DNA from: Pseudomonadota bacterium
Lineage (GTDB): Bacteria > Pseudomonadota > Alphaproteobacteria > Rhodobacterales > Rhodobacteraceae
DNA length: 64,000 bases
Direction: 5' to 3'
NCBI GenBank assembly: GCA_039184655.1
Contig: JBCDAZ010000002.1
Location: 8,594-72,593 of the forward strand
Shown: in pieces, positions 1 to 64,000 of the stretch
Layout: the number at the start of each line of letters is the position of its first letter
Position numbering within the stretch: the first letter of the stretch is position 1
Translations under genes and position numbers: made by a program
Notes under the pieces: generated by a model
Told to the model about the DNA's origin: nothing
What the model saw: the letters and a program-made list of their open reading frames with translations, nothing else
Databases searched by the model: none

Positions 1-524
1 CGATGATCCGGCGCCATTTGGCGGATCGGCGCGATCTTCGGGTCGAATTCTCCGAGGAAGCGCCCGAGATCTTGGAAACCGGCGGCGGGCTGCGCGCGGC
101 GCTGCCCCTGATCGGCCCGGGTCCGCTGCTGACCCTCAATGCCGATGCGCTCTGGATCGACACCGATCCGGTCGCAACGCTGCTGGCCTCATGGCGTGAG
201 GAGATGGAGGCGCTCTTACACCTCATTCCCACCGGCGACGCGATTGCGCATCCTGGATCGGGCGATTTCTTTTGCAACGAGCGCGGAGCCTTGTCCCGAC
301 GCGGCGACGCTAAGCGCGCGCCATTCGTCTATACCGGTGCGCAGATTATCGTTCCCGACAGGCTGGTCGCCCAACCGCCGGGCGCATTTTCGCTCAATCC
401 GGTTTGGGATGCGATGCGCGCCGATGGCGGGCTCTACGGCGTGGTTGGCGCCGGTCGCTGGGTCGATGTCGGCACGCCGGCGGGCCTTGCCCAGGCGCGG
501 GTGCTGGCAGAGGCGGGCCCATGA
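1..524 (+). CDS. Nucleotidyltransferase family protein (MurU / sugar-1-phosphate nucleotidyltransferase-like), 5' end cut by window edge
   Basis: The frame is open from the window start. The LETGGG...NADALW pattern is typical of the NTP_transferase fold. Its position directly upstream of addB-addA-trxA matches a synteny common in Alphaproteobacteria. The stop overlaps the addB start. Confidence 0.6.
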   Translation, partial: MIRRHLADRRDLRVEFSEEAPEILETGGGLRAALPLIGPGPLLTLNADALWIDTDPVATLLASWREEMEALLHLIPTGDAIAHPGSGDFFCNERGALSRRGDAKRAPFVYTGAQIIVPDRLVAQPPGAFSLNPVWDAMRADGGLYGVVGAGRWVDVGTPAGLAQARVLAEAGP

Positions 525-3500
525 TGTTCCACGGGCAAGCAGCGCGGGTCTTCGCGCTTCCGCCAGGGGTCGCCTTTCCCGAAGCCTTTGCCGACGGGTT
601 GGTTAAACGTCTTTCCGGGGCCGCACCCGAGACGATTGCACGGGTCGAGATCTTTGCAAACGCTCAGCGTAGCGCGGCCCTGATCGCCGCAGCCCTGGCC
701 AACGAGCTGGGACCGGCATGTCTGCTGCCGCGCATACGCGTCGTCACCGATTTGGCTGCACATCCGCAAGTACCGCCGCTGCCGCTTCCGGTGCCCGATC
801 TGCGTCGCCAGCTCAGACTGGCCGATCTGGTCCATGGCTACCTGAAGGCGCGACCGGCCGCGGGGCCCGTTGCGGCCCGCTTTGAGCTCGCGCGGCGCCT
901 TGCCGGGTTGATCGATGAGCTCGATGATGCCGGCATCGCGGCGAATGCGTTCGACCGGCTGGATGTAGGCCAGCACGCCGCGCATTGGGCCGATGCGCGC
1001 TCCTTTCTCGCGATCATCGCCGATGCCTGGCCCGCGATCCGGGCCGAGACGGAGCTTGGGCGGCTCGACCCCCAGGCCCGACAGCGTGCCGCACTTGCGG
1101 CGCTGAGCCAGGCTTGGACTGTGGCACCCCCGTCGCATCCGGTGATTGTCGCAGGCTCGACGGGCAGCCGGCCTTTGACCGCCGGGTTGATGCAGCGCGT
1201 TGCCGAACTGCCGCAAGGCGCCGTCGTGCTGCCGGGCTTCGATGCACAACTGCCCTCCGACGCTTGGGCCGTCATTGGCCCCGAGCATCCGCAGGCGGCG
1301 ATCGGTCAGCTGCTTGCCGCGCTTGGTGTGGAGGCCGAAGCCGTCGGACGATGGGCCGAGACCGCTGCGCCCTTGACCTCGCGCGCCGAGCTGGTCAGCC
1401 TCGCCTTGCAGCCTGCGCCTGTTACGGATGCTTGGCGCATGGCAGCGCCGATCCTTGCGCCCCAGCTTGCCGGCGCGAGCGCCGGTCTCACGCTGGTCGA
1501 GGCTGCCTCGGCGCGCGAAGAAGCACTGACAATTGCGTTGGCTATGCGCGAGACCTTGGAGCATGCTGGCCGAACGGCGGCTCTCGTGACCCCAGACCGC
1601 CAGCTTGCCCGGCAGGTCACGGTTGCGCTCGATCGTTGGGGTATCCTACCCGACGACACCGCTGGGCGGCCGCTCGGGGTCACGCCCCCAGGCGTTTTCT
1701 TGCGTCTGGTCGGCGCTTTGGCCAACGGCCTGCGCCCGATCCCGCTGCTGGCTGCGCTGAAGCATCCGCTTGCCGGCGGGACCGGCGTGACGCGCCGACA
1801 GCACGTGTTTTGCACCGGTCTCTTGGAAAGCGCCTTGCGCGCCGCGCCGCGCCCATCCGTCGATGCGGCCCAGCTGCCGACGCTCCTGGCGGCGCGAGGG
1901 TCCGAAGGGCACAGCATGGCCGATGCCTCGACCCCGACCGGGGAAGCCTCGGCCGCTTGGGCCGCCTGGGTTGCCACGCTTCTCGCCCCGCTTGCCGCGC
2001 CCGATGCACAAGAGGCTGGGGGTTCGCCCGGCCGCAATATGTCGGACTGGGCGCGCCTTTTGCATACGGCCGCCGCGGCTCTCTGTGGCGGGCCGACCGC
2101 GGACCGCGTTCGGCTTTGGGACCGTGACGACGGCCGCGCCGCTGCGCAGCTCCTCGAAAGGCTGGTTGCGACCGCGGGTTGCGGGGGGCTTTTGACAGCG
2201 CGGGAGTTCGCGCAGCTCCTCGATCAGGAGCTTGCAGCCACGAACGTGCCGCCGGCGGATCCCGCAAGGCCGGTCGAAAGGCGCCTAAAAATCCTCGGCA
2301 ACCGCGAAGCGCGGCTCGAAACGGCCGATCTGGTGATCCTTGGGGGGCTCGCAGAGGGCGTGTGGCCGGCGTTGCCGCCGGCGGATCCATGGCTGTCCCG
2401 CCCGATGCGGGCGGCGCTGGGCCTTGCGGCGCCCGAACGGCGCATCGGTCTTGCTGCACATGATTTTCAGACCGCGCTGGGCGCAAGCAGGGTGATGATC
2501 ACCCGGCCGCGGCGGCGCGACGGAGCGCCGGTGCTACCGGCACGCTGGCTCGTTCGGCTCATCAAGCTGATGGAAGGCTGCGGCAGCGACGGCGTTCATG
2601 CAGTGGCGCAGATGCGCAGGCGCGGCGCCTATTGGACAACGCTGGCGCGTTCGCTCGACCGTCCGGCGCAGCCGGTCCCGCCTGCCGAGCGGCCCGCACC
2701 GTCCCCGCCGGTCCCGGCGCGTCCACGGTCGCTTTCGGTGACCCGGATCGAGATGCTGATCCGCGACCCTTACGCAATCTACGCCGCGTATGTTCTGCGC
2801 CTGCACAGGCTCGAACCGCCCGACCGTCCGCCCGATGCCCGTTTGCGCGGCACGGTGCTGCATCGGGTTCTGCAACGTTACGTCTCCGAAATGCCCGATC
2901 CACGATCGGACCGGGTCGGTGCCGAAGCCCGATTGATCGGGCTTGCCAATGACGAGATCGATCGGCTGATCCCTTGGCCGGCCGAGCGGCGTTTGTGGCG
3001 TGGCCGGATCGCGCGGGCGGCCGCTTGGTTTGTGGCCGGCGAGTGCGCGCGCCGCGACCTGGGCACCGTTGCGCTTTTGGAAGAAGAAGGCGCGACCTGG
3101 CTCGATTTGCCGGCTGGGCGGTTCCGGCTCAAGGCACGGGCCGATCGCATCGACCGGCTCGACACTGGCGCGCTTGCGATCCTCGACTACAAGACCGGCA
3201 AGCCGCCCTCGACCAAACAGATAAAGCACTATCAACGCCAGCTTCCCCTGACGGCCGTGATCGCCGAGGCTGGCGGATTTCGAGCGTTGGGGTCCGCGCC
3301 TGTCGAGCGGTTGGTCTGGCTTGGCCTCGACGGGTCCGGACCCGGCGGCAGCGCCACGCAGATCCTGGCCGGGTCCCAGGACGACGCCTTCGATGCCAAG
3401 GCCGAGCGCGCACGCATCGTCGCCCTGCTCTCAGCCTATGATGATGCCGCAACGCCCTACAAGGCCCGACTGATGCCCGCCTTTTTGATGGATCGGGGCG

Positions 3501-3562
3501 ACTATGATCACCTTGCGCGGCTTGGCGAGTGGGAAGGCGGCGATGCGGAGGAGGACGGATGA
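521..3562 (+). CDS. addB: Double-strand break repair protein AddB (alphaproteobacterial type)
   Basis: Roughly 1010-aa ORF immediately upstream of, and overlapping, addA. The C-terminal PD-(D/E)xK-like region reads RADRIDRL...AILDYKTGK. Start chosen at ATG 521 (MMFHGQAARVF), which overlaps the upstream stop; the 404 start would run through the upstream gene. Confidence 0.85.
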   Translation: MMFHGQAARVFALPPGVAFPEAFADGLVKRLSGAAPETIARVEIFANAQRSAALIAAALANELGPACLLPRIRVVTDLAAHPQVPPLPLPVPDLRRQLRLADLVHGYLKARPAAGPVAARFELARRLAGLIDELDDAGIAANAFDRLDVGQHAAHWADARSFLAIIADAWPAIRAETELGRLDPQARQRAALAALSQAWTVAPPSHPVIVAGSTGSRPLTAGLMQRVAELPQGAVVLPGFDAQLPSDAWAVIGPEHPQAAIGQLLAALGVEAEAVGRWAETAAPLTSRAELVSLALQPAPVTDAWRMAAPILAPQLAGASAGLTLVEAASAREEALTIALAMRETLEHAGRTAALVTPDRQLARQVTVALDRWGILPDDTAGRPLGVTPPGVFLRLVGALANGLRPIPLLAALKHPLAGGTGVTRRQHVFCTGLLESALRAAPRPSVDAAQLPTLLAARGSEGHSMADASTPTGEASAAWAAWVATLLAPLAAPDAQEAGGSPGRNMSDWARLLHTAAAALCGGPTADRVRLWDRDDGRAAAQLLERLVATAGCGGLLTAREFAQLLDQELAATNVPPADPARPVERRLKILGNREARLETADLVILGGLAEGVWPALPPADPWLSRPMRAALGLAAPERRIGLAAHDFQTALGASRVMITRPRRRDGAPVLPARWLVRLIKLMEGCGSDGVHAVAQMRRRGAYWTTLARSLDRPAQPVPPAERPAPSPPVPARPRSLSVTRIEMLIRDPYAIYAAYVLRLHRLEPPDRPPDARLRGTVLHRVLQRYVSEMPDPRSDRVGAEARLIGLANDEIDRLIPWPAERRLWRGRIARAAAWFVAGECARRDLGTVALLEEEGATWLDLPAGRFRLKARADRIDRLDTGALAILDYKTGKPPSTKQIKHYQRQLPLTAVIAEAGGFRALGSAPVERLVWLGLDGSGPGGSATQILAGSQDDAFDAKAERARIVALLSAYDDAATPYKARLMPAFLMDRGDYDHLARLGEWEGGDAEEDG

Positions 3563-6500
3563 GCGGGCATGCCGTCGATCCGCCGCCGAGTGTCGCGTCG
3601 GGTGTCGCGTCGGGTGTCGCGTCGGGCGCTCATGCCGAGGGTCCGGACGAGGCGAGCCTGGCGCAAATCCGCGCCGCGAACCCGGCCGATTCGGCCTGGG
3701 TCATGGCCAATGCCGGATCCGGCAAAACGCGGGTGTTGATCGACCGGGTCGCGCTGTTGCTCTTAGGCGGTACGGCGCCGGAGCGGATCCTTTGCCTGAC
3801 CTACACCAAGGCCGCCGCGGCCGAGATGTCCGAGCGGCTGTTCGACCGGCTCGGCCATTGGGCGATGCTGGACGATGACGCGCTGCGCCTCGAACTCGGC
3901 CGGTTGCATGAAGCGCAGCCCCCACTCGACCCACCGCTCTTGGCGCGCGCTAGGCGGCTTTTTGCCCACGCGCTGGAAACGCCGGGCGGTCTGAAAATCC
4001 AGACCATCCATGCCTTTTGCGATGCGCTGCTGCGCCGCTTTCCGATGGAGGCCGGCGTGACGCCGGGTTTTACCGAGCTCGATGCCCGCGATGCCGCGCG
4101 GCTGCAGGCGGACATCCGCAACGATCTTGCCGCCGCCGCAGAAAGCGGGTCGGACGGCGCGTTCGACGCGCTTGCCGCCCTCGCGCCGGACCGCACGCTC
4201 GACGAACTAATCGCAGCGATCCTCAAGGCGCCCACGCTTTTCCCGCCTAACTTGGCCCGCGACCATCTCGCCGCTGCGCTGAAGATCGATCCGCACCAAG
4301 GGCCGGAGGATTGGTTGGAGGCCGTGTTGCGGGCGCAACCGCGCAGCCGCCTTCAGGCCATGGCGACGGCATTGAGGGAGGGTGCGGGCAAGACCGATGC
4401 CTGTGCCGCCCAGGCCTTGACCCAAGCGCTTTCGGGCGGCGATGCGCGTGCGGCGCTAGAGGCGCTGGAAGCAGCGTTTCTGACCGCGGAAGGCGCACCG
4501 CGGAAGTCGAGAGGATTTCCCGTCAAGGCTGCGCAAGAGCGGCTTCCTGGCCTTGCCGAGGCCGTCTCCAACCTGAAAGAGGCGATCGGTTCGGCGCGGG
4601 ACGCACGGCTGGCGGCCGCGACGCTCGAACGGGCCGTAGCATTGCACCGGTTCGCCCGGGCGCTGCTTGATGCCTATGCGGCTCGAAAGGTGCAGGCGGG
4701 CAGCCTGGATTTCGAGGATCTTATCGCGCAAAGCTTGGCGCTGTTGACGCGGGCGGAAATGAGCGCCTGGGTTCTTTGGAAACTCGATGGCGGCATCGAC
4801 CATATCCTCGTCGACGAGGCGCAGGATACCAGCCCGGCGCAATGGGCGGTGATTGCCGCCCTGGCCGAGGAGGCACTTTCGGGGGCTGGCGCCCGCCAGC
4901 TGGCGCGCACGGTCTTTGCCGTCGGCGATATGAAGCAGTCGATCTATTCGTTTCAGGGCGCACAACCCCGCGCCTTTCTTGAAATGCGCGCGCATTTCAA
5001 TCGCAGCTTGACGGCGGCCGGATCGACGTTGTCGCAGGTGCCGCTCCGGCACTCCTTTCGCGCGGCGCCGCCGATCCTACGCCTGGTCGATGCGGTGTTC
5101 GACGGACCGGCTGGCGCGGGGCTTGCCGATGGAATGACAATGCCCGAGCACATCCCGTTTTTTCCAGGGCTACCTGGCCGTGTGGAGCTTTGGCCCTACC
5201 TGCTGCGGGCCGAAAAACTCACGCCCAAACCATGGTGGCAGCCGCTGGATGCGCCCGAGCCTGAGGACCCGCATAAAGTGCTCGCAGCGACGGTGGCCAG
5301 CGAGATCGCGCGCTGGTTGGCCGAGGGGCGTGGCATTGCCGACGGCCCTCCGGGAACCGCACAGCGGCCGATGCGGCCGGGCGACATTCTGATCCTGGTC
5401 CAACGCCGCCGCCTTCTGGCCCGCGAGCTTGTACGCCAGCTCAAAAGCTGCGGCGTACCCGTGGCCGGCGCTGACAGGATTTTGCTGACCGCGCAGATTG
5501 TCGTGCGCGACATCCTTGCCGTGTTGCATTTCCTGGTCACCCCTTCGGACGATCTGTCGCTGGCCGCTGCGCTGCGCTCGCCGCTGTTCGGGCTCAGCGA
5601 GGAGGCGCTATTCGCGCTGGCCCATGCGCGGTCCGGGCTGCTGTGGCAGGCGTTGCGAAAAGCAGAGCATCCGGCTGCTGCGGTTTTGACCGATCTGCGT
5701 GATGCGGCGGATTTTCTGCGCCCGCATGAGCTGATCGACCGCCTTCTTACACGGCATGGCGGGCGCCAGGCGCTGCTGGCCCGGCTGGGTGCCGAGGCGG
5801 AGGATGCGATCGACGAGTTGATGGCTCTGGCCCTGACCCATGAAGCGGTGGGCATCCCTTCGTTGACCGGGTTTTTGTCCTGGATGGAAGGCAGCACTGC
5901 CGAGGTTACGCGCCCACCCGATCTGGAAGCGACCGACCTCGTTCGGGTCATGACAGTGCATGGGGCCAAGGGGTTGGAGGCGCCGGTTGTGATCTTGCCC
6001 GATACGGCGCCACCTGGCCGGCCGCCATTCGGTCCGCTGCTCGCGATCGGTGGGTTGGGGTTTTGGGCGGCACCATCACGCGCAGCGCCCGCGGCGATGG
6101 CGGCTGCCCGGCTGGAAAAGGAGCGCGAGGAGGCCGAGGAGCGCCACCGGCTGCTCTATGTGGCGCTAACCCGCGCAAAATCGCTGCTGGTCGTTGCGGG
6201 GGCCGGTGGGGAAACCAAACTCGACGCGGCTTGGTACGGCCTCGTGCGCGCAGCAATGCAGGCCGAAGGCGCCGTGTCGATCCCGCCGCCTGCGGGTTTG
6301 ACGGGGCAGACCCTGATGATCGAGCGGAACTGGCGGGAAGGGCCCGTCGCGGCGTCAGCGCCCGTTGCGGCGTCAGCGCCCGTCGCGTCGACCGCATCTC
6401 CGGCGATGCCTGGCTGGCTCGCCGAGCCCGCGCCACCGCCGGCGCCGAAAGTTGCTCCGCGCGTGCCCTCGGCGCTGGGCGGTGGCCATATCCTGCCGCC

Positions 6501-7179
6501 CGATATTGGGCGGTTGGCCGAGCGCGATTTGCGGCCGGATGGCGAGGCCGACGAGGAAGGCGCAGCTTCGCTCGAGCGGGCTCGCGCGCTGGGTGAGACC
6601 ATCCATGCGATGCTCGAACGCCTGCCCGCCGGCGATCCTGATAGCTGGTCTGCGCTGCTCGACCAGATCGCCCCGCCACAAGCCCCGCCACAGGTCCCGC
6701 CACAGGTCCCGCCACAGGCCCATGGGCAAGATCTCACCGGATCCGACTTTTGGGCTGCCCAAACACAGCAGACAGCTGACCTTGCGGCAGAAGCGCGGAT
6801 CGCTGCTGCGCGGGTGCTGGCCATGCCGGAAGCCGGTTGGATCTTTGGGCCAGACAGCCTTGCCGAAACCGAGATCCGTGCAAGGCTCGCGCCGCTGGCC
6901 GGGCAGGAAATCGCTGGGCGTATCGATCGTCTGGTGGTTGAGCGCGACCGGGTTACGGCCATCGATCTGAAGTCGAACCGGCGTGTGCCCGACCGGCCGG
7001 AAGCAGTGCCGGAGGGAATCTTGCGGCAGATGGGCGCTTATCAGGCGGGGCTTGAGCAGGTTTTTTCCGACCGGCTGGTGCAAGTTGCGCTGCTTTGGAC
7101 CGGATCTGCAAAACTGATGCCGTTGCCGCGCCCGCTCTTGCTGCGCGCGCTAGCGCGTGCCGCTGGCGGGATGTCTTGA
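3559..7179 (+). CDS. addA: Double-strand break repair helicase AddA (UvrD/Rep superfamily 1 helicase plus C-terminal nuclease)
   Basis: Walker A ANAGSGKTRVL, helicase motifs ILCLTYTKAAAAEM, DFEDL, ILVDEAQDTSP, VGDMKQSIYSFQGA, VMTVHGAKGLEAPVV and LLYVALTRA. C-terminal nuclease motif GRIDRLVV...AIDLKSN. ATGA overlap with the addB stop. Confidence 0.9.
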   Translation: MSGHAVDPPPSVASGVASGVASGAHAEGPDEASLAQIRAANPADSAWVMANAGSGKTRVLIDRVALLLLGGTAPERILCLTYTKAAAAEMSERLFDRLGHWAMLDDDALRLELGRLHEAQPPLDPPLLARARRLFAHALETPGGLKIQTIHAFCDALLRRFPMEAGVTPGFTELDARDAARLQADIRNDLAAAAESGSDGAFDALAALAPDRTLDELIAAILKAPTLFPPNLARDHLAAALKIDPHQGPEDWLEAVLRAQPRSRLQAMATALREGAGKTDACAAQALTQALSGGDARAALEALEAAFLTAEGAPRKSRGFPVKAAQERLPGLAEAVSNLKEAIGSARDARLAAATLERAVALHRFARALLDAYAARKVQAGSLDFEDLIAQSLALLTRAEMSAWVLWKLDGGIDHILVDEAQDTSPAQWAVIAALAEEALSGAGARQLARTVFAVGDMKQSIYSFQGAQPRAFLEMRAHFNRSLTAAGSTLSQVPLRHSFRAAPPILRLVDAVFDGPAGAGLADGMTMPEHIPFFPGLPGRVELWPYLLRAEKLTPKPWWQPLDAPEPEDPHKVLAATVASEIARWLAEGRGIADGPPGTAQRPMRPGDILILVQRRRLLARELVRQLKSCGVPVAGADRILLTAQIVVRDILAVLHFLVTPSDDLSLAAALRSPLFGLSEEALFALAHARSGLLWQALRKAEHPAAAVLTDLRDAADFLRPHELIDRLLTRHGGRQALLARLGAEAEDAIDELMALALTHEAVGIPSLTGFLSWMEGSTAEVTRPPDLEATDLVRVMTVHGAKGLEAPVVILPDTAPPGRPPFGPLLAIGGLGFWAAPSRAAPAAMAAARLEKEREEAEERHRLLYVALTRAKSLLVVAGAGGETKLDAAWYGLVRAAMQAEGAVSIPPPAGLTGQTLMIERNWREGPVAASAPVAASAPVASTASPAMPGWLAEPAPPPAPKVAPRVPSALGGGHILPPDIGRLAERDLRPDGEADEEGAASLERARALGETIHAMLERLPAGDPDSWSALLDQIAPPQAPPQVPPQVPPQAHGQDLTGSDFWAAQTQQTADLAAEARIAAARVLAMPEAGWIFGPDSLAETEIRARLAPLAGQEIAGRIDRLVVERDRVTAIDLKSNRRVPDRPEAVPEGILRQMGAYQAGLEQVFSDRLVQVALLWTGSAKLMPLPRPLLLRALARAAGGMS
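3590..3625. repeat. 12-bp tandem repeat x3 (GTGTCGCGTCGG), in frame in addA (VASG x3)
   Basis: Three identical adjacent copies read directly from the sequence. Confidence 0.95.
6343..6390. repeat. 18-bp tandem repeat, ~2.7 copies (CCCGTCGCGGCGTCAGCG), in frame in addA (PVAASA)
   Basis: Direct reading; there is one C/T difference between copies 1 and 2. Confidence 0.9.
6673..6720. repeat. 12-bp tandem repeat x4 (CCGCCACAGGTC), in frame in addA (PPQA/PPQV)
   Basis: Direct reading; the outer copies differ by 1-2 nt. Confidence 0.9.
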
Positions 7180-7245
7180 CCGGGCCCGCGCCTCTGACTA
7201 ACTGCGTCGGGCCGGGTCAGCCGACCCGTAATAGGAGATCAGAGA

Positions 7246-7569
7246 ATGGGCGAGACCGTGAAGGTCACTGACGACAGCTTCGACAGCGAGGTTGTCGGCT
7301 CCGACATCCCCGTGGTGGTCGATTTCTGGGCCGAATGGTGCGGGCCGTGCAAGACCATCGCGCCAGCGCTCGACGAGCTTGCCGCGGAATATGACGGCAA
7401 GGTGAAGATCGCGAAGGTGAACGTTGACGAAAACCCGAACACGCCGTCGAAATTGGGCGTGCGCGGCATTCCGGCCTTGTTTCTCTACAAGGATGGGCAG
7501 GTGGTCTCGAACCGGGCGGGGGCGGCGCCGAAATCGGCGCTCGAGGCGTGGATCAAATCGGCCCTCTGA
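7246..7569 (+). CDS. trxA: Thioredoxin
   Basis: 107 aa with the WAEWCGPCK active site and [18 protein letters not shown] Shine-Dalgarno sequence upstream. Confidence 0.95.
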
Positions 7570-7837
7570 ACCTTTTGCGCAATATGTGAAGGGCCACGTG
7601 ACGGGCCGGGCCGAAGGCTGTTAAGGCGTCGCACGCATCCTGCCCAGGATCAGCTTGGGATCCCAAAAGGGGCGCGGCCTGGGTACGGGGCGGGCGCGGA
7701 GCCGCCTTTCTGGGCGGACCGCTCCCCCGCCCCGGTCCGAACCCTTCGAGCCGGACGGCGCCTTCAGCAGACAGTTTGGCACGTGCGCAGCGCGCTTCGC
7801 AAGCGCCGATCGGCGCGGTTGGTCCCTGCCCGCCTAC

Positions 7838-9121
7838 TCAGGGCCCAAGGCCGTTTTCGCGCAGCACCGATCCGGCCAGATAAAGCGATCCGCAGATCAG
7901 AATACGGGCCGACGGTGTTTGCGCTGCAATCGCCCCAACCGCGGCAAGCACGGTATCGGCGCTGCGGGCGCGCAGCCCCGCCCGTCCGGCTGCCGCCATC
8001 AGATCGGCAACGCCCAGCGTTGCTGTCGTTTCGGGGATCGCCACGGCGGTCAGCGCCATGGCTTGGGTCGCCAGGGGCCGCAGGTAGCCCTCGACATCCT
8101 TAGTATCAAGTATGCCGCAGACCAGATGGGTCGGCCGTGCCGGCAAGCCGCCCAGAACCTTCGCCAGCGCCCGTCCGGCTGACGGGTTGTGCCCGCCATC
8201 GAGCCAGATCTCGGCATCGGGCGCCGCATCGACCAGCGGGCCGCCGCGCAAACGCTGCATTCGGGCGGGCCATTCGGCGCGGGTGACCGCGGCTTCGGCC
8301 CGACCGCGACCCAGACAGCGCAGCGCGGCCAGCGCCGTCCCGGCATTGGTCACCTGATGATCGCCGATCAGACCGGGCATCGGCAGATCGAGAAGACCCG
8401 TCTCGTCCTCAAAGACCATGCGGTCATGCGAGCGCCACGCCTGCCAGTCCCGGCCGCCGACCAAAAGCGGCGCGCCGCGCTCTGCAGCCCGTGCCTCGAT
8501 CACCGAAAGCGCTGCATCGGCTTGCGGCGCGACAACACATGGCACGCCCGGCTTCAGGATACCGGCCTTCTCCCCGGCAATTGCGCTGAGCGTATCGCCC
8601 AGATAGGGCTCATGATCGAAATCGACAGGGGTGATCACGGTAAGCGTGGGGCTTTCCACCACGTTGGTTGCATCCAGCCGACCGCCCAACCCCACCTCCA
8701 GCAATGTCCAGTCGGCCGCGGTTTCGGCAAAGGCGAGCAACGCCGCGCAGGTCGTGATCTCGAAATAGGTGATCGGGGCAGCGCCATTGGCGACTTCGCA
8801 ACGCTCCAAGATTTGGGCGAGATCGGCCTCGCCGATCAGCGTCCCGGCCAGGCGGATCCGTTCGTGAAACCGCGTCAAATGCGGCGAGGTATAGGCGTGG
8901 CAAACCTGGCCTTCACCCTCCAGCCCGGCGCGGATCATTGCCAGGGTCGATCCCTTGCCGTTGGTGCCCGCAATATGGACGACCGGCGGCAGGCGGGTCT
9001 GCGGATTGCCCAGATGTCCCAACAGCCGATATACGCGCCCCAGGGTCAAATCGATCAGCTTCGGGTGCAGCTGCATCATCCGGGCTAGAATGATGTCGCT
9101 GCCTTGTGGACCCAGGGTCAC
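7838..9121 (-). CDS. folC: Bifunctional folylpolyglutamate synthase / dihydrofolate synthase
   Basis: Mur-ligase P-loop [11 protein letters not shown], then TSPHL and DGGHNP motifs. The GTG start overlaps the accD stop (GTGA). accD-folC is a conserved pairing. Confidence 0.9.
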
Positions 9122-10296
9122 GACGTGCCGGAGGGAGGGCGTGCGCGTGCCCGGAGCGCGTCACCGCCCGTTTTGCCGCCCGTTTTGCCGCCCGTCTTGC
9201 TAAATGCGCGTCCGGCCGATGGGCCCGTTACATCCCCCGCTAAGTCCGTCGTCGCATGCCCCGCCGCTCCGCTCGCTACATCTGCGGTCACGTCACCTGT
9301 TACATCCCTGGCCATGCTGCCGTCGGGACCATTCCCAGGGCTGCTCTCGGTATGGCTCCCGGCATGGTGCCCGGGCGTTTCCGCGCCGGTCTCGCCAATT
9401 TCTTCCTGAGGCTTTGGCGGCGCCGGCAGATCGCCATGGCTGCGGGGTGGCTGGCCGGTCAGCAGCCGGATGAGCGTGGCGAGCGTATCGCGCATAGCGC
9501 TGCGATGGACGACCATGTCGAGCATGCCGTGATCGAGTAGATACTCTGCGCGTTGAAACCCTTCGGGCAGTTTTTCGCGAATCGTCTGTTCGATCACCCG
9601 CGGGCCGGCAAAACAGATCAAGGCACCGGGCTCGGCGATCTGCACATCGCCCAGCATAGCGTATGATGCCGTAACCCCGCCTGTGGTCGGATCGGTCAGC
9701 ACCGAGATATAGGGCAGGCCCGCCTCGGCCAGCATGTCCAGGGCGACCGTGGTGCGCGGCATCTGCATCAACGACAGGATCCCCTCTTGCATCCGCGCCC
9801 CGCCCGCGGCTGCGAAGATGATCAGCGGGCAACGCCGTTCCAACGCCTTTTCGGCCGCCGCGACAATGGCGTTGCCGACATACATGCCCATCGATCCGGC
9901 CATGAAGGCAAAATCCTGCGCCGCAACAACAGCAAGCGCATCGCCAATCCGTCCCTCGCCGACCAGCATCGCCTCATGCTCGCCCGTACGCCGCCTGGCA
10001 TCGCGCATACGGTCGCCATAGCGTTTCTGGTCGCGAAACTGCAGCGGATCGGCCAGCGGGTCGGGGATTTCGACGGCCAACCAAAGGCCGCCATCGAAGA
10101 GCGCGTCGAAGCGCGCCCGGGGTCCGATCGGCATGTGGTGATTGCAGCTCAGGCAGACATTGAGCGAGTCCGCCAGCTCGCGATGGAACAGCATCGTGCC
10201 GCACGCGTCGCATTTACGCCAGAGATTCTCGGGAACCTCGCGGCGCGAGAACAGCGAATTGATCGAGGGCTTGATGTAGTTCGATATCCAGTTCAT
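9118..10296 (-). CDS. accD: Acetyl-CoA carboxylase carboxyltransferase beta subunit with a ~100-aa low-complexity C-terminal extension
   Basis: N-terminal Zn-ribbon CDACGTMLF...CLSCNHH, followed by carboxyltransferase core motifs ([19 protein letters not shown]). The tail contains KTGG x3. Confidence 0.9.
9164..9200. repeat. 12-bp tandem repeat x3 (CCGCCCGTTTTG), in frame in the accD 3' extension (KTGG x3)
   Basis: Direct reading. Confidence 0.9.
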
Positions 10297-10563
10297 GGCA
10301 TCCGCCTGGCATTTTCGCGCTTAAATAGGCCCCGGAGGCGGCCGATGCAATCGCCGAGCAGGTGGCTCAGGTCGCCTTCTGTTGAAGGATCGCGGTTTCT
10401 CACGGGCCGCTGGCCTGTTTTTGGGCGGCGTAGATGTGGCGTGGAGACGTGGGGGCTGCCTCCTCGCCCGCCGCACAACGTCGTCCCGCATCCCAAGCGG
10501 TGCAATAGGTTCCGCATCGCTGCGAACTGCACTATCGTCAGCGCGCATCAGGAGGGCAGGCGC

Positions 10564-11427
10564 ATGGCATTCGGATCCGTTATCCGCACTTTCTACGAGG
10601 GGCGTTGGCATGAGGGTAACGCGCCTGTGCTCGGAGCGGCCGATCATGGGGCCTGGCAGGGTACGATGGTCTTTGACGGTGCCCGCGCTTTTGAAGGCGT
10701 GACGCCCGATCTCGATCTGCATTGCGCCCGTATCATCGCCTCGGCCGAGACGATGGGCATGACACCTCTGCACAGTGCCGAGGATATGGTGGCGATTGCC
10801 AAAGACGGTCTGCGCGGCTACGCGGCGGATGCAGAGGTCTATATCCGCCCGATGATGTGGTCGCGCGATTCGGGTCCCGGTTTGATCCCGCCCGACCCCG
10901 ACTCCACAGCCTTTTGCCTGTGTCTGGAAGACCTTCCGATGCCCGAACCGCGGGGGCTGAGCCTGACGGTGTCGCCTTTCCAACGTCCGCATCCGCTGGC
11001 GGCGATGACCGAAGCCAAATGCGGCGCGCTTTATGCCAATAACGGGCGGATCCTACGCGAAGCCAACAAGCGCGGCTTTGACAACGCGCTCTCGCTCGAC
11101 TTCGAGGGGAACGTCGCAGAAACCGCCTCGACCAACATTTTTATGGTCCGCGGCGGCGAGGTGTTTACGCCCGTGCCAAACCGGACGTTCCTTGCGGGGA
11201 TCACCCGCGCGCGGGTAGTCGCGCTTTTGCGCGGCGACGGGCTGAACGTGCATGAAACCACACTGACGGTGGCCGATTTCCATGAGGCGGAGGAGATCTT
11301 TACCACAGGCAATGCGGCAAAAGTCATGCCCGTCACGCAGTTTGAAGAACACGCCTTGCAAACCGGGCCAGTGTTCCGTCGCGCGCGGTCTCTCTACTGG
11401 GCTTACGCGCATGAGGCGGCGGCATGA
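10564..11427 (+). CDS. ilvE: Branched-chain amino acid aminotransferase (class IV PLP enzyme)
   Basis: 287 aa. Class IV signature ETASTNIFMVRGGEVFTP...LAGITR. Start set at MAFGSVIRTFYEGRW; the 9787 upstream extension is antisense to accD and was rejected. Confidence 0.75.
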   Translation: MAFGSVIRTFYEGRWHEGNAPVLGAADHGAWQGTMVFDGARAFEGVTPDLDLHCARIIASAETMGMTPLHSAEDMVAIAKDGLRGYAADAEVYIRPMMWSRDSGPGLIPPDPDSTAFCLCLEDLPMPEPRGLSLTVSPFQRPHPLAAMTEAKCGALYANNGRILREANKRGFDNALSLDFEGNVAETASTNIFMVRGGEVFTPVPNRTFLAGITRARVVALLRGDGLNVHETTLTVADFHEAEEIFTTGNAAKVMPVTQFEEHALQTGPVFRRARSLYWAYAHEAAA

Positions 11428-12434
11428 GCCCGAGGTCTCCTGCCAGCATGCAAGCGGTCGAGATCGCTGCCCCCGGCGGTCCGGAGGTTCTGCGCACCGT
11501 GGTCCGGCCGGTGCCGCAGCCCGCGCCGGGCGAGATCCTGATCCGCGTGGCGGCGGCCGGGGTGAACCGGCCCGATTGTCTGCAGCGGGCGGGCCTTTAC
11601 GCGCCGCCCCCCGGCGCGTCGGATCTGCCGGGGCTGGAGGCGGCGGGAGAAGTCGTTGCAACCGGGTCGGCTGTAACCCGCTGGTCGGTCGGCGACAAGG
11701 TCTGTGCGCTTTTGCCGGGCGGCGGCTATGCCACCTATGCGGTCACACCCGCCGATCATGCGCTGGCGGTGCCCGAAGGTCTGTCGCTAGAGGAAGCGGC
11801 AGCGCTGCCCGAGACGTTTTTTACGGTTTGGACGAATGTCTTCGATCGAGGCCGGCTTGCGGCCGGCGAGACGCTGCTGGTCCATGGCGGCTCGTCGGGT
11901 ATCGGGACGACGGCGATCCAGCTCGCCGCGATCCGCGGCGCCCGGGTGATCGCAACGGCCGGGTCGGAGGAAAAATGCGCCGTCTGCCGGGATCTGGGCG
12001 CGAGCCTTGCGCTGAATTACCGCAAAACGGACTTTGTGGCGGATGTGCGAGCGGCGACCGGCGGGCGCGGTGCCGATGTTATCTTGGATATGGTCGGCGG
12101 AGACTACATTCCCCGCAATCTCAAGGCGCTGGCGCCGGATGGGCGGTTGGTGATGATTGCCTTTCTGGGCGGCTCTACGGCCGATGTGAATTTTGCGCCG
12201 CTGATGGTTCAACGCCAGACGATCACCGGCTCCACCCTGCGCCCGCAATCGATTGCCGCCAAAACTGCCATTGCCGATGCGTTGCGCGAGACCGTCTGGC
12301 CGCTGCTCGCCTCAGGGCGCCTTGCTCCGGTGATGGACAGCCGCTTTCCCCTAGACAAAGCCTGCGATGCGCATCGGCGCATGGAAAGCTCGGCGCATAT
12401 CGGGAAGATCGTTCTAACCACCGCCCCGGGCTGA
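11424..12434 (+). CDS. NAD(P)H:quinone oxidoreductase (zeta-crystallin / PIG3 family MDR)
   Basis: Reads GEILIRVAAAGVNRPD...LVHGGSSGIGTTAIQLA...HIGKIVL, typical of the Qor/PIG3 family. The start could instead be ATG 11448. Confidence 0.8.
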   Translation: MSPRSPASMQAVEIAAPGGPEVLRTVVRPVPQPAPGEILIRVAAAGVNRPDCLQRAGLYAPPPGASDLPGLEAAGEVVATGSAVTRWSVGDKVCALLPGGGYATYAVTPADHALAVPEGLSLEEAAALPETFFTVWTNVFDRGRLAAGETLLVHGGSSGIGTTAIQLAAIRGARVIATAGSEEKCAVCRDLGASLALNYRKTDFVADVRAATGGRGADVILDMVGGDYIPRNLKALAPDGRLVMIAFLGGSTADVNFAPLMVQRQTITGSTLRPQSIAAKTAIADALRETVWPLLASGRLAPVMDSRFPLDKACDAHRRMESSAHIGKIVLTTAPG

Positions 12435-12447
12435 TCGCCCTATGGGT

Positions 12448-12666
12448 TTAGGCGGTGCTGGAAGGCCGTCTTGCCTGAATGCAATCTGCAATCGCATCGA
12501 GCGCAAACTCGACATGCTCGGCCGAGTTCATGCAATCGATTTCGCGCGCTTCCCGAGCTGCCCATATCAGCATGCGCGTCAAAGTCAGACGCCGCATGGC
12601 CACCTCGTCGCTGTCACCACTCGCTGGATTGGTAAGAAACGTCAGATTTGACTGTGATTTCTGCAC
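12448..12666 (-). CDS. Hypothetical small protein (72 aa)
   Basis: GTG start preceded by GGAGG with a 6-nt spacer. It lies in a visibly lower-GC pocket and I recognise no family. Confidence 0.35.
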   Translation of the reverse strand: MQKSQSNLTFLTNPASGDSDEVAMRRLTLTRMLIWAAREAREIDCMNSAEHVEFALDAIADCIQARRPSSTA

Positions 12667-12783
12667 TGTGCCCCTCCGCTAGCCGATCCGCCGATAATAG
12701 GTCTTTACGTCGAGGGTGATTGTAAACCGGAAAGGGGCCATGTCGTGGCTGACATATGGCCGATTTCGCATTATGCGAAAAAT

Positions 12784-13494
12784 TCAGCGCATTTTCGGAA
12801 AGTATACTGGATTTAGCCGGCAATCGACACGGGTGTCCAGCCCGCAGGCGCGAAAGGCGAGTTCTCGGGTCAGGCAAATCTTGACTTCATGCAGGACGGC
12901 ATTTCGGCAGGTGATCGTAATTCCACTTGGTGGAATACTCGGATTCGCCTCCAGAAATGCGGCTTCGACCGCAGCCGGCGCAATCCAGATCCCCGCGGAC
13001 AGCTGTTTGAAAACCCATGGCCGGTCGATAGCGGCAAAAGCACGGCGGGACAGCGCAAAATAGGCGTCTGCGGTGAGACCGCTGCACCGGCCGTGCTTTT
13101 TCCACTGATGCCAAGCGAGCCCGGCACTGCGGAAAAGGTCGGTTTGGGCAGCGTTCTGCCGCCGGCGCGGATCGGGCAGGTCGGTGCGGCAATCGCTTGG
13201 CCAGCCTGCCTCGTATTGGGGCCAAAGCCCATGCAGAACGAAGCCCAGCCCGGCACCGTCCCGGCATTCGGGCGCGTTGCGTTCGTCGCCCTTTAGCATG
13301 CACCAGGAGGGCGACCAGCTCAGCGCCAGCACATAATAGTCGAACCTCCCGGTGACATGGTCGCGCGCCTCCTGCGCGGCCGGCGCATGCAGCATGGCAA
13401 GCAAGGTGAGCGCGGCCAGCGCCAAGCGCAAACGGATCCTGACCGGGTTCCGCGGCCTGTTCGAACCGGCGCGCGGCCTTTTCAATGTTCTCAA
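12784..13494 (-). CDS. Ribonuclease T2 family protein (periplasmic RNase I-like)
   Basis: Signal peptide LALAALTLLAMLHAPAAQ. CAS I motif FVLHGLWPQ and CAS II motif HQWKKHGRCSG. Confidence 0.85.
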   Translation of the reverse strand: MRTLKRPRAGSNRPRNPVRIRLRLALAALTLLAMLHAPAAQEARDHVTGRFDYYVLALSWSPSWCMLKGDERNAPECRDGAGLGFVLHGLWPQYEAGWPSDCRTDLPDPRRRQNAAQTDLFRSAGLAWHQWKKHGRCSGLTADAYFALSRRAFAAIDRPWVFKQLSAGIWIAPAAVEAAFLEANPSIPPSGITITCRNAVLHEVKICLTRELAFRACGLDTRVDCRLNPVYFPKMR

Positions 13495-13602
13495 AACCCC
13501 ATATATCTCGATCTTCTTCGCGAAAACCGACCTGGCCTCCGGCGCTGCGTGTTTTCACAGCGCCGCGCCGGGTCATGTCAATGCAGGATTGGAGGACCCG
13601 CG

Positions 13603-14379
13603 ATGACCCTTCTTCTGATGCCCAAGGCAACGGCTGTCTGGCTTGTCGACAACACGACCCTGACTTTTCGTCAGATCGCCGATTTTTGCACCCTGCATGA
13701 GCTTGAGGTGAACGGCATTGCGGATGGCGAGGTTGCCCAGGGCATGAAGGGTTTCGACCCGGTGGTGAACAACCAGTTGACCATGCAGGAGATCCGGCGC
13801 TGCGAGGGCGATCCGACCGCCCGCTTGCGCCTCAAACCCAACAAGGCCGCAGAAGGCGAGGAAACCCGCCGCGGGCCGCGCTACACGCCCCTCTCCAAGC
13901 GTCAGGACCGGCCGGCGGCCATTGCCTGGCTGGTAAAGTTCCATCCGGAGCTGGCCGACAACCAGATTTCCAAGCTGGTCGGCACCACCAAGCCGACCAT
14001 TCAGTCGATCCGCGACCGGTCGCATTGGAACATGGCCAACATTCAGCCGGTCGATCCGGTTGCTCTGGGTATGTGCAAGCAGACCGAGCTCGACGCGGCC
14101 GTGGCAAAGGCCGCGGCCCGCAAGGCCGCCTCGCAAGAGACGACGATGTCGGCCGAAGATCGGATCCGGATCATGGAGACCTCCGTGTCGCTCAAAGCGC
14201 CCACCGAGCCGCGCCTCCCCTCCTCGGTCTCGGGTTTTGAGAATTTCAGCCTAAGCGATATGACCAGCGATCCCCGCGGCGAGGAAGAGGAGAACCCCAG
14301 CGCCCTCGTGGATGCCGACAGCCTTTTCGATTTGCCCAAGACCGCGCCCGAGGATAGCGAGGACGATCAGCCGCGTTAG
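13603..14379 (+). CDS. DUF1013 domain protein (TrcR-like cell-cycle transcriptional regulator family)
   Basis: The N-terminus MTLLLMPKATAVWLVDNTTLTFRQIADFCTLHELEVNGIADGEVA matches my memory of conserved alphaproteobacterial DUF1013 proteins. Acidic C-terminal tail. Confidence 0.7.
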   Translation: MTLLLMPKATAVWLVDNTTLTFRQIADFCTLHELEVNGIADGEVAQGMKGFDPVVNNQLTMQEIRRCEGDPTARLRLKPNKAAEGEETRRGPRYTPLSKRQDRPAAIAWLVKFHPELADNQISKLVGTTKPTIQSIRDRSHWNMANIQPVDPVALGMCKQTELDAAVAKAAARKAASQETTMSAEDRIRIMETSVSLKAPTEPRLPSSVSGFENFSLSDMTSDPRGEEEENPSALVDADSLFDLPKTAPEDSEDDQPR

Positions 14380-14743
14380 CGCTCTACCCGCGCCCGCTCG
14401 CCACTACCGCAAATCCAGACGACGCAGCATCGGGTTCGGCCGGTTTTCTCGACAGCCCAAAGAAGCCGCCGCAAACCCCATGTCGCTTGCCTGCAAAACC
14501 TCCATCGCTTTGCGTTGGGCCTTGCGCAGCGGGCTTGCTGTTTTCGCGGACGCGCTAGATGCGCCCGACACGCCCGCACGGCAGGAACGGCAAGGAACGG
14601 CAGGAAGGGCAAAATCCTCCGCATGAGAGGACGACGCGATCAAAGCCCACAAGGAAGGGTACGGCATGGCCGGCTTTGGCGAAGCGTGTACTCTGGACGC
14701 GGGCCGAAGCCGCATCTCCGGGCCCGGCGACCCGGCCGGCCGG

Positions 14744-15949
14744 TCAGGGCGCTGTGAGCTTTTCGACGAGACCTTTGATCGCCACACGCTGGCCTTCGGG
14801 GTTGAAGAAGTCGCCGCGCACCTGGATATGCGCGGCAAGCGCGCGGCGCAGATCGGCGGCAAGGTCGAGATCCACCGGGTCGGGATCGGTCCAGAACCGG
14901 TCGATGCCGCGCTGATGGGTCAGGCCCGGCACGTCATAAACCGCGTCGCCCAGGCACAGTACGGGGATGCCGTCGCCCAGCGCATGCAACCCGACGGTCG
15001 AGTTGGCCATAATCGCGCCCCTTGAGTTTTGGTTGAGCGGCGCAAGGCGGCTGCTGTCGACCAGATGCACGCGCGGCCCAACCTTGTAGCGTCGCGTCAG
15101 GCCTCGCAGCCGGCGCGGCCAGTTTTCCAGCCCGTTGTCGAGCGGGTGCGTCTTGATCACCAGATGCCGCTCCGGCGGGGCATGCCGGGCGAAAGAGGCA
15201 AGGATCTCATCGAGCATCTCCTCGATATGCGCATAGTCCGAGGAGGTGCGGATCTGATAATCCATCTGAAGCTGCAGCGCGACCAGGTTGTAGGGGAACG
15301 CGCCGGCCAGGCATTGATCGACCAGCGCCTCGTCGCGCCGCGCCGTAAACGCCCGCACGCCCAGGCGCAGGAGCCAGGCTAAGTACTCCGCAACCGGCCA
15401 GTAATACCTGTCTGAGCGGTAAAACGGGTAAAGCCCGCGTCCGAAGACCAGCAACAGATCGTAAAGGACCTCGCGCCAGCTTTCCTCGAAAAAGCTGTGC
15501 GTGTAACGCGGCGTCATATCGGGCTCGGTATGCCCGGCCGCCAGGCGTCGAATGGCCTGCGGGCATCGCGGGAAGGTGGAAAACCGGCCCATCGCCTCGG
15601 GTTCGATGGTCAACCAGTCGGGACGGAGATATCCGTACTCGATCGCGAAGGTGCGGATCCCGCGTGCCTTGGCCAGATCCAGCGCGGCAATATGATAGGG
15701 CAGGCGATCGGCGTAATAGAGGATGTCGGTGACCTTGTGACGTTCGATATAGGCGCTCAGCCAATCGGTCCAGCGCGAGAAGCGACCGCGAAAATGGTCC
15801 GCCCCCGGGCGCGGCCAAAAAAGCCAGTCGCCAGTATGCAAATTGACCCGCTTGATCCGGTGCCCGGCCGCCTCCAGCGCATCGGCCAGCCGGGGCCAGA
15901 GCAGCCCGGGCGGTCCCTGAAGGAACAGAAACACCTTTTGCGAAGGCAT
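14744..15949 (-). CDS. KpsS-like capsule polysaccharide biosynthesis protein (Capsule_synth family, putative beta-Kdo transferase; RkpI/RkpJ-like)
   Basis: Reads FLFLQGPPG...EYGYLRPDWLTIEP...LVIKTHPLDNG...IMANSTVGLHAL...VYDVPGLTH, which parallels E. coli KpsS (LLLQGPMGPFF, EEGYLRPQFITVEEGG, LVIKHHPMDRG, VTINSTAG). Confidence 0.85.
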   Translation of the reverse strand: MPSQKVFLFLQGPPGLLWPRLADALEAAGHRIKRVNLHTGDWLFWPRPGADHFRGRFSRWTDWLSAYIERHKVTDILYYADRLPYHIAALDLAKARGIRTFAIEYGYLRPDWLTIEPEAMGRFSTFPRCPQAIRRLAAGHTEPDMTPRYTHSFFEESWREVLYDLLLVFGRGLYPFYRSDRYYWPVAEYLAWLLRLGVRAFTARRDEALVDQCLAGAFPYNLVALQLQMDYQIRTSSDYAHIEEMLDEILASFARHAPPERHLVIKTHPLDNGLENWPRRLRGLTRRYKVGPRVHLVDSSRLAPLNQNSRGAIMANSTVGLHALGDGIPVLCLGDAVYDVPGLTHQRGIDRFWTDPDPVDLDLAADLRRALAAHIQVRGDFFNPEGQRVAIKGLVEKLTAP

Positions 15950-16047
15950 GGATTTCGCGCGGACCTGTGCCTATTGGGGCTTCACCTCGGTGGCGCTGCT
16001 GGATAGAGAGCGGGGGGAGGGGTGTCAATGAAGGGCCGATCCTGGGG

Positions 16048-17331
16048 ATGGTTGGCACTATGAATGATGCACCGCGAACCGAGGCGGCAGAGCAGGCAGC
16101 GGCACAGGGGCTTGCTGGGCGCGGGCGGCATGTGCTTTTGCTGCAGGGGCCGTTCTCGTGGTTCTTTACCTATCTAGGCCGTGCGCTGCGCGCGCGCGGA
16201 GCGCGGGTCAGCCGCGTGATCCTGTGCCCGGGCGATGCGCTTTTCTGGCGCGGTCCGGGTGCGGTGGCTTATCGCGGCCGACCGGAAGGCTGGCCGGGCT
16301 GGGTTGCGAAGTTCGCCCAGCGCGAGGCCGTCACCGATCTTGTCTGTCTGGGCGATGGGCGTTTCTGGCACCGCGCCGCGATCGCTGCATTGCCCGGCCT
16401 GCGCGCCCATATTGTGGAGCAAGGCTATCTGCGGCCCGGTTGGCTGACAGTCGAAGAAGGCGGGCTGGGGCCCAACGGGCCGTTTCCAAAAACGCCCGAC
16501 GCGATCCGGGCCTTGGCCGACGGGCCCGTACCCGCCGACCCGCCATATTGGAAGACAGGCTTTGCCACCCAGTCGGCGATGGACGTCGCCTTTAATCTGG
16601 CCAACCTTCTTGCGGGGCGGCTGACCTTTCCGCATTTCCGCATCCATACGCTCGACCCGCCCGCCTACGAGTGGGCCGGATGGCTTGGCAAAGCGCTGCG
16701 CTGGCCCTGGCGCCGCGCCGCGCGCGACCGGGCTTTGGCGCGGATCGCCGCCCATCCGGGCCCGGTGTTTCTCTTCGCGCTCCAACTCGAAACCGATTTC
16801 GCAATCCGCCAGCATGGGCCGGAGGGCGGCGTGGAGGGCGCGCTTGCCCGCACTCTTGCATCCTTTGCCGCGCATGCCCCTGACAGGGCCTTGCTGGTCG
16901 TCAAACCGCACCCGCTCGATCCGGGCTGGCTGCCCTGGCGGCGCCAGGCCGAGACTGCGGGCGCCTTGTTCCTTGATGGCGGCGATCTCGGTGCGCTCTT
17001 CAAGCGGCTGACCGGTATCGTGACGGTCAATTCGACCGTGGGCTTGTCGGCACTTGCCGCGGCGCTGCCGGTCGCGGTTCTGGGCCGGGCCATCTACGAT
17101 GTGCCGGGGCTGACCCATCGCTCTGGGCTGGACCGCTTCTGGCGCGCGCCGGAGAGGCCCGAGCCTGCATTGACCCAGGCCTTTTTGCGCGCGCTGAAGC
17201 GCACGTCGCAGATTCCCGGGCATTTCGACGGGCCAGGCGCGCGCCCAGGCGCGGCAGCGCTGGCGGCGCGGGTCCTGCAGCCACGAGCGCCAGCAGCGCC
17301 CAAAGATGAGGCCGCGCATGGCCCGGCATAA
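16048..17331 (+). CDS. Second KpsS-like capsule polysaccharide biosynthesis protein (Capsule_synth family; RkpI/RkpJ-like)
   Basis: Reads VLLLQGPFSWFF...EQGYLRPGWLTVEEGGLGPNG...LVVKPHPLDPG...VTVNSTVGLSAL...IYDVPGLTH. Divergent from the other KpsS-like gene. The start is 16048 or 16060. Confidence 0.8.
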   Translation: MVGTMNDAPRTEAAEQAAAQGLAGRGRHVLLLQGPFSWFFTYLGRALRARGARVSRVILCPGDALFWRGPGAVAYRGRPEGWPGWVAKFAQREAVTDLVCLGDGRFWHRAAIAALPGLRAHIVEQGYLRPGWLTVEEGGLGPNGPFPKTPDAIRALADGPVPADPPYWKTGFATQSAMDVAFNLANLLAGRLTFPHFRIHTLDPPAYEWAGWLGKALRWPWRRAARDRALARIAAHPGPVFLFALQLETDFAIRQHGPEGGVEGALARTLASFAAHAPDRALLVVKPHPLDPGWLPWRRQAETAGALFLDGGDLGALFKRLTGIVTVNSTVGLSALAAALPVAVLGRAIYDVPGLTHRSGLDRFWRAPERPEPALTQAFLRALKRTSQIPGHFDGPGARPGAAALAARVLQPRAPAAPKDEAAHGPA

Positions 17332-18115
17332 CCCGCGCAGCATCGTCTTGACGGGCGCATCCTCGGGCATCGGGGCGGCGCTGGCCGAGCGGCTTGCCCG
17401 CCCGGGCGTCGCAATGCTTCTGATCGGCCGCGATGCCGCCCGGCTTGATGCCGTGGCCGGCGCGGTGCGCGACCGCGGTGCGCAGGCAGCGACGGCGCCG
17501 GTTTCGGTGACCGATGCCAATGCGCTGGCGGCTTGTCTGGTCACCTGGGATGCCGACCATCCGGTGGATCTTCTGGTGGCCAATGCCGGCGTCACCAGCG
17601 GGCGGTCCGGCAAGGACGCGACCGAGCCCCCCGGACAGTCCCGCTGGATCGTCGAGACGAACCTGGTCGGCATGCTCAATACCGTCGAGCCGCTGATCCC
17701 CAAAATGATGGCCCGCAAATCCGGCCAGATCGCGCTTGTCGGATCGATAGCCGCATTGCGCCCGCAGGGCGATGAGCCTTCCTATTCGGCCTCCAAAGCC
17801 GGCGTACACGCCTATGGCGTGGCGATCCGCGGCTGGTTGCGCAAACATGGCATCGCCGTAACCGTGATCAATCCGGGCTTTGTGACAACCCCAATGTCCG
17901 CCCGGCATCTGGGTCCCAAACCCTTCGAGATCGGCGCAGGCGCGGCGGCCGAGATCATGGCCCGTGCGATTGCGCGCCGCCGAAGCCATGTCGCCTTTCC
18001 CTGGCCGCTCGGTCTTCTGACGCGGCTCGATCGGTTCCTACCGCCCAGCCTTTCGGATCGGATCGAGCGACGCTTCGCGGCGCAGATCCTGCCGGATCCG
18101 GGGCGTCAGCCATGA
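17306..18115 (+). CDS. Short-chain dehydrogenase/reductase (RkpH-like)
   Basis: TGASSGIG cofactor motif, NAG, and the YSASKAG catalytic motif. Overlaps the end of the preceding gene. Confidence 0.85.
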   Translation: MRPRMARHNPRSIVLTGASSGIGAALAERLARPGVAMLLIGRDAARLDAVAGAVRDRGAQAATAPVSVTDANALAACLVTWDADHPVDLLVANAGVTSGRSGKDATEPPGQSRWIVETNLVGMLNTVEPLIPKMMARKSGQIALVGSIAALRPQGDEPSYSASKAGVHAYGVAIRGWLRKHGIAVTVINPGFVTTPMSARHLGPKPFEIGAGAAAEIMARAIARRRSHVAFPWPLGLLTRLDRFLPPSLSDRIERRFAAQILPDPGRQP

Positions 18116-18404
18116 TCTGGCCTGCCGAAAAGCCAGCGATAACGGCGGCATACAACCGCAAGTTTGTCTTGCAATCGTTCCAAACAACTGGACAGCTTGC
18201 CAGGACGCATGAGATACACAAAACTGGACTTTGCATGAGGCCGGGCCACGCTCTCCGGCGAGACAAGAAAACAGGCGCAAAGCGGGACAGTTTGCGCAAC
18301 ACGATAAAGAGAACCTTCAGACCCTGCGTTTGGATCTGCGAGGCGCAGATGCGCCATGCCGATCCGTGTTCGGGGTTCCAAGCGGCAGGACGGGAACGGT
18401 GAGC

Positions 18405-21400
18405 ATGAGTGAACGCACCGGCCAATACGATATCGCGGTTACGGGCTATGCCTGCCGCCTGCCGCAAGCGGCGACGCCCGAGGCGTTTTGGCGCGTGCTG
18501 GCGGACGGGCGATGCGTGATCACAGAGGTGGGTGCCGACCGGTTCGAAACCGGGCTTGTCTACGACCCCGATCCCGCCGCGATCGGCAAGAGCTACAGCA
18601 TCGCTGCCGGCCAGATCGACGATATTTGGGGCTTTGATCCTGGTTTCTTCAGCATTTCGCCGCGCGAAGCGGCACAGATGGATCCCCAGCAGCGCGTCCT
18701 TTTGCAAGTGGTGTGGGAGGCGCTGGAACATGCAGGCCTAACCGGGCCCGGCCTTGACGGGGCTGGGACAGGCGTTTTCGTCGGCGCGTCGAGCTCGGAC
18801 TACTCGGCCCATTTTCTAACCGATCTGGCCAGGGTCGATACGCAGTTCATGACCGGCAACACCTTGTCGATCATCGCCAACCGCATCTCCTACCTGCTCG
18901 ATCTCGGCGGCCCTAGCTTCACGGTCGATACGGCCTGCTCATCGTCCTTTTACGCGCTGCACGCAGCCTGCCAGACGTTGATGTCTGGCGAAATCGATAC
19001 CGCAATCGTCGGCGGCGTGAACCTGCTGGTCGCGCCGGGACCGTTTGTGGGGTTTTCGCGCGCAACGATGCTGTCGCCAAGCGGCCTGTGCCGCGCTTTC
19101 GACGCCGGCGCAGACGGTTATGTCCGGTCCGAAGGGGCGGTCGTCTTCGTATTGCGGCGGCTTAAGGCGGCGTTGGAGAACGGCGAGATGGTCCGCAGCG
19201 TGCTCGCCGGCTCCGGGATCAATTCGGACGGGCGCACGGTGGGCATGTCGATGCCGTCATCGCAGCGACAGGCGGATCTCTTGCGCAGTATGCAGGCGCA
19301 ATTCGGCATCGCGGCCGACGATATTGCCTTTATCGAAGCGCATGGCACCGGTACGCCGGTCGGCGATCCGCTGGAAGCCCATGCAATCGGATCCGTTTTC
19401 GGGCAGGCGCGACAATCCCCGCTGCCGATCGGCTCGGCCAAGACGAATGTCGGGCATCTTGAGCCTGTCTCGGGCCTGGTCGGTCTGCTTAAAGCTCAAC
19501 TCGCATTGGAAAAGGGTGTTTTGCCGGCCTCGCTGCATGTCGAAGCGCCCAACCCCAATATCGACTTTCCGGCCCTGGGGCTGGAGATCGCGACGCAGGC
19601 GCGCGATTTGCCGGCACGCGACACACCCTGGTTTGCCGGGGTGAACTCCTTTGGTTTTGGCGGTGCCAACGCCCATGCGCTTTTGCGACAGCCGCGCGCG
19701 GACGAGCGCCCGGCATGCGCGCCCGTGCCGTCTGTTTGCGCGCTAACGCTGAGTGCAGCGAGCGCCGACAGCCTCACCGTGCTTGCCGCCTCGATGCGCG
19801 ACAGCCTATCAAAGGCAAGCGAAGCGGAGGCCGCTCGGCAAGTCAATGCGGCAGCCTGGCGGCGGGCCACGCTTCAGCACCGCGTCGTGGTTCTGGGCAC
19901 GGATCGGGACACGCTGCTTGCCGGCCTCGACGCGTTCGGCGCAGGCGAAAAATCACCGCTTGTGATCGAGGGCAAAGCCAACCGTACGGCTGGGAAAACG
20001 GCGTTCCTCTTTTCCGGCAATGGTTCGCAATGGGCGGGGATGGGCCATCACCTTCACGCAACCGACCCCGTTTTTCGCGACAGCTTCGACGATATCGCCG
20101 CGCGCTTTGCCAAGATCGGCAGGGTCGACCCGTCAGCGCTGCTTTTCGACGGCGATCTGGCCGAGCGGTTGGGATCGTCGCAAGTTGCGCAACCTGTGCT
20201 TTTTGCCGTGCAGATGGCCCTTGTCGATGCGCTGGCCGCGCGGGGCTTGCAACCCGATGCTGTGGCCGGGCATTCGGTCGGCGAGGTTGCCGCCGCGACA
20301 ACGGCCGGGATCATCGACCGCGCCGACGCCGTTCGCCTGGTGCACACCCGGTCGGTCGCGCTGGACGGTCTGCGCGGCAGCGGCGGCATGGCCGCAGTGT
20401 CGGCCGATGCCGCGCAGGTCGAGGCGGCCCTGGCCGAAGCCGGCATTGCCGGGGTCTCGATCGCCGGGATCAACAGCCCCCGCAGCGTGACTGTCTCGGG
20501 CGATGCCGGGCAGATCAAGGCGCTTCTGGCCTGGCTGAGGCGCAACCGGCGCGTCGCCGGCGTGATGTTGGATGTGGAGATCCCCTACCATTCGGCGTCG
20601 GTCGAACCGTTGCGTCGTCGGATGATCGAGGATCTCAAGGGGCTTCGGCCGTCGGCAAGCACGGTCGTCTACGCCTCTTCCACAACCGGCCAGATCGCCC
20701 ACGGCCTGACCCTCGATACCGATTACTGGTGGCGCAATGCGCGCGAGGTCGTGCGCTTTGAAGATGCCGTCGACGCGCTGTGCGAGGCGGGCTGCCGAAC
20801 ATTTGTCGAAGTCTCGCCGCGCCCCGTGCTGGCGGCATATGTCCGCGACAAGCTGCGGGTGACCGGGCATGCCGGCAGCGTGGCCCGCACCATGGACCAA
20901 GGCAAACGCGCCGACACCGGCGCCGCTGAAATGGTCGCCCATGCCTTTACCTTGGGTGCCGGCATCGATCGTCGCCGTTTTTTTGGTCCCAAGGCAGCGA
21001 TGGGTGCCTCCTTGCCCAACTACCCCTGGGCCAATGTGGCGGTGCGGGCACAGCCATCGACGGCCCATGCCGACGTTTGGGGTATGGGCGATTTCCACCC
21101 GCTTATCGGACGGGCTGTGATTCGGGGCAATTTCTGTTGGGAAGGCGATGTGAATGTGCGCAGCTTGCCCTGGCTGGCCGACCATGTCGTTGACGGGGTG
21201 CCGGTGTTTCCGGCCGCTGGATTTGCTGAGATGGCGCTGGCCGCCGGGACCCGGGCGCTGCCGGGGGTGGCGGTGGAGTTGACGGATTTGGAGATCGTTC
21301 GCCCCCTGGTGCTCGATCGCGATGGCGGGGTCGATACGCGCGTGACCGTCGATCCGCAGACCGGCGCGGTGCGTATCGAGGCCCGCCACAGGCTGGCGGA

Positions 21401-24400
21401 AGAGGGCTGGGCGCTGCATGCGATCGGCACAGTGCGGGCCGAAGCGTCGGATCGGCGCTTGCAGATCGATGCGCCCGTCGAAGACGCAGCGGTCGAGACC
21501 GCGCCTGCAGCGCTCTACGGCCTGCTCGATGACATCGGCCTTGCCTACGGGCCGGCCTTCCGGCTTGCCGATGCGCTGCGCAGCGATGCCGCGCGGGCCG
21601 AGGCGGTTATCCGTGCCGAGAACGGCCCCCAAGATTCGCGCTTTGCCTTGAACCCGGCGCATCTCGATGCCGCGATGCATGCGGTTTTTCCGATCCTTAT
21701 GGCGCATGCGTCGGCCGGAAGGGCCGAGGGTACGGTGTTTTTGCCGGTGCGCATCGGAAGGCTGCGTCTGGCCCGGCCCGGCACCGCTGTTGGTCTCGTC
21801 CGGGTCGCCGTTACCAGGCACTCCCCCCGCGGTGTCGATCTTGCGCTGGAGCTTTTAGGCGCCGACGGCTCGGTCGTGGCGGTGGTCGAGGGGCTGCGCC
21901 TGCAAGCGACCCGGCTGCGCGGACGCGCGGGGCATGAGGCGCTGACCTGGCAGCAACGCCTGGTCCGGCTGCGCGAACCCGATGGGCGTGTGCACCTGCC
22001 CTCGGGCTGGCGCGCGCCGGACAACCGGTTGCGCGCGCTGGGGGTTGCGACCGTAGACGAGCCCGATCCGGATGCCGGGCTGCTGTTGGTCGATGCGGCT
22101 TGCCGGCGCCTGGCCTGGGACAGCGTCGCAGCGCTTGTCGGCCCGCAGGGGCGCCTTCTCGGAGCAGCCAACCCGGTGCTCGCTCGGCTTCTTGTCGCAC
22201 TGGAAGAGGACGGTCTTTTCGAACCGGACGAAACCGGCGGCCGGATCCTTGCCGACTGCCCCTACCCCACGATGTCCGAAATCGTGGCCTCGATGACGCG
22301 CGAGGCGCCGGAGCGAGCGCAGGAGCTGATGGAGCTTATGCGCCTGGAGCGGCTCTTGCCGACGCTCGCGGCCGATCCTGACGGGCTTGCGGATGTGCAG
22401 CCCGCGCCAAGCGGAATGGATCTTTCTGCCGGACAGCGACAGATCTGGCAAAGCATGGGGCGCGTCGCTTCCGATCTGGCTCAGGGATGGTCGGCTAAGG
22501 AGCGCTTGAGCGTCCTTATCCTGGGCGAAGCGCCGGCGACGATCGTCGACACGCTATGCCGGGCAGAGCGGGCCTGCGACGTCGTCGTCGCCCATACCGA
22601 GGAACGGGTGGTGGAGCGGTTACGCCAAACGCTTCCCGCCGCGCCCGGGCTGCAGGTGGTACCGCTGGCAGAGGCGCTGCGGCCGTTTCGCTTCGACGTC
22701 GTGCTCTGCGTCGACCTGCTGGACGGGCTTGACGAGGCCGGCCGCGATGCGCTTTCGGCCAGCCTTGCGCTGTCGGGCCTACTTGTCGCTGCCATGACGG
22801 AACCCTCGCTGATCCAGGCGCTGCGCCAGATTGTGCGCGAGCGCGGTGCCGCCGCCCGTGCTTCGTCGCGCGCTGCCGATGTCGAAACGGCGCTTGCGGC
22901 AGGGTTTCGTGACATCACGGCGCAAACGCTGGCCACCGGCGCGGTCGAGGCCCGCATTCTCACGGCCCGGCCTCGCCACCAAGCGGTTCGGGCCAGCCTG
23001 CCGGTGCCGGCCGAGGGGCCACGGCGCCTGGCGCTCTTGGTGCTGACCGACCGGCGCGAGGAGAACCGCCGCATCGCAGCCCTTTTGGAGGCCTCGCTGG
23101 TCACGGCCGGGCTCGACGTGCGGCAATGCCTCGCCGGCGATCGGATCGCATTGGAGGAGGCGGTCAGCGAGGTCGTGCATCTGGCCGACTTGCCGGATGC
23201 CGACAGCGATCCGATGGACACGGCGACCCGGCGCATCGAAACCTTGCGGGACATTCTCGACGCTCCGGCCCAGCCCGAGCGGGTCTGGGTCGTCACCCGT
23301 GGCGGCGCACCCATCGACGGTGCCGTCGAATCGCGCGCGGCCCCCCAGGACATGCCCCAGACCAACGATGCCGCGATTTGGGGCGCCACGCGCGTGGTTA
23401 CCAACGAATACCCAGCGATCGAGTTTCGCCAGATCGATTTTCCGGTCGCAACCGCCCCGGAGACGCTGGCCGAGAACATCTGTTCCTTGATCATGTCGGG
23501 CACCGATGAGGCGGAGATCGTCTTCGACGAGGCCGGCTTCTTGGCGCCGCGGGTCGAGCCTGGTCCAGATATCGAGGATGCCGGCCAGGGCCGTGCGCTC
23601 CAGCTTCGGATCGGCCAGCAAGCGGTTCTCGACACCCTGTCCTGGCGCCCCGCTGAGCGTCGCGACCCGGGCCCGGGAGAAATCGAAATCGAGATCCGGG
23701 CGACCGGTCTGAACTTTCGCGATCTGATGTGGGCGCAGGGGCTTTTGCCCGACGAGGCGCTGGAGGATGGCTTTGCCGGTGCGACGCTGGGGATGGAGTG
23801 CGCGGGCATCGTGGCAAAGGCCGGCAAGGGCAGCGCTTTTCGCCGCGGCGATGCGGTGATCGCCTTTGCCCCAGCTTGCTTTTCGACCCATGTGACGGTG
23901 GCCTGCGAGGCCGTGGCGCGACTTCCGGCCGGGGCGACGCTTGAGACCGCGGCCGCGATCCCGACGATTTTTGTAACGGCGCAATATGCGCTGGCCACGC
24001 TGGCCAATCTGCGACGCGGGGACGTGCTGCTTGTGCATGGCGGCGCCGGTGGGGTGGGCCTGGCCGCGGTTCAGATTGCCAGACGTCTGGGCGCTGAAGT
24101 GATCGCCACCGCGGGCACGCCGGAAAAACGGCGGCTCTTGCGCCATCTGGGCGTTCGGGCGGTCTTTGACAGCCGCAGCCTGGCCTTTGCCGAGGAGGTG
24201 ATGGCAGAAACCGCCGGGCGCGGGGTCGATGTGGTTTTAAACTCGCTGGCCGGCGAGGCGATGGAGCGCTCTTTGTCCTGTCTCAAGCCTTTTGGACGGT
24301 TTGTCGAGCTGGGCAAGCGGGACTTTTACGCCAATACGCGCCTGGGTCTGCGGCCTTTTCGCCGGAACCTGAGTTATTTCGGCGTCGATGCCGATCAGCT

Positions 24401-25823
24401 CTTGCGCGACCGTCCCGATCTTGCGGAAACGCTGTTGTCGGAGGTTGCTGAAGGCTTTGCCGATGGTGCCTACACAGCGCCGCCCTGCCAGATCTTCGAG
24501 GCGGCCGAAATCGTCGATGCCTTCCGTCTGATGCAACAGTCGCGCCATATCGGCAAGGTCATCCTGCGCCCGCCAGCGCTGCCTGCCGCGGCTCCGACCG
24601 CCTTGGTACGGAAACCGGGCGCGCCCGTACGCGGGGCCTGGCTTATCGTCGGCGGGCTCGGCGGGTTCGGCCTCGCTACGGCCCGGCAGTTGGCACGCGA
24701 GGGTGCCGAGGCGATCTGGCTTTCCAGCCGCTCGGGCCGTACGCGCGAGGCGGATAAGACCGCTCTGGAGGCGCTGCGCGCCACGGGCATTCCGGTGATG
24801 CTGCGCGCCGCCGATACAACCGATGCCGCAGCGACCCAAGCGCTGATCAACGAGATTGCGGCGGGCGACGTGCCGCTGCGTGGCGTTGTCCATGCGGCGA
24901 TGCTGCTCGACGACGCACTCTCGGCCGATCTCGACACCGATCGGATATCGGCCGTCATGGCGCCCAAGATCGCGGGTGCATATCAGCTCGACCGGCTGAC
25001 GCGCGAACTCGATCTGGACCATTTCGTGCTGTTCTCTTCGGTTACGACGCTCTTTGGCAATCCCGGGCAGCTGCCCTACGTCGCCGCCAACAGCTATCTG
25101 GAAAGGTTGGCCGTCGAAAGGCGGGCCGCGGGGCTACCCGGATTTGCAATCGCCTGGGGCCCGATCGCCGATCAGGGCTATCTTGCGCGCGACGAGCGGA
25201 CGCGGACGCTTTTGTCGCGCAAGCTGGGCGCGCGGATGCTCACAGCGGCCGAGGCCCTTGCAATTTTTGCACGCCTTCTGAAGACGCCGCCCGATGCCGC
25301 CGTGCTTTCGGTCGCGCCGATGCGTTGGCGGCTTCTTGCCTCGGATCTCAAACTGCTCTCCACACCGCTCTTCCACCGGATCGAAATGGAGGAGGGTGGT
25401 GGCATGAGCGATGGCGTGGCCGATCTGCTCGCCCTGATCGACGGGCTCGACGATGAGGCGGCTGCGGGTAAAATCACCGAGGCGCTGGTCGCCGAGACGG
25501 CCCGTATCCTTAGACAGCCAGCAACGGAAATCGACCCCTACCAACCGTTGACCGAGCTGGGCTTTGACTCGCTCATGGCAATGGATCTTAAGCTTGCGGC
25601 CGAGGAGGCGATGGGCGTGACAATTCCGATCCTGTCCGTAGGCGACGGGATGACCCTGGCCCAGCTTGCTACGCGCATCGTCGGACAGCTTCGCGGCGGC
25701 GGCGGACGGGTCACCGGCGACACCGATGGCGATAAAATCGTCAGCCAGCATCTTGGCGCGCAGGACGCCGAGATCGACGATGATCTGGTGCGCAGGGTAA
25801 GCGAGCGGGCCAATCAGATTTGA
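18405..25823 (+). CDS. Type I polyketide synthase, fully reducing: KS-AT-DH-(pseudo-MT/structural region)-ER-KR-ACP (RkpA-like)
   Basis: KS: DTACSSS (Cys 18936-18938), HGTGT, GHLE. AT: GHSVGE (Ser 20274-20276). DH: HPLIGR (His 21096-21098) and DHVVDGVPVFPAAG. ER: LVHGGAGGVGLAAVQ. KR: GGLGGFG...YVAANSY. ACP: LGFDSL (Ser 25569-25571). No thioesterase domain. Confidence 0.95.
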   Translation: MSERTGQYDIAVTGYACRLPQAATPEAFWRVLADGRCVITEVGADRFETGLVYDPDPAAIGKSYSIAAGQIDDIWGFDPGFFSISPREAAQMDPQQRVLLQVVWEALEHAGLTGPGLDGAGTGVFVGASSSDYSAHFLTDLARVDTQFMTGNTLSIIANRISYLLDLGGPSFTVDTACSSSFYALHAACQTLMSGEIDTAIVGGVNLLVAPGPFVGFSRATMLSPSGLCRAFDAGADGYVRSEGAVVFVLRRLKAALENGEMVRSVLAGSGINSDGRTVGMSMPSSQRQADLLRSMQAQFGIAADDIAFIEAHGTGTPVGDPLEAHAIGSVFGQARQSPLPIGSAKTNVGHLEPVSGLVGLLKAQLALEKGVLPASLHVEAPNPNIDFPALGLEIATQARDLPARDTPWFAGVNSFGFGGANAHALLRQPRADERPACAPVPSVCALTLSAASADSLTVLAASMRDSLSKASEAEAARQVNAAAWRRATLQHRVVVLGTDRDTLLAGLDAFGAGEKSPLVIEGKANRTAGKTAFLFSGNGSQWAGMGHHLHATDPVFRDSFDDIAARFAKIGRVDPSALLFDGDLAERLGSSQVAQPVLFAVQMALVDALAARGLQPDAVAGHSVGEVAAATTAGIIDRADAVRLVHTRSVALDGLRGSGGMAAVSADAAQVEAALAEAGIAGVSIAGINSPRSVTVSGDAGQIKALLAWLRRNRRVAGVMLDVEIPYHSASVEPLRRRMIEDLKGLRPSASTVVYASSTTGQIAHGLTLDTDYWWRNAREVVRFEDAVDALCEAGCRTFVEVSPRPVLAAYVRDKLRVTGHAGSVARTMDQGKRADTGAAEMVAHAFTLGAGIDRRRFFGPKAAMGASLPNYPWANVAVRAQPSTAHADVWGMGDFHPLIGRAVIRGNFCWEGDVNVRSLPWLADHVVDGVPVFPAAGFAEMALAAGTRALPGVAVELTDLEIVRPLVLDRDGGVDTRVTVDPQTGAVRIEARHRLAEEGWALHAIGTVRAEASDRRLQIDAPVEDAAVETAPAALYGLLDDIGLAYGPAFRLADALRSDAARAEAVIRAENGPQDSRFALNPAHLDAAMHAVFPILMAHASAGRAEGTVFLPVRIGRLRLARPGTAVGLVRVAVTRHSPRGVDLALELLGADGSVVAVVEGLRLQATRLRGRAGHEALTWQQRLVRLREPDGRVHLPSGWRAPDNRLRALGVATVDEPDPDAGLLLVDAACRRLAWDSVAALVGPQGRLLGAANPVLARLLVALEEDGLFEPDETGGRILADCPYPTMSEIVASMTREAPERAQELMELMRLERLLPTLAADPDGLADVQPAPSGMDLSAGQRQIWQSMGRVASDLAQGWSAKERLSVLILGEAPATIVDTLCRAERACDVVVAHTEERVVERLRQTLPAAPGLQVVPLAEALRPFRFDVVLCVDLLDGLDEAGRDALSASLALSGLLVAAMTEPSLIQALRQIVRERGAAARASSRAADVETALAAGFRDITAQTLATGAVEARILTARPRHQAVRASLPVPAEGPRRLALLVLTDRREENRRIAALLEASLVTAGLDVRQCLAGDRIALEEAVSEVVHLADLPDADSDPMDTATRRIETLRDILDAPAQPERVWVVTRGGAPIDGAVESRAAPQDMPQTNDAAIWGATRVVTNEYPAIEFRQIDFPVATAPETLAENICSLIMSGTDEAEIVFDEAGFLAPRVEPGPDIEDAGQGRALQLRIGQQAVLDTLSWRPAERRDPGPGEIEIEIRATGLNFRDLMWAQGLLPDEALEDGFAGATLGMECAGIVAKAGKGSAFRRGDAVIAFAPACFSTHVTVACEAVARLPAGATLETAAAIPTIFVTAQYALATLANLRRGDVLLVHGGAGGVGLAAVQIARRLGAEVIATAGTPEKRRLLRHLGVRAVFDSRSLAFAEEVMAETAGRGVDVVLNSLAGEAMERSLSCLKPFGRFVELGKRDFYANTRLGLRPFRRNLSYFGVDADQLLRDRPDLAETLLSEVAEGFADGAYTAPPCQIFEAAEIVDAFRLMQQSRHIGKVILRPPALPAAAPTALVRKPGAPVRGAWLIVGGLGGFGLATARQLAREGAEAIWLSSRSGRTREADKTALEALRATGIPVMLRAADTTDAAATQALINEIAAGDVPLRGVVHAAMLLDDALSADLDTDRISAVMAPKIAGAYQLDRLTRELDLDHFVLFSSVTTLFGNPGQLPYVAANSYLERLAVERRAAGLPGFAIAWGPIADQGYLARDERTRTLLSRKLGARMLTAAEALAIFARLLKTPPDAAVLSVAPMRWRLLASDLKLLSTPLFHRIEMEEGGGMSDGVADLLALIDGLDDEAAAGKITEALVAETARILRQPATEIDPYQPLTELGFDSLMAMDLKLAAEEAMGVTIPILSVGDGMTLAQLATRIVGQLRGGGGRVTGDTDGDKIVSQHLGAQDAEIDDDLVRRVSERANQI

Positions 25824-25831
25824 GGCGTGTG

Positions 25832-27178
25832 ATGACCGACAACCCCCTTTTGGACTCGTTGCGTCGGGCCAGAAGCGCGCGCCGCCAGCGTGGGCGGCAG
25901 GATGGCGCGCCGCTGCCGCAAAAACCGGCCGATCCGGCCCAGCTCAAAGCGCATGATTTTGCCGATCTGCCGGCCAACAAACAGGTCAAGATGACCAAGG
26001 CTGTGGCCGAGCTGACCGGGCTTGCCAGCCCGTTTTTTCGCAATCATGTGGTCACTTCGACCGCGGGCGCTCGGATCAATCAGACCGATTGCATCAATTT
26101 TGCATCCTACAACTATCTGGGCCTAAACGATCATCCGAAGGTGCGCGCAGCGGCGCGCGAGGCGGTCGATCGCTGGGGCGTCTCTGCCGGCGCAAGCCGC
26201 CTGGTTGGGGGCGAACACCCCTACCACCGCCCGCTGGAGGCGCGTTTGGCCGAGGCGCTGGGCACCGATGCTTGCCTCGTCATGGTTTCGGGTCACGCCA
26301 CCAATGTAACAACCATCGGTACGCTGATGGGGCCGCGTGATCTCGTGCTGGTCGACAGCCTGATCCATAACTCGGTGTCCGAGGGCATCCGCCTGTCGGG
26401 CGCGCAGCGCATCAGTTTCCCCCATAACGATTGGGGCTGGGTCGACGAAACGCTGCGGCGCAGCCGAAAGCAGTACGACAATGTGCTGATCGTGGTCGAA
26501 GGGCTTTATTCGATGGATGGCGACAGCCCCGATCTGGCCCGTTTCGTCGAGGTTAAGGCGCGCCATGCGGCCTGGCTGATGGTCGACGAAGCGCATTCGC
26601 TGGGTGTGCTGGGCGAGACGGGTCGCGGCATTGCCGAAGCTCAGGGCGTGGATCCCGCCTCGGTCGAGATCTGGATGGGAACGCTCTCCAAGACCTTGTC
26701 CAGCTGCGGCGGCTATATCGCCGGGCCAAGCGCGCTGATCGAGGTGCTGCGCTACACAGCGCCGGGCTTTGTGTTTTCGGTCGGCCTGGCAGCGCCGCTG
26801 GCGGCAACCGCGCTTGCCGCGCTCGATGTCATGCTCGACGAGCCCGCGCGAATTGCCCGGCTTGAGGCGAATGGGCAACGCTTGCGCCGCCGGGCCGTCG
26901 AGGCGGGGCTCGATACCGGCTATTCCGAAGGCCATGCGGTCACCCCGATCATCATTGGCGACAGCTTCCGCACGGCGATGATCGCCGATGATATCTTGCG
27001 CGACGGCGTAAACGCTCTGCCGATCATCGCCCCCGCCGTGCCGGACAAGCAAGCGCGGTTGCGGTTCTTTCTGACGTCGGAGCATACCGGCGATCAGATC
27101 GACAGGGCCGTGGCCGTGACCGCGGCTGCGGTCGAGGCGCGCAAGGGCGAGGACGTGCTTTCGCGCTTGAAAAACTGA
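25832..27178 (+). CDS. Alpha-oxoamine synthase family PLP enzyme (8-amino-7-oxononanoate synthase / serine palmitoyltransferase-like; RkpG-like)
   Basis: Reads NFASYNYLGL...SGHATN...DEAHSLGVLG...GTLSKTL, with the PLP lysine codon at 26690-26692. The gene begins 9 nt after the PKS stop. Confidence 0.9.
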   Translation: MTDNPLLDSLRRARSARRQRGRQDGAPLPQKPADPAQLKAHDFADLPANKQVKMTKAVAELTGLASPFFRNHVVTSTAGARINQTDCINFASYNYLGLNDHPKVRAAAREAVDRWGVSAGASRLVGGEHPYHRPLEARLAEALGTDACLVMVSGHATNVTTIGTLMGPRDLVLVDSLIHNSVSEGIRLSGAQRISFPHNDWGWVDETLRRSRKQYDNVLIVVEGLYSMDGDSPDLARFVEVKARHAAWLMVDEAHSLGVLGETGRGIAEAQGVDPASVEIWMGTLSKTLSSCGGYIAGPSALIEVLRYTAPGFVFSVGLAAPLAATALAALDVMLDEPARIARLEANGQRLRRRAVEAGLDTGYSEGHAVTPIIIGDSFRTAMIADDILRDGVNALPIIAPAVPDKQARLRFFLTSEHTGDQIDRAVAVTAAAVEARKGEDVLSRLKN

Positions 27179-27432
27179 CGCAATATCTCCTGCACCCGGG
27201 GCGCTTGCGGCAATGCGCGCCCCCCGGCCGTTTCGATGCAAATCCGCCGCACGCGCTGCGACAAGGCCCATTTTGGGCGCGCGGCAAACGTGCTCCAGAG
27301 CACAGCCCTTCTCCGCCAGGCGACTTATCTGGGGGCGTCGATACGGATCGCCATTGGCGCGCAGAGTCCGCCCGTGGCATCCTGACCCCGCTATTGCCTT
27401 CCGCGCTGGAGGATACCGTGACACATCGCCCG

Positions 27433-28209
27433 ATGCCTCGCCCCTTCATGCCGCTCTGTGCCGCCGCCAGCCTGCTTCTGGCAGCTTGCGGCCCGCAACA
27501 AGACCCGCAACAAGACCCGCAACAAGACCCCCGGGAACCGGTGCAAGTGGCACCGATCCCAGGCGCCGTGGATCAAAGCTGGCCGCCGACCGATGAGCCG
27601 CTTTCGATCGCACAGCGCGTGGAGATGCAGCGCCTGCTCAGCGCCCTCGGCTATTCGGTCGGTCCGGCGGACGGCAATCCCGGCGCGCAGACCCGCTCGG
27701 CGATCCGCGACTATCAGGCCACGACGCGGCGTCGTGCCGATGGCGTTCTGTCGACCGAGCTTTTGGCCAGCCTGCGCGCTGACGGGCAGCGCAACGGCAT
27801 CCGGCTTGCTGTACCGACCACAGCGCCTGAGCCGAACGCCCCGCTCGCGCCCGCGGCAACGGTTCGCCCGCCGCTCGATACCGCACCCGCGCGGCGTCGG
27901 TTGCCTGGCGGGCGCCCGGACAATCCGCCCGAGCCGGTGCGTATCGCGGCACCTCCGCCCACCGCATCGGTCGATCGTGCGCCGCAAACGGCACCGGTGA
28001 CGCAAGCATCGGCACCCGATGCGGTTGCGACCCCCAATTCGGTTGCGCCGACAGATGCGCCCCCCGCCGCGCCCCCCGCCGCGCCCGCAACTGCGCCCGC
28101 CGCTTCGCCGGACCGGGCCCGCGACCGGCCCGTCGAGACGCCCGAGCCGACCTTCGTGCGGCGGCGTGTGCCGACCGACACCGATACCGATTCCGGCGGC
28201 TGGAACTGA
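27433..28209 (+). CDS. Lipoprotein with a peptidoglycan-binding (PG_binding_1-like) domain and a Pro/Ala-rich tail
   Basis: Lipobox LLLAAC. QQDP x3 repeat. The PG-binding-like segment reads MQRLLSALGYSVGPADGNPGAQTRSAIRDYQ. Long disordered P/A-rich C-terminus. Confidence 0.75.
   Translation: MPRPFMPLCAAASLLLAACGPQQDPQQDPQQDPREPVQVAPIPGAVDQSWPPTDEPLSIAQRVEMQRLLSALGYSVGPADGNPGAQTRSAIRDYQATTRRRADGVLSTELLASLRADGQRNGIRLAVPTTAPEPNAPLAPAATVRPPLDTAPARRRLPGGRPDNPPEPVRIAAPPPTASVDRAPQTAPVTQASAPDAVATPNSVAPTDAPPAAPPAAPATAPAASPDRARDRPVETPEPTFVRRRVPTDTDTDSGGWN
27493..27528. repeat. 12-bp tandem repeat x3 (CCGCAACAAGAC), in frame just after the lipobox of the PG-binding lipoprotein (QQDP x3)
   Basis: Three perfect copies. 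Confidence 0.95.
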
Positions 28210-28260
28210 CGCTCCGGCATCTCGGCGACGTTGCGCATCCTGGCTGCAGGAGGATTTGTC

Positions 28261-30705
28261 ATGCGACCCAACCGGTTTTCGATTTCGGCGCTTGCTGCGT
28301 TTTCGGTGGCATTCGGGCCGCAAGCGCTGGCCGCCCAAACCGTCGATCGACCCGCCGAGGCCACGATCGCCCCCTTTGTTCGGCAGGCCGATCCCCAGGC
28401 CGCGCAGCGTTACGCGATTGTGGTGGGAAATGACCGCTACCAGCATGTGGCGCCGCTTTTTAATGCCCGGGCCGATGCGGCCCTGGTGGCCGAGTTTCTG
28501 CGCAGTTCGGGGTTTTTTGTTGTCGAGCGCTACGATCTCGACGCACGCGGTTTTGAAGCCTTGTTGCGCAAGGCGCTCTTTGAGATCGAGGCCGATGCAG
28601 AGGTGCTGTTCTACTATGCCGGCCACGGCTTTCAGATCGGCCGGCGTAACTATGTGGTACCGGTGGATGCCGATCTGAAAAGCAGCGCGGATGTCGCCTT
28701 CGAGACGGTGACGCTGGACAGTCTCGTTGCGATTCTGGGCGCGCGGGCGCGTCTGCAGGTGGTTTTTCTCGACAGCTGCCGCGACAATCCTTTTGCCGAT
28801 CAGACGACCCTGGCCGGGCTCTCCTCGATCCCGCAACCGACTAAGACCGGGTATGCGCCGATGTCGGCGCCGATGAACACGCTCCTGTCCTTTTCCACCG
28901 CGCCGGGCGCCGTCGCCATCGACGGGGCGGGGGCCAACAGCCCCTTCACCGGCGCGCTGATCGATGTTGCCTCAAGTGCGCCGGGGCGAAGCCTGACCCG
29001 GGTGCTAGAACAGGTGCGCCGGCAGGTTTACCGCGAAACCGAGGGGCGGCAGATCCCTTGGGAAAGCTCAACGCTGGTTGAGGATTTCAGCTTTGCCAAC
29101 GCTGTTGCCGAAGACGCGACCCCCACGCCCCGACCTGCAAAGGCAACGCCCATGCGGCGGTTGACCGAGGTGCCGGCAAGGGTGACGCGGCAAGCAGCGG
29201 ATCCTGCAGCGCCCATTGCGCTGGAAGCGGGGCTCGACCGCCGCGTCGCCATCGGCGCTGCCTTGCGCGCGGCGCTGGGCGACAGGCCGCCGGGCGGGCT
29301 CGTACTCGCTCAGACCGAAGGAGAAGGGCGCCTCATTCTCGCACCGGACCAGCGCGCCGAGCGCAGCTATCTGGGTAACGCGCTCGATGTCGCGACCCTG
29401 GACATGTTGGTCTACGAGCCCGAGCACCGCCAGCAACCGGCCGGCCCGCGGCCCGCGGACCATCGCCGGACCGCGCGGTTTACGCTGACCGGGCCGGAGG
29501 GCTATCGCCGCGACGTGGCGCTGACGCTGGAGGCGGATGCCTGCGACTGGCATGCCGGCGATCATTTGGACCCCGAGGGGGTGGGCATCGTGCGCTATGC
29601 AAACGAGATCGCGCCCGAGGAAGCCCGCGCGGCCTGCCAAGCCTCGATAGCGGCCTCCCCAGACACGGCCCGGTTTTACTACCAGCTTTCCCGGGCGCTG
29701 GTCGCGCTGACCGCCTACGAGGCGGCAGAAACGGCGCTGCAGGCCGCGCAAGCCCGCAACTACACCCGCGCCTGGTACGGGCTGGGTCAGCTCGCCGGCG
29801 CCCGCCGCGCCATAACCGGTGGCCGCGACGATCGGGCCGCCGACGAGGCCGCCTACCCCTTTTACTATGAGGGGGTGCGGCGCGGCGATCCCTACGCATT
29901 TTACGCGCTGGGCAAGCAATTGCTGCGGTTTTCCGGCAATGACGAGATGCAAAGCATCGGATTCGACCTGATGAACCGGGCGCTCGAGGTGGGACACACC
30001 TTTGCAATGAACGAGCTGGGGTACTTTTTTCTACAGGAAGGCAGCGCGCATTACGCCCCCAGACGGGCGCTGCAATATCTGCGCGAATCTGCGGCGCGCG
30101 AGGATATCTACGGCTATTTCAATCTCGGCCGCGTCTATGATCGCGGCCTTGGCGAGACGGCGCCGGACGCGGCCTTGGCGGAAAATTGGTACCGCCGGGC
30201 CGTGCTTGGCGGGCACCCGTCCGCCCCGCGCCGTCTGGCCGATATGATCGTGCAGGGTCGCCTGGGTGTGCCGGCGGCCGCCGATATAGCCGAGGCGCTG
30301 GCGCTTTACGATCTGGGCCTGGAGCGGGGCGATGCGCTTGCGGGCACCCAAGCGGCCTGGCTGATCGCCACGGCCCACCCGGCCGACAGCACGCTTGGCG
30401 ATGCGGCGTGGCGTGCGGCCAAGGCCGGCACCTTGCGCAACGCGGCCGCCCGGGCCGATGCGCGCGATCTGCTGGTGCAGATGCCGGCAGCGGCGCTCGA
30501 CGACGCCATCCGGCTGTCGCTGGTTGCGCTGAAGGCCTTGCCGGAGGGATCTGCCCCCGCCCCGCAAAGCGTCGCGGTGCTGACCGCGCTGACTGCGCTG
30601 GCCGCGCAAGCCGGCAAACCCTTGCCGGACGCCGCGGTCGACCGGCTGCTGGTTCTGGCCGCGCTTTTTTGGGAGCGTTCGCGCTTCCGGGTCGATCTTT
30701 ACTGA
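28261..30705 (+). CDS. Secreted caspase-family (peptidase C14) protein with C-terminal Sel1/TPR-like repeats
   Basis: Signal peptide ALAAFSVAFGPQALAAQ. Caspase dyad contexts are YYAGHGFQ (His 28624-28626) and VVFLDSCRDNPF (Cys 28777-28779). C-terminal Sel1-like units include AWYGLGQL, AFYALGKQ, AMNELGYFF and GYFNLGRVYDRGLG. Confidence 0.8.
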   Translation: MRPNRFSISALAAFSVAFGPQALAAQTVDRPAEATIAPFVRQADPQAAQRYAIVVGNDRYQHVAPLFNARADAALVAEFLRSSGFFVVERYDLDARGFEALLRKALFEIEADAEVLFYYAGHGFQIGRRNYVVPVDADLKSSADVAFETVTLDSLVAILGARARLQVVFLDSCRDNPFADQTTLAGLSSIPQPTKTGYAPMSAPMNTLLSFSTAPGAVAIDGAGANSPFTGALIDVASSAPGRSLTRVLEQVRRQVYRETEGRQIPWESSTLVEDFSFANAVAEDATPTPRPAKATPMRRLTEVPARVTRQAADPAAPIALEAGLDRRVAIGAALRAALGDRPPGGLVLAQTEGEGRLILAPDQRAERSYLGNALDVATLDMLVYEPEHRQQPAGPRPADHRRTARFTLTGPEGYRRDVALTLEADACDWHAGDHLDPEGVGIVRYANEIAPEEARAACQASIAASPDTARFYYQLSRALVALTAYEAAETALQAAQARNYTRAWYGLGQLAGARRAITGGRDDRAADEAAYPFYYEGVRRGDPYAFYALGKQLLRFSGNDEMQSIGFDLMNRALEVGHTFAMNELGYFFLQEGSAHYAPRRALQYLRESAAREDIYGYFNLGRVYDRGLGETAPDAALAENWYRRAVLGGHPSAPRRLADMIVQGRLGVPAAADIAEALALYDLGLERGDALAGTQAAWLIATAHPADSTLGDAAWRAAKAGTLRNAAARADARDLLVQMPAAALDDAIRLSLVALKALPEGSAPAPQSVAVLTALTALAAQAGKPLPDAAVDRLLVLAALFWERSRFRVDLY

Positions 30706-30744
30706 ACCGTCCTGTCCTGGCGCACTGCCCGATTGGCACTTCTC

Positions 30745-30797
30745 GCCCCACCTTGCCTGCCCGCCCCACCTTGCCTGCCCGCCCCGTCCGGCCGCCC
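30745..30797. repeat. 18-bp tandem repeat, ~2.9 copies (GCCCCACCTTGCCTGCCC), intergenic
   Basis: Two perfect copies plus a degenerate third, immediately after the caspase gene stop. Confidence 0.9.
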
Positions 30798-30850
30798 ATC
30801 TGCGCCCGCCGGTCTCAATGCGACCGGAAGGGGCAGCACGGCCGGGCGGC

Positions 30851-30870
30851 GGGGGGGTGGGGGGGGGAGG
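30851..30870. repeat. Homopolymeric G tract (G7-T-G9-A-GG) followed by T5
   Basis: Direct reading. It lies about 130 bp upstream of the chosen livG start. Confidence 0.9.
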
Positions 30871-30999
30871 TTTTTCCGGCTTGGCTTGCGAGGAGCGTTG
30901 TGACACATCTGCCCGGTGCTGCCGGGTAGCGGCGGGCTTGTGGCGGGGAAGTATCGGGCAGTGACGGCGGGCGAAGAAGCGGCGACCCCGGTGGATGCG

Positions 31000-31809
31000 A
31001 TGCCGGGAAACATCGCCGCGGGCGACGCCTCGGCCTTGCAGGGCGCGGCGCTTCAGGTCGTAGATTTGGTCAAGCATTACGGCGGCGTGCATGCCGTGGA
31101 CGGTGTGTCCTTGACGATCCCGAAAGGCTCGATCACCGGTCTTATTGGCCCCAACGGCGCCGGCAAGACGACCACCTTTAACATGATCGCGGGGGCCGAG
31201 CGACCGACCAGCGGACGGATCCTGTTCGAGGGAAGCGAGATCACCGGCATGCCCACCCACCGCTTGTTCCATCTGGGCATGGTGCGGACCTTTCAGCTCT
31301 CCAAAGAATTCGGCAAGCTGACCGCGCTGGAAAACCTGATGGCTGCAGCGCCCAAGCAGCCCGGCGAGCTTATCCTACTCAACTGGATCCGTCCTCGCAC
31401 CGTGGCGGAGCGGGAAGCGCAAGTGCGCGCCCGAGCCGAAGAAACGCTTGCCTTTTTGGGGCTAAGCCATGTCGCAGGCACGCTCGCCGGGCGCCTTTCG
31501 GGGGGGCAGAAGAAGCTTCTAGAGCTTGGCCGAACGATGATGACGGATGCCAAGCTGGTCCTGCTCGACGAGCCGGGCGCGGGGGTCAACCCTACGCTGA
31601 TGAACCGCATTGCCGAGATGATCCGCCGGCTGAACGCGGAACGCGGTTATACGTTTTGCATTATTGAGCATGACATGGATCTGATCGCCAGCCTGTGCGA
31701 CCCGGTCATCGTGCTGGCCGAAGGGCGGGTGCTGACCAGCGGCAAGATGGTCCAAGTGCGCGAAGATCCAACCGTGATCGATGCCTATTTCGGCGGCGCG
31801 CTGACATGA
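31000..31809 (+). CDS. livG: Branched-chain amino acid ABC transporter ATP-binding protein (LivG-type)
   Basis: Walker A GPNGAGKTT, signature LSGGQKKLLELGR, Walker B LVLLDEPGAG, and the LivG-type C-terminal region. The start is uncertain (31000 chosen). Confidence 0.8.
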   Translation: MPGNIAAGDASALQGAALQVVDLVKHYGGVHAVDGVSLTIPKGSITGLIGPNGAGKTTTFNMIAGAERPTSGRILFEGSEITGMPTHRLFHLGMVRTFQLSKEFGKLTALENLMAAAPKQPGELILLNWIRPRTVAEREAQVRARAEETLAFLGLSHVAGTLAGRLSGGQKKLLELGRTMMTDAKLVLLDEPGAGVNPTLMNRIAEMIRRLNAERGYTFCIIEHDMDLIASLCDPVIVLAEGRVLTSGKMVQVREDPTVIDAYFGGALT

Positions 31810-32516
31810 GCGTGCTGCGGCTCGACGCGGTCGATGCAGGCTATGGCGACAGCAGGATTTTGCATGCGGTTTCCCTGCAGGTCGATGCCGGCGAGATCGT
31901 GGTCGTGATCGGGCCAAACGGCGCAGGCAAATCGACGGCGCTGAAATCGGTCTTTGGGCTGCTCAGCATCACGCGCGGTCGGGTCACGCTGGACGATGCC
32001 GATATCACCAACACGCCGCCGGAACGGGTGGTGCGCAAGGGCGTGTGCTATGTTCCGCAGGTCGGCAATGTCTTTCCCAACCTGACCGTGCAAGAGAATT
32101 TGGAGATGGGCGCTTATGTGCGGCGGGACGATTGGCGCCCGCGCCTGGGCGAGGTCTATGCGATGTTTCCCGATCTGGCCGAGAAGCGCCGCCAGCCGGC
32201 CGGCAGCCTGTCGGGCGGCCAGCGCCAGATGGTTGCGATGGGCAAGGCGCTGATGCCCGAGCCCAAGATCCTGCTGCTCGACGAGCCGACCGCAGGGCTC
32301 AGCCCCAAATATCGCGGCCAGATCTTCCAGACCGTCAAGCGCATCAATGCGGCCGGGGTACCGATCTTGATGGTCGAACAGAATGCCAAGCAAGCGCTGG
32401 GGATTGCGGATCGCGCTTACGTACTGGTTGATGGTGCGAACCGCCATGAGGGCAGCGGGGCAGCTCTGATCGCCGATCGGGATGTCGCGCGGATGTTCTT
32501 GGGCGCCCGCGAATGA
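31806..32516 (+). CDS. livF: Branched-chain amino acid ABC transporter ATP-binding protein (LivF-type)
   Basis: GPNGAGKST, LSGGQRQMVAMG and LLLDEPTAGLSP motifs. ATGA overlap with livG. Confidence 0.9.
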   Translation: MSVLRLDAVDAGYGDSRILHAVSLQVDAGEIVVVIGPNGAGKSTALKSVFGLLSITRGRVTLDDADITNTPPERVVRKGVCYVPQVGNVFPNLTVQENLEMGAYVRRDDWRPRLGEVYAMFPDLAEKRRQPAGSLSGGQRQMVAMGKALMPEPKILLLDEPTAGLSPKYRGQIFQTVKRINAAGVPILMVEQNAKQALGIADRAYVLVDGANRHEGSGAALIADRDVARMFLGARE

Positions 32517-32590
32517 AGGCGGGGTGCAGCAGGCCTTTCTGGAGGTCTTTATGCAGGCCGCCGCGGCGGCCTTTGGGGATGCGTCCCAGA

Positions 32591-32626
32591 ATCAGTCTCG
32601 GGATCAGTCTCGGGATCAGTCTCGGA
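32591..32626. repeat. 12-bp tandem repeat x3 (ATCAGTCTCGGG) between livF and livH
   Basis: Direct reading. It would encode QSRD x3 if the longer livH start were used. Confidence 0.9.
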
Positions 32627-32706
32627 GGGCTCTTCCAAGGGGCGTTCTGGGGGCCCCTCTGGTCGACGCCCACCCGCCCGCCCCGTCGTCCAGAGGGGCC
32701 CCGCTG

Positions 32707-33600
32707 ATGTGGGAGTTCGTGAACTTCTACTTCATACCCGGCCTGGTTCTGGGCTGTATCTACGCGCTGGGCGCGCTGGGGATCTCGCTGTCCTTCGGCA
32801 TTCTGCGCTTTGCCAATTTCGCCCATGGCGAGATCATGATGATCGGCACCTATTTCACCTTCACCATTATGCAGGTGACGGGGCTTCACCCCTTGACCGC
32901 GGCGCTGCCGGCGATGCTGTTGGCGGCGGCACTCATGCTCGGGCTCGACCGGACCTTCTACAAGCCGCTGCGTGCGGCTCCGACGATCATCCTGGTGGTT
33001 TCAAGCTTTGGCCTGATGCTAATGATCCGCTCGGCTGTGCAGATGATCTGGGGCACCCAGACACGACCGCTCTTGCCCGGAATTCAGCGCATGGAACCCT
33101 ATTTCGGCGGCGCCATCATGATCCCAGACAAGCATCTTTGGATCTTCGGCGGGACGCTGACGATCATGCTGGCCCTACAGATGCTGCTGACCCGCACCCG
33201 CACGGGCAAGGCGATGCGCGCCGTCTCTGACAGCCCCGATCTGGCGCGCCTGACCGGTATTCCGGTGGAGACGGTCATCCGGGCAACCTGGGTGGTGGCC
33301 GCGATGACGGCTGTCGCGGCCGGGGTGATGCTGGCCATCGACACCCAGGTCGAGACGCTGATGGGCTTTAAGATGCTGCTGCCGATGTTTGCAGCGGCGA
33401 TTCTGGGCGGCATCGGCCGGCCTTTCGGGGCGGTCGCAGGCGGGCTTGTTATCGGCGTGGCCGAGGAGTTGTCCTCCTACCCCTGGATCGGGACGACGCC
33501 GCTGCTCAACCCAGCCTATAAATCGGGGGTGGCCTTTGCCATCATGGTGGCGATGCTGATCTGGCGCCCCTCGGGTCTCTTCCGAGGCCGCGTGTTGTGA
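32707..33600 (+). CDS. livH: Branched-chain amino acid ABC transporter permease (LivH-type)
   Basis: The polytopic membrane protein begins MWEFVNFYFIPGLVLGCIYALGALGISL, a typical LivH N-terminus. The upstream in-frame extension over the 12-bp repeat is not favoured. Confidence 0.8.
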   Translation: MWEFVNFYFIPGLVLGCIYALGALGISLSFGILRFANFAHGEIMMIGTYFTFTIMQVTGLHPLTAALPAMLLAAALMLGLDRTFYKPLRAAPTIILVVSSFGLMLMIRSAVQMIWGTQTRPLLPGIQRMEPYFGGAIMIPDKHLWIFGGTLTIMLALQMLLTRTRTGKAMRAVSDSPDLARLTGIPVETVIRATWVVAAMTAVAAGVMLAIDTQVETLMGFKMLLPMFAAAILGGIGRPFGAVAGGLVIGVAEELSSYPWIGTTPLLNPAYKSGVAFAIMVAMLIWRPSGLFRGRVL

Positions 33601-33625
33601 GCGAAATAGAGCCGAAAGGACGTGC

Positions 33626-33844
33626 ATGAGACGGACATATCTGTTGTTGGCGCTTGGCCTGACCGGCCTGGGCGCTTGTGCCCCAACGCTTCTAAGCGAA
33701 GACCCCGCGCCGGGCGCAATCCCGCATAACGAGATCGTGCTTGTCGACGATGGCAGTTGCCCGCCTGGCCAGGTGAAGGAGCTGACCGGCGGCAACACGA
33801 CGCTCAACATTCCGCGCAAGCAGCGCTGCATCCCCCGGCCCTAA
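33626..33844 (+). CDS. Small putative lipoprotein (72 aa) embedded between the liv permease genes
   Basis: ATG start with AAAGGA upstream. Signal peptide plus lipobox LTGLGAC. Two further Cys residues. Confidence 0.5.
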   Translation: MRRTYLLLALGLTGLGACAPTLLSEDPAPGAIPHNEIVLVDDGSCPPGQVKELTGGNTTLNIPRKQRCIPRP

Positions 33845-33883
33845 GCGGCGTCGCACCGGAACGCAACGGAGAAAACCGGCGGC

Positions 33884-34894
33884 ATGGACCAGCTTTACGG
33901 ATGGGGCATTTACGCAATCTCGCTGCTGACCTTCGGCGGTATCTATGCCGTTCTGACGCTAGGCTTAAACGTCCAATGGGGGTTCACCGGCCTCTTCAAT
34001 GCCGGAATTGCCGGTTTTGTCGCGGTCGGCGCCTACAGCTCGGCAATCCTCACCAAAGCCTTCGACGCATCGCATCTGGGCGGCTATGGTTTGCCGATCC
34101 CAGTTGGATGGATCGCTGCGATGGTGCTCTCGGCCCTTATCGCCTGGGCGATCGGGCGGATCTGCATCCGCCTGCGCTCGGACTATCTGGCCATTGCCAC
34201 GATCGGCATCGCCGAGATCCTGCGTCTGGTGCTGAAGAACGAAAGCTGGGCGACGAACGGGCCGCGCGGGATCCCCGGCGTGCCCAAGGCGTGGGAGCAT
34301 CTACCGCAGCCTTGGGACCAGGTCGCCTTCCTGCTGACGGTTATGGCAATCGTTGGCCTGATCTATATGGCTCTGGAACGCGCCTGGCGGTCGCCCTGGG
34401 GCCGGGTGATGACCGCGATCCGCGACAGCGAGGACGCGGCGCGGGCCGCCGGCAAGAATGTCGAGGTCTTTCGGCTGCAAAGCTTCATCCTGGGTGCTGC
34501 GCTGATGGGCCTCGGGGGTGCTCTGATGGCCCAGTATGCGCGCTTCATCGGCCCCGATTCGACCGACCCCGTGAAGGCGACCTTCCTGGTCTGGGTCATG
34601 TTGATTGCCGGCGGGTCCGGTAACAACCGCGGCGCGATCCTCGGTGCGGTGTTGATCTGGACCGTCTGGTCGATGACCGAGATCGTCACCAGCTATCTGC
34701 CCCGCGAGGCAAGCGTCTTCGGCTACGAGATCAGCAACCTTCCGGTCAGAGCGGCCTATCTGCGCATCTTCCTGATCGGGCTTGTCCTGCAGTTCATTTT
34801 GCAGCGATATTCCACCGGGATCCTTCCGGAGACGCGCCCCGCCGTCGCCGGGACACCACCGAGCGGGGCTCAGACAAGGGAGAGCACGGGATGA
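33884..34894 (+). CDS. livM: Branched-chain amino acid ABC transporter permease (LivM-type)
   Basis: Polytopic membrane protein with LTLGLNVQWGFTGLFNAG, a LivM-like N-terminal motif. ATGA overlap with the following binding-protein gene. Confidence 0.85.
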   Translation: MDQLYGWGIYAISLLTFGGIYAVLTLGLNVQWGFTGLFNAGIAGFVAVGAYSSAILTKAFDASHLGGYGLPIPVGWIAAMVLSALIAWAIGRICIRLRSDYLAIATIGIAEILRLVLKNESWATNGPRGIPGVPKAWEHLPQPWDQVAFLLTVMAIVGLIYMALERAWRSPWGRVMTAIRDSEDAARAAGKNVEVFRLQSFILGAALMGLGGALMAQYARFIGPDSTDPVKATFLVWVMLIAGGSGNNRGAILGAVLIWTVWSMTEIVTSYLPREASVFGYEISNLPVRAAYLRIFLIGLVLQFILQRYSTGILPETRPAVAGTPPSGAQTRESTG

Positions 34895-36081
34895 AGAAAC
34901 TGCTCCTTGCAGGTGCAGCGGCGTTGGGCGCGACAGCCGCGCAGGCCGATGAGGTCAAGATCGGATCGGTTGCCGGTGTCACCGGCCCGATCGCCGAAAT
35001 CATCGCCAATTTGATGGAGGCGCGCGATCTGGCCGCGTCGCATGTCAACGAGCAGGGCGGGATGTTCGACGGCGACACCCTGACCCTCGTTGTCGCCGAT
35101 AGCGGCTGCGACCCCAACGCTGCGGTCGATGCCGGTACCAAGGTGGTCAATGTCGACCAGGTGGTGGCGATCGTCGGACCCAACTGCTCGGGCGCCACGC
35201 TCTCGCTGGCCCAATCCGTCGCCATCCCTTCGGGCGTCGTTACGCTGTCGGAAAGTGCGACCTCGCCGGCGATCACCGGGCTTGACGACAACGACCTTTT
35301 GTTTCGCGCCGCGCCCTCGGATGCCTATCAGGGCATCGCGCTGGCCAATTTCGTCCTGGCAAGCGGCGTTAGCAGCGTGGTCGTGACCTATGCCAATGAC
35401 GATTACAATGCCGGTCTTGGCGCCGAGTTCATAAAAGCCTTCGAAGCGGCAGGCGGAACGATCGCGGCCAGCCAGGTGCATGAACCCAACAAAGCCTCCT
35501 ACCGGTCCGAAGTCGCCACCCTGGCTGCTGCCGGCGCCGATGCGATGGTGCTCTTTGCCTATTACGGCTCCTCGGGTGTGACTATCGTGCGCAACTCGCT
35601 CGAAACGGGCGCCTATACCAAGATTTTTGGGGCTGACGGGCTGGTCGATGAAGAGTTCATCACCCAGATCGGCGCCGAGAACCTCACCGATGCCTATTTC
35701 ACCACCCCCGGTGCCGACGACACAACCGGCAGCTGGAAGGCCTACATGGACCTTGCCTCGGGCCTCAGCGCGCCGACCGGCCCCTATGTCGCGAACGCTT
35801 ATGACGTCACCTTCCTGATGGCACTTGCCGTCGAGAAGGCCGGCAGTACCGACCGCAGCCTGATCGCGGCCGCCCTGCGCGAGGTCGCCACCCCGCCGGG
35901 CGAGGTCATCCTTCCGGGCGAGTGGGCCAAGGCCAAGGCGCTGATCGCGGCCGGCACGGACATCAATTACGAAGGTGCGACGGGCAGCATCGACTTCGAC
36001 GCCGCAGGCGATGTACCGGGCATCTATCAGCTCCATACCGTCACCTCGGAAGGTACCTTCAAATCCGAACTTCTGAAGTGA
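34891..36081 (+). CDS. ABC transporter substrate-binding protein (Leu/Ile/Val-binding family)
   Basis: Signal peptide MKKLLLAGAAALGATAAQA, followed by a type I periplasmic binding fold pattern (VKIGSVAGVTGPIA...GPNCSGA). Confidence 0.9.
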   Translation: MKKLLLAGAAALGATAAQADEVKIGSVAGVTGPIAEIIANLMEARDLAASHVNEQGGMFDGDTLTLVVADSGCDPNAAVDAGTKVVNVDQVVAIVGPNCSGATLSLAQSVAIPSGVVTLSESATSPAITGLDDNDLLFRAAPSDAYQGIALANFVLASGVSSVVVTYANDDYNAGLGAEFIKAFEAAGGTIAASQVHEPNKASYRSEVATLAAAGADAMVLFAYYGSSGVTIVRNSLETGAYTKIFGADGLVDEEFITQIGAENLTDAYFTTPGADDTTGSWKAYMDLASGLSAPTGPYVANAYDVTFLMALAVEKAGSTDRSLIAAALREVATPPGEVILPGEWAKAKALIAAGTDINYEGATGSIDFDAAGDVPGIYQLHTVTSEGTFKSELLK

Positions 36082-36231
36082 TCTGAACCCGGGGTCGGGG
36101 TGCATGGAGGCGCCCCGGCCGCCCGCGGGGCTGTCTGCGCAGGCCGGCGGATCCGGCCAAGTTGCCGTGCCGGCCGGCCTTGGGACCGGCCGAGCGCGCG
36201 GCCCCCGCAGCGAGGCGGTGCGACACAGGCC

Positions 36232-37455
36232 ATGACGGTTACGCGCGAAGGTCAGCTCAATCCCCCAAGACCGCGCCGCAAGGTCACGCGCCGCAAACCC
36301 GATGCGCAGCTTCGCGTCCCGCCTCTTCCACCAAGCGGGCAGATGCGCGCGCGTCTGCGCGTCCGCCATCTTCTGGTGATCGCCTCTTTCCTGGCCATGT
36401 TCGTGCTGCCCGCGATCGCGGTGAACTGGTATCTACAGATGCAGGCGGCCGACCAATACGTCTCGCGCGCCGCGCTCACCGTCGATGAAGATGATTTCGT
36501 GACCACGATCGGCATGCTGGGCGATCTCACGCAGCCGATCACCTCCGAGGCCAGCGATACGGATGTGCTCTACCAGTTCATCACCAGCCAGGATATGGTG
36601 GTGCGCGTGGATGCGGCGCTCGACCTGCGCCGGCTCTACCGCAAACATGCCGAACGTGATCCGGTGCTGAGCCTTTCCGACGATCCCTCGATCGAGGCGC
36701 TGGTGCGGTACTGGCAGCGCATGGTCGATATAGCCTATGAGCCGCGACAGGGCGTGATCGGGCTGCACGTGCGGGCGTTTTCGCCCGAAGATGCACGGGC
36801 GATCAACCGTACGGTAATTGCCGAGAGCCATCGGTTGATCAACGCCCTGACCGAGGCTGCGCGGCTCGACGCTGTGCGCTATGCCGAGGCGGATCTGGCT
36901 GAAGCGCGGGATCGGATGAAAGCGCTTTTTGCCCGGCTACGGATTTTTCGAAACGAAAACAGTGTGATCCTTCCCGATGCCAATGCCGAAAGCCAGTTCC
37001 AGATCATCTCTTCCTTGCAAGACAAGATGGCCGAGGCGCTGATTGAACGCACAGAGCTGATCGAGACGACCCGTCCCGGCGATCAACGCATTGCGCGGCT
37101 TGATCGTCGCATTGCCGCAATCACCGGGCAGCTGAGCCGTGAGCGGGCGCGGCTGGGTTCGACCTTGGGCGATGGCGGCCGCACCCTCTCCGAAGTTCTG
37201 ACCGACTATGAGGAGATCCTCGTCGATATCGAGTTTGCGGTCGAGGCCTATATCTCGACGCTGGCCGAACTCGATGCGGCGCGCACCGATGCGCGGCGGC
37301 TTGCGCGCTATTTATCGGTTCACATCGCACCGACTTTGGCCGAAACGCCAGGCTATCCGCAGCGCCTGTTGCTGGGCGCCCTTCTGACCGGCCTTTTGTT
37401 CGTCGTCTGGCTGATGGTCACGCTTATCGGCTACAACATCCGCGACTCGCAATAA
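36232..37455 (+). CDS. kpsE: Capsule polysaccharide export inner-membrane protein KpsE-like (PCP-3 family)
   Basis: N-terminal TM helix (LLVIASFLAMFVLPAIAV), a long coiled periplasmic region, a Pro-rich motif PTLAETPGYPQR before the C-terminal TM helix, and kpsT immediately downstream. The start is uncertain. Confidence 0.8.
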   Translation: MTVTREGQLNPPRPRRKVTRRKPDAQLRVPPLPPSGQMRARLRVRHLLVIASFLAMFVLPAIAVNWYLQMQAADQYVSRAALTVDEDDFVTTIGMLGDLTQPITSEASDTDVLYQFITSQDMVVRVDAALDLRRLYRKHAERDPVLSLSDDPSIEALVRYWQRMVDIAYEPRQGVIGLHVRAFSPEDARAINRTVIAESHRLINALTEAARLDAVRYAEADLAEARDRMKALFARLRIFRNENSVILPDANAESQFQIISSLQDKMAEALIERTELIETTRPGDQRIARLDRRIAAITGQLSRERARLGSTLGDGGRTLSEVLTDYEEILVDIEFAVEAYISTLAELDAARTDARRLARYLSVHIAPTLAETPGYPQRLLLGALLTGLLFVVWLMVTLIGYNIRDSQ

Positions 37456-37461
37456 ACAATC

Positions 37462-38127
37462 ATGATCCGCTTTGAGAACGTCACCAAGTTCTTTCCGATC
37501 CGCGGCGGTTATCGGCGCATTATCGAGCATCTCAATCTCGACATTCCGCGCGGCCGCAGCGTCGGCCTCTTGGGTCGCAACGGTGCCGGCAAGTCGACCG
37601 TGTTGAAGATGATCGCGGGAACGCTGGATCCCGATGAGGGGCGTATCATCCGCCAGGCCCGTATCTCCTGGCCGCTGGGCTTTGCTGGCGGGTTTCACCC
37701 CAACCTCACGGGTGCGCAGAACGTGCGCTTCGTGGCGCGGATCTACGGTGTCGATACCGATGCGCTGCTTGCCTATGTGGAGGATTTCGCGGAGTTGGGA
37801 AAGTTCCTCTACGAGCCGGTGATCACCTATTCCTCGGGCATGCGGGCGCGTCTGGCCTTTGGGGTGTCGATGGGCGTGGCTTTCGACTTTTATCTCGTCG
37901 ATGAGGTCACCGCGGTCGGCGACGAGGATTTTCGGCGCAAATGCCAAGCCGTGTTCACCCAGCGTCTGACCAAGTCCGACGTCATCATGGTCTCGCATTC
38001 AATGAATATGCTGCGCCAGTACTGCACAGGCGGCATCGTGCTGGAACATGGCAAGGCCATCTATTACGAGGATCTCGAAGAGGCGATCGATTTGCATATG
38101 GCCAATATGACCGGCCAGAATGGGTGA
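37462..38127 (+). CDS. kpsT: Capsule polysaccharide export ABC transporter ATP-binding protein KpsT-like
   Basis: 221 aa. Walker A GRNGAGKST, signature YSSGMRARLAF, Walker B FYLVDEVTAVGD. Size and motifs are typical of KpsT. Confidence 0.9.
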   Translation: MIRFENVTKFFPIRGGYRRIIEHLNLDIPRGRSVGLLGRNGAGKSTVLKMIAGTLDPDEGRIIRQARISWPLGFAGGFHPNLTGAQNVRFVARIYGVDTDALLAYVEDFAELGKFLYEPVITYSSGMRARLAFGVSMGVAFDFYLVDEVTAVGDEDFRRKCQAVFTQRLTKSDVIMVSHSMNMLRQYCTGGIVLEHGKAIYYEDLEEAIDLHMANMTGQNG

Positions 38128-39580
38128 GTGGCTGGAGCGTCTGCGCGGCGGGACGCTGTCGCGGTTTCTCGACCATATCTGGGGCCTCGGCGCTTCGCTG
38201 CCGCCGCCTGGGGCGGATGCGCCTGTTATCAGCCTGATCTGCAAGGCACCGCAAAGGGCGCTTCTCGACAGCCTGGCCGATCAGGCATCCGAACATTTGC
38301 AACTCGTTCCCGAAAACCGCCGCACGGGCGGCTGGACGGCAACGCTGCGCGGGGATGAGCGGCTCGCCCCGCATTCAGCCGCGGTTCTTTCCGCGGCGCT
38401 TGGAGCGCATCCCCATGCAAGCCGCGCCTATACCGACACGCTGTATTTGGATGCGCAGGGCGATCCGCTCCGGCTCGATCTGAAGCCGGCCTACGACCCG
38501 ATCCTGCAGGCCGCGCGTCCTTACGCCCATGCGTTGGCGCTGCACCGGATCGGGGCAGAGCCAGGCGGGCCGGTGCTGCACATTCCCTATCCCGCGTTGA
38601 TCCTGCCCAATTGCAGCGCATCGGATGCTCCAACCCCGCCAAATCCCGCCCTGCGCTCCCACGGCCTTCCAAATCCCTATACGGCAAATCCTGCCAGACC
38701 AGTTCCCGCGGCACGGGGCTTGCCGCGTGTCTCGGTCGTTATCCCCAGCCGGGACGCACCCGGTCTGATCCGTCGGGTTCTTGCGGGGCTCTTCGAGACG
38801 ACCGACTATCCCGATCTGGAGGTCATCGTGTCGGACAATGGCTCCAGCGATCCCGAAACGCTGGCCGAATATGCACGCCGCCATGCCCAAGGCCTGCGTG
38901 TGATCCGCCATGAGGCGCCATTCAACTTTGCCGCTCAGGTCAATCGCGGGGTCGCGGCGGCCAGGGGCGATGCGCTGCTGCTTCTCAACAACGATATCGT
39001 CATCCGCGAGCCGGGCTGGTTGCAGGCCATGGTCGCCTGCCTTGCTCTTGAAACTGTCGGCATCGTTGGGGCGCGGCTTCTCTTTCCCGATGGCAGCCTT
39101 CAGCATGCCGGCGTGATCCTGGGCCTTGGCGGCGGCTATGCCGGGCACTGGTATGCCGGCCGCCCGGCCGAGACCGCCGGACCGCTTGAGCGTCTGCACC
39201 ATACCGGGCGGGTTTCAGCCGTAACGGCAGCCTGCATGCTTGTCAGCCGACATGCCTGGGACGCTCTTGGCGGCATGGACGCCGAGACATTTGGGGTGGC
39301 CTACAACGATGTCGATTTCTGCCTGCGGGCCACGGCATACGGCATCGCCACGGTCTGGACGCCGCAGGCGACCCTGGTTCATCACGAAAGTGCAACCCGT
39401 CGCCTTGTCAGCGCCGCCGACCGGGCCCGGTTTCGGGCCGAAAAAGCGGCCCTGCGCGCCCGTCATGCAACCGACCGGGTTCTCGACCCGGCCTTGTCCC
39501 CCTGGCTGAGCCGCGCGCGAGTCCCGCGCTGGCAGCGGCTCGCCACGCTGCCGGCACCGCAGCTGGGCTGGCAGGGGTGA
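38120..39580 (+). CDS. Glycosyltransferase family 2 protein with an extended N-terminal region
   Basis: GT-A core reads VSVVIPSRDAPGLI...VIVSDNGSSD...LLLNNDI. The start overlaps the kpsT stop. Confidence 0.8.
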   Translation: MGEWLERLRGGTLSRFLDHIWGLGASLPPPGADAPVISLICKAPQRALLDSLADQASEHLQLVPENRRTGGWTATLRGDERLAPHSAAVLSAALGAHPHASRAYTDTLYLDAQGDPLRLDLKPAYDPILQAARPYAHALALHRIGAEPGGPVLHIPYPALILPNCSASDAPTPPNPALRSHGLPNPYTANPARPVPAARGLPRVSVVIPSRDAPGLIRRVLAGLFETTDYPDLEVIVSDNGSSDPETLAEYARRHAQGLRVIRHEAPFNFAAQVNRGVAAARGDALLLLNNDIVIREPGWLQAMVACLALETVGIVGARLLFPDGSLQHAGVILGLGGGYAGHWYAGRPAETAGPLERLHHTGRVSAVTAACMLVSRHAWDALGGMDAETFGVAYNDVDFCLRATAYGIATVWTPQATLVHHESATRRLVSAADRARFRAEKAALRARHATDRVLDPALSPWLSRARVPRWQRLATLPAPQLGWQG

Positions 39581-40596
39581 GCGCGCGGATCTGGCTGCGC
39601 CGGGCCGGCCCCGAGGGGTGGCTGATGCGTCTCTTGACCCGGCCAAGCGCACCGACGGCAGATCTTTACATCGCCAATGCCTGTGCCGATTGGCTGGCCG
39701 ATGGCAAGCTCACGCGGCCAGGTCCGACGGCCTTTACAACCGACAGCACGCTTTTGCTGCTGCGCCACGATGCCCGGCTCGCACCCGGCTTGCGGCGCAA
39801 ACGGCTGGTCTATTTGATCGACGATGCCTGGGAGGCGGGCCCGCGCGATGCAAGCCTGTCACCCTTTTACCGCAGCAAGATCGCACTGGTCGAACGGCGC
39901 GCCGCGCGGTTCTACATGCCGCGCGCCGCTGCGGTGGTCGTCTCCTCGCCGGCGCTGCTTGCGTCCGCCCAGGCGCTGACGGGCGCAAAAGTCCATCTTC
40001 TTGACCCGTATTGGTCCGAGCCTCTGCCGGATCTGGCGCATTTCGCGCACCCCGGCACCGATATCGCCTTTCTGGGCGCGCAGCTGCATGCAGATGACCT
40101 GCGGTTCTTGCTGCCGGTCCTCGCCCGGACGCTCGATACGCATGCCGATGTCACGGTGACCCTTTCGGCCGGCCACGCTCTGCCATCCGAACTCGCCGCC
40201 CACCCGCGGCTGCGGCTTATGGCGGGGCTCTCCTGGCCGGCCTACCGCGCCGCATTGCGCGACCGACGCTTCCACCTCGCGCTTTACCCCTTGCGGGCCA
40301 CGCCCTTCAACGCGGGGCGCTCGCGCAACAAGATCGTCGAACACGCCGTCGTCGGCGCCGCGCCGCTTTATTCCGCTGGCTGGCCGCCCGGCGACGCGGC
40401 TGCAGCAGCCGGCGCAGGCTTGGCATTGCCCGAAAGGCCCGAGATTTGGGCCGCGGCGATTGCGGCGCTGATTGCCGACCGGCCCCGCATGGCGCGGATG
40501 GCGGCGGCGGCGCGCGCGCATGCGAGCCGGATCAACGATCCGGCCGCGCAGCGCCGGCTTTGGGCCGCGCTGCTGGATCTCGGCGCAGCCGCCTGA
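39577..40596 (+). CDS. Hypothetical protein, possibly a GT-B-fold glycosyltransferase-like protein
   Basis: The GTG start overlaps the upstream stop (GTGA). The C-terminal half (RSRNKIVEHAVVGAAPLYS) only loosely resembles a GT1 C-domain. Confidence 0.45.
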   Translation: MSARIWLRRAGPEGWLMRLLTRPSAPTADLYIANACADWLADGKLTRPGPTAFTTDSTLLLLRHDARLAPGLRRKRLVYLIDDAWEAGPRDASLSPFYRSKIALVERRAARFYMPRAAAVVVSSPALLASAQALTGAKVHLLDPYWSEPLPDLAHFAHPGTDIAFLGAQLHADDLRFLLPVLARTLDTHADVTVTLSAGHALPSELAAHPRLRLMAGLSWPAYRAALRDRRFHLALYPLRATPFNAGRSRNKIVEHAVVGAAPLYSAGWPPGDAAAAAGAGLALPERPEIWAAAIAALIADRPRMARMAAAARAHASRINDPAAQRRLWAALLDLGAAA

Positions 40597-40672
40597 CGGT
40601 CCAAAAATCTTCACATAGGCGGCGCAGAAGGGCTAGAGAGGCGCGACTCGGGGCAGGTTCAGGATATACAGA

Positions 40673-41728
40673 ATGAAGATACTGGTCACCGGCGGCGCGG
40701 GCTTCATCGGCTCGGCGGTTGTGCGACGGGCGATTGCGGACGGGTATGAGGTCGTCAATGTCGATGCGCTGACCTATGCCGCAAACCTCGAAAATATCGC
40801 CGCGATTGCCGACAGCCCCGCCTACAGCTTCGAGCAGGCCGATATTCGCGACCGCGCAGCGCTCGACCGGGTCTTTGCTGCGCATCGGCCGCAGGCGGTG
40901 ATGCATCTGGCCGCCGAAAGCCATGTCGATCGCTCTATCGACGGGCCGGACGATTTTATTCAGACCAATATCGTCGGAACCTACCAAATGCTCGAAGCCG
41001 CGCGCGCCTTCTGGACGGGCCTGCGCGGTAAGGATAAGGCACGGTTCCGGTTTCACCACATCTCTACCGATGAGGTTTATGGCACGCTGGGCGCGACAGG
41101 GCAGTTCACCGAGACGACCCCCTATGCGCCCAACTCGCCCTATTCAGCCTCTAAGGCTGGCTCGGATCATCTGGTTCGCGCCTGGGGCGAGACCTTCGGC
41201 CTGCCGGTGCTCCTGACCAATTGCTCCAACAATTACGGGCCCTTCCACTTCCCCGAAAAGCTGATCCCGCTGGTCATTCTAAATGCCCTTGCCGGGCGCG
41301 AGATCCCCGTCTACGGCACGGGCGAGAATGTGCGCGACTGGCTTTTTGTCGAGGATCACGCGCAAGCGCTGCTGGCTGTCGTCGCGCAAGGAAAACCCGG
41401 CGAGACCTACAATATCGGCGGCAATGCCGAGGCCCGGAACATCGACATCGTTAACGCGATCTGCACGCTTCTTGACGAGTTTCGGCCCGATGCGGCCCCA
41501 CATGCGCAGCTGATCCGGTTTGTTACGGACCGTCCGGGCCACGATTTCCGCTATGCCATCGATGCATCGAAGATCCGGCGCGAGCTTGGTTGGCAGCCCA
41601 GCGTGACCCTTGGCGAGGGGTTGCGCCGGACCGTGCGCTGGTATCTCGACAATGCCGCATGGTGGCAGGCGATCGAGGCGCGCGGCAAGACAGCCCAGCG
41701 GCTGGGCCTTGGCGTGGCGGCCGGCTAG
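40673..41728 (+). CDS. rfbB: dTDP-glucose 4,6-dehydratase
   Basis: Reads [47 protein letters not shown] and [12 protein letters not shown]. Confidence 0.95.
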
Positions 41729-41800
41729 GGCGCGCCGACGGCCACCGGTGCGCCGACGGCCACGGGCGCAGCCGACGGCCACGGGCGCAGCCGACGCCAT
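41729..41800. repeat. 18/19-bp tandem repeat, ~4 copies (core GCCGACGGCCAC), between rfbB and rfbA
   Basis: The core recurs at spacings of 18, 19 and 19 nt. Confidence 0.85.
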
Positions 41801-41852
41801 CGACGCGCGGGCGCCACCGGCACGCGGTCTTGCGAGGAAGGGAGAGAAGCCG

Positions 41853-42749
41853 ATGACCTATGGCGAGAACAGCACGGGGCGGCGCGGTATCATCCTGGCC
41901 GGCGGCTCCGGGACGCGGCTCTACCCGATCACGCATTCGGTCTCAAAGCAGCTCCTGCCGCTCTTTGACAAGCCGATGGTCTATTACCCGCTGTCGGTGC
42001 TCATGCTGGCCGGCTTGCGCGAGGTGGCGATCATCACCACCCCCCATGACGGCCCGCAGTTCAAGCGGCTTCTGGGCAGCGGCGCGCAATGGGGCATGCG
42101 CTTTGAATACATTCCGCAAAGCACGCCGGACGGGCTGGCCCAGGCCTATCTTTTGGCCGAATCCTTCCTTGACGCCGCCGGTTCGATCATGGTCCTCGGC
42201 GACAACGTCTTTTACGGCCATGGCCTGCCCAGCCTGCTTACCGAAGCCGCTGCGCAGACAACCGGCGGAACGGTCTTTGGCTATCAGGTCGCCGACCCCG
42301 AACGCTACGGCGTTGTGGCATTCGACGATGCGCGCAACGCCGTTTCGATTGAGGAAAAGCCCTCCGCCCCGAAATCCGATTTCGCCGTCACCGGGCTTTA
42401 TGTTCTGGACGGGCGGGCGCCGACCCTTGCGCGCGAAGTGCGACCCTCCGACAGGGGCGAGCTGGAGATCACCGCGCTGCTCAACATCTATCTTCAGGAA
42501 GGCATGCTGACGGTCAAGGAAATGGGCCGCGGCTATGCCTGGCTCGACACAGGCACCCATGACAGCCTGCTTGACGCATCGAATTTCGTTCGAACGATCG
42601 AGCGGCGCCAGAACCTGATTATCGGCTGCCCCGAAGAGATCGCTTATCACCAGGGCTGGATCGATGCCGCCGCGCTGCGCGAACTGGCAAAGCCTTACCT
42701 CAAGACCACTTACGGCAAATACCTGATGCGCGTGGCCGAGCAGGGTTGA
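41853..42749 (+). CDS. rfbA: Glucose-1-phosphate thymidylyltransferase
   Basis: Reads GIILAGGSGTRLYPIT...SKQLLPLFDKPMVYYPLS...LGDNVFYG...AWLDTGTHDSL. Strong GGAAGGGAGAG Shine-Dalgarno sequence upstream. Confidence 0.95.
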   Translation: MTYGENSTGRRGIILAGGSGTRLYPITHSVSKQLLPLFDKPMVYYPLSVLMLAGLREVAIITTPHDGPQFKRLLGSGAQWGMRFEYIPQSTPDGLAQAYLLAESFLDAAGSIMVLGDNVFYGHGLPSLLTEAAAQTTGGTVFGYQVADPERYGVVAFDDARNAVSIEEKPSAPKSDFAVTGLYVLDGRAPTLAREVRPSDRGELEITALLNIYLQEGMLTVKEMGRGYAWLDTGTHDSLLDASNFVRTIERRQNLIIGCPEEIAYHQGWIDAAALRELAKPYLKTTYGKYLMRVAEQG

Positions 42750-42841
42750 TCCCATCCGGCGGGGCGCCTAGGCTCCGCCGAGCGGGACAGTGCGGCGGCC
42801 GCTTTGCTCGCCGCCCAAACGATGCCGAGCCAACCCAGCCG

Positions 42842-44218
42842 ATGAAACGTCTTGCCGCCTTTGTGACGTATTACGCGCGGCAACCGGGCGTGATGCGCCG
42901 GCATCTCGGCGATGCGGCGCGAACGCTCGCCCGACATGGCGTGAAATCGCTGCTGGCCGATATACGTGCGGTTTCGGCGCAAATCGCCGCGGATCGACGC
43001 CTGCAGCGCGTGGCGGCGGCAACACCGAAACCGCAGCTTACCCGCAATCCGGCGTCGGACCCGCGGGAGGGCACCATCGTCATCGTCGTCCATGACATGA
43101 CGCTGGGCGGCGCGCAGCAGGTGGCGCAGAGCTTTGCGGCCTGGCTGGTCCGGCAGAACCGCTTTGCGGTGCGCATCGTTGCCATGCGCGGCGGCCCGTT
43201 CAGGGCGCACTTCCAGGCGGTGGCGCCGGTTTTTTGTATTGCCGATCATGCGCGGCGGGATCCGCAGACCCTGTCAGCCGATCTTGCGCGCTGGGCGGGC
43301 CCTCAGGTCCGCGGTATCCTGGTCAACTCCGTCGCCTCGGGCCGCTTTTTCGACTATTGGAACGGGGCGGAGCCGGCCATCGGCTTTGTGCATGAGATGC
43401 CCAAGATCATCGAGCGCCATCGCGCCGCGCTGACGCTTCTGGCCGGGCGCGCGGACCGCCTGGTTGCCGGCAGTCTTGCTGTCTGCCGGGCGTTGGAGGC
43501 TCACGCCGATCTGCCGCCGCGCGTGCAGCTCTACCCCTTTGTCGATGACGACGCGCCCGCAATATCCCAGGATCGCGCCGGCCGGCAGGCGGCCCGGGCC
43601 GCGCTGGGTGCAAGCGCGGACGAGGTTCTGGTCTGCGGTTGCGGGGTCTTGCACTGGCGCAAGGCGCCCGAGCGCTTCGTCGATGTCGCGCGGCGGGTCT
43701 TGGCGCAGCATGACGGGCCGATCCGGTTCGTCTGGATCGGCGGCGGGCCGGATCTGGACGCCTGCCGAAGGCTGATACGCCGAGAAGGGTTGGACAAGCG
43801 CGTGCGCATCACCGATTATCAGGCCGATGCGACCGGCCTGCTGCGCGCGGCAGACATCTTCCTTCTCCCGTCAGTTGAGGATGCGTTCCCGCTCGTGGCC
43901 ATGCATGCCGCCCTGGCCGCGGCGCCCATTCTTTGCTTTGCGGAGGCAGGCGGTATGCCTGAGCTGGTCGCCCAAGGCTGCGGCACGGTGCTACCCAATG
44001 GCGATGTCGAGGCCATGGCGCAAGCGGTGTGCGCCTATGCCGCCGACCCGTTGCGCCGCCAGCGCGAAGGGGCGGTGGGACGAAAGATCGTCGCGGCCCG
44101 GATGACCGTCTCGCAAATCGGTCCGCATCTGCTCGACGCGCTGCTTGCGCAAAGCGCATCCGCGCCCGCTATGTCTTTGTCGGCGGCGCCAAGGCATGCC
44201 CGCCGCATCGCCGGATGA
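42842..44218 (+). CDS. Glycosyltransferase family 1 (GT4-like)
   Basis: The C-domain motif LLPSVEDAFPLVAMHAALAAAPILCFAEAGGMPELV corresponds to the E-x7-E region of the GT-B fold. Confidence 0.8.
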   Translation: MKRLAAFVTYYARQPGVMRRHLGDAARTLARHGVKSLLADIRAVSAQIAADRRLQRVAAATPKPQLTRNPASDPREGTIVIVVHDMTLGGAQQVAQSFAAWLVRQNRFAVRIVAMRGGPFRAHFQAVAPVFCIADHARRDPQTLSADLARWAGPQVRGILVNSVASGRFFDYWNGAEPAIGFVHEMPKIIERHRAALTLLAGRADRLVAGSLAVCRALEAHADLPPRVQLYPFVDDDAPAISQDRAGRQAARAALGASADEVLVCGCGVLHWRKAPERFVDVARRVLAQHDGPIRFVWIGGGPDLDACRRLIRREGLDKRVRITDYQADATGLLRAADIFLLPSVEDAFPLVAMHAALAAAPILCFAEAGGMPELVAQGCGTVLPNGDVEAMAQAVCAYAADPLRRQREGAVGRKIVAARMTVSQIGPHLLDALLAQSASAPAMSLSAAPRHARRIAG

Positions 44219-45762
44219 GCACGACGGCCTTGCATGCCGCCCTGCGCGCAAAGCCGAACGACGCGGCGCCGGGGGGCGCCCCTGGCCCTGTTAAGGACGT
44301 CACGGGCGTCACGGAGATCACCGACCCTGCCTTCCAGGCGGATCCCGATCCCGACCGCCCGCGGCTTCTTTTAATCGTACATCAGTTTTTCCCGCAGTTT
44401 CACAGCGGCACCGAGACCTTGTGCGAGCGCTGCGCCCGGGCTTACGTGGCGATGGGGTTTGCCGTCGATATCGTAACCTCGGTCATGGTCGACGAGGCCG
44501 CGCTGCCGCCGCTTTTGGCAAGCGATGTGCTGGATGCGCAGACCCGCGCCGTTTTGGAAGCGCCCGAACCGCCGCTGACGCGGCAGATCCGCTATGCCTA
44601 CGCGCCGCATATTGATGTTCATGCCTTCACCCACAGCCACGATCCGCGCCATGGCCGCCCGCGCTTTTTGCGCGAAGTGACCGAGCCGGCGATCGAGGCG
44701 CTGTTTGATCGGCTCTCCGAGGCAAGACGCTATCAGCGCGCGATCGTCTTTCACCTTCTCCATGTACCGCTGAAGGGCCTCGCCGGTCTCGCGGCGCGCG
44801 GCATCCCGATCAGTTTCGTGGCGACAGACTTCTTTGCCGTCTGCCCAATCGGCAGCCAGCAGTTTGAGGATGGCCGGCTTTGCCGCGGCCCCGGGCCGAT
44901 GTCGCTGGCCTGCGTGCGGCATCTTTCGACCGGGCAAGAGGGCTGGCTGGGCTGGGTGCAGCGGATCAACCCGACGCTGGTCTCGGCATTTTATTTATGG
45001 ATCTTTCAGCGTTTGGGTCCTTGGGCGCGTCTGCCGGTACATCCCTGGCAAAACCTCTATTTTTTGGTCGAGCGCAACCGCGCCTCGCGGGCTTTCTTGC
45101 GCACTTGCGACGTTGTGATTGCGCCATCATCGCGGGTGGCCGAGAGCCTTGCGACCGCCGGATTGCAAAAAAACCGTATCCGGCGTTTACCCTATGGCAT
45201 GCCGCCGCCGCGGCAGGCGACGCCGCCGGACCGGCTTGCCCAACCCGGGGTTCGATTGTGCTACGCCGCGCAAATCTCGCCCCGAAAGGGCTTGAACGTG
45301 CTGCTCGATGCGCTCGAACGCTTGCCCGAGAGCCTTGAGTGGCAGCTCGATATCTGGGGCGATGTGGCCCAGGGCGGGCGCTATGCCGCCCAGCAGGCCG
45401 CCCGGATCAACGGTTTTTGCGGCCGGGTCCGACTGTTGGGAACCTTTGCCAGCTACCGCATCCATGCAGTGCTGGGCGGGTATGACTATGTGGTGCTGCC
45501 ATCGACTTGGAGCGAGAATCTGCCGCTTGTTCTGCTGTCGGCCCTGCAGATCGGCCAGCCTGTGATCGTGTCCGATGCGCGCGGATTGCTGGATGCTTTT
45601 CCGGACGGGCGGGTGCATGGCCGGCGCTTCCGAATGGGCGACGCGGCGGATCTGGCCCGTGTGCTGGAAGAGGAGATCCGCGGGCGCCCGGCCTATGATC
45701 CGTCTGACGCGCCCCATATTCCTAGCGTGGAGGAGTTCGCGATCGCGCTTTTGGGCCGGTGA
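44215..45762 (+). CDS. Glycosyltransferase family 1 (GT4-like)
   Basis: ATGA overlap with the previous glycosyltransferase gene. Reads LLIVHQFFPQFHSGTE...VVLPSTWSENLPLVLLSALQIGQPVIVSDARG. Confidence 0.8.
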   Translation: MSTTALHAALRAKPNDAAPGGAPGPVKDVTGVTEITDPAFQADPDPDRPRLLLIVHQFFPQFHSGTETLCERCARAYVAMGFAVDIVTSVMVDEAALPPLLASDVLDAQTRAVLEAPEPPLTRQIRYAYAPHIDVHAFTHSHDPRHGRPRFLREVTEPAIEALFDRLSEARRYQRAIVFHLLHVPLKGLAGLAARGIPISFVATDFFAVCPIGSQQFEDGRLCRGPGPMSLACVRHLSTGQEGWLGWVQRINPTLVSAFYLWIFQRLGPWARLPVHPWQNLYFLVERNRASRAFLRTCDVVIAPSSRVAESLATAGLQKNRIRRLPYGMPPPRQATPPDRLAQPGVRLCYAAQISPRKGLNVLLDALERLPESLEWQLDIWGDVAQGGRYAAQQAARINGFCGRVRLLGTFASYRIHAVLGGYDYVVLPSTWSENLPLVLLSALQIGQPVIVSDARGLLDAFPDGRVHGRRFRMGDAADLARVLEEEIRGRPAYDPSDAPHIPSVEEFAIALLGR

Positions 45763-45809
45763 TCGCGGCCTGGCGCACGCAAACGGCGCGGGTGGGGTCG
45801 GCGCCGGGG

Positions 45810-46046
45810 TCAGAAAGCCCGAAATGTCAGCGTGGTGAGCGAGCGGTCGATGCCAGGGATCAGAGCGACATTGTCATTGATCCATTTGCCGATATCGACG
45901 TCGGCTTCCAGATAGATCTTCATTAAAAGGTCGTACTCGCCGCTTGTCGAGTAAAGCTCCGAGACGATCTCGCGTTGATAGATCGCATCGGCGACCTCAT
46001 AGGTCTTTCCGGGCTGGCAGCGCAGCTGAACGAAGATGCAGTTCAT
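45810..46046 (-). CDS. Stand-alone Lrp/AsnC ligand-binding (RAM) domain protein, 78 aa
   Basis: [45 protein letters not shown]... matches the AsnC_trans_reg pattern, and there is no HTH domain. Confidence 0.7.
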
Positions 46047-46135
46047 CGAAGCCTCCCCAACAGGGCCACGCGGCCGGCAGTTGCAATCTTTCACAAGCCG
46101 CGTATGGCTGGCAATCAGCGAAAGGGCCGTGGCGC

Positions 46136-46894
46136 ATGCTGAAGATCCGCGTAATCCCCTGTCTGGACGTTAAGGAAGGCCGTGTGGTCAAGGGTGTGAA
46201 TTTCGTCGATTTGGTGGATGCCGGCGACCCGGTGGCCGCCGGCCGCGCCTATGATGCGGCCGGGGCGGACGAGCTGTGTTTTCTCGACATCGCCGCCACC
46301 CAGGAAAATCGCGGCACCATGTTTGATGTGGTGCGGCGGACCGCCGAGGCCTGTTTCATGCCTTTGACGGTGGGGGGCGGGGTGCGCAGCACAGAGGATG
46401 TGCGGGCGCTTTTGCTCTGCGGGGCCGACAAGGTCAGCTTCAACTCCGCGGCGGTGGCCGATCCGGGGGTGGTGGCCGCAGCGTCCGAAAAGTTCGGCCG
46501 GCAATGCATCGTGGTGGCGATCGATGCCAAGCGCGACGGGGAGGACTGGAAGATCTTCACCCATGGCGGAACCCGCCCGACCGGCATCGATGCGGTGTCC
46601 TTTGCGCGCGAGATGGTCGCGCGCGGGGCGGGAGAAATCCTGCTGACCAGCATGGATCGGGACGGCACCAGGGCGGGTTTCGATTTGGAACTGACCCGAA
46701 AGATTGCCGATGCGGTGCCGATCCCGGTGATTGCCTCCGGCGGGGTCGGAACGCTCGATCACCTGGTCGATGGAGTGCGCGAGGGCCATGCCGCGGCGGT
46801 GCTGGCCGCCTCGATCTTTCATTTCGGCGACCATTCGATTGCCGAAGCCAAGGCGCATATGAAGGCGGCTGGCATTCCGGTGCGGTTGGGTTGA
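46136..46894 (+). CDS. hisF: Imidazole glycerol phosphate synthase cyclase subunit
   Basis: Reads [23 protein letters not shown]...DELCFLDI...GGGVRS...ASGGVG. Confidence 0.95.
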
Positions 46895-47024
46895 TGGGCC
46901 GAGTGCAGGCGGCGGGTTTGGCGCCAAAGGTGGAGGCGTCCCTTGGGGGCATCGAGCCCCCGCGGGCCGCTTGGGCGCGTCGCGGCGTCGGGTGTGCTGC
47001 GGGCCGGATCCGGGGCGCAAAGCG

Positions 47025-47336
47025 GTGACGGTGCTGGAGCGGCTGGCCCGGACCATCGAGGCGCGGCGCGACGCGGATCCTGAAAGCTCGCACACGGCCG
47101 GGCTGCTGGCACGCGGACCGCTGAAATGCGCCGAGAAATTCGGCGAGGAAGCGGTGGAGGCGATCATTGCCGCGGCGGCCGATAACCGCGCCGGGCTGAC
47201 GGCGGAAGCCGCGGATGTGCTTTACCACCTGCTGGTCATGCTCGCTGCCCGGGATCTGACGCTGGACGATGTTCTGGCCGAGCTCGAACGCCGCGAAGGT
47301 GTATCGGGCGTTGCGGAAAAAGCCGCGCGGTCGTAG
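47025..47336 (+). CDS. hisE: Phosphoribosyl-ATP pyrophosphatase
   Basis: Reads LERLARTIEARRDADPESSHTAGLL...EEAVE...EAADVLYHLLVMLA. GTG start (47025 or 47031). Confidence 0.85.
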   Translation: MTVLERLARTIEARRDADPESSHTAGLLARGPLKCAEKFGEEAVEAIIAAAADNRAGLTAEAADVLYHLLVMLAARDLTLDDVLAELERREGVSGVAEKAARS

Positions 47337-47433
47337 CGGCGACGTCAGGGATGGCGGCGCCGGCGATCGCGGGCTCGACCATGGGCAAACACCCTGGGCA
47401 AAGACCCGGACCCTTCCGCGTGGACATAAAGCG

Positions 47434-50199
47434 CTACCGCTCCGGGATCAGGATTTCGCGTTTGCCGACCTGGTTGGCCGCACCGACCACGCCCTGATCT
47501 TCCATCTGTTCGACCAGGCGGGCAGCTTTGTTATAGCCGATGCCGAGTTTGCGCTGGATATAGCTGGTGGAGCATTTTCGATCCTGCGCCACGATCGCCA
47601 CGGCCTGGTCGTAGAGCGCATCCTCGCCGCCGGGATTGCCCCCCAGCCCCAACACCAGATCGATCTCGCTTTCGGCCTCTTCGTCCGGCCCGTCGATCAC
47701 CCCGGCGACATAATCCGGCGCCCCGGTCAGCTTGAGATGGGCCACCACCTCCTCAACCTCTTCATCGGAACAGAAGGGCCCGTGCACGCGCGCGATCCGC
47801 GCCCCGCCGGCCATATAGAGCATGTCGCCCTGGCCCAGAAGCTGCTCGGCGCCCTGTTCGCCCAGAATGGTGCGGCTGTCGATCTTGGAGGTGACCTGAA
47901 AACTGATCCGGGTGGGAAAATTGGCTTTGATCGTGCCGGTGATGACATCGACCGAGGGGCGCTGGGTGGCCATGATGAGATGGATGCCGCTGGCCCGTGC
48001 CATTTGCGCCAGGCGTTGGATGCAGGCCTCGATCTCCTTGCCCGAAACCATCATCAGATCGGCCATCTCGTCGACGATGACAACGATATAGGGCATCGCT
48101 TCGGGATCGAAACGCTCCTCCTCGAAAATCGGCTCGCCCGTCGTCTCGTCGAACCCGGTCTGTACAACGCGGCTGAAGGCGTCGCCGCGGCTGAGCGCAT
48201 CGCGCACCCGGGCGTTGTAGCCCTCGATATTGCGCACCCCAAGCTTGGACATCTTGCGGTAGCGCTCCTCCATCTCGCCCACCACCCATTTGAGCGCCAC
48301 CACCGCTTTTTTGGGGTCGGTGACGACCGGAGAGAGGAGATGCGGGATCCCGTCATAGACCGAAAGCTCCAGCATCTTCGGATCGATCATGATCAGCCGG
48401 CATTCGGCCGGCGACAACCGGTAGAGCAGCGACAGGATCATGGTGTTGATCGCGACGGATTTGCCCGAGCCCGTGGTGCCGGCGATCAGAAGATGCGGCA
48501 TACGGGCCAGATTCGCGACCACAGGCTCGCCACCGATATCCTTGCCCAAGGCCAGCGGCAGCGGATGCGCGCTGTCCCCAAAAGCCGCCGAGGCCAGGAT
48601 TTCGCGCAGCAGCACCCGCTCGCGGGCCATGTTGGGCAGTTCGATCCCGATGACCGAGCGGCCTGGCACGGTTGCAATTCGCGCCGAGAGCGCGGACATC
48701 GAGCGGGCGATATCGTCCGCCAGACCGATGACCCGGGCCGCTTTCAGTCCCGGCGCGGGCTCAAGCTCGTAAAGCGTGACCACGGGGCCGGGCCGGACGG
48801 CCGTGATCTCGCCACGAATGCCGTAATCCTCCAACACCCCTTCGAGAAGCCGGGCATTCTCCTCCAACGCCTCGGTGGACATATGTTGGCGCAGCCGTTT
48901 CTCGGGGCTGCTCAAGAGCGACAGAGGCGGCGCGTCATAGGCCTCGTGCGTTTCCTCAAGCGGTAGGTCGGGTTGTGCTTCGGTTCTGGCCCGCCGGCTC
49001 GGGCGGATGCCGGGCTTGCTGCGGTGCCGGACGACGGGCTTTGGAGCGGCCGCGCCTTCGGCCCGTTCGGCGAGGCGATCGATCACGGGGCCCAGACGGG
49101 GCACACGCACACCATCGTCGGCCTCAGCAGACGAACCGAAGGCCGCATCGATATCGGCCCCGGCATCAAAGGACGGGCCCGGCGCCTCCGCATCGGTTCG
49201 GCGGGCCGCCATGGCCGCGGCGATGCGCGCCATCAGCCGTTCGTTTCCTGGCGCCGATCCTACGTCTCTGCGTTCTTCCGGCATGGCCGCAGATGTCGCT
49301 TGCGCAATTTCCGGCGCAGTACGGCCGATGCTGCGCCCCTGGTTTGCGGTGCGATTGGGCACGGCCGTATCGGACGATGCAAGGTGCAACGATCCCCGCG
49401 CTGCCTCGTCGATCCCCGCACCTTCCGCCCACGCTTCGGCCGCAAAGACAGTGCCCCGGCCTCCTGCCGCGTTCGGCCCCTCGGGCCGCATGTCGCGAGA
49501 TGTTCGTCGGCGCAGGGCCTGGCGCAGCGCCGATCGGATGCCGCGCAGAATGAGGCGAAATAGCGCCAGACAGAGCAAGGCGAGCAGGCGCATGCCGGAT
49601 GCGAGCGTGCCCAGCAGGCTCCGAAGCTCGGCCCAATTCATGCCCAGCCCCAGCGCCATCATCAGCAGCGCCAGAGCGCCAAGCAGGATGATGGCATACG
49701 GCAGCGCTGCAACCGGATCGACAGCCCCGGTCGTCAGCAAGGTCCGCAGGGCGCTGTCGCCCACCGCGCCGCCCAACCCATGCCGCGCTGCCCAGGATGC
49801 CGGCGGCACATGCGAAGACAGGAAGGCCGCCAGCACCAGAACGCCCAGCAATAAGAGCAGGGTCCGGGTCAGGGCGCGCTCCTCGCCCCGATGGACGATA
49901 AAGCGCAGCCCCCAAACGGCAAAACCCAGCGGCAGCGCCGCCGCGGCCCATCCGATCGAGAACATCAGCGCCCCTGCCAGATGCGCGCCGACCACGCCAA
50001 GCCGGTTTTGCGGCGCGTCGCCGGTAGCGTTGAAGGGGCTGGGATCGTCGGGGCTATAGCTGGCCAGCAGCGCGGCCAGCACTACAGCGGTGGCGATCAG
50101 CCCCAGGCCCAGAAGCTCTGCGCCGCGCCGGCGCAGCGCCGTGCGGGTGCCCTCGCCGATCAGCCCGGCAACGGGCGGGCGCTGCGAGGCCAGCGTCAC
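47434..50199 (-). CDS. ftsK: DNA translocase FtsK
   Basis: N-terminal TM helices, a long linker, the motor domain with Walker [10 protein letters not shown], Walker [12 protein letters not shown], and a C-terminal gamma winged-helix ([24 protein letters not shown]). The GTG start overlaps the upstream stop. Confidence 0.95.
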
Positions 50200-51389
50200 C
50201 GCGGATCCTCCGCGCCGGCAAGCACATCCCGCAAGGCTGTCAACCCGCGGCGCACCGCATCCGGTTCGGCCACCAGCGCCACGCGGATGTAGCCGGCGCC
50301 AGGGTTTTCTGAGCCGAGCTGCGGATCGCCGTCGCGCGATAGATAGCTACCGGGCAGCACTTTGACGCCGGACTCGCGCCAGAGTTGCCGGGTCGCCGCA
50401 ACATCGTCGGCTACGCGGATCCACAGGAAAAACCCGGCTTGCGGGGCACGATAGCCCGGCAGCCTGCCAAGCACCTCATCGGCGATAGCGTATTTTTCCT
50501 GATAGAGCGTGCGCGAGGCATCGACATGAGCCTCGTCGGCCCAGCATGCGGCCGCAGCCATCTGGGCGGGCAAGGGCAGCGGCGCGCCGGCATAGGCCCG
50601 CAGCCGGCGCAGCGCCGCGATTGCCTGGCGTCCGCCGGTAACGAAGCCCGAGCGCAGCCCGGGTAGGCTGGAGCGCTTGGAAAGCGAGTGGAAGGTCAGA
50701 ACGCGCTCAGGGTCGTGGTCCGCCTCCAGGATCCCGGTCGGCGGGCGGTCGCGCCAAATCTCGCAATAGCACTCATCGGCAAAGATGCGGAAATCATGCC
50801 GCTCGGCAAGGCAAAGCAGGTCCCTCCAATAGCGCTCATCGGCCACCGCGCCCTGCGGGTTGGCCGGCGAGCAGATATAGGCGGCGGTGCTGCGTGTCAG
50901 AATGTCTTCCGGGAGGGCGGCGAAATCGGGCAGAAAATCGGTTTCGGCTGTTGCTGGCACATAGACCGGCTCGGCCCCGACCGCGAGCGCCGCAACAGCG
51001 TAGCATTGGTAGAACGGGTTGGGGATCAGCACGGCCGGGCGCTTGCCGTTCTTTCGTTCGGGGCAAAGCGCGACGCAGGCGGCAAAGAGCCCTTCCCGCG
51101 TTCCATTGAGCGGAAAGACCATCTCCGGGCTGCGGGTCACGCCAAAGCGACGGGCGAGCCAGGCGCAGATGGCCGCCAGAAGATCGCTATGGCCGTCATT
51201 GGGCGGATAGACGCTGTACCCTGCCGCATGGCGCGTCAGAACCGCCTCCAGAAAGGGCGGCGGGGCGTGGCGCGGCTCGCCCAGCGACATGGCAATGGGT
51301 GCGCCGCCGGGCGCAAGATCGTCCAGCAAGGCGCGGAGGCGGGGAAAGGCATAGTCCGGCAGGTTCGAAAACCGCGCGGGAAATTCCAT
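50196..51389 (-). CDS. Class I/II PLP-dependent aminotransferase (DapC/AspC-like)
   Basis: The N-terminus [13 protein letters not shown], plus [15 protein letters not shown] carrying the PLP lysine, place it in the class I aminotransferase fold. Confidence 0.8.
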
Positions 51390-51591
51390 GATCTGCCTCT
51401 GATTTCAGGTGCCTGCCGGGCACTCTTCGTACCACCCATACCCGTAAGGGGTCCATCCGGTCCAGCCCGCACCAACTCCTCTGTGCCACGCTGGTCCTCC
51501 TGTGGCCCCGCCGACACAGGAAACAGCGTCTTTGCACATTACGATTGCCAAGCGGCGCGGGCGCGCGTTTGCCGCCAGCGGTCGCTCGACG

Positions 51592-51668
51592 CGCCACCCT
51601 GTCTGGGTCGCCACCCCGTCTTGGTCGCCGCCGCGTCTGGGTCGCCACCCTGTCTGGGTCGCCGGCAG
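51592..51668. repeat. 17-bp tandem repeat, ~4.5 copies (CGCCACCCTGTCTGGGT), upstream of mutS
   Basis: Copies 1 and 4 are identical; copies 2 and 3 carry 2-3 substitutions. The array ends 75 nt before the mutS ATG. Confidence 0.9.
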
Positions 51669-51743
51669 TTTCCCCAAGCCCGGCCCCATGCTAGAGCCGG
51701 GGATGCGCAACAGGGCCGAACAGCCGCATGTGACAGGGCAGCC

Positions 51744-54533
51744 ATGACCGCATCAAAGACCAGACCGGCTTCGGTTCAGTCGGGCAGCGCCGCGCCGGCC
51801 AAGGCTCAAACCGCCGGCGCGACGCCGGCCATGGCCCAGTATTTGCAGATCAAGCAAGAACACCCCGATGCCTTGTTGTTTTACCGGATGGGCGATTTCT
51901 ATGAGCTCTTTTTCCAAGACGCCGAAACCGCCTCGGCAGCGCTCGGGATCGCGCTCACCCGCCGCGGCAAGCACCAAGGTGCTGACATTCCCATGTGCGG
52001 CGTGCCGGTCCATGCCGCCGAGGGCTATCTGCACCGGTTGATCCGGCAGGGTCACCATGTGGCGGTCTGCGAGCAGATGGAGGATCCCGCCGAGGCCCGA
52101 AAAAGGGGTGCGAAAGCCGTCGTCGCCCGCGCCGTGGTGCGGCTCGTCACGCCCGGCACGCTGACCGAGGACAGCCTGTTGGAGACCGGCCACAGCAACC
52201 ATCTGGCCGCCTGGGCCGAGATCCGCGGGGCCGGGGCGCTCGCCTGGCTGGATCTTTCCACCGGAGGGTTGACGGCAACGCCCGCAACGGCGGCCGAGCT
52301 CGGCCCGCATCTGGCCCGTCTTGCTCCGGCCGAGCTTCTGATCGGCGGTGCCGCGGCCCGACCCGAGGCCGTGCTCCAGCATCTTGAGGCCGGCGGTACG
52401 GTGACCGAGCGTCCGGATGCCGCCTTCGACAGCGCCTCGGCCGAACGCCAGCTTTGCGGGCTGTTTGCGGTTGCCACGCTCGACGGGTTCGGCGCCTTCA
52501 CCCGCGCCGAGATCGCAGCGCTCGGGGCGCTGGTGGGGTATATCGAGATAACCCAGCGCGGGAAACTGCCGCGCCTCACACCCCCCAGGCGCGAAAGCCC
52601 GGGTAGTGTGATGGAGATCGACGCCGCGACACGGCGCAATTTGGAGCTGGTTCGCAGCCTCTCGGGCGGGCGCGACGGCGCGCTGCTCAGCACCATCGAC
52701 CGGACGGTGACTGCGGCCGGTGCGCGACTTCTGGAAACCCGGCTTGCCGGTCCTGCGACCGATCCTACCACCATCCGGGCACGCCACGATGCCGTGGCTT
52801 TCCTGATCGCGCGCAGGGTTCTTGCCGATCGGCTGGAGGGGTTTTTGCGCCGGGTCCCGGATATGGAGCGCGCCCTTGCCCGGCTGACGCTCGATCGCGG
52901 CGGCCCGCGGGATCTCGCAGCGCTGCGCGACGGGTTGGGCCAGGCGCTGGTGATTGCCGATACGCTCGCTCAAGAACAAGCTGAAACCCGGGCTCAAGCC
53001 GAAACCCGGGCCGAAACCCGGGCCGACACCCAGGCCGACACCCAGGCCGGGGACATGTCGCTGCCCACCCCGCTGGCTGCGGCGCTCGCGGCGATGACCG
53101 GCCATGATCCGCTTGTCGATGCGCTCGAGGCCGCCCTTGTGGCCGAACCGCCGCCCCATATCCGCGATGGCGGGTTCGTTGCGACGGGCCATAGCGCCGC
53201 GCTCGACGCGGTTCGTCGCCTGCGCGACGAGGGCCGCGCGGTCATCGCCGGCCTGCAAGCCGACTATCAGAAGACAACCGGCATCACCGCCCTAAAAATC
53301 CGGCACAATTCCGTGCTGGGCTATTTTATCGAAACGACCGCCACCCATGCGGCTCGGATGACCTCGCCACCGCTCTCAGAAACCTTCATCCATCGCCAGA
53401 CGACCGCCAACCAGCTGCGCTTTACGACCGTTGCGCTTTCCGAGCTCGAAAAGAAGATCCTCAATGCCGGCGCCCGCGCTGCCGAGATCGAGCGCGAGAT
53501 CTTCGAGGGGCTTGTGCAAATCCTGCGCGAAGAGGCCGATCGGATCGCGGCCGCAGCCGCGGCCCTGGCCGAAACCGACCTCACCCGCGCCTTTGCACGG
53601 CTTGCTGTAGAGGGCGACTGGTCGCGGCCGCAAATGACCGCAGCACGGCGCTTTTCGATCGAGGGGGGGCGACATCCGGTCGTTGAGGCGGCGTTGCGCA
53701 AATCCGGGCAGAGTTTTGTGCCCAATGGTTGCACGATGGACGCCGCGGCGCACCCGATCTGGCTGGTCACCGGGCCCAATATGGCCGGTAAATCGACTTT
53801 CCTGCGCCAGAATGCACTGATCGCCGTGCTCGCCCAGGCGGGGTCCTTCGTACCGGCCAGCCGCGCCGAGATCGGCGTGGTGCGCCAGCTTTTCAGCCGG
53901 GTCGGTGCGGCGGACGATCTGGCCCGCGGCCGGTCGACATTTATGGTCGAGATGGTCGAGACGGCTGCCATATTGAACCAGGCCGGGCCGGATGCGCTGG
54001 TTATTCTCGATGAGATCGGGCGCGGCACGGCGACCTTCGACGGTCTGTCCATTGCCTGGGCCACAGTCGAGCATTTGCATGACATCAATCGCTGCCGGAC
54101 TCTATTTGCCACGCATTACCATGAGCTGACTGGCTTGGCCGACCGGCTTGCCGGGGTGACCAACGCGACCGTTGCCGTGCGTGAATGGCGGGGTTCGGTT
54201 CTGTTTCTGCACGAGGTTCGGCCCGGCGCTGCGGACCGGTCCTACGGCGTGCAGGTCGCAAGGCTAGCCGGTCTGCCGGCATCGGTCGTGGCACGGGCCG
54301 GGGTGGTGCTGGCAGCACTCGAACAAGGCGAACGGCAGGGCGGTCGCGGCGCAGCGGCCCTGGTGGACGACCTGCCGCTTTTTTCTGCCGGTCAGGACGG
54401 GCCGGTCGCCCCGGCCGCTCCAACCGCCTCGCCTGTCGAGGAAAAGCTGCGCGGGGTTCTGCCCGACACGTTGTCGCCGCGCGCCGCGCTCGACCTGCTC
54501 TATGAACTCCGAGCCTTGGTCGACGAACGCTAG
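51744..54533 (+). CDS. mutS: DNA mismatch repair protein MutS
   Basis: Reads TPAMAQYLQIKQEHPDALLFYRMGDFYELFFQDA, with Walker A GPNMAGKST and the DELGRGT-like ILDEIGRGTATFDG. Start set at MTASKTRP; the 50688 upstream extension is antisense to the aminotransferase gene. Confidence 0.95.
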   Translation: MTASKTRPASVQSGSAAPAKAQTAGATPAMAQYLQIKQEHPDALLFYRMGDFYELFFQDAETASAALGIALTRRGKHQGADIPMCGVPVHAAEGYLHRLIRQGHHVAVCEQMEDPAEARKRGAKAVVARAVVRLVTPGTLTEDSLLETGHSNHLAAWAEIRGAGALAWLDLSTGGLTATPATAAELGPHLARLAPAELLIGGAAARPEAVLQHLEAGGTVTERPDAAFDSASAERQLCGLFAVATLDGFGAFTRAEIAALGALVGYIEITQRGKLPRLTPPRRESPGSVMEIDAATRRNLELVRSLSGGRDGALLSTIDRTVTAAGARLLETRLAGPATDPTTIRARHDAVAFLIARRVLADRLEGFLRRVPDMERALARLTLDRGGPRDLAALRDGLGQALVIADTLAQEQAETRAQAETRAETRADTQADTQAGDMSLPTPLAAALAAMTGHDPLVDALEAALVAEPPPHIRDGGFVATGHSAALDAVRRLRDEGRAVIAGLQADYQKTTGITALKIRHNSVLGYFIETTATHAARMTSPPLSETFIHRQTTANQLRFTTVALSELEKKILNAGARAAEIEREIFEGLVQILREEADRIAAAAAALAETDLTRAFARLAVEGDWSRPQMTAARRFSIEGGRHPVVEAALRKSGQSFVPNGCTMDAAAHPIWLVTGPNMAGKSTFLRQNALIAVLAQAGSFVPASRAEIGVVRQLFSRVGAADDLARGRSTFMVEMVETAAILNQAGPDALVILDEIGRGTATFDGLSIAWATVEHLHDINRCRTLFATHYHELTGLADRLAGVTNATVAVREWRGSVLFLHEVRPGAADRSYGVQVARLAGLPASVVARAGVVLAALEQGERQGGRGAAALVDDLPLFSAGQDGPVAPAAPTASPVEEKLRGVLPDTLSPRAALDLLYELRALVDER
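52977..53048. repeat. 12-bp tandem repeat family x~6 (GAAACCCGGGCC / GACACCCAGGCC), in frame in mutS (AETR / ADTQ)
   Basis: Direct reading; it encodes QAETRAQAETRAETRADTQADTQA. Confidence 0.9.
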
Positions 54534-55049
54534 TGACGGGGCACGGACAGGCAAGCGACCCCGGCGCAGGGGACGCCGGGGCCGTTGCATTGCAAGCGAG
54601 ATCACCCATCGGACCCTGGCCAGGGGAACAAAACCAGCGGTCGTCCGTTTGATCCAAATGTCGATGCCGGTGCAGGGAACAAAAACCGACATCGGACGAT
54701 ACGCTACGCCTGCATACAACTCTCGAAAACCGGTGCGAAAATGGACTATACACCCGATGTATTCTGCAAATCCGGGCCCCGAACCTTCGGACTGTGCCCG
54801 GTTGTCCAGCCAATCCGGGGCCCGTTTCTTCTATGACTTCAAGATGGGCGATTCGCCGCGCGGCGGCTGTGTTCCAGGACACATTCGGTGGCAAAACCGG
54901 TTGGTGGCTGCGCGCTCGGGCCCGGCTTGGGGCGCGACCCGAAAAGCCACACGGATCGGTCGGCCCGTTCCGGTTCCCCACCGTGATCCTGCCAGCTGTG
55001 ACCGGCACGACCCATGGCCTGTGGCCTTTCTCGCCCGCCTAAGAAACGG

Positions 55050-55868
55050 TCAGAGCGTGATCCGCATCCCGTCCCGGGCAAACCGGCAGAATGCACCCTG
55101 ATCGGCAAGCGCGCGTTCCGCGCGCAGCAACTCCGCATCCCGCGCGCCCGGACCGTGATGCACGATCAGGGTCTGCGCAATGCCCGCATTCTGGCCGATC
55201 GCCCGCGCGCCGGGCCAACTCGAATGCCCCCAGCCCTTGCGCTGCGGATACTCCTCGGGCGAATAGGCCGCATCGATCAGCAAGAGGTCCGAGCCCCGCA
55301 CCAACCCGGTCAGATGCGCGTCGATCGCGGCATCGCCTTGCTCGTGATCGGTAACGATCGAAACGCAGCGGCCGGTCGCCTCGATCCGATACCCGATCGA
55401 TCCGCCGGGATGGTTGAGCGGCAGAAGCCCAACGCGAAATGGGTCGCGCGCCAGGCCGCTTTCGGGGATCTGTTCGACCGTAATGGGAAAGTTGCCCGGG
55501 ATCATAACCGGCCAGAGCGGCGGCGAGTAAAGCCTGTAAAGCGCCTCCAGCACCCGTTCGGCCGGCAGCGCCGTCCACAGCCGCACCCGGGTCTTCCGGG
55601 CGATCAGCGGCGCAAAGAAGCCCAGGCCGATCAGATGGTCGAAATGCGGGTGGGTTAGCAGGATGTCGAGCGTTTCCGGCGGACCAGCGGCCATCAGGCT
55701 TTCGCCCAGGGCGCGAATGCCCGATCCGCAATCGACAATCAGACGTTCGGTGCCAGCCGCGACTTCGTAACATGTCGTATCGCCACCGAATTCGGCTGTA
55801 TGCGTTCCTGGAACCGGCAGCGAGCCACGGCACCCCCACACCGTCAGCGTAACCGGTCCTGCATTCAT
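55050..55868 (-). CDS. MBL-fold metallo-hydrolase (Lactamase_B_2-like) with a class-II cyclic-nucleotide phosphodiesterase-like HxHxDH motif
   Basis: LLTHPHFDHLIGLGFF (HPHFDH at 55635-55652), an N-terminal WGCRGS, and later DHE/HH metal-ligand candidates. ATGA overlap with the upstream cNMP-binding gene. Confidence 0.85.
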   Translation of the reverse strand: MNAGPVTLTVWGCRGSLPVPGTHTAEFGGDTTCYEVAAGTERLIVDCGSGIRALGESLMAAGPPETLDILLTHPHFDHLIGLGFFAPLIARKTRVRLWTALPAERVLEALYRLYSPPLWPVMIPGNFPITVEQIPESGLARDPFRVGLLPLNHPGGSIGYRIEATGRCVSIVTDHEQGDAAIDAHLTGLVRGSDLLLIDAAYSPEEYPQRKGWGHSSWPGARAIGQNAGIAQTLIVHHGPGARDAELLRAERALADQGAFCRFARDGMRITL

Positions 55869-56335
55869 GCTTGCGACTGCATCTCTTCCAACTCGGCCCG
55901 GGTCCGCGCGAGTTCCTGCGTCGTTCGCTCCAGCCGGCCGGTGATCACGCGCAAAAGCTCCAGCGACATGGTCGGAAACTCCGCCAAAAGCCGGAACAGC
56001 GTGGCACGATCGACCCTAAGGGCGCGCACCGTACCGCTGGCGCGCACCGTCGCGGTCCGCGGGCTGTCCGTCAAAAGGGCCATCTCGCCGACAATATCGT
56101 TCTGCCCAAGCTGTGCAACGGTGGTTTCACGACCGCCGATTGCAATGATCACCGCCGCACACCCCTCCAATAGCACAAAGGCCGCGTCGCCTTCCTGGCC
56201 CTGCACCATCAGATCCTCTCCCTCAAGAAAGGTGCGCGCCTCTGCCATCAGGGCGAGCAGTTTAAGCTGGGCATGATCGATGCCGCGAAAGAGGGGCGAT
56301 GCGGCAAGGATGTCGGTTTCCTGATTGAGCTTCAT
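55865..56335 (-). CDS. Stand-alone cyclic nucleotide-binding domain protein (CAP_ED), 156 aa
   Basis: Reads LFRGIDHAQLKLLA...FLEGEDLMVQGQEGDAAFVLLEG...IVGEMALLTDSPRTATVRA. The phosphate-binding cassette lies at 56036-56095. Short C-terminal coiled-coil and no DNA-binding domain. Confidence 0.85.
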   Translation of the reverse strand: MKLNQETDILAASPLFRGIDHAQLKLLALMAEARTFLEGEDLMVQGQEGDAAFVLLEGCAAVIIAIGGRETTVAQLGQNDIVGEMALLTDSPRTATVRASGTVRALRVDRATLFRLLAEFPTMSLELLRVITGRLERTTQELARTRAELEEMQSQA

Positions 56336-56342
56336 CGCGGCG

Positions 56343-58967
56343 TTACCCCGTTTTCTTGCTGGGCGGGTGCTGGCGGTTCGGGGGCAAAGCAGGACGCAAA
56401 ATCGTCTCGAGCCGGCCGCCTGCGATCCGGAAGGCCTGGTCGCCCTCCTTCGCCAACTCCACCTGGGCGGACCCCAAAAGGATAGCGGCATCGGGCAGAA
56501 CCTGCCGCAGGGTTTTGCGGATCGCGACGCTTTCGGCCCCGGCATCGTCGAAAACCCCGTCCAGCACCAGCAGCGCCGGTTTGCTGAGCAGCGCCCGGCC
56601 CAACCCCAGCAGGCGCCGCTGCGTGGTCGACAAATTGTTGCCGCCAAACGCGATTTCGGTGCGCAACCCGGCCTGCAGCACGAAACCATGCAGATTGTGC
56701 TTAACCAGCCCGGCATCGAGCCGGTCTTCCAAAGCGGGCTTCGCATCGCGCCGGTCGAGCCTGGGCCGACCGCGCAAGATGTTTTCGACAAGCGGCAGCC
56801 CAGGCACATAGCCGTCGGCGTCAAAATAGGTGAACCGCGCCGCGGCGCGCCCGGCCTTCGGCATCGCCGCCCGTACGGCCTTACGCGCGGCGACCAGTCG
56901 TGCCCGGCGGGCGGGATCGTCCAGAATGCCCAGCCTGTGACGCTGCGGTATGATCTGCAGCGCCAACATGGTCAGCTTCGTGCGGTCTGCGCGGCCGAGC
57001 CGCCGCGCCCCGCGCCGGGCGCGCGATACGATCAGCGCATACTCCTCCCGCTCGGACGGCTCGATCAGCCCGATTTGATCCAAAAGCCGGGTGTCCTTGC
57101 CCAGGCGCGCAGTCAACCCATTGAGAACCCGCGCAGCTTCAAGGCCGACATCCTCGACCTCGTCCAGAACCCCCGCCAGCCGCAAGGCACGACACAACGC
57201 GGCATCGTTGGCCATCCGATGGGCCGAGATCGGCGCGTCCGGGACTCCAAAGAAAAGGTTCTCGGCTAGGCTGTAATTTTCCAGGTAGCGCGTATGATCC
57301 CAGCCTTCGACCAGATCGTCGAGCGCTTGATAGAGCTCCGGCTGCGCAATCGAGGCCCGAGCATTCAGCGCCGTTGCCACCAGATCCGGCTCGCGGCCGG
57401 GATCGATCGAAATGGTCAGGCCACGGGCGAAGAGCTCGCGCTCAAGACCCAGGGCTGTCAGGATCTCCACGGCGCGACGGTCGAATTCATCTGCATCGGC
57501 AACGCCGGCGCGCGGATAATCGACCCAGTCGAGATCCGGGCTGTCGGGCAGATTGCCCGTGGCCCGCGCTTCTTTAAGTCGGCGGGCCCAATCCGCGGGC
57601 CGCGGCCCGGCGGGGTGATCGCCGATCAGCCCGTAGGCTATGTTCTCGCGCAGGCTGCCGCGCAGCATATGCGGGGTTCGGTTGACATAGGCGATGTCGC
57701 GGGCGGCCCGGGCCAAAAGCACCGGACTGTATGTCTCGCCTTTGCCAAGCGCGGTCACTGCGCCCAAGCCGATGTCGCCCCTGCGCGGCGGCAAGAGCCC
57801 TGCACTCAGCCGCATCAGCTCCGGCCGCCCGCTCTCCTCCTCGCCGATCACAACAGTCGTCTGTCCCGGCGCCAGGGTCATCGACACATCCGCCACCAGC
57901 GCCGCCGGTGGTTCGCCTATCCCAACGCCACGAAAGGTGATGACCTGCCCATCCAGGGCGACGGGGTCCGGCGGATCCTCCAGCGGCGCATTTCCGAAGG
58001 CCTGGACCACCGCCTCGTAGCGCGCCGAGACATCCGACAGGGTCTGATAGTAGTTGAGGAGCTCGCGCCAAGGCGAGGCGATGTCCTTATAGGCGGCCAG
58101 GATCGCGACAAGCGCGCCAAGATCCATGCGGCCCTCGATGACCAGATAGCCACCAAAGGCGTAGAAAACAAAGGGTGTTATATTGTTGAAAATATTGTTT
58201 AGGAACTTGATCGCATATTTGAGAAGAAAAATCCGATAGCGATAGTCGAAGTTGAAATAAAGACGTTCGGAAAGACGGGCAAGGTGCCATTTCTGTGCGC
58301 CTGCCAGGCGCATCTCTTCGATGCCTGTGACGGTTTCGGAGATATCAGTCGTCATCTGGCGCACATTGCGGATACGCCTTTGGACCAGCCGCACGACGAT
58401 CCGTTGGATTTTCGGGATGATATAGGCCTGCACCGGAAACAGGATGACTGCGGCAAAGCCCAAAACCGGGTCTTGCGCCACGATGAAGCCCAGATAGACG
58501 AGAAGCTGGCCGCCCATATAGACGGGCGTTGCGATGATCTGCCCCGCAAAGCCGCCGATCGGTTCGACTTCGGCCGTGACGACCTGGACCACCTCGCCCG
58601 GGCTTACGCTGCGTATGCGGCCCATGGGCAGGCGCGAGACCCGGCTGTAAATCGTAAAGCGCATCCGGCGCAGGATGCGCTCGCCGGTCAACCCCTTGGT
58701 GATGTTGATGTAAAACTTCACGCCGTTATTGGCAAAGATCAGCAGTAGCAGCGCGCCGCAAAGCAAAAACAGGTAGGGAAGCTGCTCGAACGCAAAGCCG
58801 CCGAGAAAGTAAGGGAAGGCCGATCCGCCGAGCGCTTCGTTTACGATTTCCTTTGGCACATAAAGGCTTGCCAGGATCAGCGGGAAGGACAGGAAGGAGG
58901 CAAGAACGATGTAAAGCTGCCAACGCCAGGAGTAGGCCCAGACGAAATGCAGCAATGTGCGTTCCAA
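56343..58967 (-). CDS. ABC exporter-like protein: 6-TM type I exporter domain fused to a non-canonical nucleotide-binding-like domain with a ~330-aa insertion
   Basis: TTG start with GAGGAG 8 nt upstream. Six predicted TM helices in aa 1-300. Walker A position reads GEEESGRPE (57822-57872), the Q-loop position NRTP, the signature position LSTTQRR (56613-56633) and the Walker B position LLVLDGVFDD. Confidence 0.8.
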   Translation of the reverse strand: MERTLLHFVWAYSWRWQLYIVLASFLSFPLILASLYVPKEIVNEALGGSAFPYFLGGFAFEQLPYLFLLCGALLLLIFANNGVKFYINITKGLTGERILRRMRFTIYSRVSRLPMGRIRSVSPGEVVQVVTAEVEPIGGFAGQIIATPVYMGGQLLVYLGFIVAQDPVLGFAAVILFPVQAYIIPKIQRIVVRLVQRRIRNVRQMTTDISETVTGIEEMRLAGAQKWHLARLSERLYFNFDYRYRIFLLKYAIKFLNNIFNNITPFVFYAFGGYLVIEGRMDLGALVAILAAYKDIASPWRELLNYYQTLSDVSARYEAVVQAFGNAPLEDPPDPVALDGQVITFRGVGIGEPPAALVADVSMTLAPGQTTVVIGEEESGRPELMRLSAGLLPPRRGDIGLGAVTALGKGETYSPVLLARAARDIAYVNRTPHMLRGSLRENIAYGLIGDHPAGPRPADWARRLKEARATGNLPDSPDLDWVDYPRAGVADADEFDRRAVEILTALGLERELFARGLTISIDPGREPDLVATALNARASIAQPELYQALDDLVEGWDHTRYLENYSLAENLFFGVPDAPISAHRMANDAALCRALRLAGVLDEVEDVGLEAARVLNGLTARLGKDTRLLDQIGLIEPSEREEYALIVSRARRGARRLGRADRTKLTMLALQIIPQRHRLGILDDPARRARLVAARKAVRAAMPKAGRAAARFTYFDADGYVPGLPLVENILRGRPRLDRRDAKPALEDRLDAGLVKHNLHGFVLQAGLRTEIAFGGNNLSTTQRRLLGLGRALLSKPALLVLDGVFDDAGAESVAIRKTLRQVLPDAAILLGSAQVELAKEGDQAFRIAGGRLETILRPALPPNRQHPPSKKTG

Positions 58968-59050
58968 AAGGTCTTACTCCTCAGCCCCCCGTCAGCTTAG
59001 CCGAGGCGGCCGCGGATGGGCAATCGGTCTTCACCAGGCCCCGATTTTGC

Positions 59051-60598
59051 CTATCGGTCGGTCTCCAGCTGTGGCGATCGGCGTACGCCGCTTGCGCTAT
59101 TGGCAACGATGGGCAGCGCAATGGGTTGCAAGGGCGGGCGGTAGGTACGCTGGCCTTCGATCAGCCAGAACAGCAGGTTGTCGCCGAAAACGGCACTTTG
59201 GGTCAGGGCCACATGCTCTTCGGGCAAAAACAGAACCGAACTCCACTTCAGCGGCGTGCGCAGGCCGAACCGGTAGGGTGCGCCCTGCCGCTCGTCGAGC
59301 AGCGAGGAGGCGCGCAGCACCACCCCGTCACCCTCTTCAAAACCAGTAACGCGCAAGGCGCCGGTGGCGGGATCGACCTCGGCCGTCGCCGGGGTCGGCT
59401 GGCTGCCGCCGATCACAAGATAAAGGTTGATGCCCTCGGGCAGCGCCTCCACTGGCTGGTCCAGCGCTGCGTGCAGCTGTTTGGCCCGCATCAACGCCTC
59501 GGCCTGAAAGGCAAGCGCGCGACGCTGTCTTTCGGCCGGTTCCGGCACATCGGGCATCCAAATGGCAAGCTCCTCGGCGGCATCGGGGTCGGCCAGCCCC
59601 CAGCCCAGCCTTTGCCACAGCAAAGGGTCGAAAATATCCTCGATAGGTTCTTCGCTGTCGGCCCACAGGACGCGTCTATGTCGGTTTCGCGGCAACAGCG
59701 CGTAGGTTGAAAAATGCGTGCCGACCAGCGCTGCCGAATAAAAGGGCTGCAACGGGCCCAGTGATTTGCCGTTGACCAGGTTCTCCAGCGCAGTAATCGA
59801 CCCGGCATTGGGCGGGGCGATCAGCACCACATTGTTAAAAAAGGCCGTGCCCGCCCAGGTCAGCTCCGGCAGCGACCCGTCCTCGGGAAGATCCTGAGTG
59901 CCATACATCAGGTAGTAGCGCGCGATCAACGTGCCCATGGAATGGGCGATCAGGTTGAACTTTACCGGCCCTACATGGTCGACAGTAAAGGCGGAGCGGA
60001 GAGCCACCTGCTCGGCCTTGCGTCGAACATGGCGGTCCAGATCCCGTACCAGGGTGACCAGATCCCGCCGCCAATCATACGAAAAGGGAAAGGAGTTCGC
60101 ATCGGCCGGCGGTATCGGCGGCGCGACGGTCTGATCGCCCCGCGCAATCGTCAAAGGGTCCTCATGCGATATCCAGCCGCCAAGCTGAACAGTCTCCCGC
60201 AGCCGGCTATAGACCTCGACCTCCACCGGAACGCCCAAAACCTCTGGATAGGCACGCTCCAAAACGCCGGCAGGCAGCACGCTGTCGCGCAAATCCCGGT
60301 TCGGCGTGCTGCCGTCGCCCACAGGAAGGGCCAGCAGCCGATAGTCGACAGGATCGCTGGGGATCACCGACAGCCCGTCGCGGCGCCCCCAGACCTCGGT
60401 TCCGGTCTCAATATCGACCAGCCGCGATCCCAGCGTTCCCGGCAAATTGATGATCGGCAGACGCTCCGGCCCTTGGATCTCCGCCGCCTGGCCATAGATC
60501 GCTCTGAGGTTGGGAACCGCCTGCGGGACCCCGCAGCCGACAAGAAGCAGCAAACAAGGTATCCAGAGGGCGACGGGGCGACGGGTCAGACGAGGCAT
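59051..60598 (-). CDS. Lipoprotein, alpha/beta-hydrolase of the LCAT/PGAP1-like lipase family
   Basis: Lipobox LLLLVGC. Nucleophile elbow [14 protein letters not shown] (GxSxG type). About 515 aa. Start chosen at MPRLTRRP; the longer 60811 start would overlap the aspS promoter and start. Confidence 0.65.
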
Positions 60599-60809
60599 CG
60601 AGGCGTTCCTTGCACAGCGCGTCGACGCTAGACGGGCCGGCCGGTCACGGACAAGGGCTAATGCAAAACCGCCCCTGGCGGAGGATGCCGCAGAGTTCGG
60701 GGCGGCCTTGACATGGGACGATCGGCGCGCTTTTTCGGCGGCGGCGGGTCGGCCCGGTTGGAAGGCGGCGCGCCGACCCCGCATCCGCTGCAGAAAAAGT
60801 GAGACTGTC

Positions 60810-62615
60810 ATGCATGCCTACCGCACCCATAGCTGTGCCGGACTGACATCGCACGATGTCGGACAAACTGTGCGCCTCTCGGGCTGGGTTCACCGGGTGC
60901 GCGATCATGGCGGGGTGCTCTTTATTGATCTGCGCGACCATTATGGGATTACCCAGCTGCTGGCCGACCCAGACAGCCCAGCCTTCCATGCGGCCGAAGC
61001 GGTGCGCGCGGAATGGGTTATCCGCATCGACGGCGAGGTCAAGCGGCGCGCCCCGGAGCTGGCGAATCCCAAGATCCCGACAGGCGAGATCGAGGTTTTC
61101 ATCCGTGACTTGGAGGTGCTGTCGGCTGCGGCCGAGCTGCCTATGCCGGTCTTTGGCGATCTGGAGTATCCCGAAGAGACCCGGCTGACCTATCGCTTCC
61201 TCGATCTGCGGCGCGAGGCGCTGCACAACAATATTGTGCTGCGCAGCAAGGTGATCGCTTCGATCCGTAACCGGATGACGGAACAAGGGTTTGCCGAGTA
61301 TCAGACGCCGATCCTAACCGCGTCGAGCCCGGAAGGCGCGCGAGACTTTTTGGTGCCGTCGCGACTGCATCCCGGCAAGGTCTATGCCTTGCCCCAGGCG
61401 CCCCAGCAGTTCAAGCAGCTGATCATGGTGGCCGGCTTCGATCGCTATTTCCAGATCGCGCCCTGTTTTCGCGACGAAGACCCGCGCGCGGATCGCAGCC
61501 CGGGCGAGTTTTACCAGCTCGACATCGAGATGAGTTTTGTCACGCAAGAGGATGTGTTTCAGGCCATCGAGCCGGTGATGCGCGGCGTCTTCGAGGAGTT
61601 CGCGCCGGTCGATAGGCATACTGGCGCCGCCTGGCCGGTCACGGCCGACTTTCCGCGCATCGCCTATCGCGACGCAATGCTCTGGTACGGCTCGGACAAG
61701 CCCGACCTGCGCAATCCACTTAAGATGCAGATCGTCTCGGCGCATTTTGCCGGCTCGGGCTTTACGATCTTTGCCAGTCTCTTGGAGCAGGATGGGCATG
61801 AAGTGCGCGCAATCCCTGCACCGGGCGGCGGGTCTCGGGCCTTTTGCGACCGCATGAACGCTTTTGCGCAAAAAGAAGGCCTGCCCGGCATGGGGTATAT
61901 TTTCTGGCGCGAGGAGGCGGGCGCGATTGTCGGCGCAGGGCCGATCGCCAAAAATATCGGGCCGGAGCGGACCGAGGCGCTTCGCCGACAGCTGGGCCTG
62001 GATGCGGGCGATGCGGCGTTCTTTTTGGGCGGCAAGCCCTCGGGCTTCGAGGCGGTGGCCGGCAAGGCGCGCAACGAGATCGGGCACGCGCTGGGCCTGA
62101 CCGACGAAAAGCGGTTCGATTTCTGCTGGATCGTCGACTTTCCGATGTTTGAACGCGACGTGGAAACCGGCGAACTCGACTTTTCGCACAACCCTTTTTC
62201 GATGCCGCAGGGCGGGCTGGCCGCGCTGCATACGCAGGATCCGCTGACGGTCCTGGGCTATCAGTACGATATCGTCTGCAATGGGGTGGAGTTGAGTTCG
62301 GGCGCGATCCGGAACCACCGCCCGGAAATTCTCTACAAGGCTTTTGAGATCGTCGGCAAGGATGCGGCTTTCGTGGACAGCAATTTTGGCGGCATGGTCA
62401 GCGCCTTCAAATTCGGGGCACCGCCGCATGGCGGGATCGCGCCGGGGATCGACCGGATCGTGATGCTGCTGGCCGGTGCCGAGAATATCCGCGAAGTGAT
62501 CATGTTTCCCATGAACCAGAGGGCAGAGGATCTGATGATGGGTGCACCGTCTGCGCCTAGCAATGCGCAAATGCGCGAGCTTGGCATGCGGTTCCTGCCC
62601 CGCGACGACGGTTAA
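60810..62615 (+). CDS. aspS: Aspartate--tRNA ligase
   Basis: Reads [13 protein letters not shown]...[26 protein letters not shown], with class II motifs [19 protein letters not shown] and [14 protein letters not shown]. Confidence 0.95.
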
Positions 62616-62668
62616 CGCTCCGCGATGACAGCTGGCGTTCGACGAGGGCCGCGAGCGGTTTTGCGCAC

Positions 62669-62760
62669 GCCCCGTCCAACCCCGTCCGGCCCCGCCTTGT
62701 CCCGCGCCCCGTCCGGCCCCGTCCTGTCCCGCGCCCCGTCTTGTCCCGCGCCCCGCCGCG
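62669..62760. repeat. 27-bp tandem repeat, ~3 copies (CCCCGTCCGGCCCCGCCTTGTCCCGCG), intergenic after aspS
   Basis: Two full copies (62680-62706 and 62707-62733, 2 differences) plus partial flanking copies. Confidence 0.85.
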
Positions 62761-63040
62761 GTCGGGCGCGACTTTATCGGAAGCGGTCCGGATCTGAGCA
62801 CAGCCTGCCGCGACGAGACCGGATTGCACCGGCTGTTGACTATGCGCTGTCAGGGCGGGTCGGGTACATCGCCGATGGTTTGGCTGCGCGCCGCCGCCCC
62901 TCTGGCGTGCTTAGGACCCTCTTTACCGCGCTAGCCCTTCGACTGGGTTGATTCCTGCATGGATCCAAAATGCCCAGACCGGCGATCGCACAGACCCACT
63001 CTTTCATCGGGCTATCGGTACTTGGGAAAATTTTTCCGGG

Positions 63041-63132
63041 GGCCCGTCTTCCGTGGGCCCGTCTTCCGTGGGCCCGTCTTCCGTGGGCCCGTCTTACGGG
63101 GGGCCGTCTTACGGGGGGCCGTCTTACGGGGG
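63041..63132. repeat. 15/16-bp tandem repeat x6 (GGCCCGTCTTCCGTG x3, then GGCCGTCTTACGGGG x3)
   Basis: There are two sub-families of three copies each. The second sub-family contains the self-complementary CCGT-CTT-ACGG. Confidence 0.9.
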
Positions 63133-63294
63133 CGCCATTCTTGGGCAGTGCCGCTGTTTTGCGAGGTCTCTGCGCGACCGGGTTTCACTTTCAGCGGGCC
63201 TTGTCTAACCCTGGCCGGACAACCGTCAGCCCAGTTGCACTTTATTCGCCCGCTTGCTCGCGTAGACGGTAGGAGGCGCGGTTTGGATCACCTG

Positions 63295-63420
63295 CCGCCC
63301 GATGCGTTGCGGCCCGATAGCGCTGCGGCCCAGTGCGTTGCCGCCCGATCTCCTAATACCCGATGCGCTTAAGCCCGATCTCCTGCCCCCCGATCTTTTT
63401 TGATCCCCGACAGCGTTAGG
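63295..63420. repeat. Degenerate short-period repeats built on a CCCGAT core
   Basis: CCCGAT(G/A/C) recurs at least 6 times at roughly 12-25 nt spacing; the units are too diverged for an exact copy count. Confidence 0.6.
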
Positions 63421-63463
63421 GGCTTTCCTGCTCGGAGCGGCCTGCACCGACGGCGCGTGGGTG

Positions 63464-64000
63464 TCAGCGCAGCTGCGAGCGGATGTTGCTGACAGCTTGT
63501 TGGGAACGGTGCGACAATGACTGGATCTCGCTGGCGATGACGGCAAAGCCTCGTCCGGCCGGACCGGCGCGCGCAGCCTCGACCGAGGCATTCACCGAGA
63601 TCAGGTTGATCACGCTGTTGATATCGTCGATCTCCGACACCGCCGAGGTGATCAGCGTCTTGTTGTCGCGTCCTGCCTCATCTTCGCTGGAAGCAATAGC
63701 TGCGTCCAGATCGCTCATGACCTGCGCAATCGCTGGCGACACCTCCTTGATTTGCCGCGCCAGAATGTCGCGACATGTTGCGCCTAGCGCAGACTCGCCA
63801 TCGGACAATTTGACCGCTTTGCCCAACTCCGTAAGCATGGATGTCAGACAGCGCTGGGCCGACGCCGCGGACGAGTGCAGCGCTTCGGGCACCGGCTTGT
63901 CGAGCTTTTGAAAGTTCATTTCAAGACCGCGGCCCAGAAGCTGCTTAGCTTCCTCGAACTGGGCGACGATACGTTGCAGCAGTTCCGTCTCTGCCCTGCG
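63464..64000 (-). CDS. Methyl-accepting chemotaxis protein (signalling domain), 5' end beyond window
   Basis: The highly conserved MCP hairpin tip reads INLISVNASVEAARAGPAGRGFAVIASEIQSLS. The reading frame stays open to position 64000. Confidence 0.8.
   Translation of the reverse strand, partial: RRAETELLQRIVAQFEEAKQLLGRGLEMNFQKLDKPVPEALHSSAASAQRCLTSMLTELGKAVKLSDGESALGATCRDILARQIKEVSPAIAQVMSDLDAAIASSEDEAGRDNKTLITSAVSEIDDINSVINLISVNASVEAARAGPAGRGFAVIASEIQSLSHRSQQAVSNIRSQLR

Follow-up and report, generated by a model that had tools for sequence, protein, structure and literature searches.

A marine alphaproteobacterial version of the rhizobial and Burkholderia capsule gene set that probably makes the lipid terminus of capsular polysaccharide

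Among the described systems that resemble the locus considered here, the rkp-1 region of Sinorhizobium meliloti and S. fredii comes first; its gene list reads rkpU, rkpA[BCDEF], rkpG, rkpH, rkpI, rkpJ and kpsF3. Kiss is said to have found in 1997 that the surface K antigen is lost in rkpA-J mutants, and Muller in 2009 reportedly saw intracellular poly-Kdo build up in rkp-1 mutants of strain Rm1021. In reviews, rkp-1 is held to make a "specific lipid carrier" that is required for K-antigen export (PMC4881576). The WcbR/RkpA proteins form one recognised PKS family within capsule clusters (PMC3908369), and wcbR is the fatty-acid-synthesis component of the CPS-I of Burkholderia pseudomallei (PMC7858667). 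By literature description only, this wcb cluster resembles the present locus in its PKS (WcbR) and its acyltransferase/alpha-oxoamine synthase (WcbT). KpsC and KpsS proteins of the standard type (WcbA and WcbO) are presumably among its products as well.

In E. coli group 2 systems, KpsS and a two-module KpsC (GT107) act on (lyso)phosphatidylglycerol, in a pathway that has no PKS, alpha-oxoamine synthase (AOS) or SDR partner. A different logic governs the biosynthesis of long-chain bases: serine palmitoyltransferase (SPT), an AOS, joins an acyl thioester to an amino acid, and 3-ketosphinganine reductase turns the resulting 3-ketone into an alcohol. Similarly, in the fungal fumonisin pathway, the thioesterase-less PKS Fum1 is off-loaded by the AOS Fum8, with Fum13 as the reductase. 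There is also a precedent for an anchor other than Kdo-phosphatidylglycerol in an ABC-transporter capsule, namely, the Vi antigen (VexE, diacyl-HexNAc; PMC12220298), although Vi systems have neither KpsS/KpsC homologues nor a PKS or AOS.

The cassette described here lies in a 64-kb stretch of DNA, all of which was analysed (hereafter, the window), and is a marine alphaproteobacterial form of a gene set already described in rhizobia and Burkholderia. An earlier note, made from the sequence alone, had described two KpsS-type genes transcribed in opposite directions from a spacer of roughly 100 bp; on the plus strand, the KpsS-type gene is followed by an SDR, a type I PKS of about 2470 aa and an AOS. 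This layout is borne out: all five genes lie where the note had placed them, and both KpsS-type proteins, as it had expected, match the Capsule_synth family (Table 1). The P-type reading frame offers candidate starts at 15967, 16048 and 16060 and ends at 17331; the NCBI call on the same contig (P0121) points to the last of these starts and hence to the spacer length given in Table 1. No consensus sigma-70 site was found in this spacer. The start of the SDR gene overlaps the P-type stop by 14-26 nt, depending on which SDR start (17318 or 17306) is used. The PKS reading frame spans 18231-25823, with the ATG at 18402 (MSERTG) as the likely start, and the AOS gene begins 8 nt past the PKS stop; in a related locus (L086), these two genes overlap by 4 nt. 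Chance is not an issue here, since every domain hit far exceeds the gathering score of its Pfam model and dozens of genomes carry the same genes together.

Table 1. Features of the cassette and of the downstream export and polymer genes (positions in the window)
Feature	Position	Strand	Basis
M-type KpsS-like beta-Kdo transferase candidate, single-module, RkpJ-like, 401 aa	14744..15949	-	PF05159 2e-61
Divergent spacer between M-type and P-type genes, 98-110 bp by start codon	15950..16059		sequence reading
P-type KpsS-like beta-Kdo transferase candidate, single-module, 423 aa	16060..17331	+	PF05159 4e-56
Classical SDR, 265 aa, alternative ATG 17306	17318..18115	+	adh_short 9e-39
RkpA/WcbR-type single-module fully reducing type I PKS, ~2473 aa	18402..25823	+	Pfam domains
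RkpG/WcbT-type PLP-dependent AOS, 448 aa	25832..27178	+	PF00155 6e-41
KpsE/CtrB/BexC-family inner-membrane export adaptor, probable start ATG 36232	36100..37455	+	TIGR01010 4.6e-53, full length
KpsT-type polysaccharide-export ABC ATPase	37462..38127	+	TagH, Wzt, VexC model matches
GT2-family glycosyltransferase	38120..39580	+	Glyco_tranf_2_3 4e-21
c8, conserved capsule-locus protein of unknown family	39577..40596	+	homologues in related loci
RmlB	40673-41728	+	Pfam GDP_Man_Dehyd/Epimerase
RmlA ORF	41610-42749	+	Pfam NTP_transferase
Two GT4 glycosyltransferases	42746-44218, 44029-45762	+	Pfam Glycos_transf_1

The M-type and P-type paralogues are 38-39% identical to each other. Against the NCBIfam KpsS equivalog model, which has a cut-off of 600 bits, the M-type protein scores 201 bits over its full length and the P-type protein 147 bits, so that neither is an E. 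coli-type KpsS. The hallmark of retaining beta-Kdo transferases, a QXXXD nucleophile motif with an HP motif (PMC10148158), is nevertheless found in both: Q226xxxD230 and H268-P269 of the M-type protein are invariant in an alignment of 20 homologues, and Q246xxxD250 and H288-P289 of the P-type protein are likewise invariant. When the P-type protein was modelled with AF2 (pLDDT 90.4), the top Foldseek matches of the model were the KpsC 2,7-Kdo transferase 6MGD (4e-9), E. coli KpsC-N and WbbB; Kdo transferases of the KrkA kind are matched as well. We regard both proteins as candidate beta-Kdo transferases by their motifs, the P-type model having a matching fold. The PF05159 fold, these motifs, the structural similarity to KpsC modules and the KpsT- and KpsE-type export partners are all shared with the E. 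coli group 2 system; in contrast to that system, both proteins are single-module, and no multi-module KpsC is encoded within the window. As the earlier note suggested, the two paralogues may stand in for KpsC and extend an acceptor that is not a glycerolipid.

The earlier note had matched the gene set to S. meliloti rkp-1, and for three genes the homology stands: relative to strain Ak57 (L088), the PKS is 38-42% identical to RkpA, the AOS 51% to RkpG, and the M-type protein 42.6% to RkpJ, sharing a neighbor-joining clade with RkpJ-type proteins. The presence of an SDR and the tie to a Kdo-containing K antigen with ABC-type export (PMC4881576, PMC7902896) add to the likeness. It does not, however, extend to RkpI, RkpH or the second KpsS paralogue. 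RkpI, which the note had taken to be KpsS-like, is a PF00884 sulfatase/LTA-synthase-family membrane protein, and no such gene is found in the window. The divergently transcribed P-type gene has no rkp-1 counterpart; P-type proteins form a separate neighbor-joining clade without RkpJ-type members and, among 80 related loci, never share a locus with RkpI. Nor is the SDR shown to be an orthologue of RkpH, as the two are only 29% identical (28-32% across RkpH-type SDRs) and belong to different SDR subgroups (best NCBIfam model PRK07024 versus PRK06181/PRK07109). The SDR of the window is coupled to the P-type gene and not to the PKS-AOS pair; it is 50-61% identical to SDRs located 3' of P-type genes in Rhodobacterales loci, and 39% identical to an SDR from a Pseudomonas plasmid. 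Gene order and orientation also differ from rkp-1, and neither rkpU/KpsD nor kpsF adjoins the cassette.

The PKS has the Pfam domain order KS-AT-DH-(non-catalytic linker)-ER-KR-ACP and contains no thioesterase domain. Its motifs are intact, namely, DTACSS/HGTGT/NVGH in KS, GHSVGE in AT, HVVDGVPVFP in DH, HGGAGGVG in ER, GGLGGFG and YVAAN in KR, and GFDSL in ACP. The AT domain shows an unusual IPYH where HAFH or YASH would be expected, which we list against the lipid-primer chemistry proposed below. The PKS and AOS genes form a fixed pair in 32 of the 80 loci; in L013 and L086 they remain together although 70 kb of the contig separate them from the KpsS pair. The AOS, with its PLP lysine within TLSKT, scores under the cut-off of every bioF, KBL and SPT model of NCBIfam, whereas its top PDB matches are BioF/KBL (8S1Y, 4e-61) and SPT (8GUH, 6e-60). 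Being equidistant from BioF, KBL and SPT, it does not allow the amino acid substrate to be named. The likeness to long-chain-base biosynthesis concerns how the enzymes work and does not place them in the same families, and no ceramide-synthase or other sphingolipid genes are found near the cassette.

On balance, we lean towards reading the cassette as the module that supplies the lipid primer in a capsule system of the ABC-transporter-dependent (group 2-like) kind, where the acceptor is likely a sphingoid-like amino alcohol. The single-module PKS would work iteratively, in the manner of a fatty acid synthase, using malonyl units to assemble a long saturated acyl chain that stays bound to the ACP of the enzyme itself. 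The translationally adjacent AOS would then off-load the chain from the thioesterase-less PKS through a decarboxylative Claisen condensation that takes an amino acid as co-substrate, yielding a long-chain 2-amino-3-ketone, the keto group of which could be reduced by the SDR to the hydroxyl of a sphingoid-like amino alcohol. To this lipid or its derivative, the two KpsS-type enzymes would add the first beta-Kdo residues from CMP-Kdo; the polymer may be grown on this primer by the GT2 and GT4 enzymes together with the dTDP-rhamnose-pathway genes, and exported by KpsT and KpsE together with KpsM and KpsD, two partners that the window does not show. As regards each of these chemical steps, the amino acid, the chain length, the initiating transferase and a phosphate on the lipid, we infer rather than observe.

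A less probable, albeit credible, possibility is that the anchor is still a glycerophospholipid: a very-long-chain (hydroxy) fatty acid made by the PKS would enter a phosphoglycerol-type lipid, the KpsS-type enzymes would, like KpsS of E. coli, add sugar to the glycerol of its head group, and the AOS and SDR would only modify the chain or the head group. The only rhizobial anchor described, that on the poly-Kdo of S. meliloti 1021, was reportedly called a phospholipid in the title of Fraysse 2005, which speaks against an amino-alcohol acceptor wholly free of phosphate; the anchor is said to be a phosphoglycerol with a hydroxy-C28 acyl chain. Furthermore, the majority of cassettes from other lineages, those of Ensifer, Agrobacterium, Pseudomonas and Caballeronia among them, come with an RkpI/LTA-synthase-family protein, and relatives of these phosphotransferase-like proteins transfer phosphoglycerol or phosphoethanolamine, a hint of a phospho-bridge; the window, however, lacks such a gene. 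Catalytic domains of the LtaS/EptA type usually work at the periplasmic face of the membrane, whereas Kdo is transferred in the cytoplasm. The acceptor of E. coli KpsS is indeed (lyso)phosphatidylglycerol (PMC10148158), yet a glycerophospholipid anchor would leave without a role the strictly co-inherited AOS, placed where a thioesterase would free the chain.

The link between the cassette and capsules is strong, and the export genes that the earlier note had anticipated are found both in the window and in relatives. About 9 kb downstream of the cassette, the window encodes KpsE-like and KpsT proteins, glycosyltransferases and rmlAB; RmlB, RmlA and the two GT4 genes (40673..45762) are serotype-specific polymer genes. 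The KpsE-like protein, with hydrophobic segments at both termini, is 36-39% identical, and KpsT 64-69% identical, to the products of genes adjoining KpsS pairs in related loci; c8, which has no match in Pfam, NCBIfam or PDB, has counterparts of 48-50% identity in 13 related loci, where they adjoin KpsE, KpsM and KpsT, and the GT2 enzyme has a homologue at the equivalent position in L017. Among 54 related loci that have full 10-kb flanks, 39 contain a KpsS pair, 29 have PKS and AOS within 10 kb, 29 have a KpsM, KpsT, KpsE or KpsD gene within the same distance, and 20 combine PKS and AOS with an export gene. In the Caballeronia p2 locus (a Burkholderiaceae plasmid), the set of PKS, AOS and SDR, with an LTA-synthase-like gene, directly adjoins KpsD, KpsM, KpsT and KpsE; unlike the window, this locus thus has an RkpI-like gene, and it carries an LpxC-like gene as well. 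In the Pseudomonas plasmid pL21564-1, the same set is found with KpsS- and (multi-module) KpsC-like genes, kpsF, kdsB and kdsA.

Further observations count against the lipid-primer reading: the 64 kb contain neither KpsM nor KpsD, and housekeeping genes (addAB, folC, accD and TrcR) surround the cassette, away from export genes, both in the window and in L001 and L002, its closest relatives. The latter, together with the 15 of the 54 full-flank loci in which the 10 kb around KpsS hold no PKS/AOS and no export genes, would suit a product that is a free Kdo-glycolipid, a glycosphingolipid-like component of the envelope and not a capsule primer. We consider this rather improbable, given that export genes flank the cassette in 20 of the 30 full-flank loci carrying PKS or AOS and directly adjoin it in Caballeronia, that the KpsE, KpsT and c8 proteins of the window are close homologues of those encoded next to KpsS pairs elsewhere, and that rkp-1 mutants reportedly lose the K antigen. 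It is very improbable that PKS-AOS is a mere neighbour of the capsule genes and that its product, an amino-ketone or hydroxy-ketone, diffuses freely as a secondary metabolite or a signal of the CqsA/LqsA kind, because, although CqsA-type enzymes are distant homologues of the AOS (CAI-1 synthase, 8e-27 in PDB; PRK07179, 3e-51 in NCBIfam), the AOS is far closer to BioF, KBL and SPT, and the linkage of PKS-AOS to PF05159 genes is kept across Alpha-, Beta- and Gammaproteobacteria in varying gene orders.

Taken together, the gene set itself is already known, while the lipid that it makes is still undefined: in line with the earlier note, our literature search found no paper that chemically defines this product. 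The PKS, the AOS, the SDR and the two candidate Kdo transferases probably build the lipid end of the capsule polysaccharide.

The gene set that the earlier note had described at positions 14744-27178, namely, a divergent pair of KpsS-type genes, an SDR, a PKS and an alpha-oxoamine synthase (AOS), was found exactly as stated, in the order KpsS(-) versus KpsS(+), SDR, PKS, AOS (see the table). Both KpsS-like proteins, on whose match to Capsule_synth that note had staked its reading, score well with this model (208.5 and 191.1 bits, against a gathering cut-off of 20); below, the minus-strand protein is referred to as M-type and its plus-strand paralogue as P-type. Since the NCBI protein entry P0121 sets the start of the P-type gene at ATG 16060, the spacer between the divergent genes is about 100 bp long. 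According to its Pfam architecture, the PKS is a single KS-AT-DH-ER-KR-ACP module that lacks a thioesterase, and those of its catalytic motifs that were checked are all intact. The AT domain contains GHSVGE but carries IPYH at the usual HAFH/YASH site; because of this atypical motif, the extender unit is not confidently readable, and a call based on HAFH/YASH was rejected. The ORF calling, which used a codon-position GC filter against false antisense ORFs in this GC-rich DNA (66%), missed the P-type and SDR genes of the window, and, therefore, the gene maps also rest on tblastn. In the spacer between the SDR and PKS genes, the window and two Paracoccaceae MAG loci (L001 and L002) share a conserved block of ~35 nt (CAAACAACTGGACAGC...GCATGAGA), the remainder of the spacer having diverged; this block may act in the control of the PKS-AOS unit, as a promoter or a regulatory site. 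Promoter, terminator, Rfam and tRNA scans yielded nothing informative.

Features of the window in and around the capsule lipid cassette
Feature	Position	Strand	Remarks
M-type KpsS-like protein, 401 aa	14744-15949	-	PF05159 Capsule_synth, E=2e-61
P-type KpsS-like protein, 423 aa	start ATG 16060 (P0121)	+	PF05159, E=4e-56
Classical SDR	17306/17318-18115	+	overlaps stop of P-type gene
Conserved spacer block	~18181-18215		SDR-PKS intergenic
Type I PKS, ~2473 aa	probable start ATG 18402	+	follows SDR
PLP alpha-oxoamine synthase (AOS), 448 aa	begins 8 nt past PKS stop	+	
PG_binding_1 protein and 824-aa caspase (Peptidase_C14)/Sel1-repeat protein	27205-30705	+	directly after AOS
KpsE/CtrB/BexC-family protein	36100-37455	+	TIGR01010, 4.6e-53
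KpsT ATPase	37462-38127	+	
c8 conserved protein, ~330 aa	39577-40596	+	
GT2 glycosyltransferase, RmlB, RmlA, two GT4 enzymes	within 36100-45762	+	other genes of the downstream capsule locus
877-aa ABC exporter (ABC_membrane + ABC_tran) adjoining 589-aa LCAT-like (lecithin:cholesterol acyltransferase family) protein	56343-60817	-	unrelated to the cassette

The active-site motifs bear on the possibility that the two KpsS-like proteins transfer Kdo, the capsule linker sugar. Retaining beta-Kdo transferases are defined by QXXXD, with its catalytic Asp nucleophile, and by the donor-site motif HP (PMC10148158). In 20-sequence alignments, both motifs are invariant in both families, with QXXXD represented by QLQMD in the M-type and by QLETD in the P-type proteins. 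The two paralogues of the window are 38-39% identical, and a neighbor-joining tree of 117 sequences (midpoint-rooted, without bootstrap) splits into two clades, one in which the minus-strand protein and its syntenic partners stand with the RkpJ-type proteins, the other comprising the plus-strand protein and its partners. The NCBIfam KpsS equivalog (NF050054) aligns with both proteins over the full length at 201 bits (M-type) and 146.6 bits (P-type), below its cut-off of 600. A phmmer search of the PDB with the M-type protein gave no match, and a profile built on the P-type family retrieved E. coli KpsC-N from it at just E=0.002. The AlphaFold model of the P-type protein (pLDDT 90.4) has its best Foldseek matches in 6MGD, 8FUX, 6MGC, 8CSB and 5FA0, with E from 4e-9 to 1e-6 and TM of 0.45-0.62 by target length; the best structural matches are KpsC modules of T. 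dismutans and E. coli, WbbB and KrkA, and the P-type protein is predicted to possess a GT-B-like fold resembling that of KpsC and WbbB. Thus, the motifs, the full-length match to the KpsS model and the structural matches of the P-type protein make both proteins credible candidates for single-module beta-Kdo transferases of the KpsS type. Unlike E. coli KpsS, both paralogues remain far below the NF050054 cut-off and, judging from the sequences, neither is an orthologue of E. coli KpsS or KpsC. The 64-kb window contains no two-module KpsC (two tandem PF05159 modules, ~650-700 aa) and no PF05159 gene beyond the two single-module ORFs.

The AOS (PF00155, 6e-41) retrieves 50 AOS sequences from the PDB at E<=1e-20 and, with the Schiff-base PLP lysine kept in TLSKT, is readily assigned to the fold-type I alpha-oxoamine synthase superfamily. 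It is about equally near to BioF/KBL (8S1Y, 4e-61) and serine palmitoyltransferase (8GUH, 6e-60) and stays under every equivalog cut-off (bioF 333/426, KBL 289/460, SPT 284/500), falling, by the NCBIfam equivalog models, into no characterised subfamily among BioF, KBL, SPT, ALAS and CqsA. Its orthologues (54-79% identity) are spread widely over Alphaproteobacteria under generic names only; naming the amino-acid substrate from active-site residues was rejected as unreliable. The SDR of the window shares 50-61% identity with the SDRs encoded after P-type genes in Rhodobacterales, 39% with an SDR encoded on a Pseudomonas plasmid, and 28-32% with RkpH-type SDRs (29% with RkpH of S. meliloti). Given this low identity and the different best NCBIfam models, PRK07024 for the SDR of the window versus PRK06181/PRK07109 for the RkpH type, orthology of the SDR with RkpH is not established.

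The earlier note had matched the gene set to the rkp-1 region, rkpA-G-H-I-J, on which the K-antigen capsule of S. meliloti depends, and this interpretation is supported in part. As in rkp-1, the PKS is of the RkpA type (38-42% identical to RkpA of strain Ak57), the AOS that directly follows it is 51% identical to RkpG, and the M-type protein is 42.6% identical to RkpJ (311 bits) and shares its clade in the tree. Unlike rkp-1, the window encodes no RkpI, a PF00884 sulfatase/LTA-synthase-family membrane protein (no RkpI-type gene was found in the 64 kb by tblastn and HMM searches), and differs in gene order and orientation from the Ensifer loci, where PKS, AOS, SDR, RkpI and RkpJ are co-directional. 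The same note took both RkpI and RkpJ to be KpsS-like, which holds for RkpJ alone; RkpI belongs to PF00884, in line with the entry 'rkpI ... Sulfatase' in a paper of 2024 (PMC11375893). RkpJ corresponds to one, the M-type, of the two paralogues of the window.

For a broader comparison, 185,579 species genomes were scanned with the profile of the P-type protein, which gave 421 encoding stretches, and 80 loci were retained from these; locus maps were derived from tblastn and ORF clustering, with Pfam run on cluster representatives. Two architectures are seen among the sampled loci. In the first one, found in Rhodobacterales and in many Rhizobium, Allorhizobium and Neorhizobium genomes, the SDR usually comes after a divergent KpsS pair, often with a convergent AOS-PKS unit next, and the conserved protein c8, KpsE, KpsM and KpsT, or else KpsD, frequently come before the pair. 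The second one, found in Ensifer/Sinorhizobium, Agrobacterium and Pararhizobium, has the order PKS, AOS, SDR, a 531-538-aa PF00884 sulfatase-family protein and a single KpsS-like gene, and is the canonical rkpA-G-H-I-J arrangement, as confirmed by the annotation of S. meliloti Ak57 (RkpU-like export protein, RkpA, RkpG, RkpH, RkpI, RkpJ, KpsF), where RkpI, missing from the annotation listing, was located by tblastn. The 3.7-Mb Ak57 record in PLSDB (CP090106.1) is labelled 'plasmid pSymB', yet holds the rkp-1 region, secD and other genes that belong to the chromosome in S. meliloti; the record would seem to be a chromosome under a wrong label.

Of the 54 loci whose 10-kb flanks are complete, 39 have a KpsS pair within 10 kb, 29 have PKS plus AOS, 29 likewise have an export gene (KpsM, KpsT, KpsE or KpsD), and 20 have PKS/AOS together with an export gene. 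The PKS and AOS genes form a fixed unit of two, which is sometimes distant from the KpsS pair of the same genome: two of the loci (L013 and L086) are on the same contig at a distance of 70 kb, and in another (L085) the unit stands in a different context. Two mobile sub-modules make up the cassette: one is PKS-AOS, the other the KpsS pair and its SDR. Genes of the RkpI type and of the P-type exclude each other among the 80 loci: none of the 13 RkpI loci has a P-type gene, and none of the 56 loci with a pair has RkpI. Divergent PF05159 proteins that are neither M- nor P-type occur in six cassette loci, namely, L058, L066, L072 and L082 (c27, ~432 aa), L003 (8314-9870, 518 aa) and L085 (11385-13166, 593 aa), so that several single-module Capsule_synth lineages exist in alphaproteobacterial capsule loci.

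The cassette is also found outside Alphaproteobacteria, on plasmids of Gamma- and Betaproteobacteria. Plasmid pL21564-1 of Pseudomonas sp. TMW 2.1634 carries PKS, AOS, an LTA-synthase-family protein, SDR, kpsF, kdsB and kdsA, along with one single-module and two multi-module PF05159 proteins, the latter forms being unlike the single-module pair of the window. Plasmid p2 of Caballeronia insecticola encodes SDR, an LTA-synthase-family protein, PKS, an LpxC-like deacetylase placed between PKS and AOS, and AOS, followed by KpsD, KpsM, KpsT and KpsE. Genes for Kdo synthesis and export accompany the set in three classes of Proteobacteria. The Pseudomonas plasmid is mobilizable and has a flanking IS5 transposase.

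The window is part of a metagenome-assembled contig of 171,945 bp. By the KpsS-like protein, its closest relatives are Paracoccaceae MAGs and Oceanicella/Paroceanicella (67-72% identity); the two MAG loci L001 and L002 share with it the housekeeping synteny (addA, thioredoxin, folC, accD, aminotransferase IV, Zn-ADH, TrcR) that leads up to KpsS/KpsS-SDR-PKS-AOS. A capsule-type ABC-transporter locus lies 9 kb downstream of the cassette (36100-45762, plus strand) and, as in ABC-transporter-dependent (group 2-like) capsule systems, includes a KpsT ATPase and a KpsE adaptor; no KpsM permease and no KpsD/Wza-like outer-membrane protein were found within the 64 kb by tblastn and HMM searches. The same KpsE-KpsT-c8-GT2 set, also without an adjoining KpsM, is present in Rhizobium albus. 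Because KpsT, KpsE and c8 of the window resemble genes that directly adjoin KpsS pairs in related genomes (64-69%, 36-39% and 47-50% identity, respectively), an ancestral supercluster seems to have been split in the lineage of the window. In 13 related loci, the c8 protein adjoins KpsE, KpsM and KpsT, an arrangement suggestive of an unrecognised conserved component of such capsule systems; c8 has no Pfam, NCBIfam or PDB-profile match and is unrelated to KpsS by hhalign, and its single-sequence AF2 model (pLDDT 41) is unusable. In locus L034, a homologue (39% identity) of the caspase protein encoded after the AOS is 3.4 kb away from the KpsS pair.

A conserved lipid terminus lets capsules of ABC-transporter systems be exported and kept on the cell; in E. 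coli-type capsules, this terminus is Kdo-phosphatidylglycerol. We consider it likely that the cassette is, in general terms, a module for making a capsule lipid primer. From the observed gene content, motifs, homology and linkage, we infer the following chemistry. The iterative PKS would make a long saturated acyl-ACP, from which the AOS would off-load the chain by condensation with an amino acid, yielding a 2-amino-3-ketone; the SDR would turn the ketone into a hydroxyl to give a sphingoid-like amino alcohol; the two KpsS-type enzymes would then place the first Kdo residues from CMP-Kdo, and the polymer would be built by the downstream glycosyltransferases and exported by the KpsT/KpsE-type machinery. 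The same logic operates in SPT with ketosphinganine reductase and in the fumonisin enzymes Fum1/Fum8/Fum13, a likeness in working and not in family membership. That the acceptor is specifically an amino alcohol is a tentative proposal, somewhat on the doubtful side. It competes with an anchor of the phosphoglycerol type that carries an unusual PKS-derived chain, a reading prompted by the phospholipid anchor reported for poly-Kdo of S. meliloti (Fraysse 2005) and by the RkpI/LTA-synthase-type protein that most cassettes elsewhere include. As an extension of the amino-alcohol proposal, it can be imagined, although we deem it improbable, that the P-type protein and the SDR coupled to it, on the one hand, and the RkpI/LTA-synthase-type protein, on the other, are alternative means of joining the PKS/AOS amino lipid to the first Kdo: in the window, the SDR-made hydroxyl would be glycosylated directly, in rkp-1 and in wcb, the CPS-I capsule cluster of Burkholderia pseudomallei, a phospho-alcohol bridge would intervene, and several single-module KpsS-type enzymes would replace the two-module KpsC.

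The PKS/AOS genes of the rkp-1 and wcb type have been tied to capsule since the 1990s and are relevant to legume symbiosis, with wcbR discussed for melioidosis virulence. In reviews, rkp-1 is said to produce a 'specific lipid carrier' (PMC4881576). WcbR and RkpA are acknowledged as one family of PKSs encoded in capsule clusters (PMC3908369), and, for B. pseudomallei, wcbR has been described as the fatty-acid component of CPS-I (PMC7858667); in the full texts searched, from which most subscription papers are missing, no chemical definition of the PKS/AOS cassette product was found. The cassette is long known but biochemically unexplained, and what is new is the M/P pair of KpsS-like proteins with its own SDR and without RkpI, an architecture widespread in Rhodobacterales and Rhizobiaceae genomes. 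The window adds comparative constraints and not a new handle, existing model organisms being no harder to attack the problem with. Should the hydroxyl indeed be glycosylated directly, the product would be a Kdo-sphingoid-like glycolipid, a class of capsule anchor without glycerol phosphate. Taken together, the two sub-modules, the equivalence of RkpJ to one paralogue, the mutual exclusion of P-type and RkpI in 80 loci, and the co-localisation with Kdo and export genes in three classes lead to concrete, testable predictions on the chemistry of the acceptor.

Follow-up and report, generated by a model that had tools for sequence, protein, structure and literature searches.

What becomes of the acyl chain made by a polyketide synthase (PKS) that has no release domain, and what purpose does it serve? 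The question is raised by positions 18405 to 27178 of the window, the 64,000-nucleotide stretch of DNA analysed here, in which a gene for a PKS resembling fatty acid synthase (FAS) is directly followed by one for an alpha-oxoamine synthase (AOS). The genes around this pair and its relatives in other genomes suggest an answer to the second part, and enzymes with the same logic in fungi suggest one to the first.

The cassette and its capsule context

On sequence grounds, the region is very probably a new copy of the rkp-1/wcb capsule-lipid cassette in a Paracoccaceae-type form. This kind of cassette is already known from Sinorhizobium and Burkholderia, and the present locus is no new type of system. 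The initial annotation saw an isolated PKS/AOS pair. That view gives way to a known gene set, rkpA/G/H/J in rkp-1 and wcbR/T/P/O in wcb, since the locus has homologues of RkpA (the PKS), RkpG (the AOS), RkpH (a short-chain dehydrogenase, SDR) and RkpJ/KpsS (two copies). The two KpsS-like genes flank the cassette, and KpsE- and KpsT-like genes lie downstream:

14744-15949, minus strand: KpsS/RkpJ-like capsule protein, paralogue 2, 401 amino acids (Pfam Capsule_synth, E = 2e-61)
15967-17331, plus strand: KpsS/RkpJ-like capsule protein, paralogue 1 (Pfam Capsule_synth, E = 4e-56)
17306-18115, plus strand: RkpH-like SDR, 269 amino acids, candidate 3-ketoreductase (Pfam adh_short, E = 9e-39)
18405-25823, plus strand: RkpA/WcbR-type iterative type I PKS, 2472 amino acids (KS-AT-DH-pseudoCMeT-pseudoKR-ER-KR-ACP)
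25832-27178, plus strand: RkpG/WcbT-type AOS, 448 amino acids (PLP Lys287, H179, D252, H255, R409)
36100-37455, plus strand: KpsE/BexC/CtrB-family inner-membrane export protein (NCBIfam TIGR01010, 180 bits, E = 5e-53)
37462-38127, plus strand: KpsT/VexC-like ABC ATPase (64% identical to its KpsT counterpart next to the cassette of the related locus L001)

Both KpsS/RkpJ-like proteins are about 40% identical to Sinorhizobium RkpJ, and paralogue 1 shares 56% identity with the product of the syntenic gene in L001. The likely start of the paralogue 1 gene is the ATG at 16048, and its end overlaps the start of the SDR gene by 26 nt. The gene for paralogue 2 is divergent from the operon. Against the NCBIfam KpsS model (NF050054, equivalog cutoff 600), paralogues 1 and 2 score 147 and 201 bits, and Sinorhizobium RkpJ, at 206 bits, likewise falls below the cutoff. 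With such scores, an assignment of the two paralogues as E. coli-type KpsS (beta-Kdo transferase) was rejected; judged by these matches, they are family-level homologues of KpsS, not equivalogs.

Genes for ABC-transporter-dependent capsule export surround the cassette both here and in its relatives. The KpsE- and KpsT-like genes of the window are orthologous to genes beside the L001 cassette (39% identity for the KpsE-like protein, which has two terminal transmembrane segments). They are situated 9 kb downstream of the cassette, with five unrelated genes between. The KpsT-like gene probably belongs to the same capsule system, as, with less certainty, does the KpsE-like gene. No homologue of KpsM, KpsD or RkpI was found in the 64-kb window, where a tblastn search with Sinorhizobium RkpI, a sulfatase-family membrane protein, returned nothing.

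The PKS gene directly precedes the AOS gene in about 74 of the 80 related loci, a linkage kept across orders of Alphaproteobacteria. The two reading frames overlap in 34 of 65 loci (26 overlaps of 4 nt and 8 of 1 nt), and tight, probably translational, coupling of the AOS to the PKS is supported. The conserved neighbours of the pair in the 65 loci are KpsS-like, SDR, KpsD-like, KpsM/T and RkpI-like genes, with counts of 40 for Capsule_synth, 37 for SDR, 30 for Poly_export, 18 for the RkpI-like sulfatase family and 10 for KpsM/KpsT; at only 18 loci, the RkpI-like gene is thus not universal in the cassette.

The rkp-1 region of Sinorhizobium meliloti and S. fredii (rkpA[BCDEF]-rkpG-rkpH-rkpI-rkpJ, with rkpU upstream) likewise encodes, in one cluster, a single large PKS of FAS-like make-up together with an AOS-type 'acyltransferase', an SDR and a KpsS-like protein. 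It is tied to production and export of KPS (K-antigen), a genetic phenotype known only for Sinorhizobium, and its proposed product is a 'specific lipid carrier'. The window PKS is collinear end to end with that of Sinorhizobium (36% identity to S. chiapasense RkpA over amino acids 10-2451 by blastp), and the AOS shares 52% identity with RkpG. The window differs in that the gene order is rearranged, with a KpsS-like gene and the SDR gene upstream of the PKS; in that RkpI and RkpU homologues are absent; in having two KpsS-like paralogues instead of one; and in its host, which is a Paracoccaceae-like bacterium and no rhizobium.

The capsule locus CPS-I (wcb) of Burkholderia pseudomallei has a PKS (WcbR), an AOS (WcbT), an SDR (WcbP), a sulfatase-like protein (WcbQ) and a KpsS (WcbO) side by side, and the same gene set is annotated at BPSL2787-2792 (PMC4275268), a likeness at the level of annotated enzyme families. 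wcbR and rkpA have been handled as one PKS family within capsule clusters (PMC3908369). The Burkholderia cluster has an LpxC-like deacetylase and a sulfatase-like membrane protein, whereas the window has neither. Taken together, the homology to RkpA/G/H/J, the B. pseudomallei gene set, the KpsE/KpsT-like genes and the conserved capsule neighbours make it highly likely that the PKS-AOS-SDR-KpsS-like set is a capsule "lipid carrier" module, a role put forward for rkp-1/wcb-type modules since 1997.

Initiation of group 2 capsules in E. coli and Neisseria, in which KpsS and KpsC place a beta-Kdo linker on lyso-phosphatidylglycerol, shares KpsS-family and KpsE/KpsT-type components with this locus. 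However, the window lacks a two-domain KpsC and has two single-domain KpsS-like paralogues instead, and its dedicated PKS/AOS/SDR lipid module is without counterpart in E. coli.

The polyketide synthase

The PKS gene runs from an ATG at 18405 to a TGA at 25821-25823 and encodes the following domains, which were assigned by Pfam except for the pseudo C-methyltransferase and the pseudo KR, as indicated:

18429-19544, plus strand: KS, amino acids 9-380 (C178, H313, H351, DPQQR)
20004-20897, plus strand: AT, amino acids 534-831 (GHSVGE with S624; specificity motif IPYH)
21096-21911, plus strand: DH, amino acids 898-1169 (H927xxxGxxxxP, LAYGPAF, D1088xxxH)
22122-22994, plus strand: pseudo C-methyltransferase, about amino acids 1240-1530, boundaries approximate (profile match to CurJ C-MT)
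23091-23654, plus strand: structural (pseudo) KR subdomain, about amino acids 1563-1750 (profile matches to AmphB KR and MAS pseudoKR)
23670-24566, plus strand: ER, amino acids 1756-2054 (HGGAGGVG)
24633-25169, plus strand: KR, amino acids 2077-2255 (GGLGGFG, K2188, S2212, Y2225, N2229)
25482-25679, plus strand: ACP, amino acids 2360-2425 (phosphopantetheine attachment at Ser2389, DS2389L)

The order KS-AT-DH, then ER-KR-ACP, which had been read from the sequence beforehand, is borne out by Pfam, and the full order KS-AT-DH-(pseudo)MT-pseudoKR-ER-KR-ACP is that of animal FAS, as also claimed, and of HR-PKS. All catalytic motifs are present, those of the reductive domains included, and their catalytic residues are invariant across 40 homologues, in agreement with the initial view that the active sites are intact. 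Ser2389 lies 83 amino acids from the C-terminus (about 80 had been estimated), with no Pfam domain beyond the ACP, and a Pfam search of all 2472 amino acids found no release domain (TE, R or C). More than 60 homologues of 2400-2550 amino acids are collinear with this PKS, and the L001 enzyme is 50% identical to it. The extender unit of the AT had been singled out for checking: GHSVGE and IPYH (YPFH in the family), with an aromatic residue at the F position, point to malonyl.

Between DH and ER, a region of about 500 amino acids (21950-23560) had been noted. The region exists but is larger, at about 580 amino acids (1171-1752, nt 21915-23660), and it contains a C-methyltransferase-like domain and the structural half of a KR. 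A profile of it built from 40 homologues matches, in the PDB, the CurJ C-MT (5thy, E = 7e-30), citrinin CMeT (1.6e-15) and LovB; the distal part matches AmphB KR and the MAS pseudoKR, and the alignment to MAS 5bp4 begins at amino acid 1563 of the query. The stretch VLILGEAPATIVD (amino acids 1370-1382) aligns to SAM motif I but has no GxGxG, and the NVLHAT motif of C-methyltransferases is here without its catalytic His; thus, the earlier description of a degraded SAM-binding stretch was correct. Where active C-methyltransferases carry E/DxGxGxG and NVLHAT, the window PKS has LILGEAPAT (the degraded motif I) and CVDLLDGL. Pfam Methyltransf_12 is detected in 13 of 40 PKS homologues, and the window copy has no Pfam methyltransferase match. 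An active C-methyltransferase was rejected on account of both SAM motif I and the catalytic His.

Structurally, the PKS is closest to MAS-like PKS (MAS 9d2y, 897 bits) and animal FAS (8vf7/2vz8, about 630-650 bits), which, like the predicted window enzyme, work iteratively with full reduction. In animal FAS, too, a pseudo-methyltransferase sits between DH and pseudoKR. In contrast to the window PKS, MAS extends its chain with methylmalonyl units and contains no methyltransferase-like insert, whereas FAS ends in a thioesterase; neither uses an AOS for release.

The alpha-oxoamine synthase and the dehydrogenase

The AOS gene had been placed 9 nt downstream of the PKS gene. It does follow directly, but the gap is 8 nt; the gene starts at the ATG at 25832, and a GAGG overlaps the PKS stop codon. 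The PLP lysine is intact, as initially read: K287, together with H179, D252, H255 and R409, is invariant in 80 relatives, and these residues align with those of SPT and BioF/KBL structures, as expected of the AOS superfamily. K287 corresponds to the Schiff-base Lys, H179 to the PLP-stacking His, D252 and H255 to the Asp and His at the pyridine N and O3', and R409 to the carboxylate-binding Arg.

Within the superfamily, the protein scores below every NCBIfam equivalog cutoff for BioF, KBL, SPT, ALAS and CqsA, and Sinorhizobium RkpG behaves in the same way. Its best NCBIfam match is bioF (TIGR00858, 333.6 bits, cutoff 426.45), and its scores against BioF, KBL and SPT are nearly equal. The SPT models NF047599, NF047600 and NF047603 give 284, 274 and 213 bits against cutoffs of 500, 640 and 670; being below all three, the AOS was rejected as a bacterial SPT equivalog. 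SPT structures in the PDB match at about 206 bits, the same as the best BioF/KBL matches, and SphA is a weak match at 82 bits.

The SDR reported upstream of the PKS is present in a conserved cassette slot and has the motifs TGASSGIG and YSASK. It is 61% identical to the L001 SDR, 45-61% identical to syntenic SDRs of closer relatives and 32% identical to RkpH. Its similarity cluster spans 37 loci, RkpH included, and most of these SDRs come directly after the AOS.

Proposed release of the chain and the possible capsule anchor

The reading that we favor, with a probability of roughly 0.55, is a capsule-lipid cassette of the rkp-1/wcb type in which the AOS off-loads the PKS chain to an amino-lipid. 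The PKS would iterate with malonyl extenders and full reduction until its own ACP carries a saturated, unbranched acyl chain; the methyltransferase-like domain would be a structural relic. With no release domain in the PKS, the coupled AOS would free the chain by condensing it with a small amino acid, predicted to be Gly, Ala or Ser, in a PLP-dependent decarboxylative Claisen reaction, and the product would be a 2-amino-3-oxo lipid. Once the SDR had reduced its 3-keto group, this lipid would be a long-chain amino alcohol. Perhaps after further modification, the amino alcohol could act as acceptor or carrier: the KpsS-like transferases would begin a Kdo-containing glycolipid on it, which KpsMT/KpsE/KpsD-type machinery would export together with the capsule polymer.

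In the fumonisin and AAL-toxin pathways, the ketone is reduced after release to yield a sphinganine-like amino alcohol. These fungal pathways, and those for sphingofungin and myriocin, combine an HR-PKS (Fum1p, Alt1p), an AOS (Fum8p) and a 3-ketoreductase by the same logic: the synthase, KS-AT-DH-(C)MeT-ER-KR-ACP without a TE, is off-loaded by the AOS with Ala or Gly, as established for Fum1p and Alt1p (PMC4936691). The fungal clusters differ in being eukaryotic, in making free toxins, in their active methyltransferase and in having no capsule context, and they are not close sequence relatives, given that the best PDB matches of the window PKS are mycobacterial MAS and animal FAS. Bacterial SPT and 3-ketosphinganine reductase offer a second parallel, with the same AOS fold and catalytic residues and a predicted SDR-type 3-keto reduction. 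However, the acyl donor predicted here is neither acyl-CoA nor a discrete acyl-ACP but a dedicated chain still bound to the PKS, and no ceramide synthase gene is near the window cassette.

The mechanism that fits best is AOS off-loading to a 2-amino-3-keto lipid whose ketone the SDR then reduces; we infer this route by analogy with the matching fumonisin precedent, and the amino-lipid product purely so. The initial idea of a sphingosine-like product is reasonable. Taken by itself, the amino-lipid chemistry has odds slightly short of even. In the open literature searched, this mechanism is neither stated nor tested for the rkpA/rkpG-type cassette, and no product is identified for any RkpA/RkpG-type family member. 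A broader proposal, which we make tentatively, is that RkpA/RkpG/RkpH-type modules in hundreds of Alpha- and Betaproteobacteria might make a polyketide-derived, sphingoid-like amino alcohol as acceptor for KpsS-type Kdo transferases. If so, the membrane anchors or primers of ABC-transporter-dependent capsules would include, besides glycerolipids, a second class that arises by PLP-dependent off-loading of an iterative PKS.

Two items of background bear on the nature of the anchor. The KPS of S. meliloti 1021 reportedly carries a 'phospholipid anchor', in the words of a 2005 title by Fraysse, which is not obviously a good fit with an amino-lipid; and the acceptor of E. coli-type KpsS is lyso-phosphatidylglycerol. 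Neither demands an amino-lipid. Both this title and the general paradigm of a glycerolipid acceptor for KpsS speak for a capsule cassette with other chemistry, in which the PKS chain is passed on as acyl or freed as acid for a glycerophospholipid-type anchor, while the AOS acts on another acyl thioester or makes a head group or side product. The Sinorhizobium and Burkholderia cassettes also contain an RkpI-type protein of the sulfatase family (LtaS/EptA-like phospho-head-group transferases), whose presence suggests phosphoglycerol or phosphoethanolamine chemistry. Even so, neither an acyltransferase nor a thioesterase family is conserved beside the PKS in the 65 related loci, and the AOS is the tightest-linked partner of the PKS; given this adjacency and frame overlap, an AOS that does not use the PKS product is hard to explain. 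We consider this alternative chemistry rather unlikely.

Release of an amino-lipid might also occur outside any capsule pathway, as in a stand-alone secondary-metabolite cluster making a free toxin, a CAI-1-like signal or a fumonisin-like compound. The fungal clusters do yield free sphingoid analogues, and in about a third of the related loci the PKS-AOS pair stands alone, with no Capsule_synth or SDR gene within 10 kb. This explanation is improbable nonetheless: a KpsS-like gene forms an operon with the cassette here, its stop codon overlapping the start of the SDR gene; across the family, the conserved neighbours are predominantly genes for capsule export; and Sinorhizobium genetics link rkp-1 to KPS production and export.

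Least probable by a wide measure is a housekeeping BioF for biotin synthesis that lies beside a FAS-like PKS by chance: the best NCBIfam match (334 bits) and the JGI auto-annotation of relatives as '8-amino-7-oxononanoate synthase' favor it, but the AOS does not qualify as a true BioF, with a score below the 426 cutoff and close to those for KBL and SPT, only generic NCBI names for its closest relatives, no other bio genes in the 64-kb window, a family-specific HNS motif where HAS is expected, and a linkage to the PKS, with overlapping frames, across alphaproteobacterial orders.

A conserved PKS-AOS cassette

The window has a G+C content of ~66% and carries five clustered genes centered on an RkpA/WcbR-type iterative type I polyketide synthase (PKS) and an RkpG/WcbT-type alpha-oxoamine synthase (AOS).

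Genes of the cassette (window coordinates, strand, description)
14744-15949, -, KpsS-like gene (Pfam Capsule_synth)
15967-17331, +, KpsS-like gene (Pfam Capsule_synth), 5' of the SDR gene
17306-18115, +, RkpH-like short-chain dehydrogenase (SDR) gene, 5' of the PKS gene
18405-25823, +, PKS gene, ATG 18405 to TGA 25823, 2472 aa
25832-27178, +, AOS gene, ATG 25832, 448 aa, fold-type I PLP enzyme

The two KpsS-like genes point in divergent directions, and the stop of the one on the + strand overlaps the SDR start. The AOS gene lies directly downstream of the PKS gene, as described in the initial annotation, although the gap measures 8 nt rather than 9 nt; the sequence GAGG overlaps the PKS stop codon. 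A scan of window positions 14000-28500 revealed no promoter or terminator signal above shuffled controls.

Pfam domains of the PKS are KS (aa 9-380), AT (534-831), DH (898-1169), ER (1756-2054), KR (2077-2255), and ACP (2360-2425). The ACP attachment residue, Ser2389, is located 83 aa before the C-terminus (~80 aa had been estimated), and no Pfam domain follows the ACP; a release domain is missing. The window PKS was aligned with 39 collinear homologues from related loci (n = 40; MAFFT, fast mode). Present in the window copy and invariant in 40/40 sequences are KS Cys178, His313, and His351; AT GHS624xGE; DH His927 and Asp1088; the ER glycine-rich NADPH motif; the KR glycine-rich motif with K2188/S2212/Y2225/N2229; and ACP DS2389L. 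Thus, the active sites read as intact in the initial annotation are indeed complete, and none of the reductive domains appears inactive on alignment.

Malonyl-type AT domains carry a hydrophobic residue after the active-site Ser and an aromatic residue at the "F" position of the specificity motif. Because the window AT, whose active-site motif is GHSVGE, shows this pattern, an unbranched chain is expected. The specificity motif reads IPYH in the window (20577-20588, aa 725-728) versus YPFH in nearly all homologues, with Tyr726 in 39/40 and Phe728 in 36/40 aligned sequences. Neither form matches the textbook motifs HAFH and YASH.

Among solved structures, mycocerosic acid synthase (MAS; 897 bits) comes nearest to the PKS as a whole, followed by animal FAS, DEBS modules, and LovB. 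MAS aligns to PKS aa 9-1171 and again from ~aa 1563, and has no counterpart to ~390 aa between DH and a pseudoKR. By itself, the window's DH-ER linker has zero phmmer matches to PDB sequences, and its sole Pfam match, to PqqD, is noise. Methyltransferase kinship becomes visible only with a profile of 40 homologous linkers, which matches the CurJ C-methyltransferase (5thy, E=7e-30), the citrinin PKS CMeT (5mpt, 1.6e-15), the CMeT-pseudoKR region of LovB, and PsoA. The distal part of the profile matches AmphB KR, Lsd14, and the MAS pseudoKR. At the level of sequence profiles, the CurJ match settles the fold of the insert. The "degraded SAM-binding-like stretch" noticed earlier is the window's SAM motif I, LILGEAPAT, which lacks GxGxG; the NVLHAT motif is likewise without its catalytic His. 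Together, the profile matches and degraded motifs give a PKS architecture of KS-AT-DH-pseudoCMeT-pseudoKR-ER-KR-ACP. The animal-FAS domain order proposed previously is therefore borne out, and this order is common to animal FAS and fungal HR-PKS. A GxGxG-like SAM motif is kept in a few relatives (L032, L071, L062, and L033), as is the catalytic His (L040, L045, L046, and L071), and Pfam Methyltransf_12 is matched by 13/40 homologues, not including the window copy. Because of this minority, some RkpA-family lineages may produce C-methylated chains.

Five AOS residues, H179, D252, H255, K287, and R409, correspond in alignment to catalytic residues of SPT and BioF/KBL structures and are invariant in 80 relatives; K287 is the PLP lysine already reported as intact. 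At aa 179-181 (window 26366-26374), the RkpG-type family has His-Asn-Ser (Asn in 78/80), versus His-Ala-Ser at this PLP-stacking-His site in BioF, KBL, and SPT structures. The family also has SGH/SGY where other AOS have SGF/TGF. These features may mark specificity for the amino acid or the acyl-ACP.

Relationship to rkp-1 and wcb capsule loci

In Sinorhizobium chiapasense (locus L055), genes for a PKS (2502 aa), AOS, SDR, 530-aa sulfatase-family protein, and Capsule_synth protein occur in this order, with a Poly_export gene upstream. This order equals the published rkpU / rkpA-rkpG-rkpH-rkpI-rkpJ arrangement (PMC7902896). Sinorhizobium RkpA is 36% identical to the window PKS over essentially its full length, RkpG is 52% identical to the AOS, RkpH is 32% identical to the SDR, and RkpJ is ~40% identical to both KpsS-like proteins. 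No RkpI homologue was found in the 64 kb by tblastn; the window and its closest relatives have the second KpsS-like paralogue in place of RkpI. Sinorhizobium RkpI (L055 12389-13981) has a Pfam Sulfatase match (E=3e-24), which places it in the family that includes LtaS/EptA/OpgB-type phospho-head-group transferases, and was reportedly described by Kiss in 1997 as being without homology.

The Burkholderia pseudomallei K96243 capsule locus includes the adjacent genes BPSL2787 (AOS), 2789 (WcbR PKS), 2790 (sulfatase-type membrane protein), 2791 (SDR), and 2792 (KpsS) (PMC4275268). Likened by annotation, these gene families are those of the window, except that the window lacks the sulfatase-type membrane protein. 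WcbR and RkpA are regarded as one PKS family within orthologous capsule clusters (PMC3908369). As paraphrased in PMC4881576, Kiss et al. 1997 proposed that the role of rkp-1 is to synthesize and modify "a specific lipid carrier" for capsule polysaccharide (KPS). Judged by these homologies, the window locus is the long-known rkp-1/wcb capsule-lipid cassette. It is a variant in gene order and in gene content, with two KpsS-like paralogues and no RkpI, and lies in a Paracoccaceae-like genome. The initial annotation was correct in detail in its observations on the PKS and AOS, and its interpretation is supported in part: the chemical logic is sound, but the pairing is not novel. The genetic description of this PKS cassette dates to the 1990s, and the window adds nothing categorically new.

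A scan with the AOS, by using one genome per species, yielded at least 420 relatives, and 80 loci were kept. Among these, the nearest are from Paracoccaceae (Pikeienuella/"Paludibacillus" and Albimonas; ~63% AOS identity), and many Ensifer/Sinorhizobium loci are found at 51-52%. A further relative in the protein database, from Paroceanicella profunda, has 72% identity. A PKS homologue is immediately 5' of the AOS gene in ~74/80 loci. Of the 65 loci whose PKS ORF is complete, 26 have a 4-nt overlap between the PKS stop and the predicted AOS start, and 8 have a 1-nt overlap. These many overlapping reading frames point to translational coupling of PKS and AOS. Flanking ORFs of these loci were clustered to find recurrent neighbours.

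Recurrent neighbours of PKS-AOS (loci of 65)
Capsule_synth, 40/65, two paralogues in 15
SDR, 37/65, single cluster including RkpH, mostly directly after AOS
Poly_export/SLBB (KpsD/RkpU-like), 30/65
RkpI-like, 18/65
KpsT, 10/65
KpsM, 10/65

The clustered ORFs of the 65 loci include no conserved thioesterase or acyltransferase family. The closest relatives (L001, L005, L006, L011, L012, and L027) share all five genes of the window cassette, including two divergent KpsS-like genes. Their SDR/KpsS block is 3' of the AOS gene on the opposite strand, whereas that of the window is 5' of the PKS gene.

RkpG-like AOS with 50-55% identity occur also outside Alphaproteobacteria (L074, L052, L076, and L057). 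In Igneacidithiobacillus, a PKS gene is located 5' of the AOS gene; for the MAGs of Myxococcota, Pirellulaceae, and Nitrospira, the DNA examined shows no PKS (L052 is a short 6.4-kb contig). The MAG taxon assignments may be binning artefacts.

Predicted lipid product

We propose that the PKS acts iteratively to assemble a saturated acyl-ACP. The AOS would off-load the chain through a decarboxylative Claisen condensation that joins it to a small amino acid, and the SDR would then reduce the 3-keto group to give an amino alcohol. This compound, or a derivative, would be the lipid on which KpsS-like enzymes begin a Kdo glycolipid for export together with the capsule. Support comes from rkp-1/wcb homology, intact catalytic residues, the lack of a release domain, tight PKS-AOS linkage, and the capsule-export context. 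AOS off-loading and SDR reduction are the best mechanistic reading of the locus, with the chemistry predicted from gene content. A documented precedent for such off-loading is provided by the fungal enzymes Fum1p and Alt1p, which lack a TE and are released by an alpha-oxoamine synthase with L-alanine or glycine (PMC4936691). AOS-type PLP domains are also embedded within PKS assembly lines (PMC3870968). In the open literature searched, apart from the two primary rkp-1 papers, we found no explicit amino-ketone or amino-alcohol chemistry and no identified product for RkpA/RkpG or WcbR/WcbT, and nothing relevant that ties rkpA/wcbR to oxoamine, sphingoid, or aminolipid chemistry.

The E. coli capsule paradigm uses lyso-phosphatidylglycerol. 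This fact, coupled with the membership of RkpI/WcbQ sulfatase-family proteins in a phospho-head-group transferase family and with a title, as cited, that reports a "phospholipid anchor" for S. meliloti 1021 KPS, makes a glycerophospholipid-type anchor that acquires the PKS chain by a different route a serious rival. We consider it less likely, given that the AOS is the most conserved partner of the PKS. A free amino-lipid that acts independently of capsule is considerably less probable, because of the KpsS-like gene in the operon and the gene context seen in the family.

The AOS was placed relative to BioF, KBL, SPT, and ALAS by NCBIfam cutoffs and PDB bit scores. Its best NCBIfam model is bioF, at 334 bits against a cutoff of 426; KBL (289), SPT (284/274/213), ALAS (225), and CqsA (174 bits) are likewise below cutoff. 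It is very improbable that the AOS is a housekeeping BioF, given that it scores below the bioF cutoff, that the window contains no bio genes, and that its linkage to the PKS is conserved. No second AOS was found within the 64-kb window.

The rkp-1/wcb cassette is needed for capsules important in legume symbiosis and melioidosis virulence, and the window illustrates that the PKS-AOS-SDR-KpsS unit is widespread and stereotyped. It also makes a testable prediction about the chemistry more precise, namely AOS off-loading to an amino-ketone that is then reduced. If true, this would revise the view of anchoring for some group-2-like capsules and present a defined target in Burkholderia. The remaining interest lies in the lipid product of this widespread module.

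Flanking genes

Probable capsule genes downstream of the cassette (window coordinates, description)
36100-37455, KpsE/BexC/CtrB-family protein (180 bits), 39% identical to the product of a gene beside the L001 cassette
37462-38127, KpsT/VexC-like ATPase, 64% identical to the product of a gene beside the L001 cassette

These genes begin a polysaccharide locus (36100-45762) that continues with GT2, an unassigned 339-aa ORF, a sugar-nucleotide 4,6-dehydratase, a nucleotidyltransferase, and two GT4 genes. Between the lipid cassette and this locus are five genes for a branched-chain amino acid ABC transporter (30916-36081). Homologues of KpsM and KpsD/RkpU (Poly_export) were not found by tblastn in the whole 64-kb window. 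Three unassigned ORFs (39577-40596, 39859-40614, and 46115-47167) lack both Pfam matches and TM segments, and the two KpsS-like proteins have no phmmer match among PDB sequences.

Directly 3' of the AOS gene are genes for a proline-rich protein with a PG_binding_1 domain (27205-28209) and an 824-aa caspase-like (Peptidase_C14) protein with TPR/Sel1 repeats (28231-30705), which weakly matches a "caspase, EACC1-associated type" model. Both are apparently unrelated to the cassette, and neither is a recurrent neighbour of it across the 80 loci. Upstream, window positions 314-14379 hold housekeeping genes for an AddB/AddA-type helicase-nuclease, thioredoxin, FolC-like and AccD-like proteins, a zinc-type quinone oxidoreductase, and the alphaproteobacterial cell-cycle regulator TrcR (13357-14379). 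These genes are consistent with a chromosomal alphaproteobacterial location of the cassette.

Follow-up and report, generated by a model that had tools for sequence, protein, structure and literature searches.

An operon of three genes carried by the 64-kb stretch of DNA analyzed here (the window) probably encodes a cyclic-nucleotide-controlled membrane device, in which an ABC-exporter-like protein presumably devoid of ATPase activity is combined with a reader of cyclic nucleoside monophosphates (cNMPs).

Organization of the locus

The locus occupies positions 55050-58967 of the window and consists of three minus-strand genes encoding an ABC-like protein, a cNMP-binding (CAP_ED) protein, and a metallo-β-lactamase-fold (MBL) hydrolase. 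All motif readings were checked by translation. A 7-nt spacer (56336-56342, minus strand) separates the stop codon TAA of the ABC-like gene (56343-56345) from the ATG codon of the cNMP gene (56335), and the stop codon TGA of the latter gene shares bases with the ATG codon of the MBL gene in an ATGA overlap (55865-55868, minus strand). The sequence agrees with the first-pass annotation, which had described three genes packed end to end with this gap and this overlap, and the layout supports the assignment of the three genes to one operon. The ABC-like gene starts at a TTG codon (58967-58965) located 9 nt downstream from GAGGAG (58977-58982), and the N-terminus MERTL/MEKSLF is common to its homologues. 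The protein is 100% identical to NCBI protein P0001 across 874 aa, and the members of the family are about 860-890 aa long. The features of the locus are as follows.

58977-58982, minus: Shine-Dalgarno-like GAGGAG, 9 nt 5' of the start codon TTG of the ABC-like gene (sequence)
56343-58967, minus: ABC-exporter-like protein, 874 aa (open reading frame; Pfam; AF2 model; Foldseek)
57993-58967, minus: transmembrane domain, aa 1-325 (Pfam stretch 35-291; model helices H5-325; invariant columns)
57819-57845, minus: degenerate Walker A GEEESGRPE (translation; register from PCAT1 alignment)
57672-57686, minus: Q-loop position VNRTP, Arg430 for Gln (HMMER alignment to PCAT1)
56688-57620, minus: inserted segment of the nucleotide-binding domain, about 310 aa, aa 450-760 (hhalign repeats; pLDDT >90)
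56619-56633, minus: degenerate ABC signature LSTTQ (translation and PCAT1 alignment)
56556-56573, minus: degenerate Walker B LLVLDG (translation and PCAT1 alignment)
56457-56483, minus: H-loop region ILLGSAQVE, no His (translation and PCAT1 alignment)
56336-56342, minus: 7-nt spacer (sequence)
55865-56335, minus: stand-alone CAP_ED (cNMP-binding) protein, 156 aa (PF00027; PDB match; synteny; fusions)
56039-56089, minus: phosphate-binding cassette GEMALLTDSPRTATVRA (translation; orthologue conservation; PKA alignment)
55865-55868, minus: ATGA overlap (sequence)
55050-55868, minus: MBL-fold hydrolase, 272 aa (PF12706; AF2; Foldseek; invariant metal ligands)
55635-55655, minus: metal-binding motif THPHFDH (translation)

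An ABC-exporter fold with a degenerate nucleotide-binding domain

Pfam detected PF00664 in the ABC-like protein (58.6 bits) together with a partial match to PF00005 (33.5 bits) restricted to residues 359-475. The best Foldseek matches of the AF2 model (pLDDT 87.8, pTM 0.83) were the exporters TmrAB, PCAT1, ABCB10, and MsbA. Based on this model, we confidently assign to the protein a type IV ABC-exporter fold comprising a 6-TM domain and a catalytically degenerate nucleotide-binding domain (NBD); the 6-TM type I exporter domain read earlier from the sequence was thus borne out. Conservation within the family is highest in the transmembrane domain, which contains the motifs TAEVEP, KF.NN, and AAYKD.A.PW. 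A literature search retrieved no published study of this widespread ABC-like/cNMP family.

The register of the NBD motifs was set by HMMER alignment to PCAT1, and residues were counted in 57 aligned relatives. The Walker A motif reads GEEESGRPE versus the canonical GxxGxGK[ST], the P-loop of the window protein containing three Glu residues and a Pro in place of Ser/Thr. Among the relatives, Walker A harbors Lys in 11/57, Arg in 44/57, and Ser/Thr in 20/57. The Gln residue of the Q-loop, replaced by Arg430 in the window protein, is kept in only three of the 57 relatives, and the ABC signature is LSTTQ versus the canonical LSGGQ. In the Walker B motif (LLVLDG), Gly replaces the catalytic Glu (kept in 19/57), and the H-loop region lacks the His residue (kept in 13/57). 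At most four of the six catalytic residues were found in any relative, and the degeneracy extends to the NBDs of relatives fused to a cNMP-binding domain. What the family retains throughout is the scaffold G..GSG[RK] of the P-loop and the LS..Q of the signature. Thus, translation confirmed every substitution previously proposed for the five motifs, and the PCAT1 and family alignments revealed true degeneracy rather than mis-registration. As judged from these alignments, loss of the NBD catalytic motifs holds across the family, beyond this single gene. We infer that the ABC-like protein has lost ATPase activity, since the acidic P-loop and the lost catalytic residues most likely preclude both hydrolysis and tight binding of ATP. 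Some members of the family may still bind nucleotides or hydrolyze them weakly, given the Walker A Lys present in 11 of the 57 relatives and the Glu or His kept in some.

The insertion in the NBD consists of two extra copies of a segment comprising the Q-loop strand, the ENLxFG helix, and the helical subdomain. The repeats were detected by hhalign between aa 521-690 and 691-800 (probability 97.7%, E 2.4e-12) and between aa 396-520 and 521-690 (84.5%, E 7e-6). The insertion was modeled with a pLDDT above 90, contains family-invariant polar residues (E466, W481, R537, N570, R678, R695, and N729), and is present in 559 representative proteins. This triplication of the helical subdomain had been absent from the first-pass annotation.

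The CAP_ED protein is the conserved partner of the ABC-like protein

The 156-aa CAP_ED protein (PF00027, 68 bits) ends with a C-terminal helix and has no output domain. Its best PDB match was the cyclic-nucleotide-binding (CNB) domain of PKA RI-alpha (E 1e-23), to whose cassette GEIALLMNRPRAATVVA the cassette GEMALLTDSPRTATVRA aligns, and GE..A.L....PRTATV.A is conserved across 79 orthologues. The Pfam match, the translation, and the PKA-like match confirm the earlier description of a bare CAP_ED domain with an intact phosphate-binding cassette. The PKA-like cassette and the presence of cyclase genes near related loci suggest that the ligand is a cyclic nucleotide. CAP_ED domains can take other ligands, such as ppGpp in the case of HetC.

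Relatives were collected as 564 stretches of a 185,579-species genome collection, and synteny was counted in the best 80 of the 564. In 76 of these 80 loci, the ABC-like gene is immediately followed by the cNMP gene. In 34 of 150 more distant representative relatives, the ABC-like protein itself carries CAP_ED as a C-terminal fusion; Pfam confirmed the cNMP_binding fusion in all nine proteins tested, one of which also carries GGDEF. The pairing is far beyond chance. The adjacency and the fusions together indicate that the CAP_ED protein is a physical regulatory partner of the ABC-like protein, in support of the proposed tie between a cNMP reader and the membrane protein. The conserved unit is this pair and not the trio: the expectation that the three genes co-occur held for the pair but not for the MBL gene, a lineage-specific accessory found in third position in 30 of the same 80 loci.

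The MBL-fold protein is a candidate phosphodiesterase

The MBL protein (PF12706, 59.2 bits; AF2 model pLDDT 94.6) belongs to a family in which the metal ligands are all invariant. YhfI was its top match by sequence and by structure (Foldseek, 6KNS, E 4e-16) at only about 20% identity; 1ZKP was likewise among the top Foldseek matches, and Apyc1 (7U2R) was also recovered. The motif THPHFDH fits [T/S]HxHxDH, which defines atypical class-II phosphodiesterases (PDEs), and YhfI has been assigned to the same group as Rv1339 and CpdA, which are cAMP PDEs (PMC9293780). A search for the canonical class-II PDE domain PF02112 in the MBL protein gave no match. The class-II PDE likeness proposed earlier therefore applies to the atypical class and not to the canonical one. 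The PF12706 fold and the [T/S]HxHxDH motif are shared with Rv1339, CpdA of C. glutamicum, YhfI, and the phage anti-Pycsar protein Apyc1, but the MBL family has motifs of its own (N-terminal WGxRGS..PG..T..YGG.T, GWGHS, and FHHDP). These features make the MBL protein a candidate cyclic-nucleotide phosphodiesterase.

It is also conceivable, although rather unlikely, that the protein is an RNase Z/PhnP-like enzyme acting on 2',3'-cNMPs, RNA, a sugar-phosphate, a lipid-linked intermediate, or the exported product, in which case its place in the operon would reflect substrate processing and not signal erasure. In none of the 47 family members did the cNMP-PDE model outscore the RNase Z profiles (best E values of 1e-18 and 3e-27, respectively, all scores being far under the cut-offs). 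The PhnP-family diphosphatase 6B9V, ELAC1, ZiPD, and PhnP ranked just below YhfI in Foldseek, JGI automatic annotation labels the homologues PhnP, and homologues also occur in unrelated contexts without any cNMP genes. However, the scores of the window protein missed the family cut-offs by a wide margin, with about 49 bits for RNase Z (cut-off 252-293) and 25.8 bits for PhnP (cut-off 272); NF041851 gave 45.9 bits (cut-off 400). By sequence comparison, the MBL protein falls within the YhfI/RNase Z/PhnP branch; the concern that it would cluster there was justified, and the RNase Z and cNMP-PDE profiles are equally weak.

The genomic context argues for an enzyme acting on the messenger. A class III cyclase gene was found one to three genes further downstream in 23 of the 30 loci containing the MBL gene and in none of the 50 loci lacking it; no locus with a cyclase lacks the MBL, although this pairing is concentrated in a few families of one order and does not represent 23 independent events. 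In addition, a different, unrelated Apyc1-like MBL was independently recruited beside a fused ABC-cNMP gene (P0267), and a cyclase gene overlaps another such fusion (P0264). The specificity positions of the sister-locus cyclase are occupied by Lys and Thr, presumably indicating an ATP-type class III enzyme. A cyclase gene was sought in the 64-kb window and none was found, as previously reported.

A divergent four-glycosyltransferase operon is located beside about 85% of the relatives but was not found near the locus in the 64-kb window. A GGDEF gene or fusion is present in some relatives. In Paroceanicella and a related MAG, the trio stands alone between hrcA-grpE and mutS. The notion of a self-contained module does not hold throughout, since sister lineages add the cyclase and most relatives adjoin the glycosyltransferase operon.

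Proposed mechanism and comparison with known systems

In the model that we favor, the 874-aa protein would most likely form a homodimer with the MsbA/PCAT-like type IV fold, and the two extra helical-subdomain copies of each NBD would build a large, highly conserved cytoplasmic platform. The CAP_ED protein would act as a detachable regulatory subunit that docks on the platform or leaves it upon binding of cAMP (or cGMP). Docking or release would control closure of the NBD-like dimer and access through the membrane domain, replacing the switch role played by ATP binding and hydrolysis in ordinary ABC exporters. The MBL protein would be a local phosphodiesterase hydrolyzing the cyclic nucleotide and resetting the switch, and the cyclase of this genome would be encoded elsewhere. 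Either the proton-motive force or a gradient of the transported substrate could energize transport. A precedent is provided by SbmA/BacA (SLiPT), which has the ABC-exporter membrane fold and performs proton-driven alternating access without ATP hydrolysis (PMC13316013); SbmA is an importer lacking an NBD, whereas the ABC-like protein retains an enlarged NBD-shaped domain paired with a cNMP receptor. The cargo in most relatives is probably a glycoconjugate produced by the adjacent glycosyltransferase operon, an assignment that may not transfer to the window lineage because this operon is absent nearby.

Receptors of c-di-GMP gate polysaccharide secretion in BcsA-PilZ, Alg44, PelD, and PgaCD. 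What the systems share is a nucleotide second-messenger receptor attached to membrane machinery for export that belongs to a glycosyltransferase cluster; the differences are a cyclic mononucleotide as the proposed messenger, a CAP_ED reader, ABC-like machinery instead of a synthase, and the lack of adjacent glycosyltransferases in the window lineage. In TM287/288, TmrAB, CFTR, and SUR, one nucleotide site has lost catalytic residues and serves regulation instead, while one site is competent; CFTR is a channel and SUR a channel regulator, not pumps. The ABC-like protein shares their fold and a degenerate site but differs in that every NBD motif of its only chain is degenerate, impairing both sites of a homodimer, family-wide.

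Alternatively, the ABC-like protein could be a SUR-like membrane sensor or scaffold coupling a membrane or periplasmic cue to cNMP signaling, and not a transporter. In such a role it might, for instance, sequester the CAP_ED protein or control the cyclase. The loss of catalytic residues, the large conserved platform, the fusions to signaling domains (cNMP, GGDEF), a cyclase or response regulator that directly follows in locus L089, and the window-lineage trio without biosynthetic genes are compatible with this role. We consider it improbable, as the membrane domain is the best conserved part, the full exporter architecture is kept, and about 85% of close relatives are divergent from the glycosyltransferase operon, the usual setting of an exporter or flippase.

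A similarly improbable and slightly weaker reading is that the protein is still an ATP-driven exporter, with Arg standing in for Lys or with a canonical half-transporter encoded elsewhere as partner, and that CAP_ED only modulates an ordinary ATP cycle, as has been proposed for HetC. The retained P-loop scaffold and signature point in this direction, as does HetC itself, an ABC exporter from Nostoc PCC 7120 that includes a peptidase and works with an essential ATPase; its CNB domain is located at the N-terminus and binds ppGpp (PMC10986499). HetC and the NHLP/NHLM bacteriocin exporters with their cNMP-binding accessory proteins (TIGR03796, TIGR03797, and TIGR03896) likewise combine the type IV fold with a CAP_ED-type domain. 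Their families gave the best sequence matches of the ABC-like protein in NCBIfam and the PDB, TIGR03896 being also a weak match of the cNMP protein. However, the scores are far too low for membership (93 versus 853 bits; 40.7 versus 161), the C39 peptidase domain is lacking, and, relative to HetC, the CNB domain is separate or C-terminal with a PKA-like cassette and the NBD appears non-catalytic with a triplicated helical subdomain. The complete catalytic set occurs in none of the 57 relatives, and the acidic P-loop of the window protein has lost Ser/Thr. One and the same chain carries degenerate versions of Walker A and B, which make up one half of the composite site, and of the signature, which makes up the other; pairing with another subunit would therefore leave both sites of a heterodimer impaired. 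In 28 loci, a gene for a canonical peptide-importer ATPase (cluster 11) is located nearby, but it is of the GsiA/YejF importer type, and no second exporter gene was conserved in the neighborhood of the best 80 loci.

Finally, a Pycsar-like anti-phage module, in which the cyclase product would activate a CNB-controlled membrane effector that kills the cell and the MBL would be an Apyc1-like safety valve, is very improbable. Pycsar models were matched by the CAP_ED protein (CNB part of the effector PycTIR, 51.8 bits) and by the cyclases of sister loci (PycC, 79-82 bits), and MBL homologues give weak Apyc1 Pfam matches. However, the PycTIR and PycC matches reflect generic domains, no PADLOC model was matched by the ABC-like or the MBL protein, the cyclase has ATP-type specificity residues and is missing from the window, and the locus, rather than lying in a variable island, is vertically conserved among housekeeping genes (hrcA-grpE, mutS, and aspS) in many alphaproteobacterial families.

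Organization of the three genes

The first-pass annotation described three minus-strand genes packed end to end, with a 7-nt gap and an ATGA overlap at the two junctions. Analysis of the ORFs and of the sequence confirmed all elements of this layout:

56343-58967, minus strand, ABC-like gene (874 aa; TTG start at 58967 with GAGGAG 9 nt upstream; TAA stop)
56336-56342, minus strand, spacer of 7 nt between the TAA of the ABC-like gene and the ATG of the cNMP gene
55865-56335, minus strand, cNMP gene (156 aa; ATG start; TGA stop)
55050-55868, minus strand, MBL gene (272 aa; ATG overlapping the TGA of the cNMP gene as ATGA)

The MERTL/MEKSLF N-terminus of the ABC-like protein is common to homologues, and an NCBI protein is identical to it (100%) across the full length. 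Pfam identified PF00664 and a partial PF00005 in the ABC-like protein, PF00027 in the cNMP protein, and PF12706/PF00753 in the MBL protein. For all three proteins, every NCBIfam model scored below its cut-off. Structured RNAs, repeats, promoters, and terminators were sought in the 53.5-61.5 kb interval and were detected at background level only. The G+C content is 0.56 at 58000-58999, which spans the 5' part of the ABC-like gene coding for the membrane domain, versus about 0.65 in the flanks.

An LCAT-like gene (59051-60811, minus strand) precedes the ABC-like gene on this strand at a distance of 83 nt and encodes a 586-aa alpha/beta hydrolase (PF02450) with a GxSxG motif, HSMGT, and a lipoprotein-like LLLLVGC signal. 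Membership of this gene in the module was ruled out since it is common only to the window and to the related locus L001.

An exporter fold with a degenerate nucleotide-binding domain

ABC exporters are defined by ATP-driven dimerization of their nucleotide-binding domains (NBDs). A canonical catalytic NBD contains a Walker A motif (GxxGxGK[ST]), the Gln residue of the Q-loop, the LSGGQ signature, a Walker B motif (hhhhDE), and the His residue of the H-loop. The ABC-like protein contains the six-helix membrane domain of exporters (PF00664, 58.6 bits for a cut-off of 28). The AF2 model built on the family alignment (pLDDT 87.8, pTM 0.83) matched the type IV exporters TmrAB, PCAT1, ABCB10, and MsbA in Foldseek (E about 1e-12).

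A catalytic NBD was not found, PF00005 covering residues 359-475 only. In the HMMER alignment with PCAT1, a solved ABC exporter used as the motif reference, GEEESGRPE is opposite the Walker A motif GESGSGKTT, Arg430 occupies the position of the Q-loop Gln, LSTTQ is opposite the signature LSEGQ, LLVLDG is opposite the Walker B motif ILILDE, and the position of the H-loop His is occupied by ILLGSAQ, which is devoid of His. Since each motif is in register against PCAT1, the degeneracy of the NBD is real. Substitution of every motif, as initially proposed, was borne out both by this register and by an alignment of 57 sequences, which together rule out misregistration. Decay of a pseudogene was also ruled out, based on the conservation of the family (mean column identity of 45%, many invariant residues) and on the confident AF2 model.

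The residues present at the catalytic positions were counted in 57 relatives displaying 34-73% identity. The Walker A Lys was kept in 11 sequences and replaced by Arg in 44, the following residue being Ser or Thr in 20. The Q-loop Gln was kept in 3 of the 57 relatives, the catalytic Glu in 19, and the H-loop His in 13. On these sequence grounds, NBD degeneracy is a trait of the family that extends beyond the window gene, and in the best-supported model the NBD-like domains of the ABC-like protein would not hydrolyze ATP. The rival explanation, that ATP-driven transport is still in place, has to accommodate sequences that each retain at most four of the six catalytic residues. Returning to the non-hydrolyzing model, the acidic character of the P-loop suggests that ATP binding was lost too in the window clade.

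The first-pass annotation was correct for the degenerate motifs and made no comment on an insertion of ~310 residues (aa ~450-760) that separates the signature from the first ENIAYG motif (aa ~446). Profile-profile comparison revealed that the insertion consists of two extra copies of the pre-signature segment, comprising the Q-loop strand, the ENLxFG helix, and the helical subdomain (aa 521-690 versus aa 691-800, probability of 97.7%, E 2.4e-12; aa 396-520 versus aa 521-690, probability of 84.5%, E 7e-6). The triplicated region is modeled by AF2 with a pLDDT above 90 and houses many of the polar residues that are invariant in the family.

Conservation and genomic context

Scanning one genome per species (185,579 species) identified 564 stretches encoding relatives, and the neighborhood was analyzed for the best 80 of these 564 loci, almost all from Alphaproteobacteria. 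An orthologue of the cNMP gene was present in 78 of the best 80 loci; in 76, it immediately follows the ABC-like gene in the same orientation. The MBL gene was in third position in 30 of the best 80 loci, which belong to the window clade, Stappiaceae, Rhodobiaceae, Tepidamorphaceae, and Afifella. Thus, conservation across the loci holds for the pair formed by the ABC-like and cNMP genes and not for the MBL gene as a universal third member. A class III cyclase gene (PF00211) was located one to three genes downstream in 23 of the 30 loci containing the MBL gene, which are related lineages and not independent events, and in none of the 50 loci lacking it. The claim that no cyclase is encoded near the trio held across the 64-kb window, in which tblastn did not detect a cyclase gene.

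In Rhodospirillales, the third position is occupied by a Methyltransf_17 gene (PF12692) instead of the MBL gene. The methyltransferase gene was found at L072:11198-11689 and in 28 other loci; it and the MBL gene nearly exclude each other, with 1 overlap among 29 loci. None of the 28 loci with His_Phos_1 contains the MBL gene. A divergent upstream operon, present in 69 of 81 loci, encodes two GT28-like and two GT4 glycosyltransferases and a deacetylase-like protein; in some loci, a His_Phos_1 phosphatase or a PAS-GGDEF protein is also encoded. A PAS-GGDEF gene lies within this operon in Azospirillum halopraeferens (L081:6201-7199), which is one link to c-di-GMP signaling. A GsiA/YejF-like ATPase (cluster 11) was considered as a surrogate motor and ruled out, as it is an importer-type ATPase from a neighboring operon.

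In the window, in the related loci L001 and L002, in Paroceanicella profunda, and in a related MAG, the trio is alone among the housekeeping genes hrcA-grpE, mutS, and aspS, and its genes overlap or nearly so. No copy of the glycosyltransferase operon was found in the 64-kb window by tblastn; the operon queries produced only a weak match to an unrelated GT4 (45196-45678, 30% identity) and a match to an SDR-type dehydrogenase. The closest MAG that has a long contig encodes an additional cNMP reader at the trio locus: the gene of a CRP-family transcription factor (L088:13992-14702; cNMP_binding and HTH_Crp_2) lies immediately after the MBL gene and before mutS. In Roseibium, a gene for a 404-aa protein (L013:12369-13583; cluster 45, 7 loci) is located between the MBL and cyclase genes; this protein has a weak C-terminal sigma70_r4/LuxR-type HTH.

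The putative cyclic-nucleotide reader

CAP_ED domains are recognized by a beta-roll and by a phosphate-binding cassette in which Gly-Glu and Arg-[ST]-Ala are conserved. The 156-aa cNMP protein matched PF00027, its sole Pfam domain, with 68 bits for a cut-off of 27.5, and its best match was the cyclic-nucleotide-binding (CNB) domain of the PKA regulatory subunit (RI-alpha, E 1e-23). Its cassette, GEMALLTDSPRTATVRA, aligns with that of PKA RI-alpha, GEIALLMNRPRAATVVA, and is conserved in 79 orthologues, in keeping with the original description of a bare CAP_ED domain with an intact cassette. Assignment to the CRP/FNR transcription factors was rejected, based on the absence of HTH_Crp in the 156-aa protein and on scores of 27-40 bits for CRP/FtrB NCBIfam models with cut-offs of 211-300.

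A search performed with the insertion only in 1.84 billion representative proteins (clusters at 50% identity) retrieved 559 matches at E<=1e-3. In 34 of the best 150 of these 559 matches, a cNMP-binding domain was fused to the C-terminus of the ABC-like protein. Twenty-four of the 34 fusions are full-length (990-1206 aa), all nine fusions analyzed with Pfam were confirmed, and the fused proteins show the same degree of degeneracy in their NBD motifs. One of them, P0283 (1206 aa), is a triple fusion of ABC-like, cNMP, and GGDEF domains, providing a link to c-di-GMP. The surroundings of fused genes recapitulate the theme seen at the unfused loci: a class III cyclase gene overlaps one of them, an HGSNAT-type acyltransferase gene follows another, and an Apyc1-like MBL gene precedes a third. 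The latter MBL is an independent recruitment, being just 27% identical to the window MBL over 131 residues. The fusions and the synteny identify the CAP_ED protein as a physical and regulatory partner of the ABC-like protein.

In class III cyclases, Lys and Thr at the specificity positions specify ATP. The sister-locus cyclase has these residues (Lys in vdKflGDG and Thr in FTViGdaVN), and cAMP is therefore the likely ligand of the CAP_ED reader.

The MBL protein as a candidate phosphodiesterase

The MBL protein retains all metal ligands (AF2 pLDDT 94.6). The HPHFDHLIG motif had been compared to the signature of class-II 3',5'-cNMP phosphodiesterases (PDEs). The motif was correctly read. Membership in the canonical class was ruled out since the Pfam scan (E<=0.1) did not detect PF02112, the only matches being PF12706 and PF00753, and since the motif is HPHFDH, not HxHLDH. 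The 'atypical class-II' cAMP PDEs, YhfI, Rv1339, and CpdA of C. glutamicum, have a [T/S]HxHxDH motif (PMC9293780). The MBL protein shares the fold and motif of this group (PF12706, 59.2 bits; THPHFDH) and is closest to YhfI. Its best matches by sequence and structure were B. subtilis YhfI (6KNS) and BA1088 (1ZKP), YhfI being first by both sequence (E 2e-6) and structure (E 4e-16, TM 0.73-0.82). A PhnP-family diphosphatase, ELAC1/ZiPD, PhnP, nucleotide-bound Brucella MBLs, and Apyc1 ranked below.

At the equivalog level, the MBL protein scored 45.9 bits with the atypical PDE model NF041851, for a cut-off of 400. All 47 aligned members of the MBL family matched both RNase Z models (best E 3e-27) and NF041851 (best 1e-18) with scores far below the cut-offs, so these profiles do not discriminate. 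RNase Z/RNase BN was ruled out (46.9 versus 293 bits for TIGR02651 and 49.1 versus 252 for NF000801), RNase Z structures ranking below YhfI. PhnP was also ruled out (25.8 versus 272 bits for TIGR03307): the 80 loci do not contain phn genes, and the PhnP names at JGI are automatic. Homologues of the MBL protein are also found in unrelated contexts. One homologue displaying 46% identity, P0158 (435 aa), is fused with STAS/STAS_2 anti-sigma-antagonist-type domains. Because the profiles do not discriminate and homologues occur in unrelated contexts, the putative PDE assignment is based mainly on gene context, and a function other than that of a PDE is the rival explanation for this protein.

A proposed model for cyclic-nucleotide gating

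The family comes closest to two known kinds of protein, namely ABC exporters regulated by a CNB domain and ABC proteins whose sites are degenerate. It is unusual in that the catalytic set is completely lost, the helical subdomain is triplicated, and the cNMP partner is obligate. Full-text searches of the literature retrieved no description of the family or of its architecture, and database entries carry generic names ('ABC transporter transmembrane domain-containing protein', 'MBL fold metallo-hydrolase'). The NHLP/NHLM bacteriocin exporter system differs from the module: the ABC-like protein scored 93.2 versus 853 bits with TIGR03796 and 71.1 versus 709 with TIGR03797, and the cNMP protein scored 40.7 versus 161 with TIGR03896. 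Membership was ruled out by these scores together with the absence of a C39 peptidase domain (Pfam) and of a precursor-peptide context in the 80 loci.

All functional statements on the trio are inferred from sequence, predicted structure, and comparative genomics. In the best-supported model, the trio comprises a homodimeric ABC-fold membrane protein whose NBD-like domains would not hydrolyze ATP, and the CAP_ED subunit, when loaded with cAMP and docked on the triplicated helical platform, would control closure of these domains. The MBL enzyme would reset the cAMP signal, the cyclase being supplied from elsewhere in the window genome, and the cargo is probably a glycoconjugate in the lineages with the divergent glycosyltransferase operon. 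There are precedents for parts of this scheme. In SbmA, the membrane fold of ABC exporters is devoid of NBDs and uses the proton gradient to drive alternating access (PMC13316013). HetC demonstrates that a CNB domain can be essential to an ABC exporter, and also that some CNB domains bind nucleotides other than cAMP and cGMP (PMC10986499).

More tentatively, and with a probability that we consider rather low, the family may constitute a novel functional class among ABC-fold proteins, in which a cyclic-nucleotide switch has replaced the ATP engine. In this reading, the CAP_ED subunit, whether separate or fused, would dock on the triplicated platform and gate an exporter or channel that does not hydrolyze ATP, with local cyclases and MBL PDEs as writer and eraser. 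It would be the bacterial equivalent of CNG channels, on the principle of CFTR/SbmA, and would mediate cAMP-gated glycoconjugate export in most Alphaproteobacteria.

Alternatively, the ABC-like protein, despite its exporter fold, may be a sensor or a scaffold and not a transporter. A Pycsar-like anti-phage defense module was ruled out since, although PADLOC reported matches, these were at the level of generic domains only, the ABC-like and MBL proteins match no PADLOC model, the window lacks a cyclase, and the flanks are conserved housekeeping genes and not a defense island.

The family is large and conserved, with at least 564 genome stretches at one genome per species and 559 clusters at the 50% identity level. 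Every catalytic motif of its NBD is degenerate, and its members have a cyclic-nucleotide receptor as obligate neighbor or fusion partner. If the gating model is correct, the family would illustrate how an energy-coupled pump built on the ABC scaffold can be turned into a device gated by a ligand. The known targets of cAMP signaling in Alphaproteobacteria are mostly CRP-type transcription factors, to which the model would add a direct post-translational membrane target. Likewise, second-messenger-gated glycan export is known so far for c-di-GMP and would gain a cyclic-mononucleotide case. The model is testable owing to culturable hosts among the relatives, including Roseibium aggregatum, Stappia, Pseudovibrio, Azospirillum, and Paroceanicella profunda.

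Other features of the window

Two genes are located 6-11 kb from the trio, the ftsK gene (47434-50199, minus strand) and a GT4 gene (44029-45762, plus strand) encoding a 577-aa protein with only 30% identity over 169 aa to a GT4 of the conserved operon. The mutS gene contains a tandem repeat (52977-53049; 12/18-nt, about 4 copies, 94-95% matches) encoding a low-complexity AETRAQAETRAETRADTQADTQAG insertion in MutS. A second tandem repeat (51592-51663; 17-nt, 4.2 copies of CGCCACCCCGTCTGGGT, 85% matches) is located shortly before the conserved mutS core, which begins at ~51840. Since the latter repeat precedes the core, the longest ORF (50688-54533, 1281 aa) over-extends the N-terminus of MutS.
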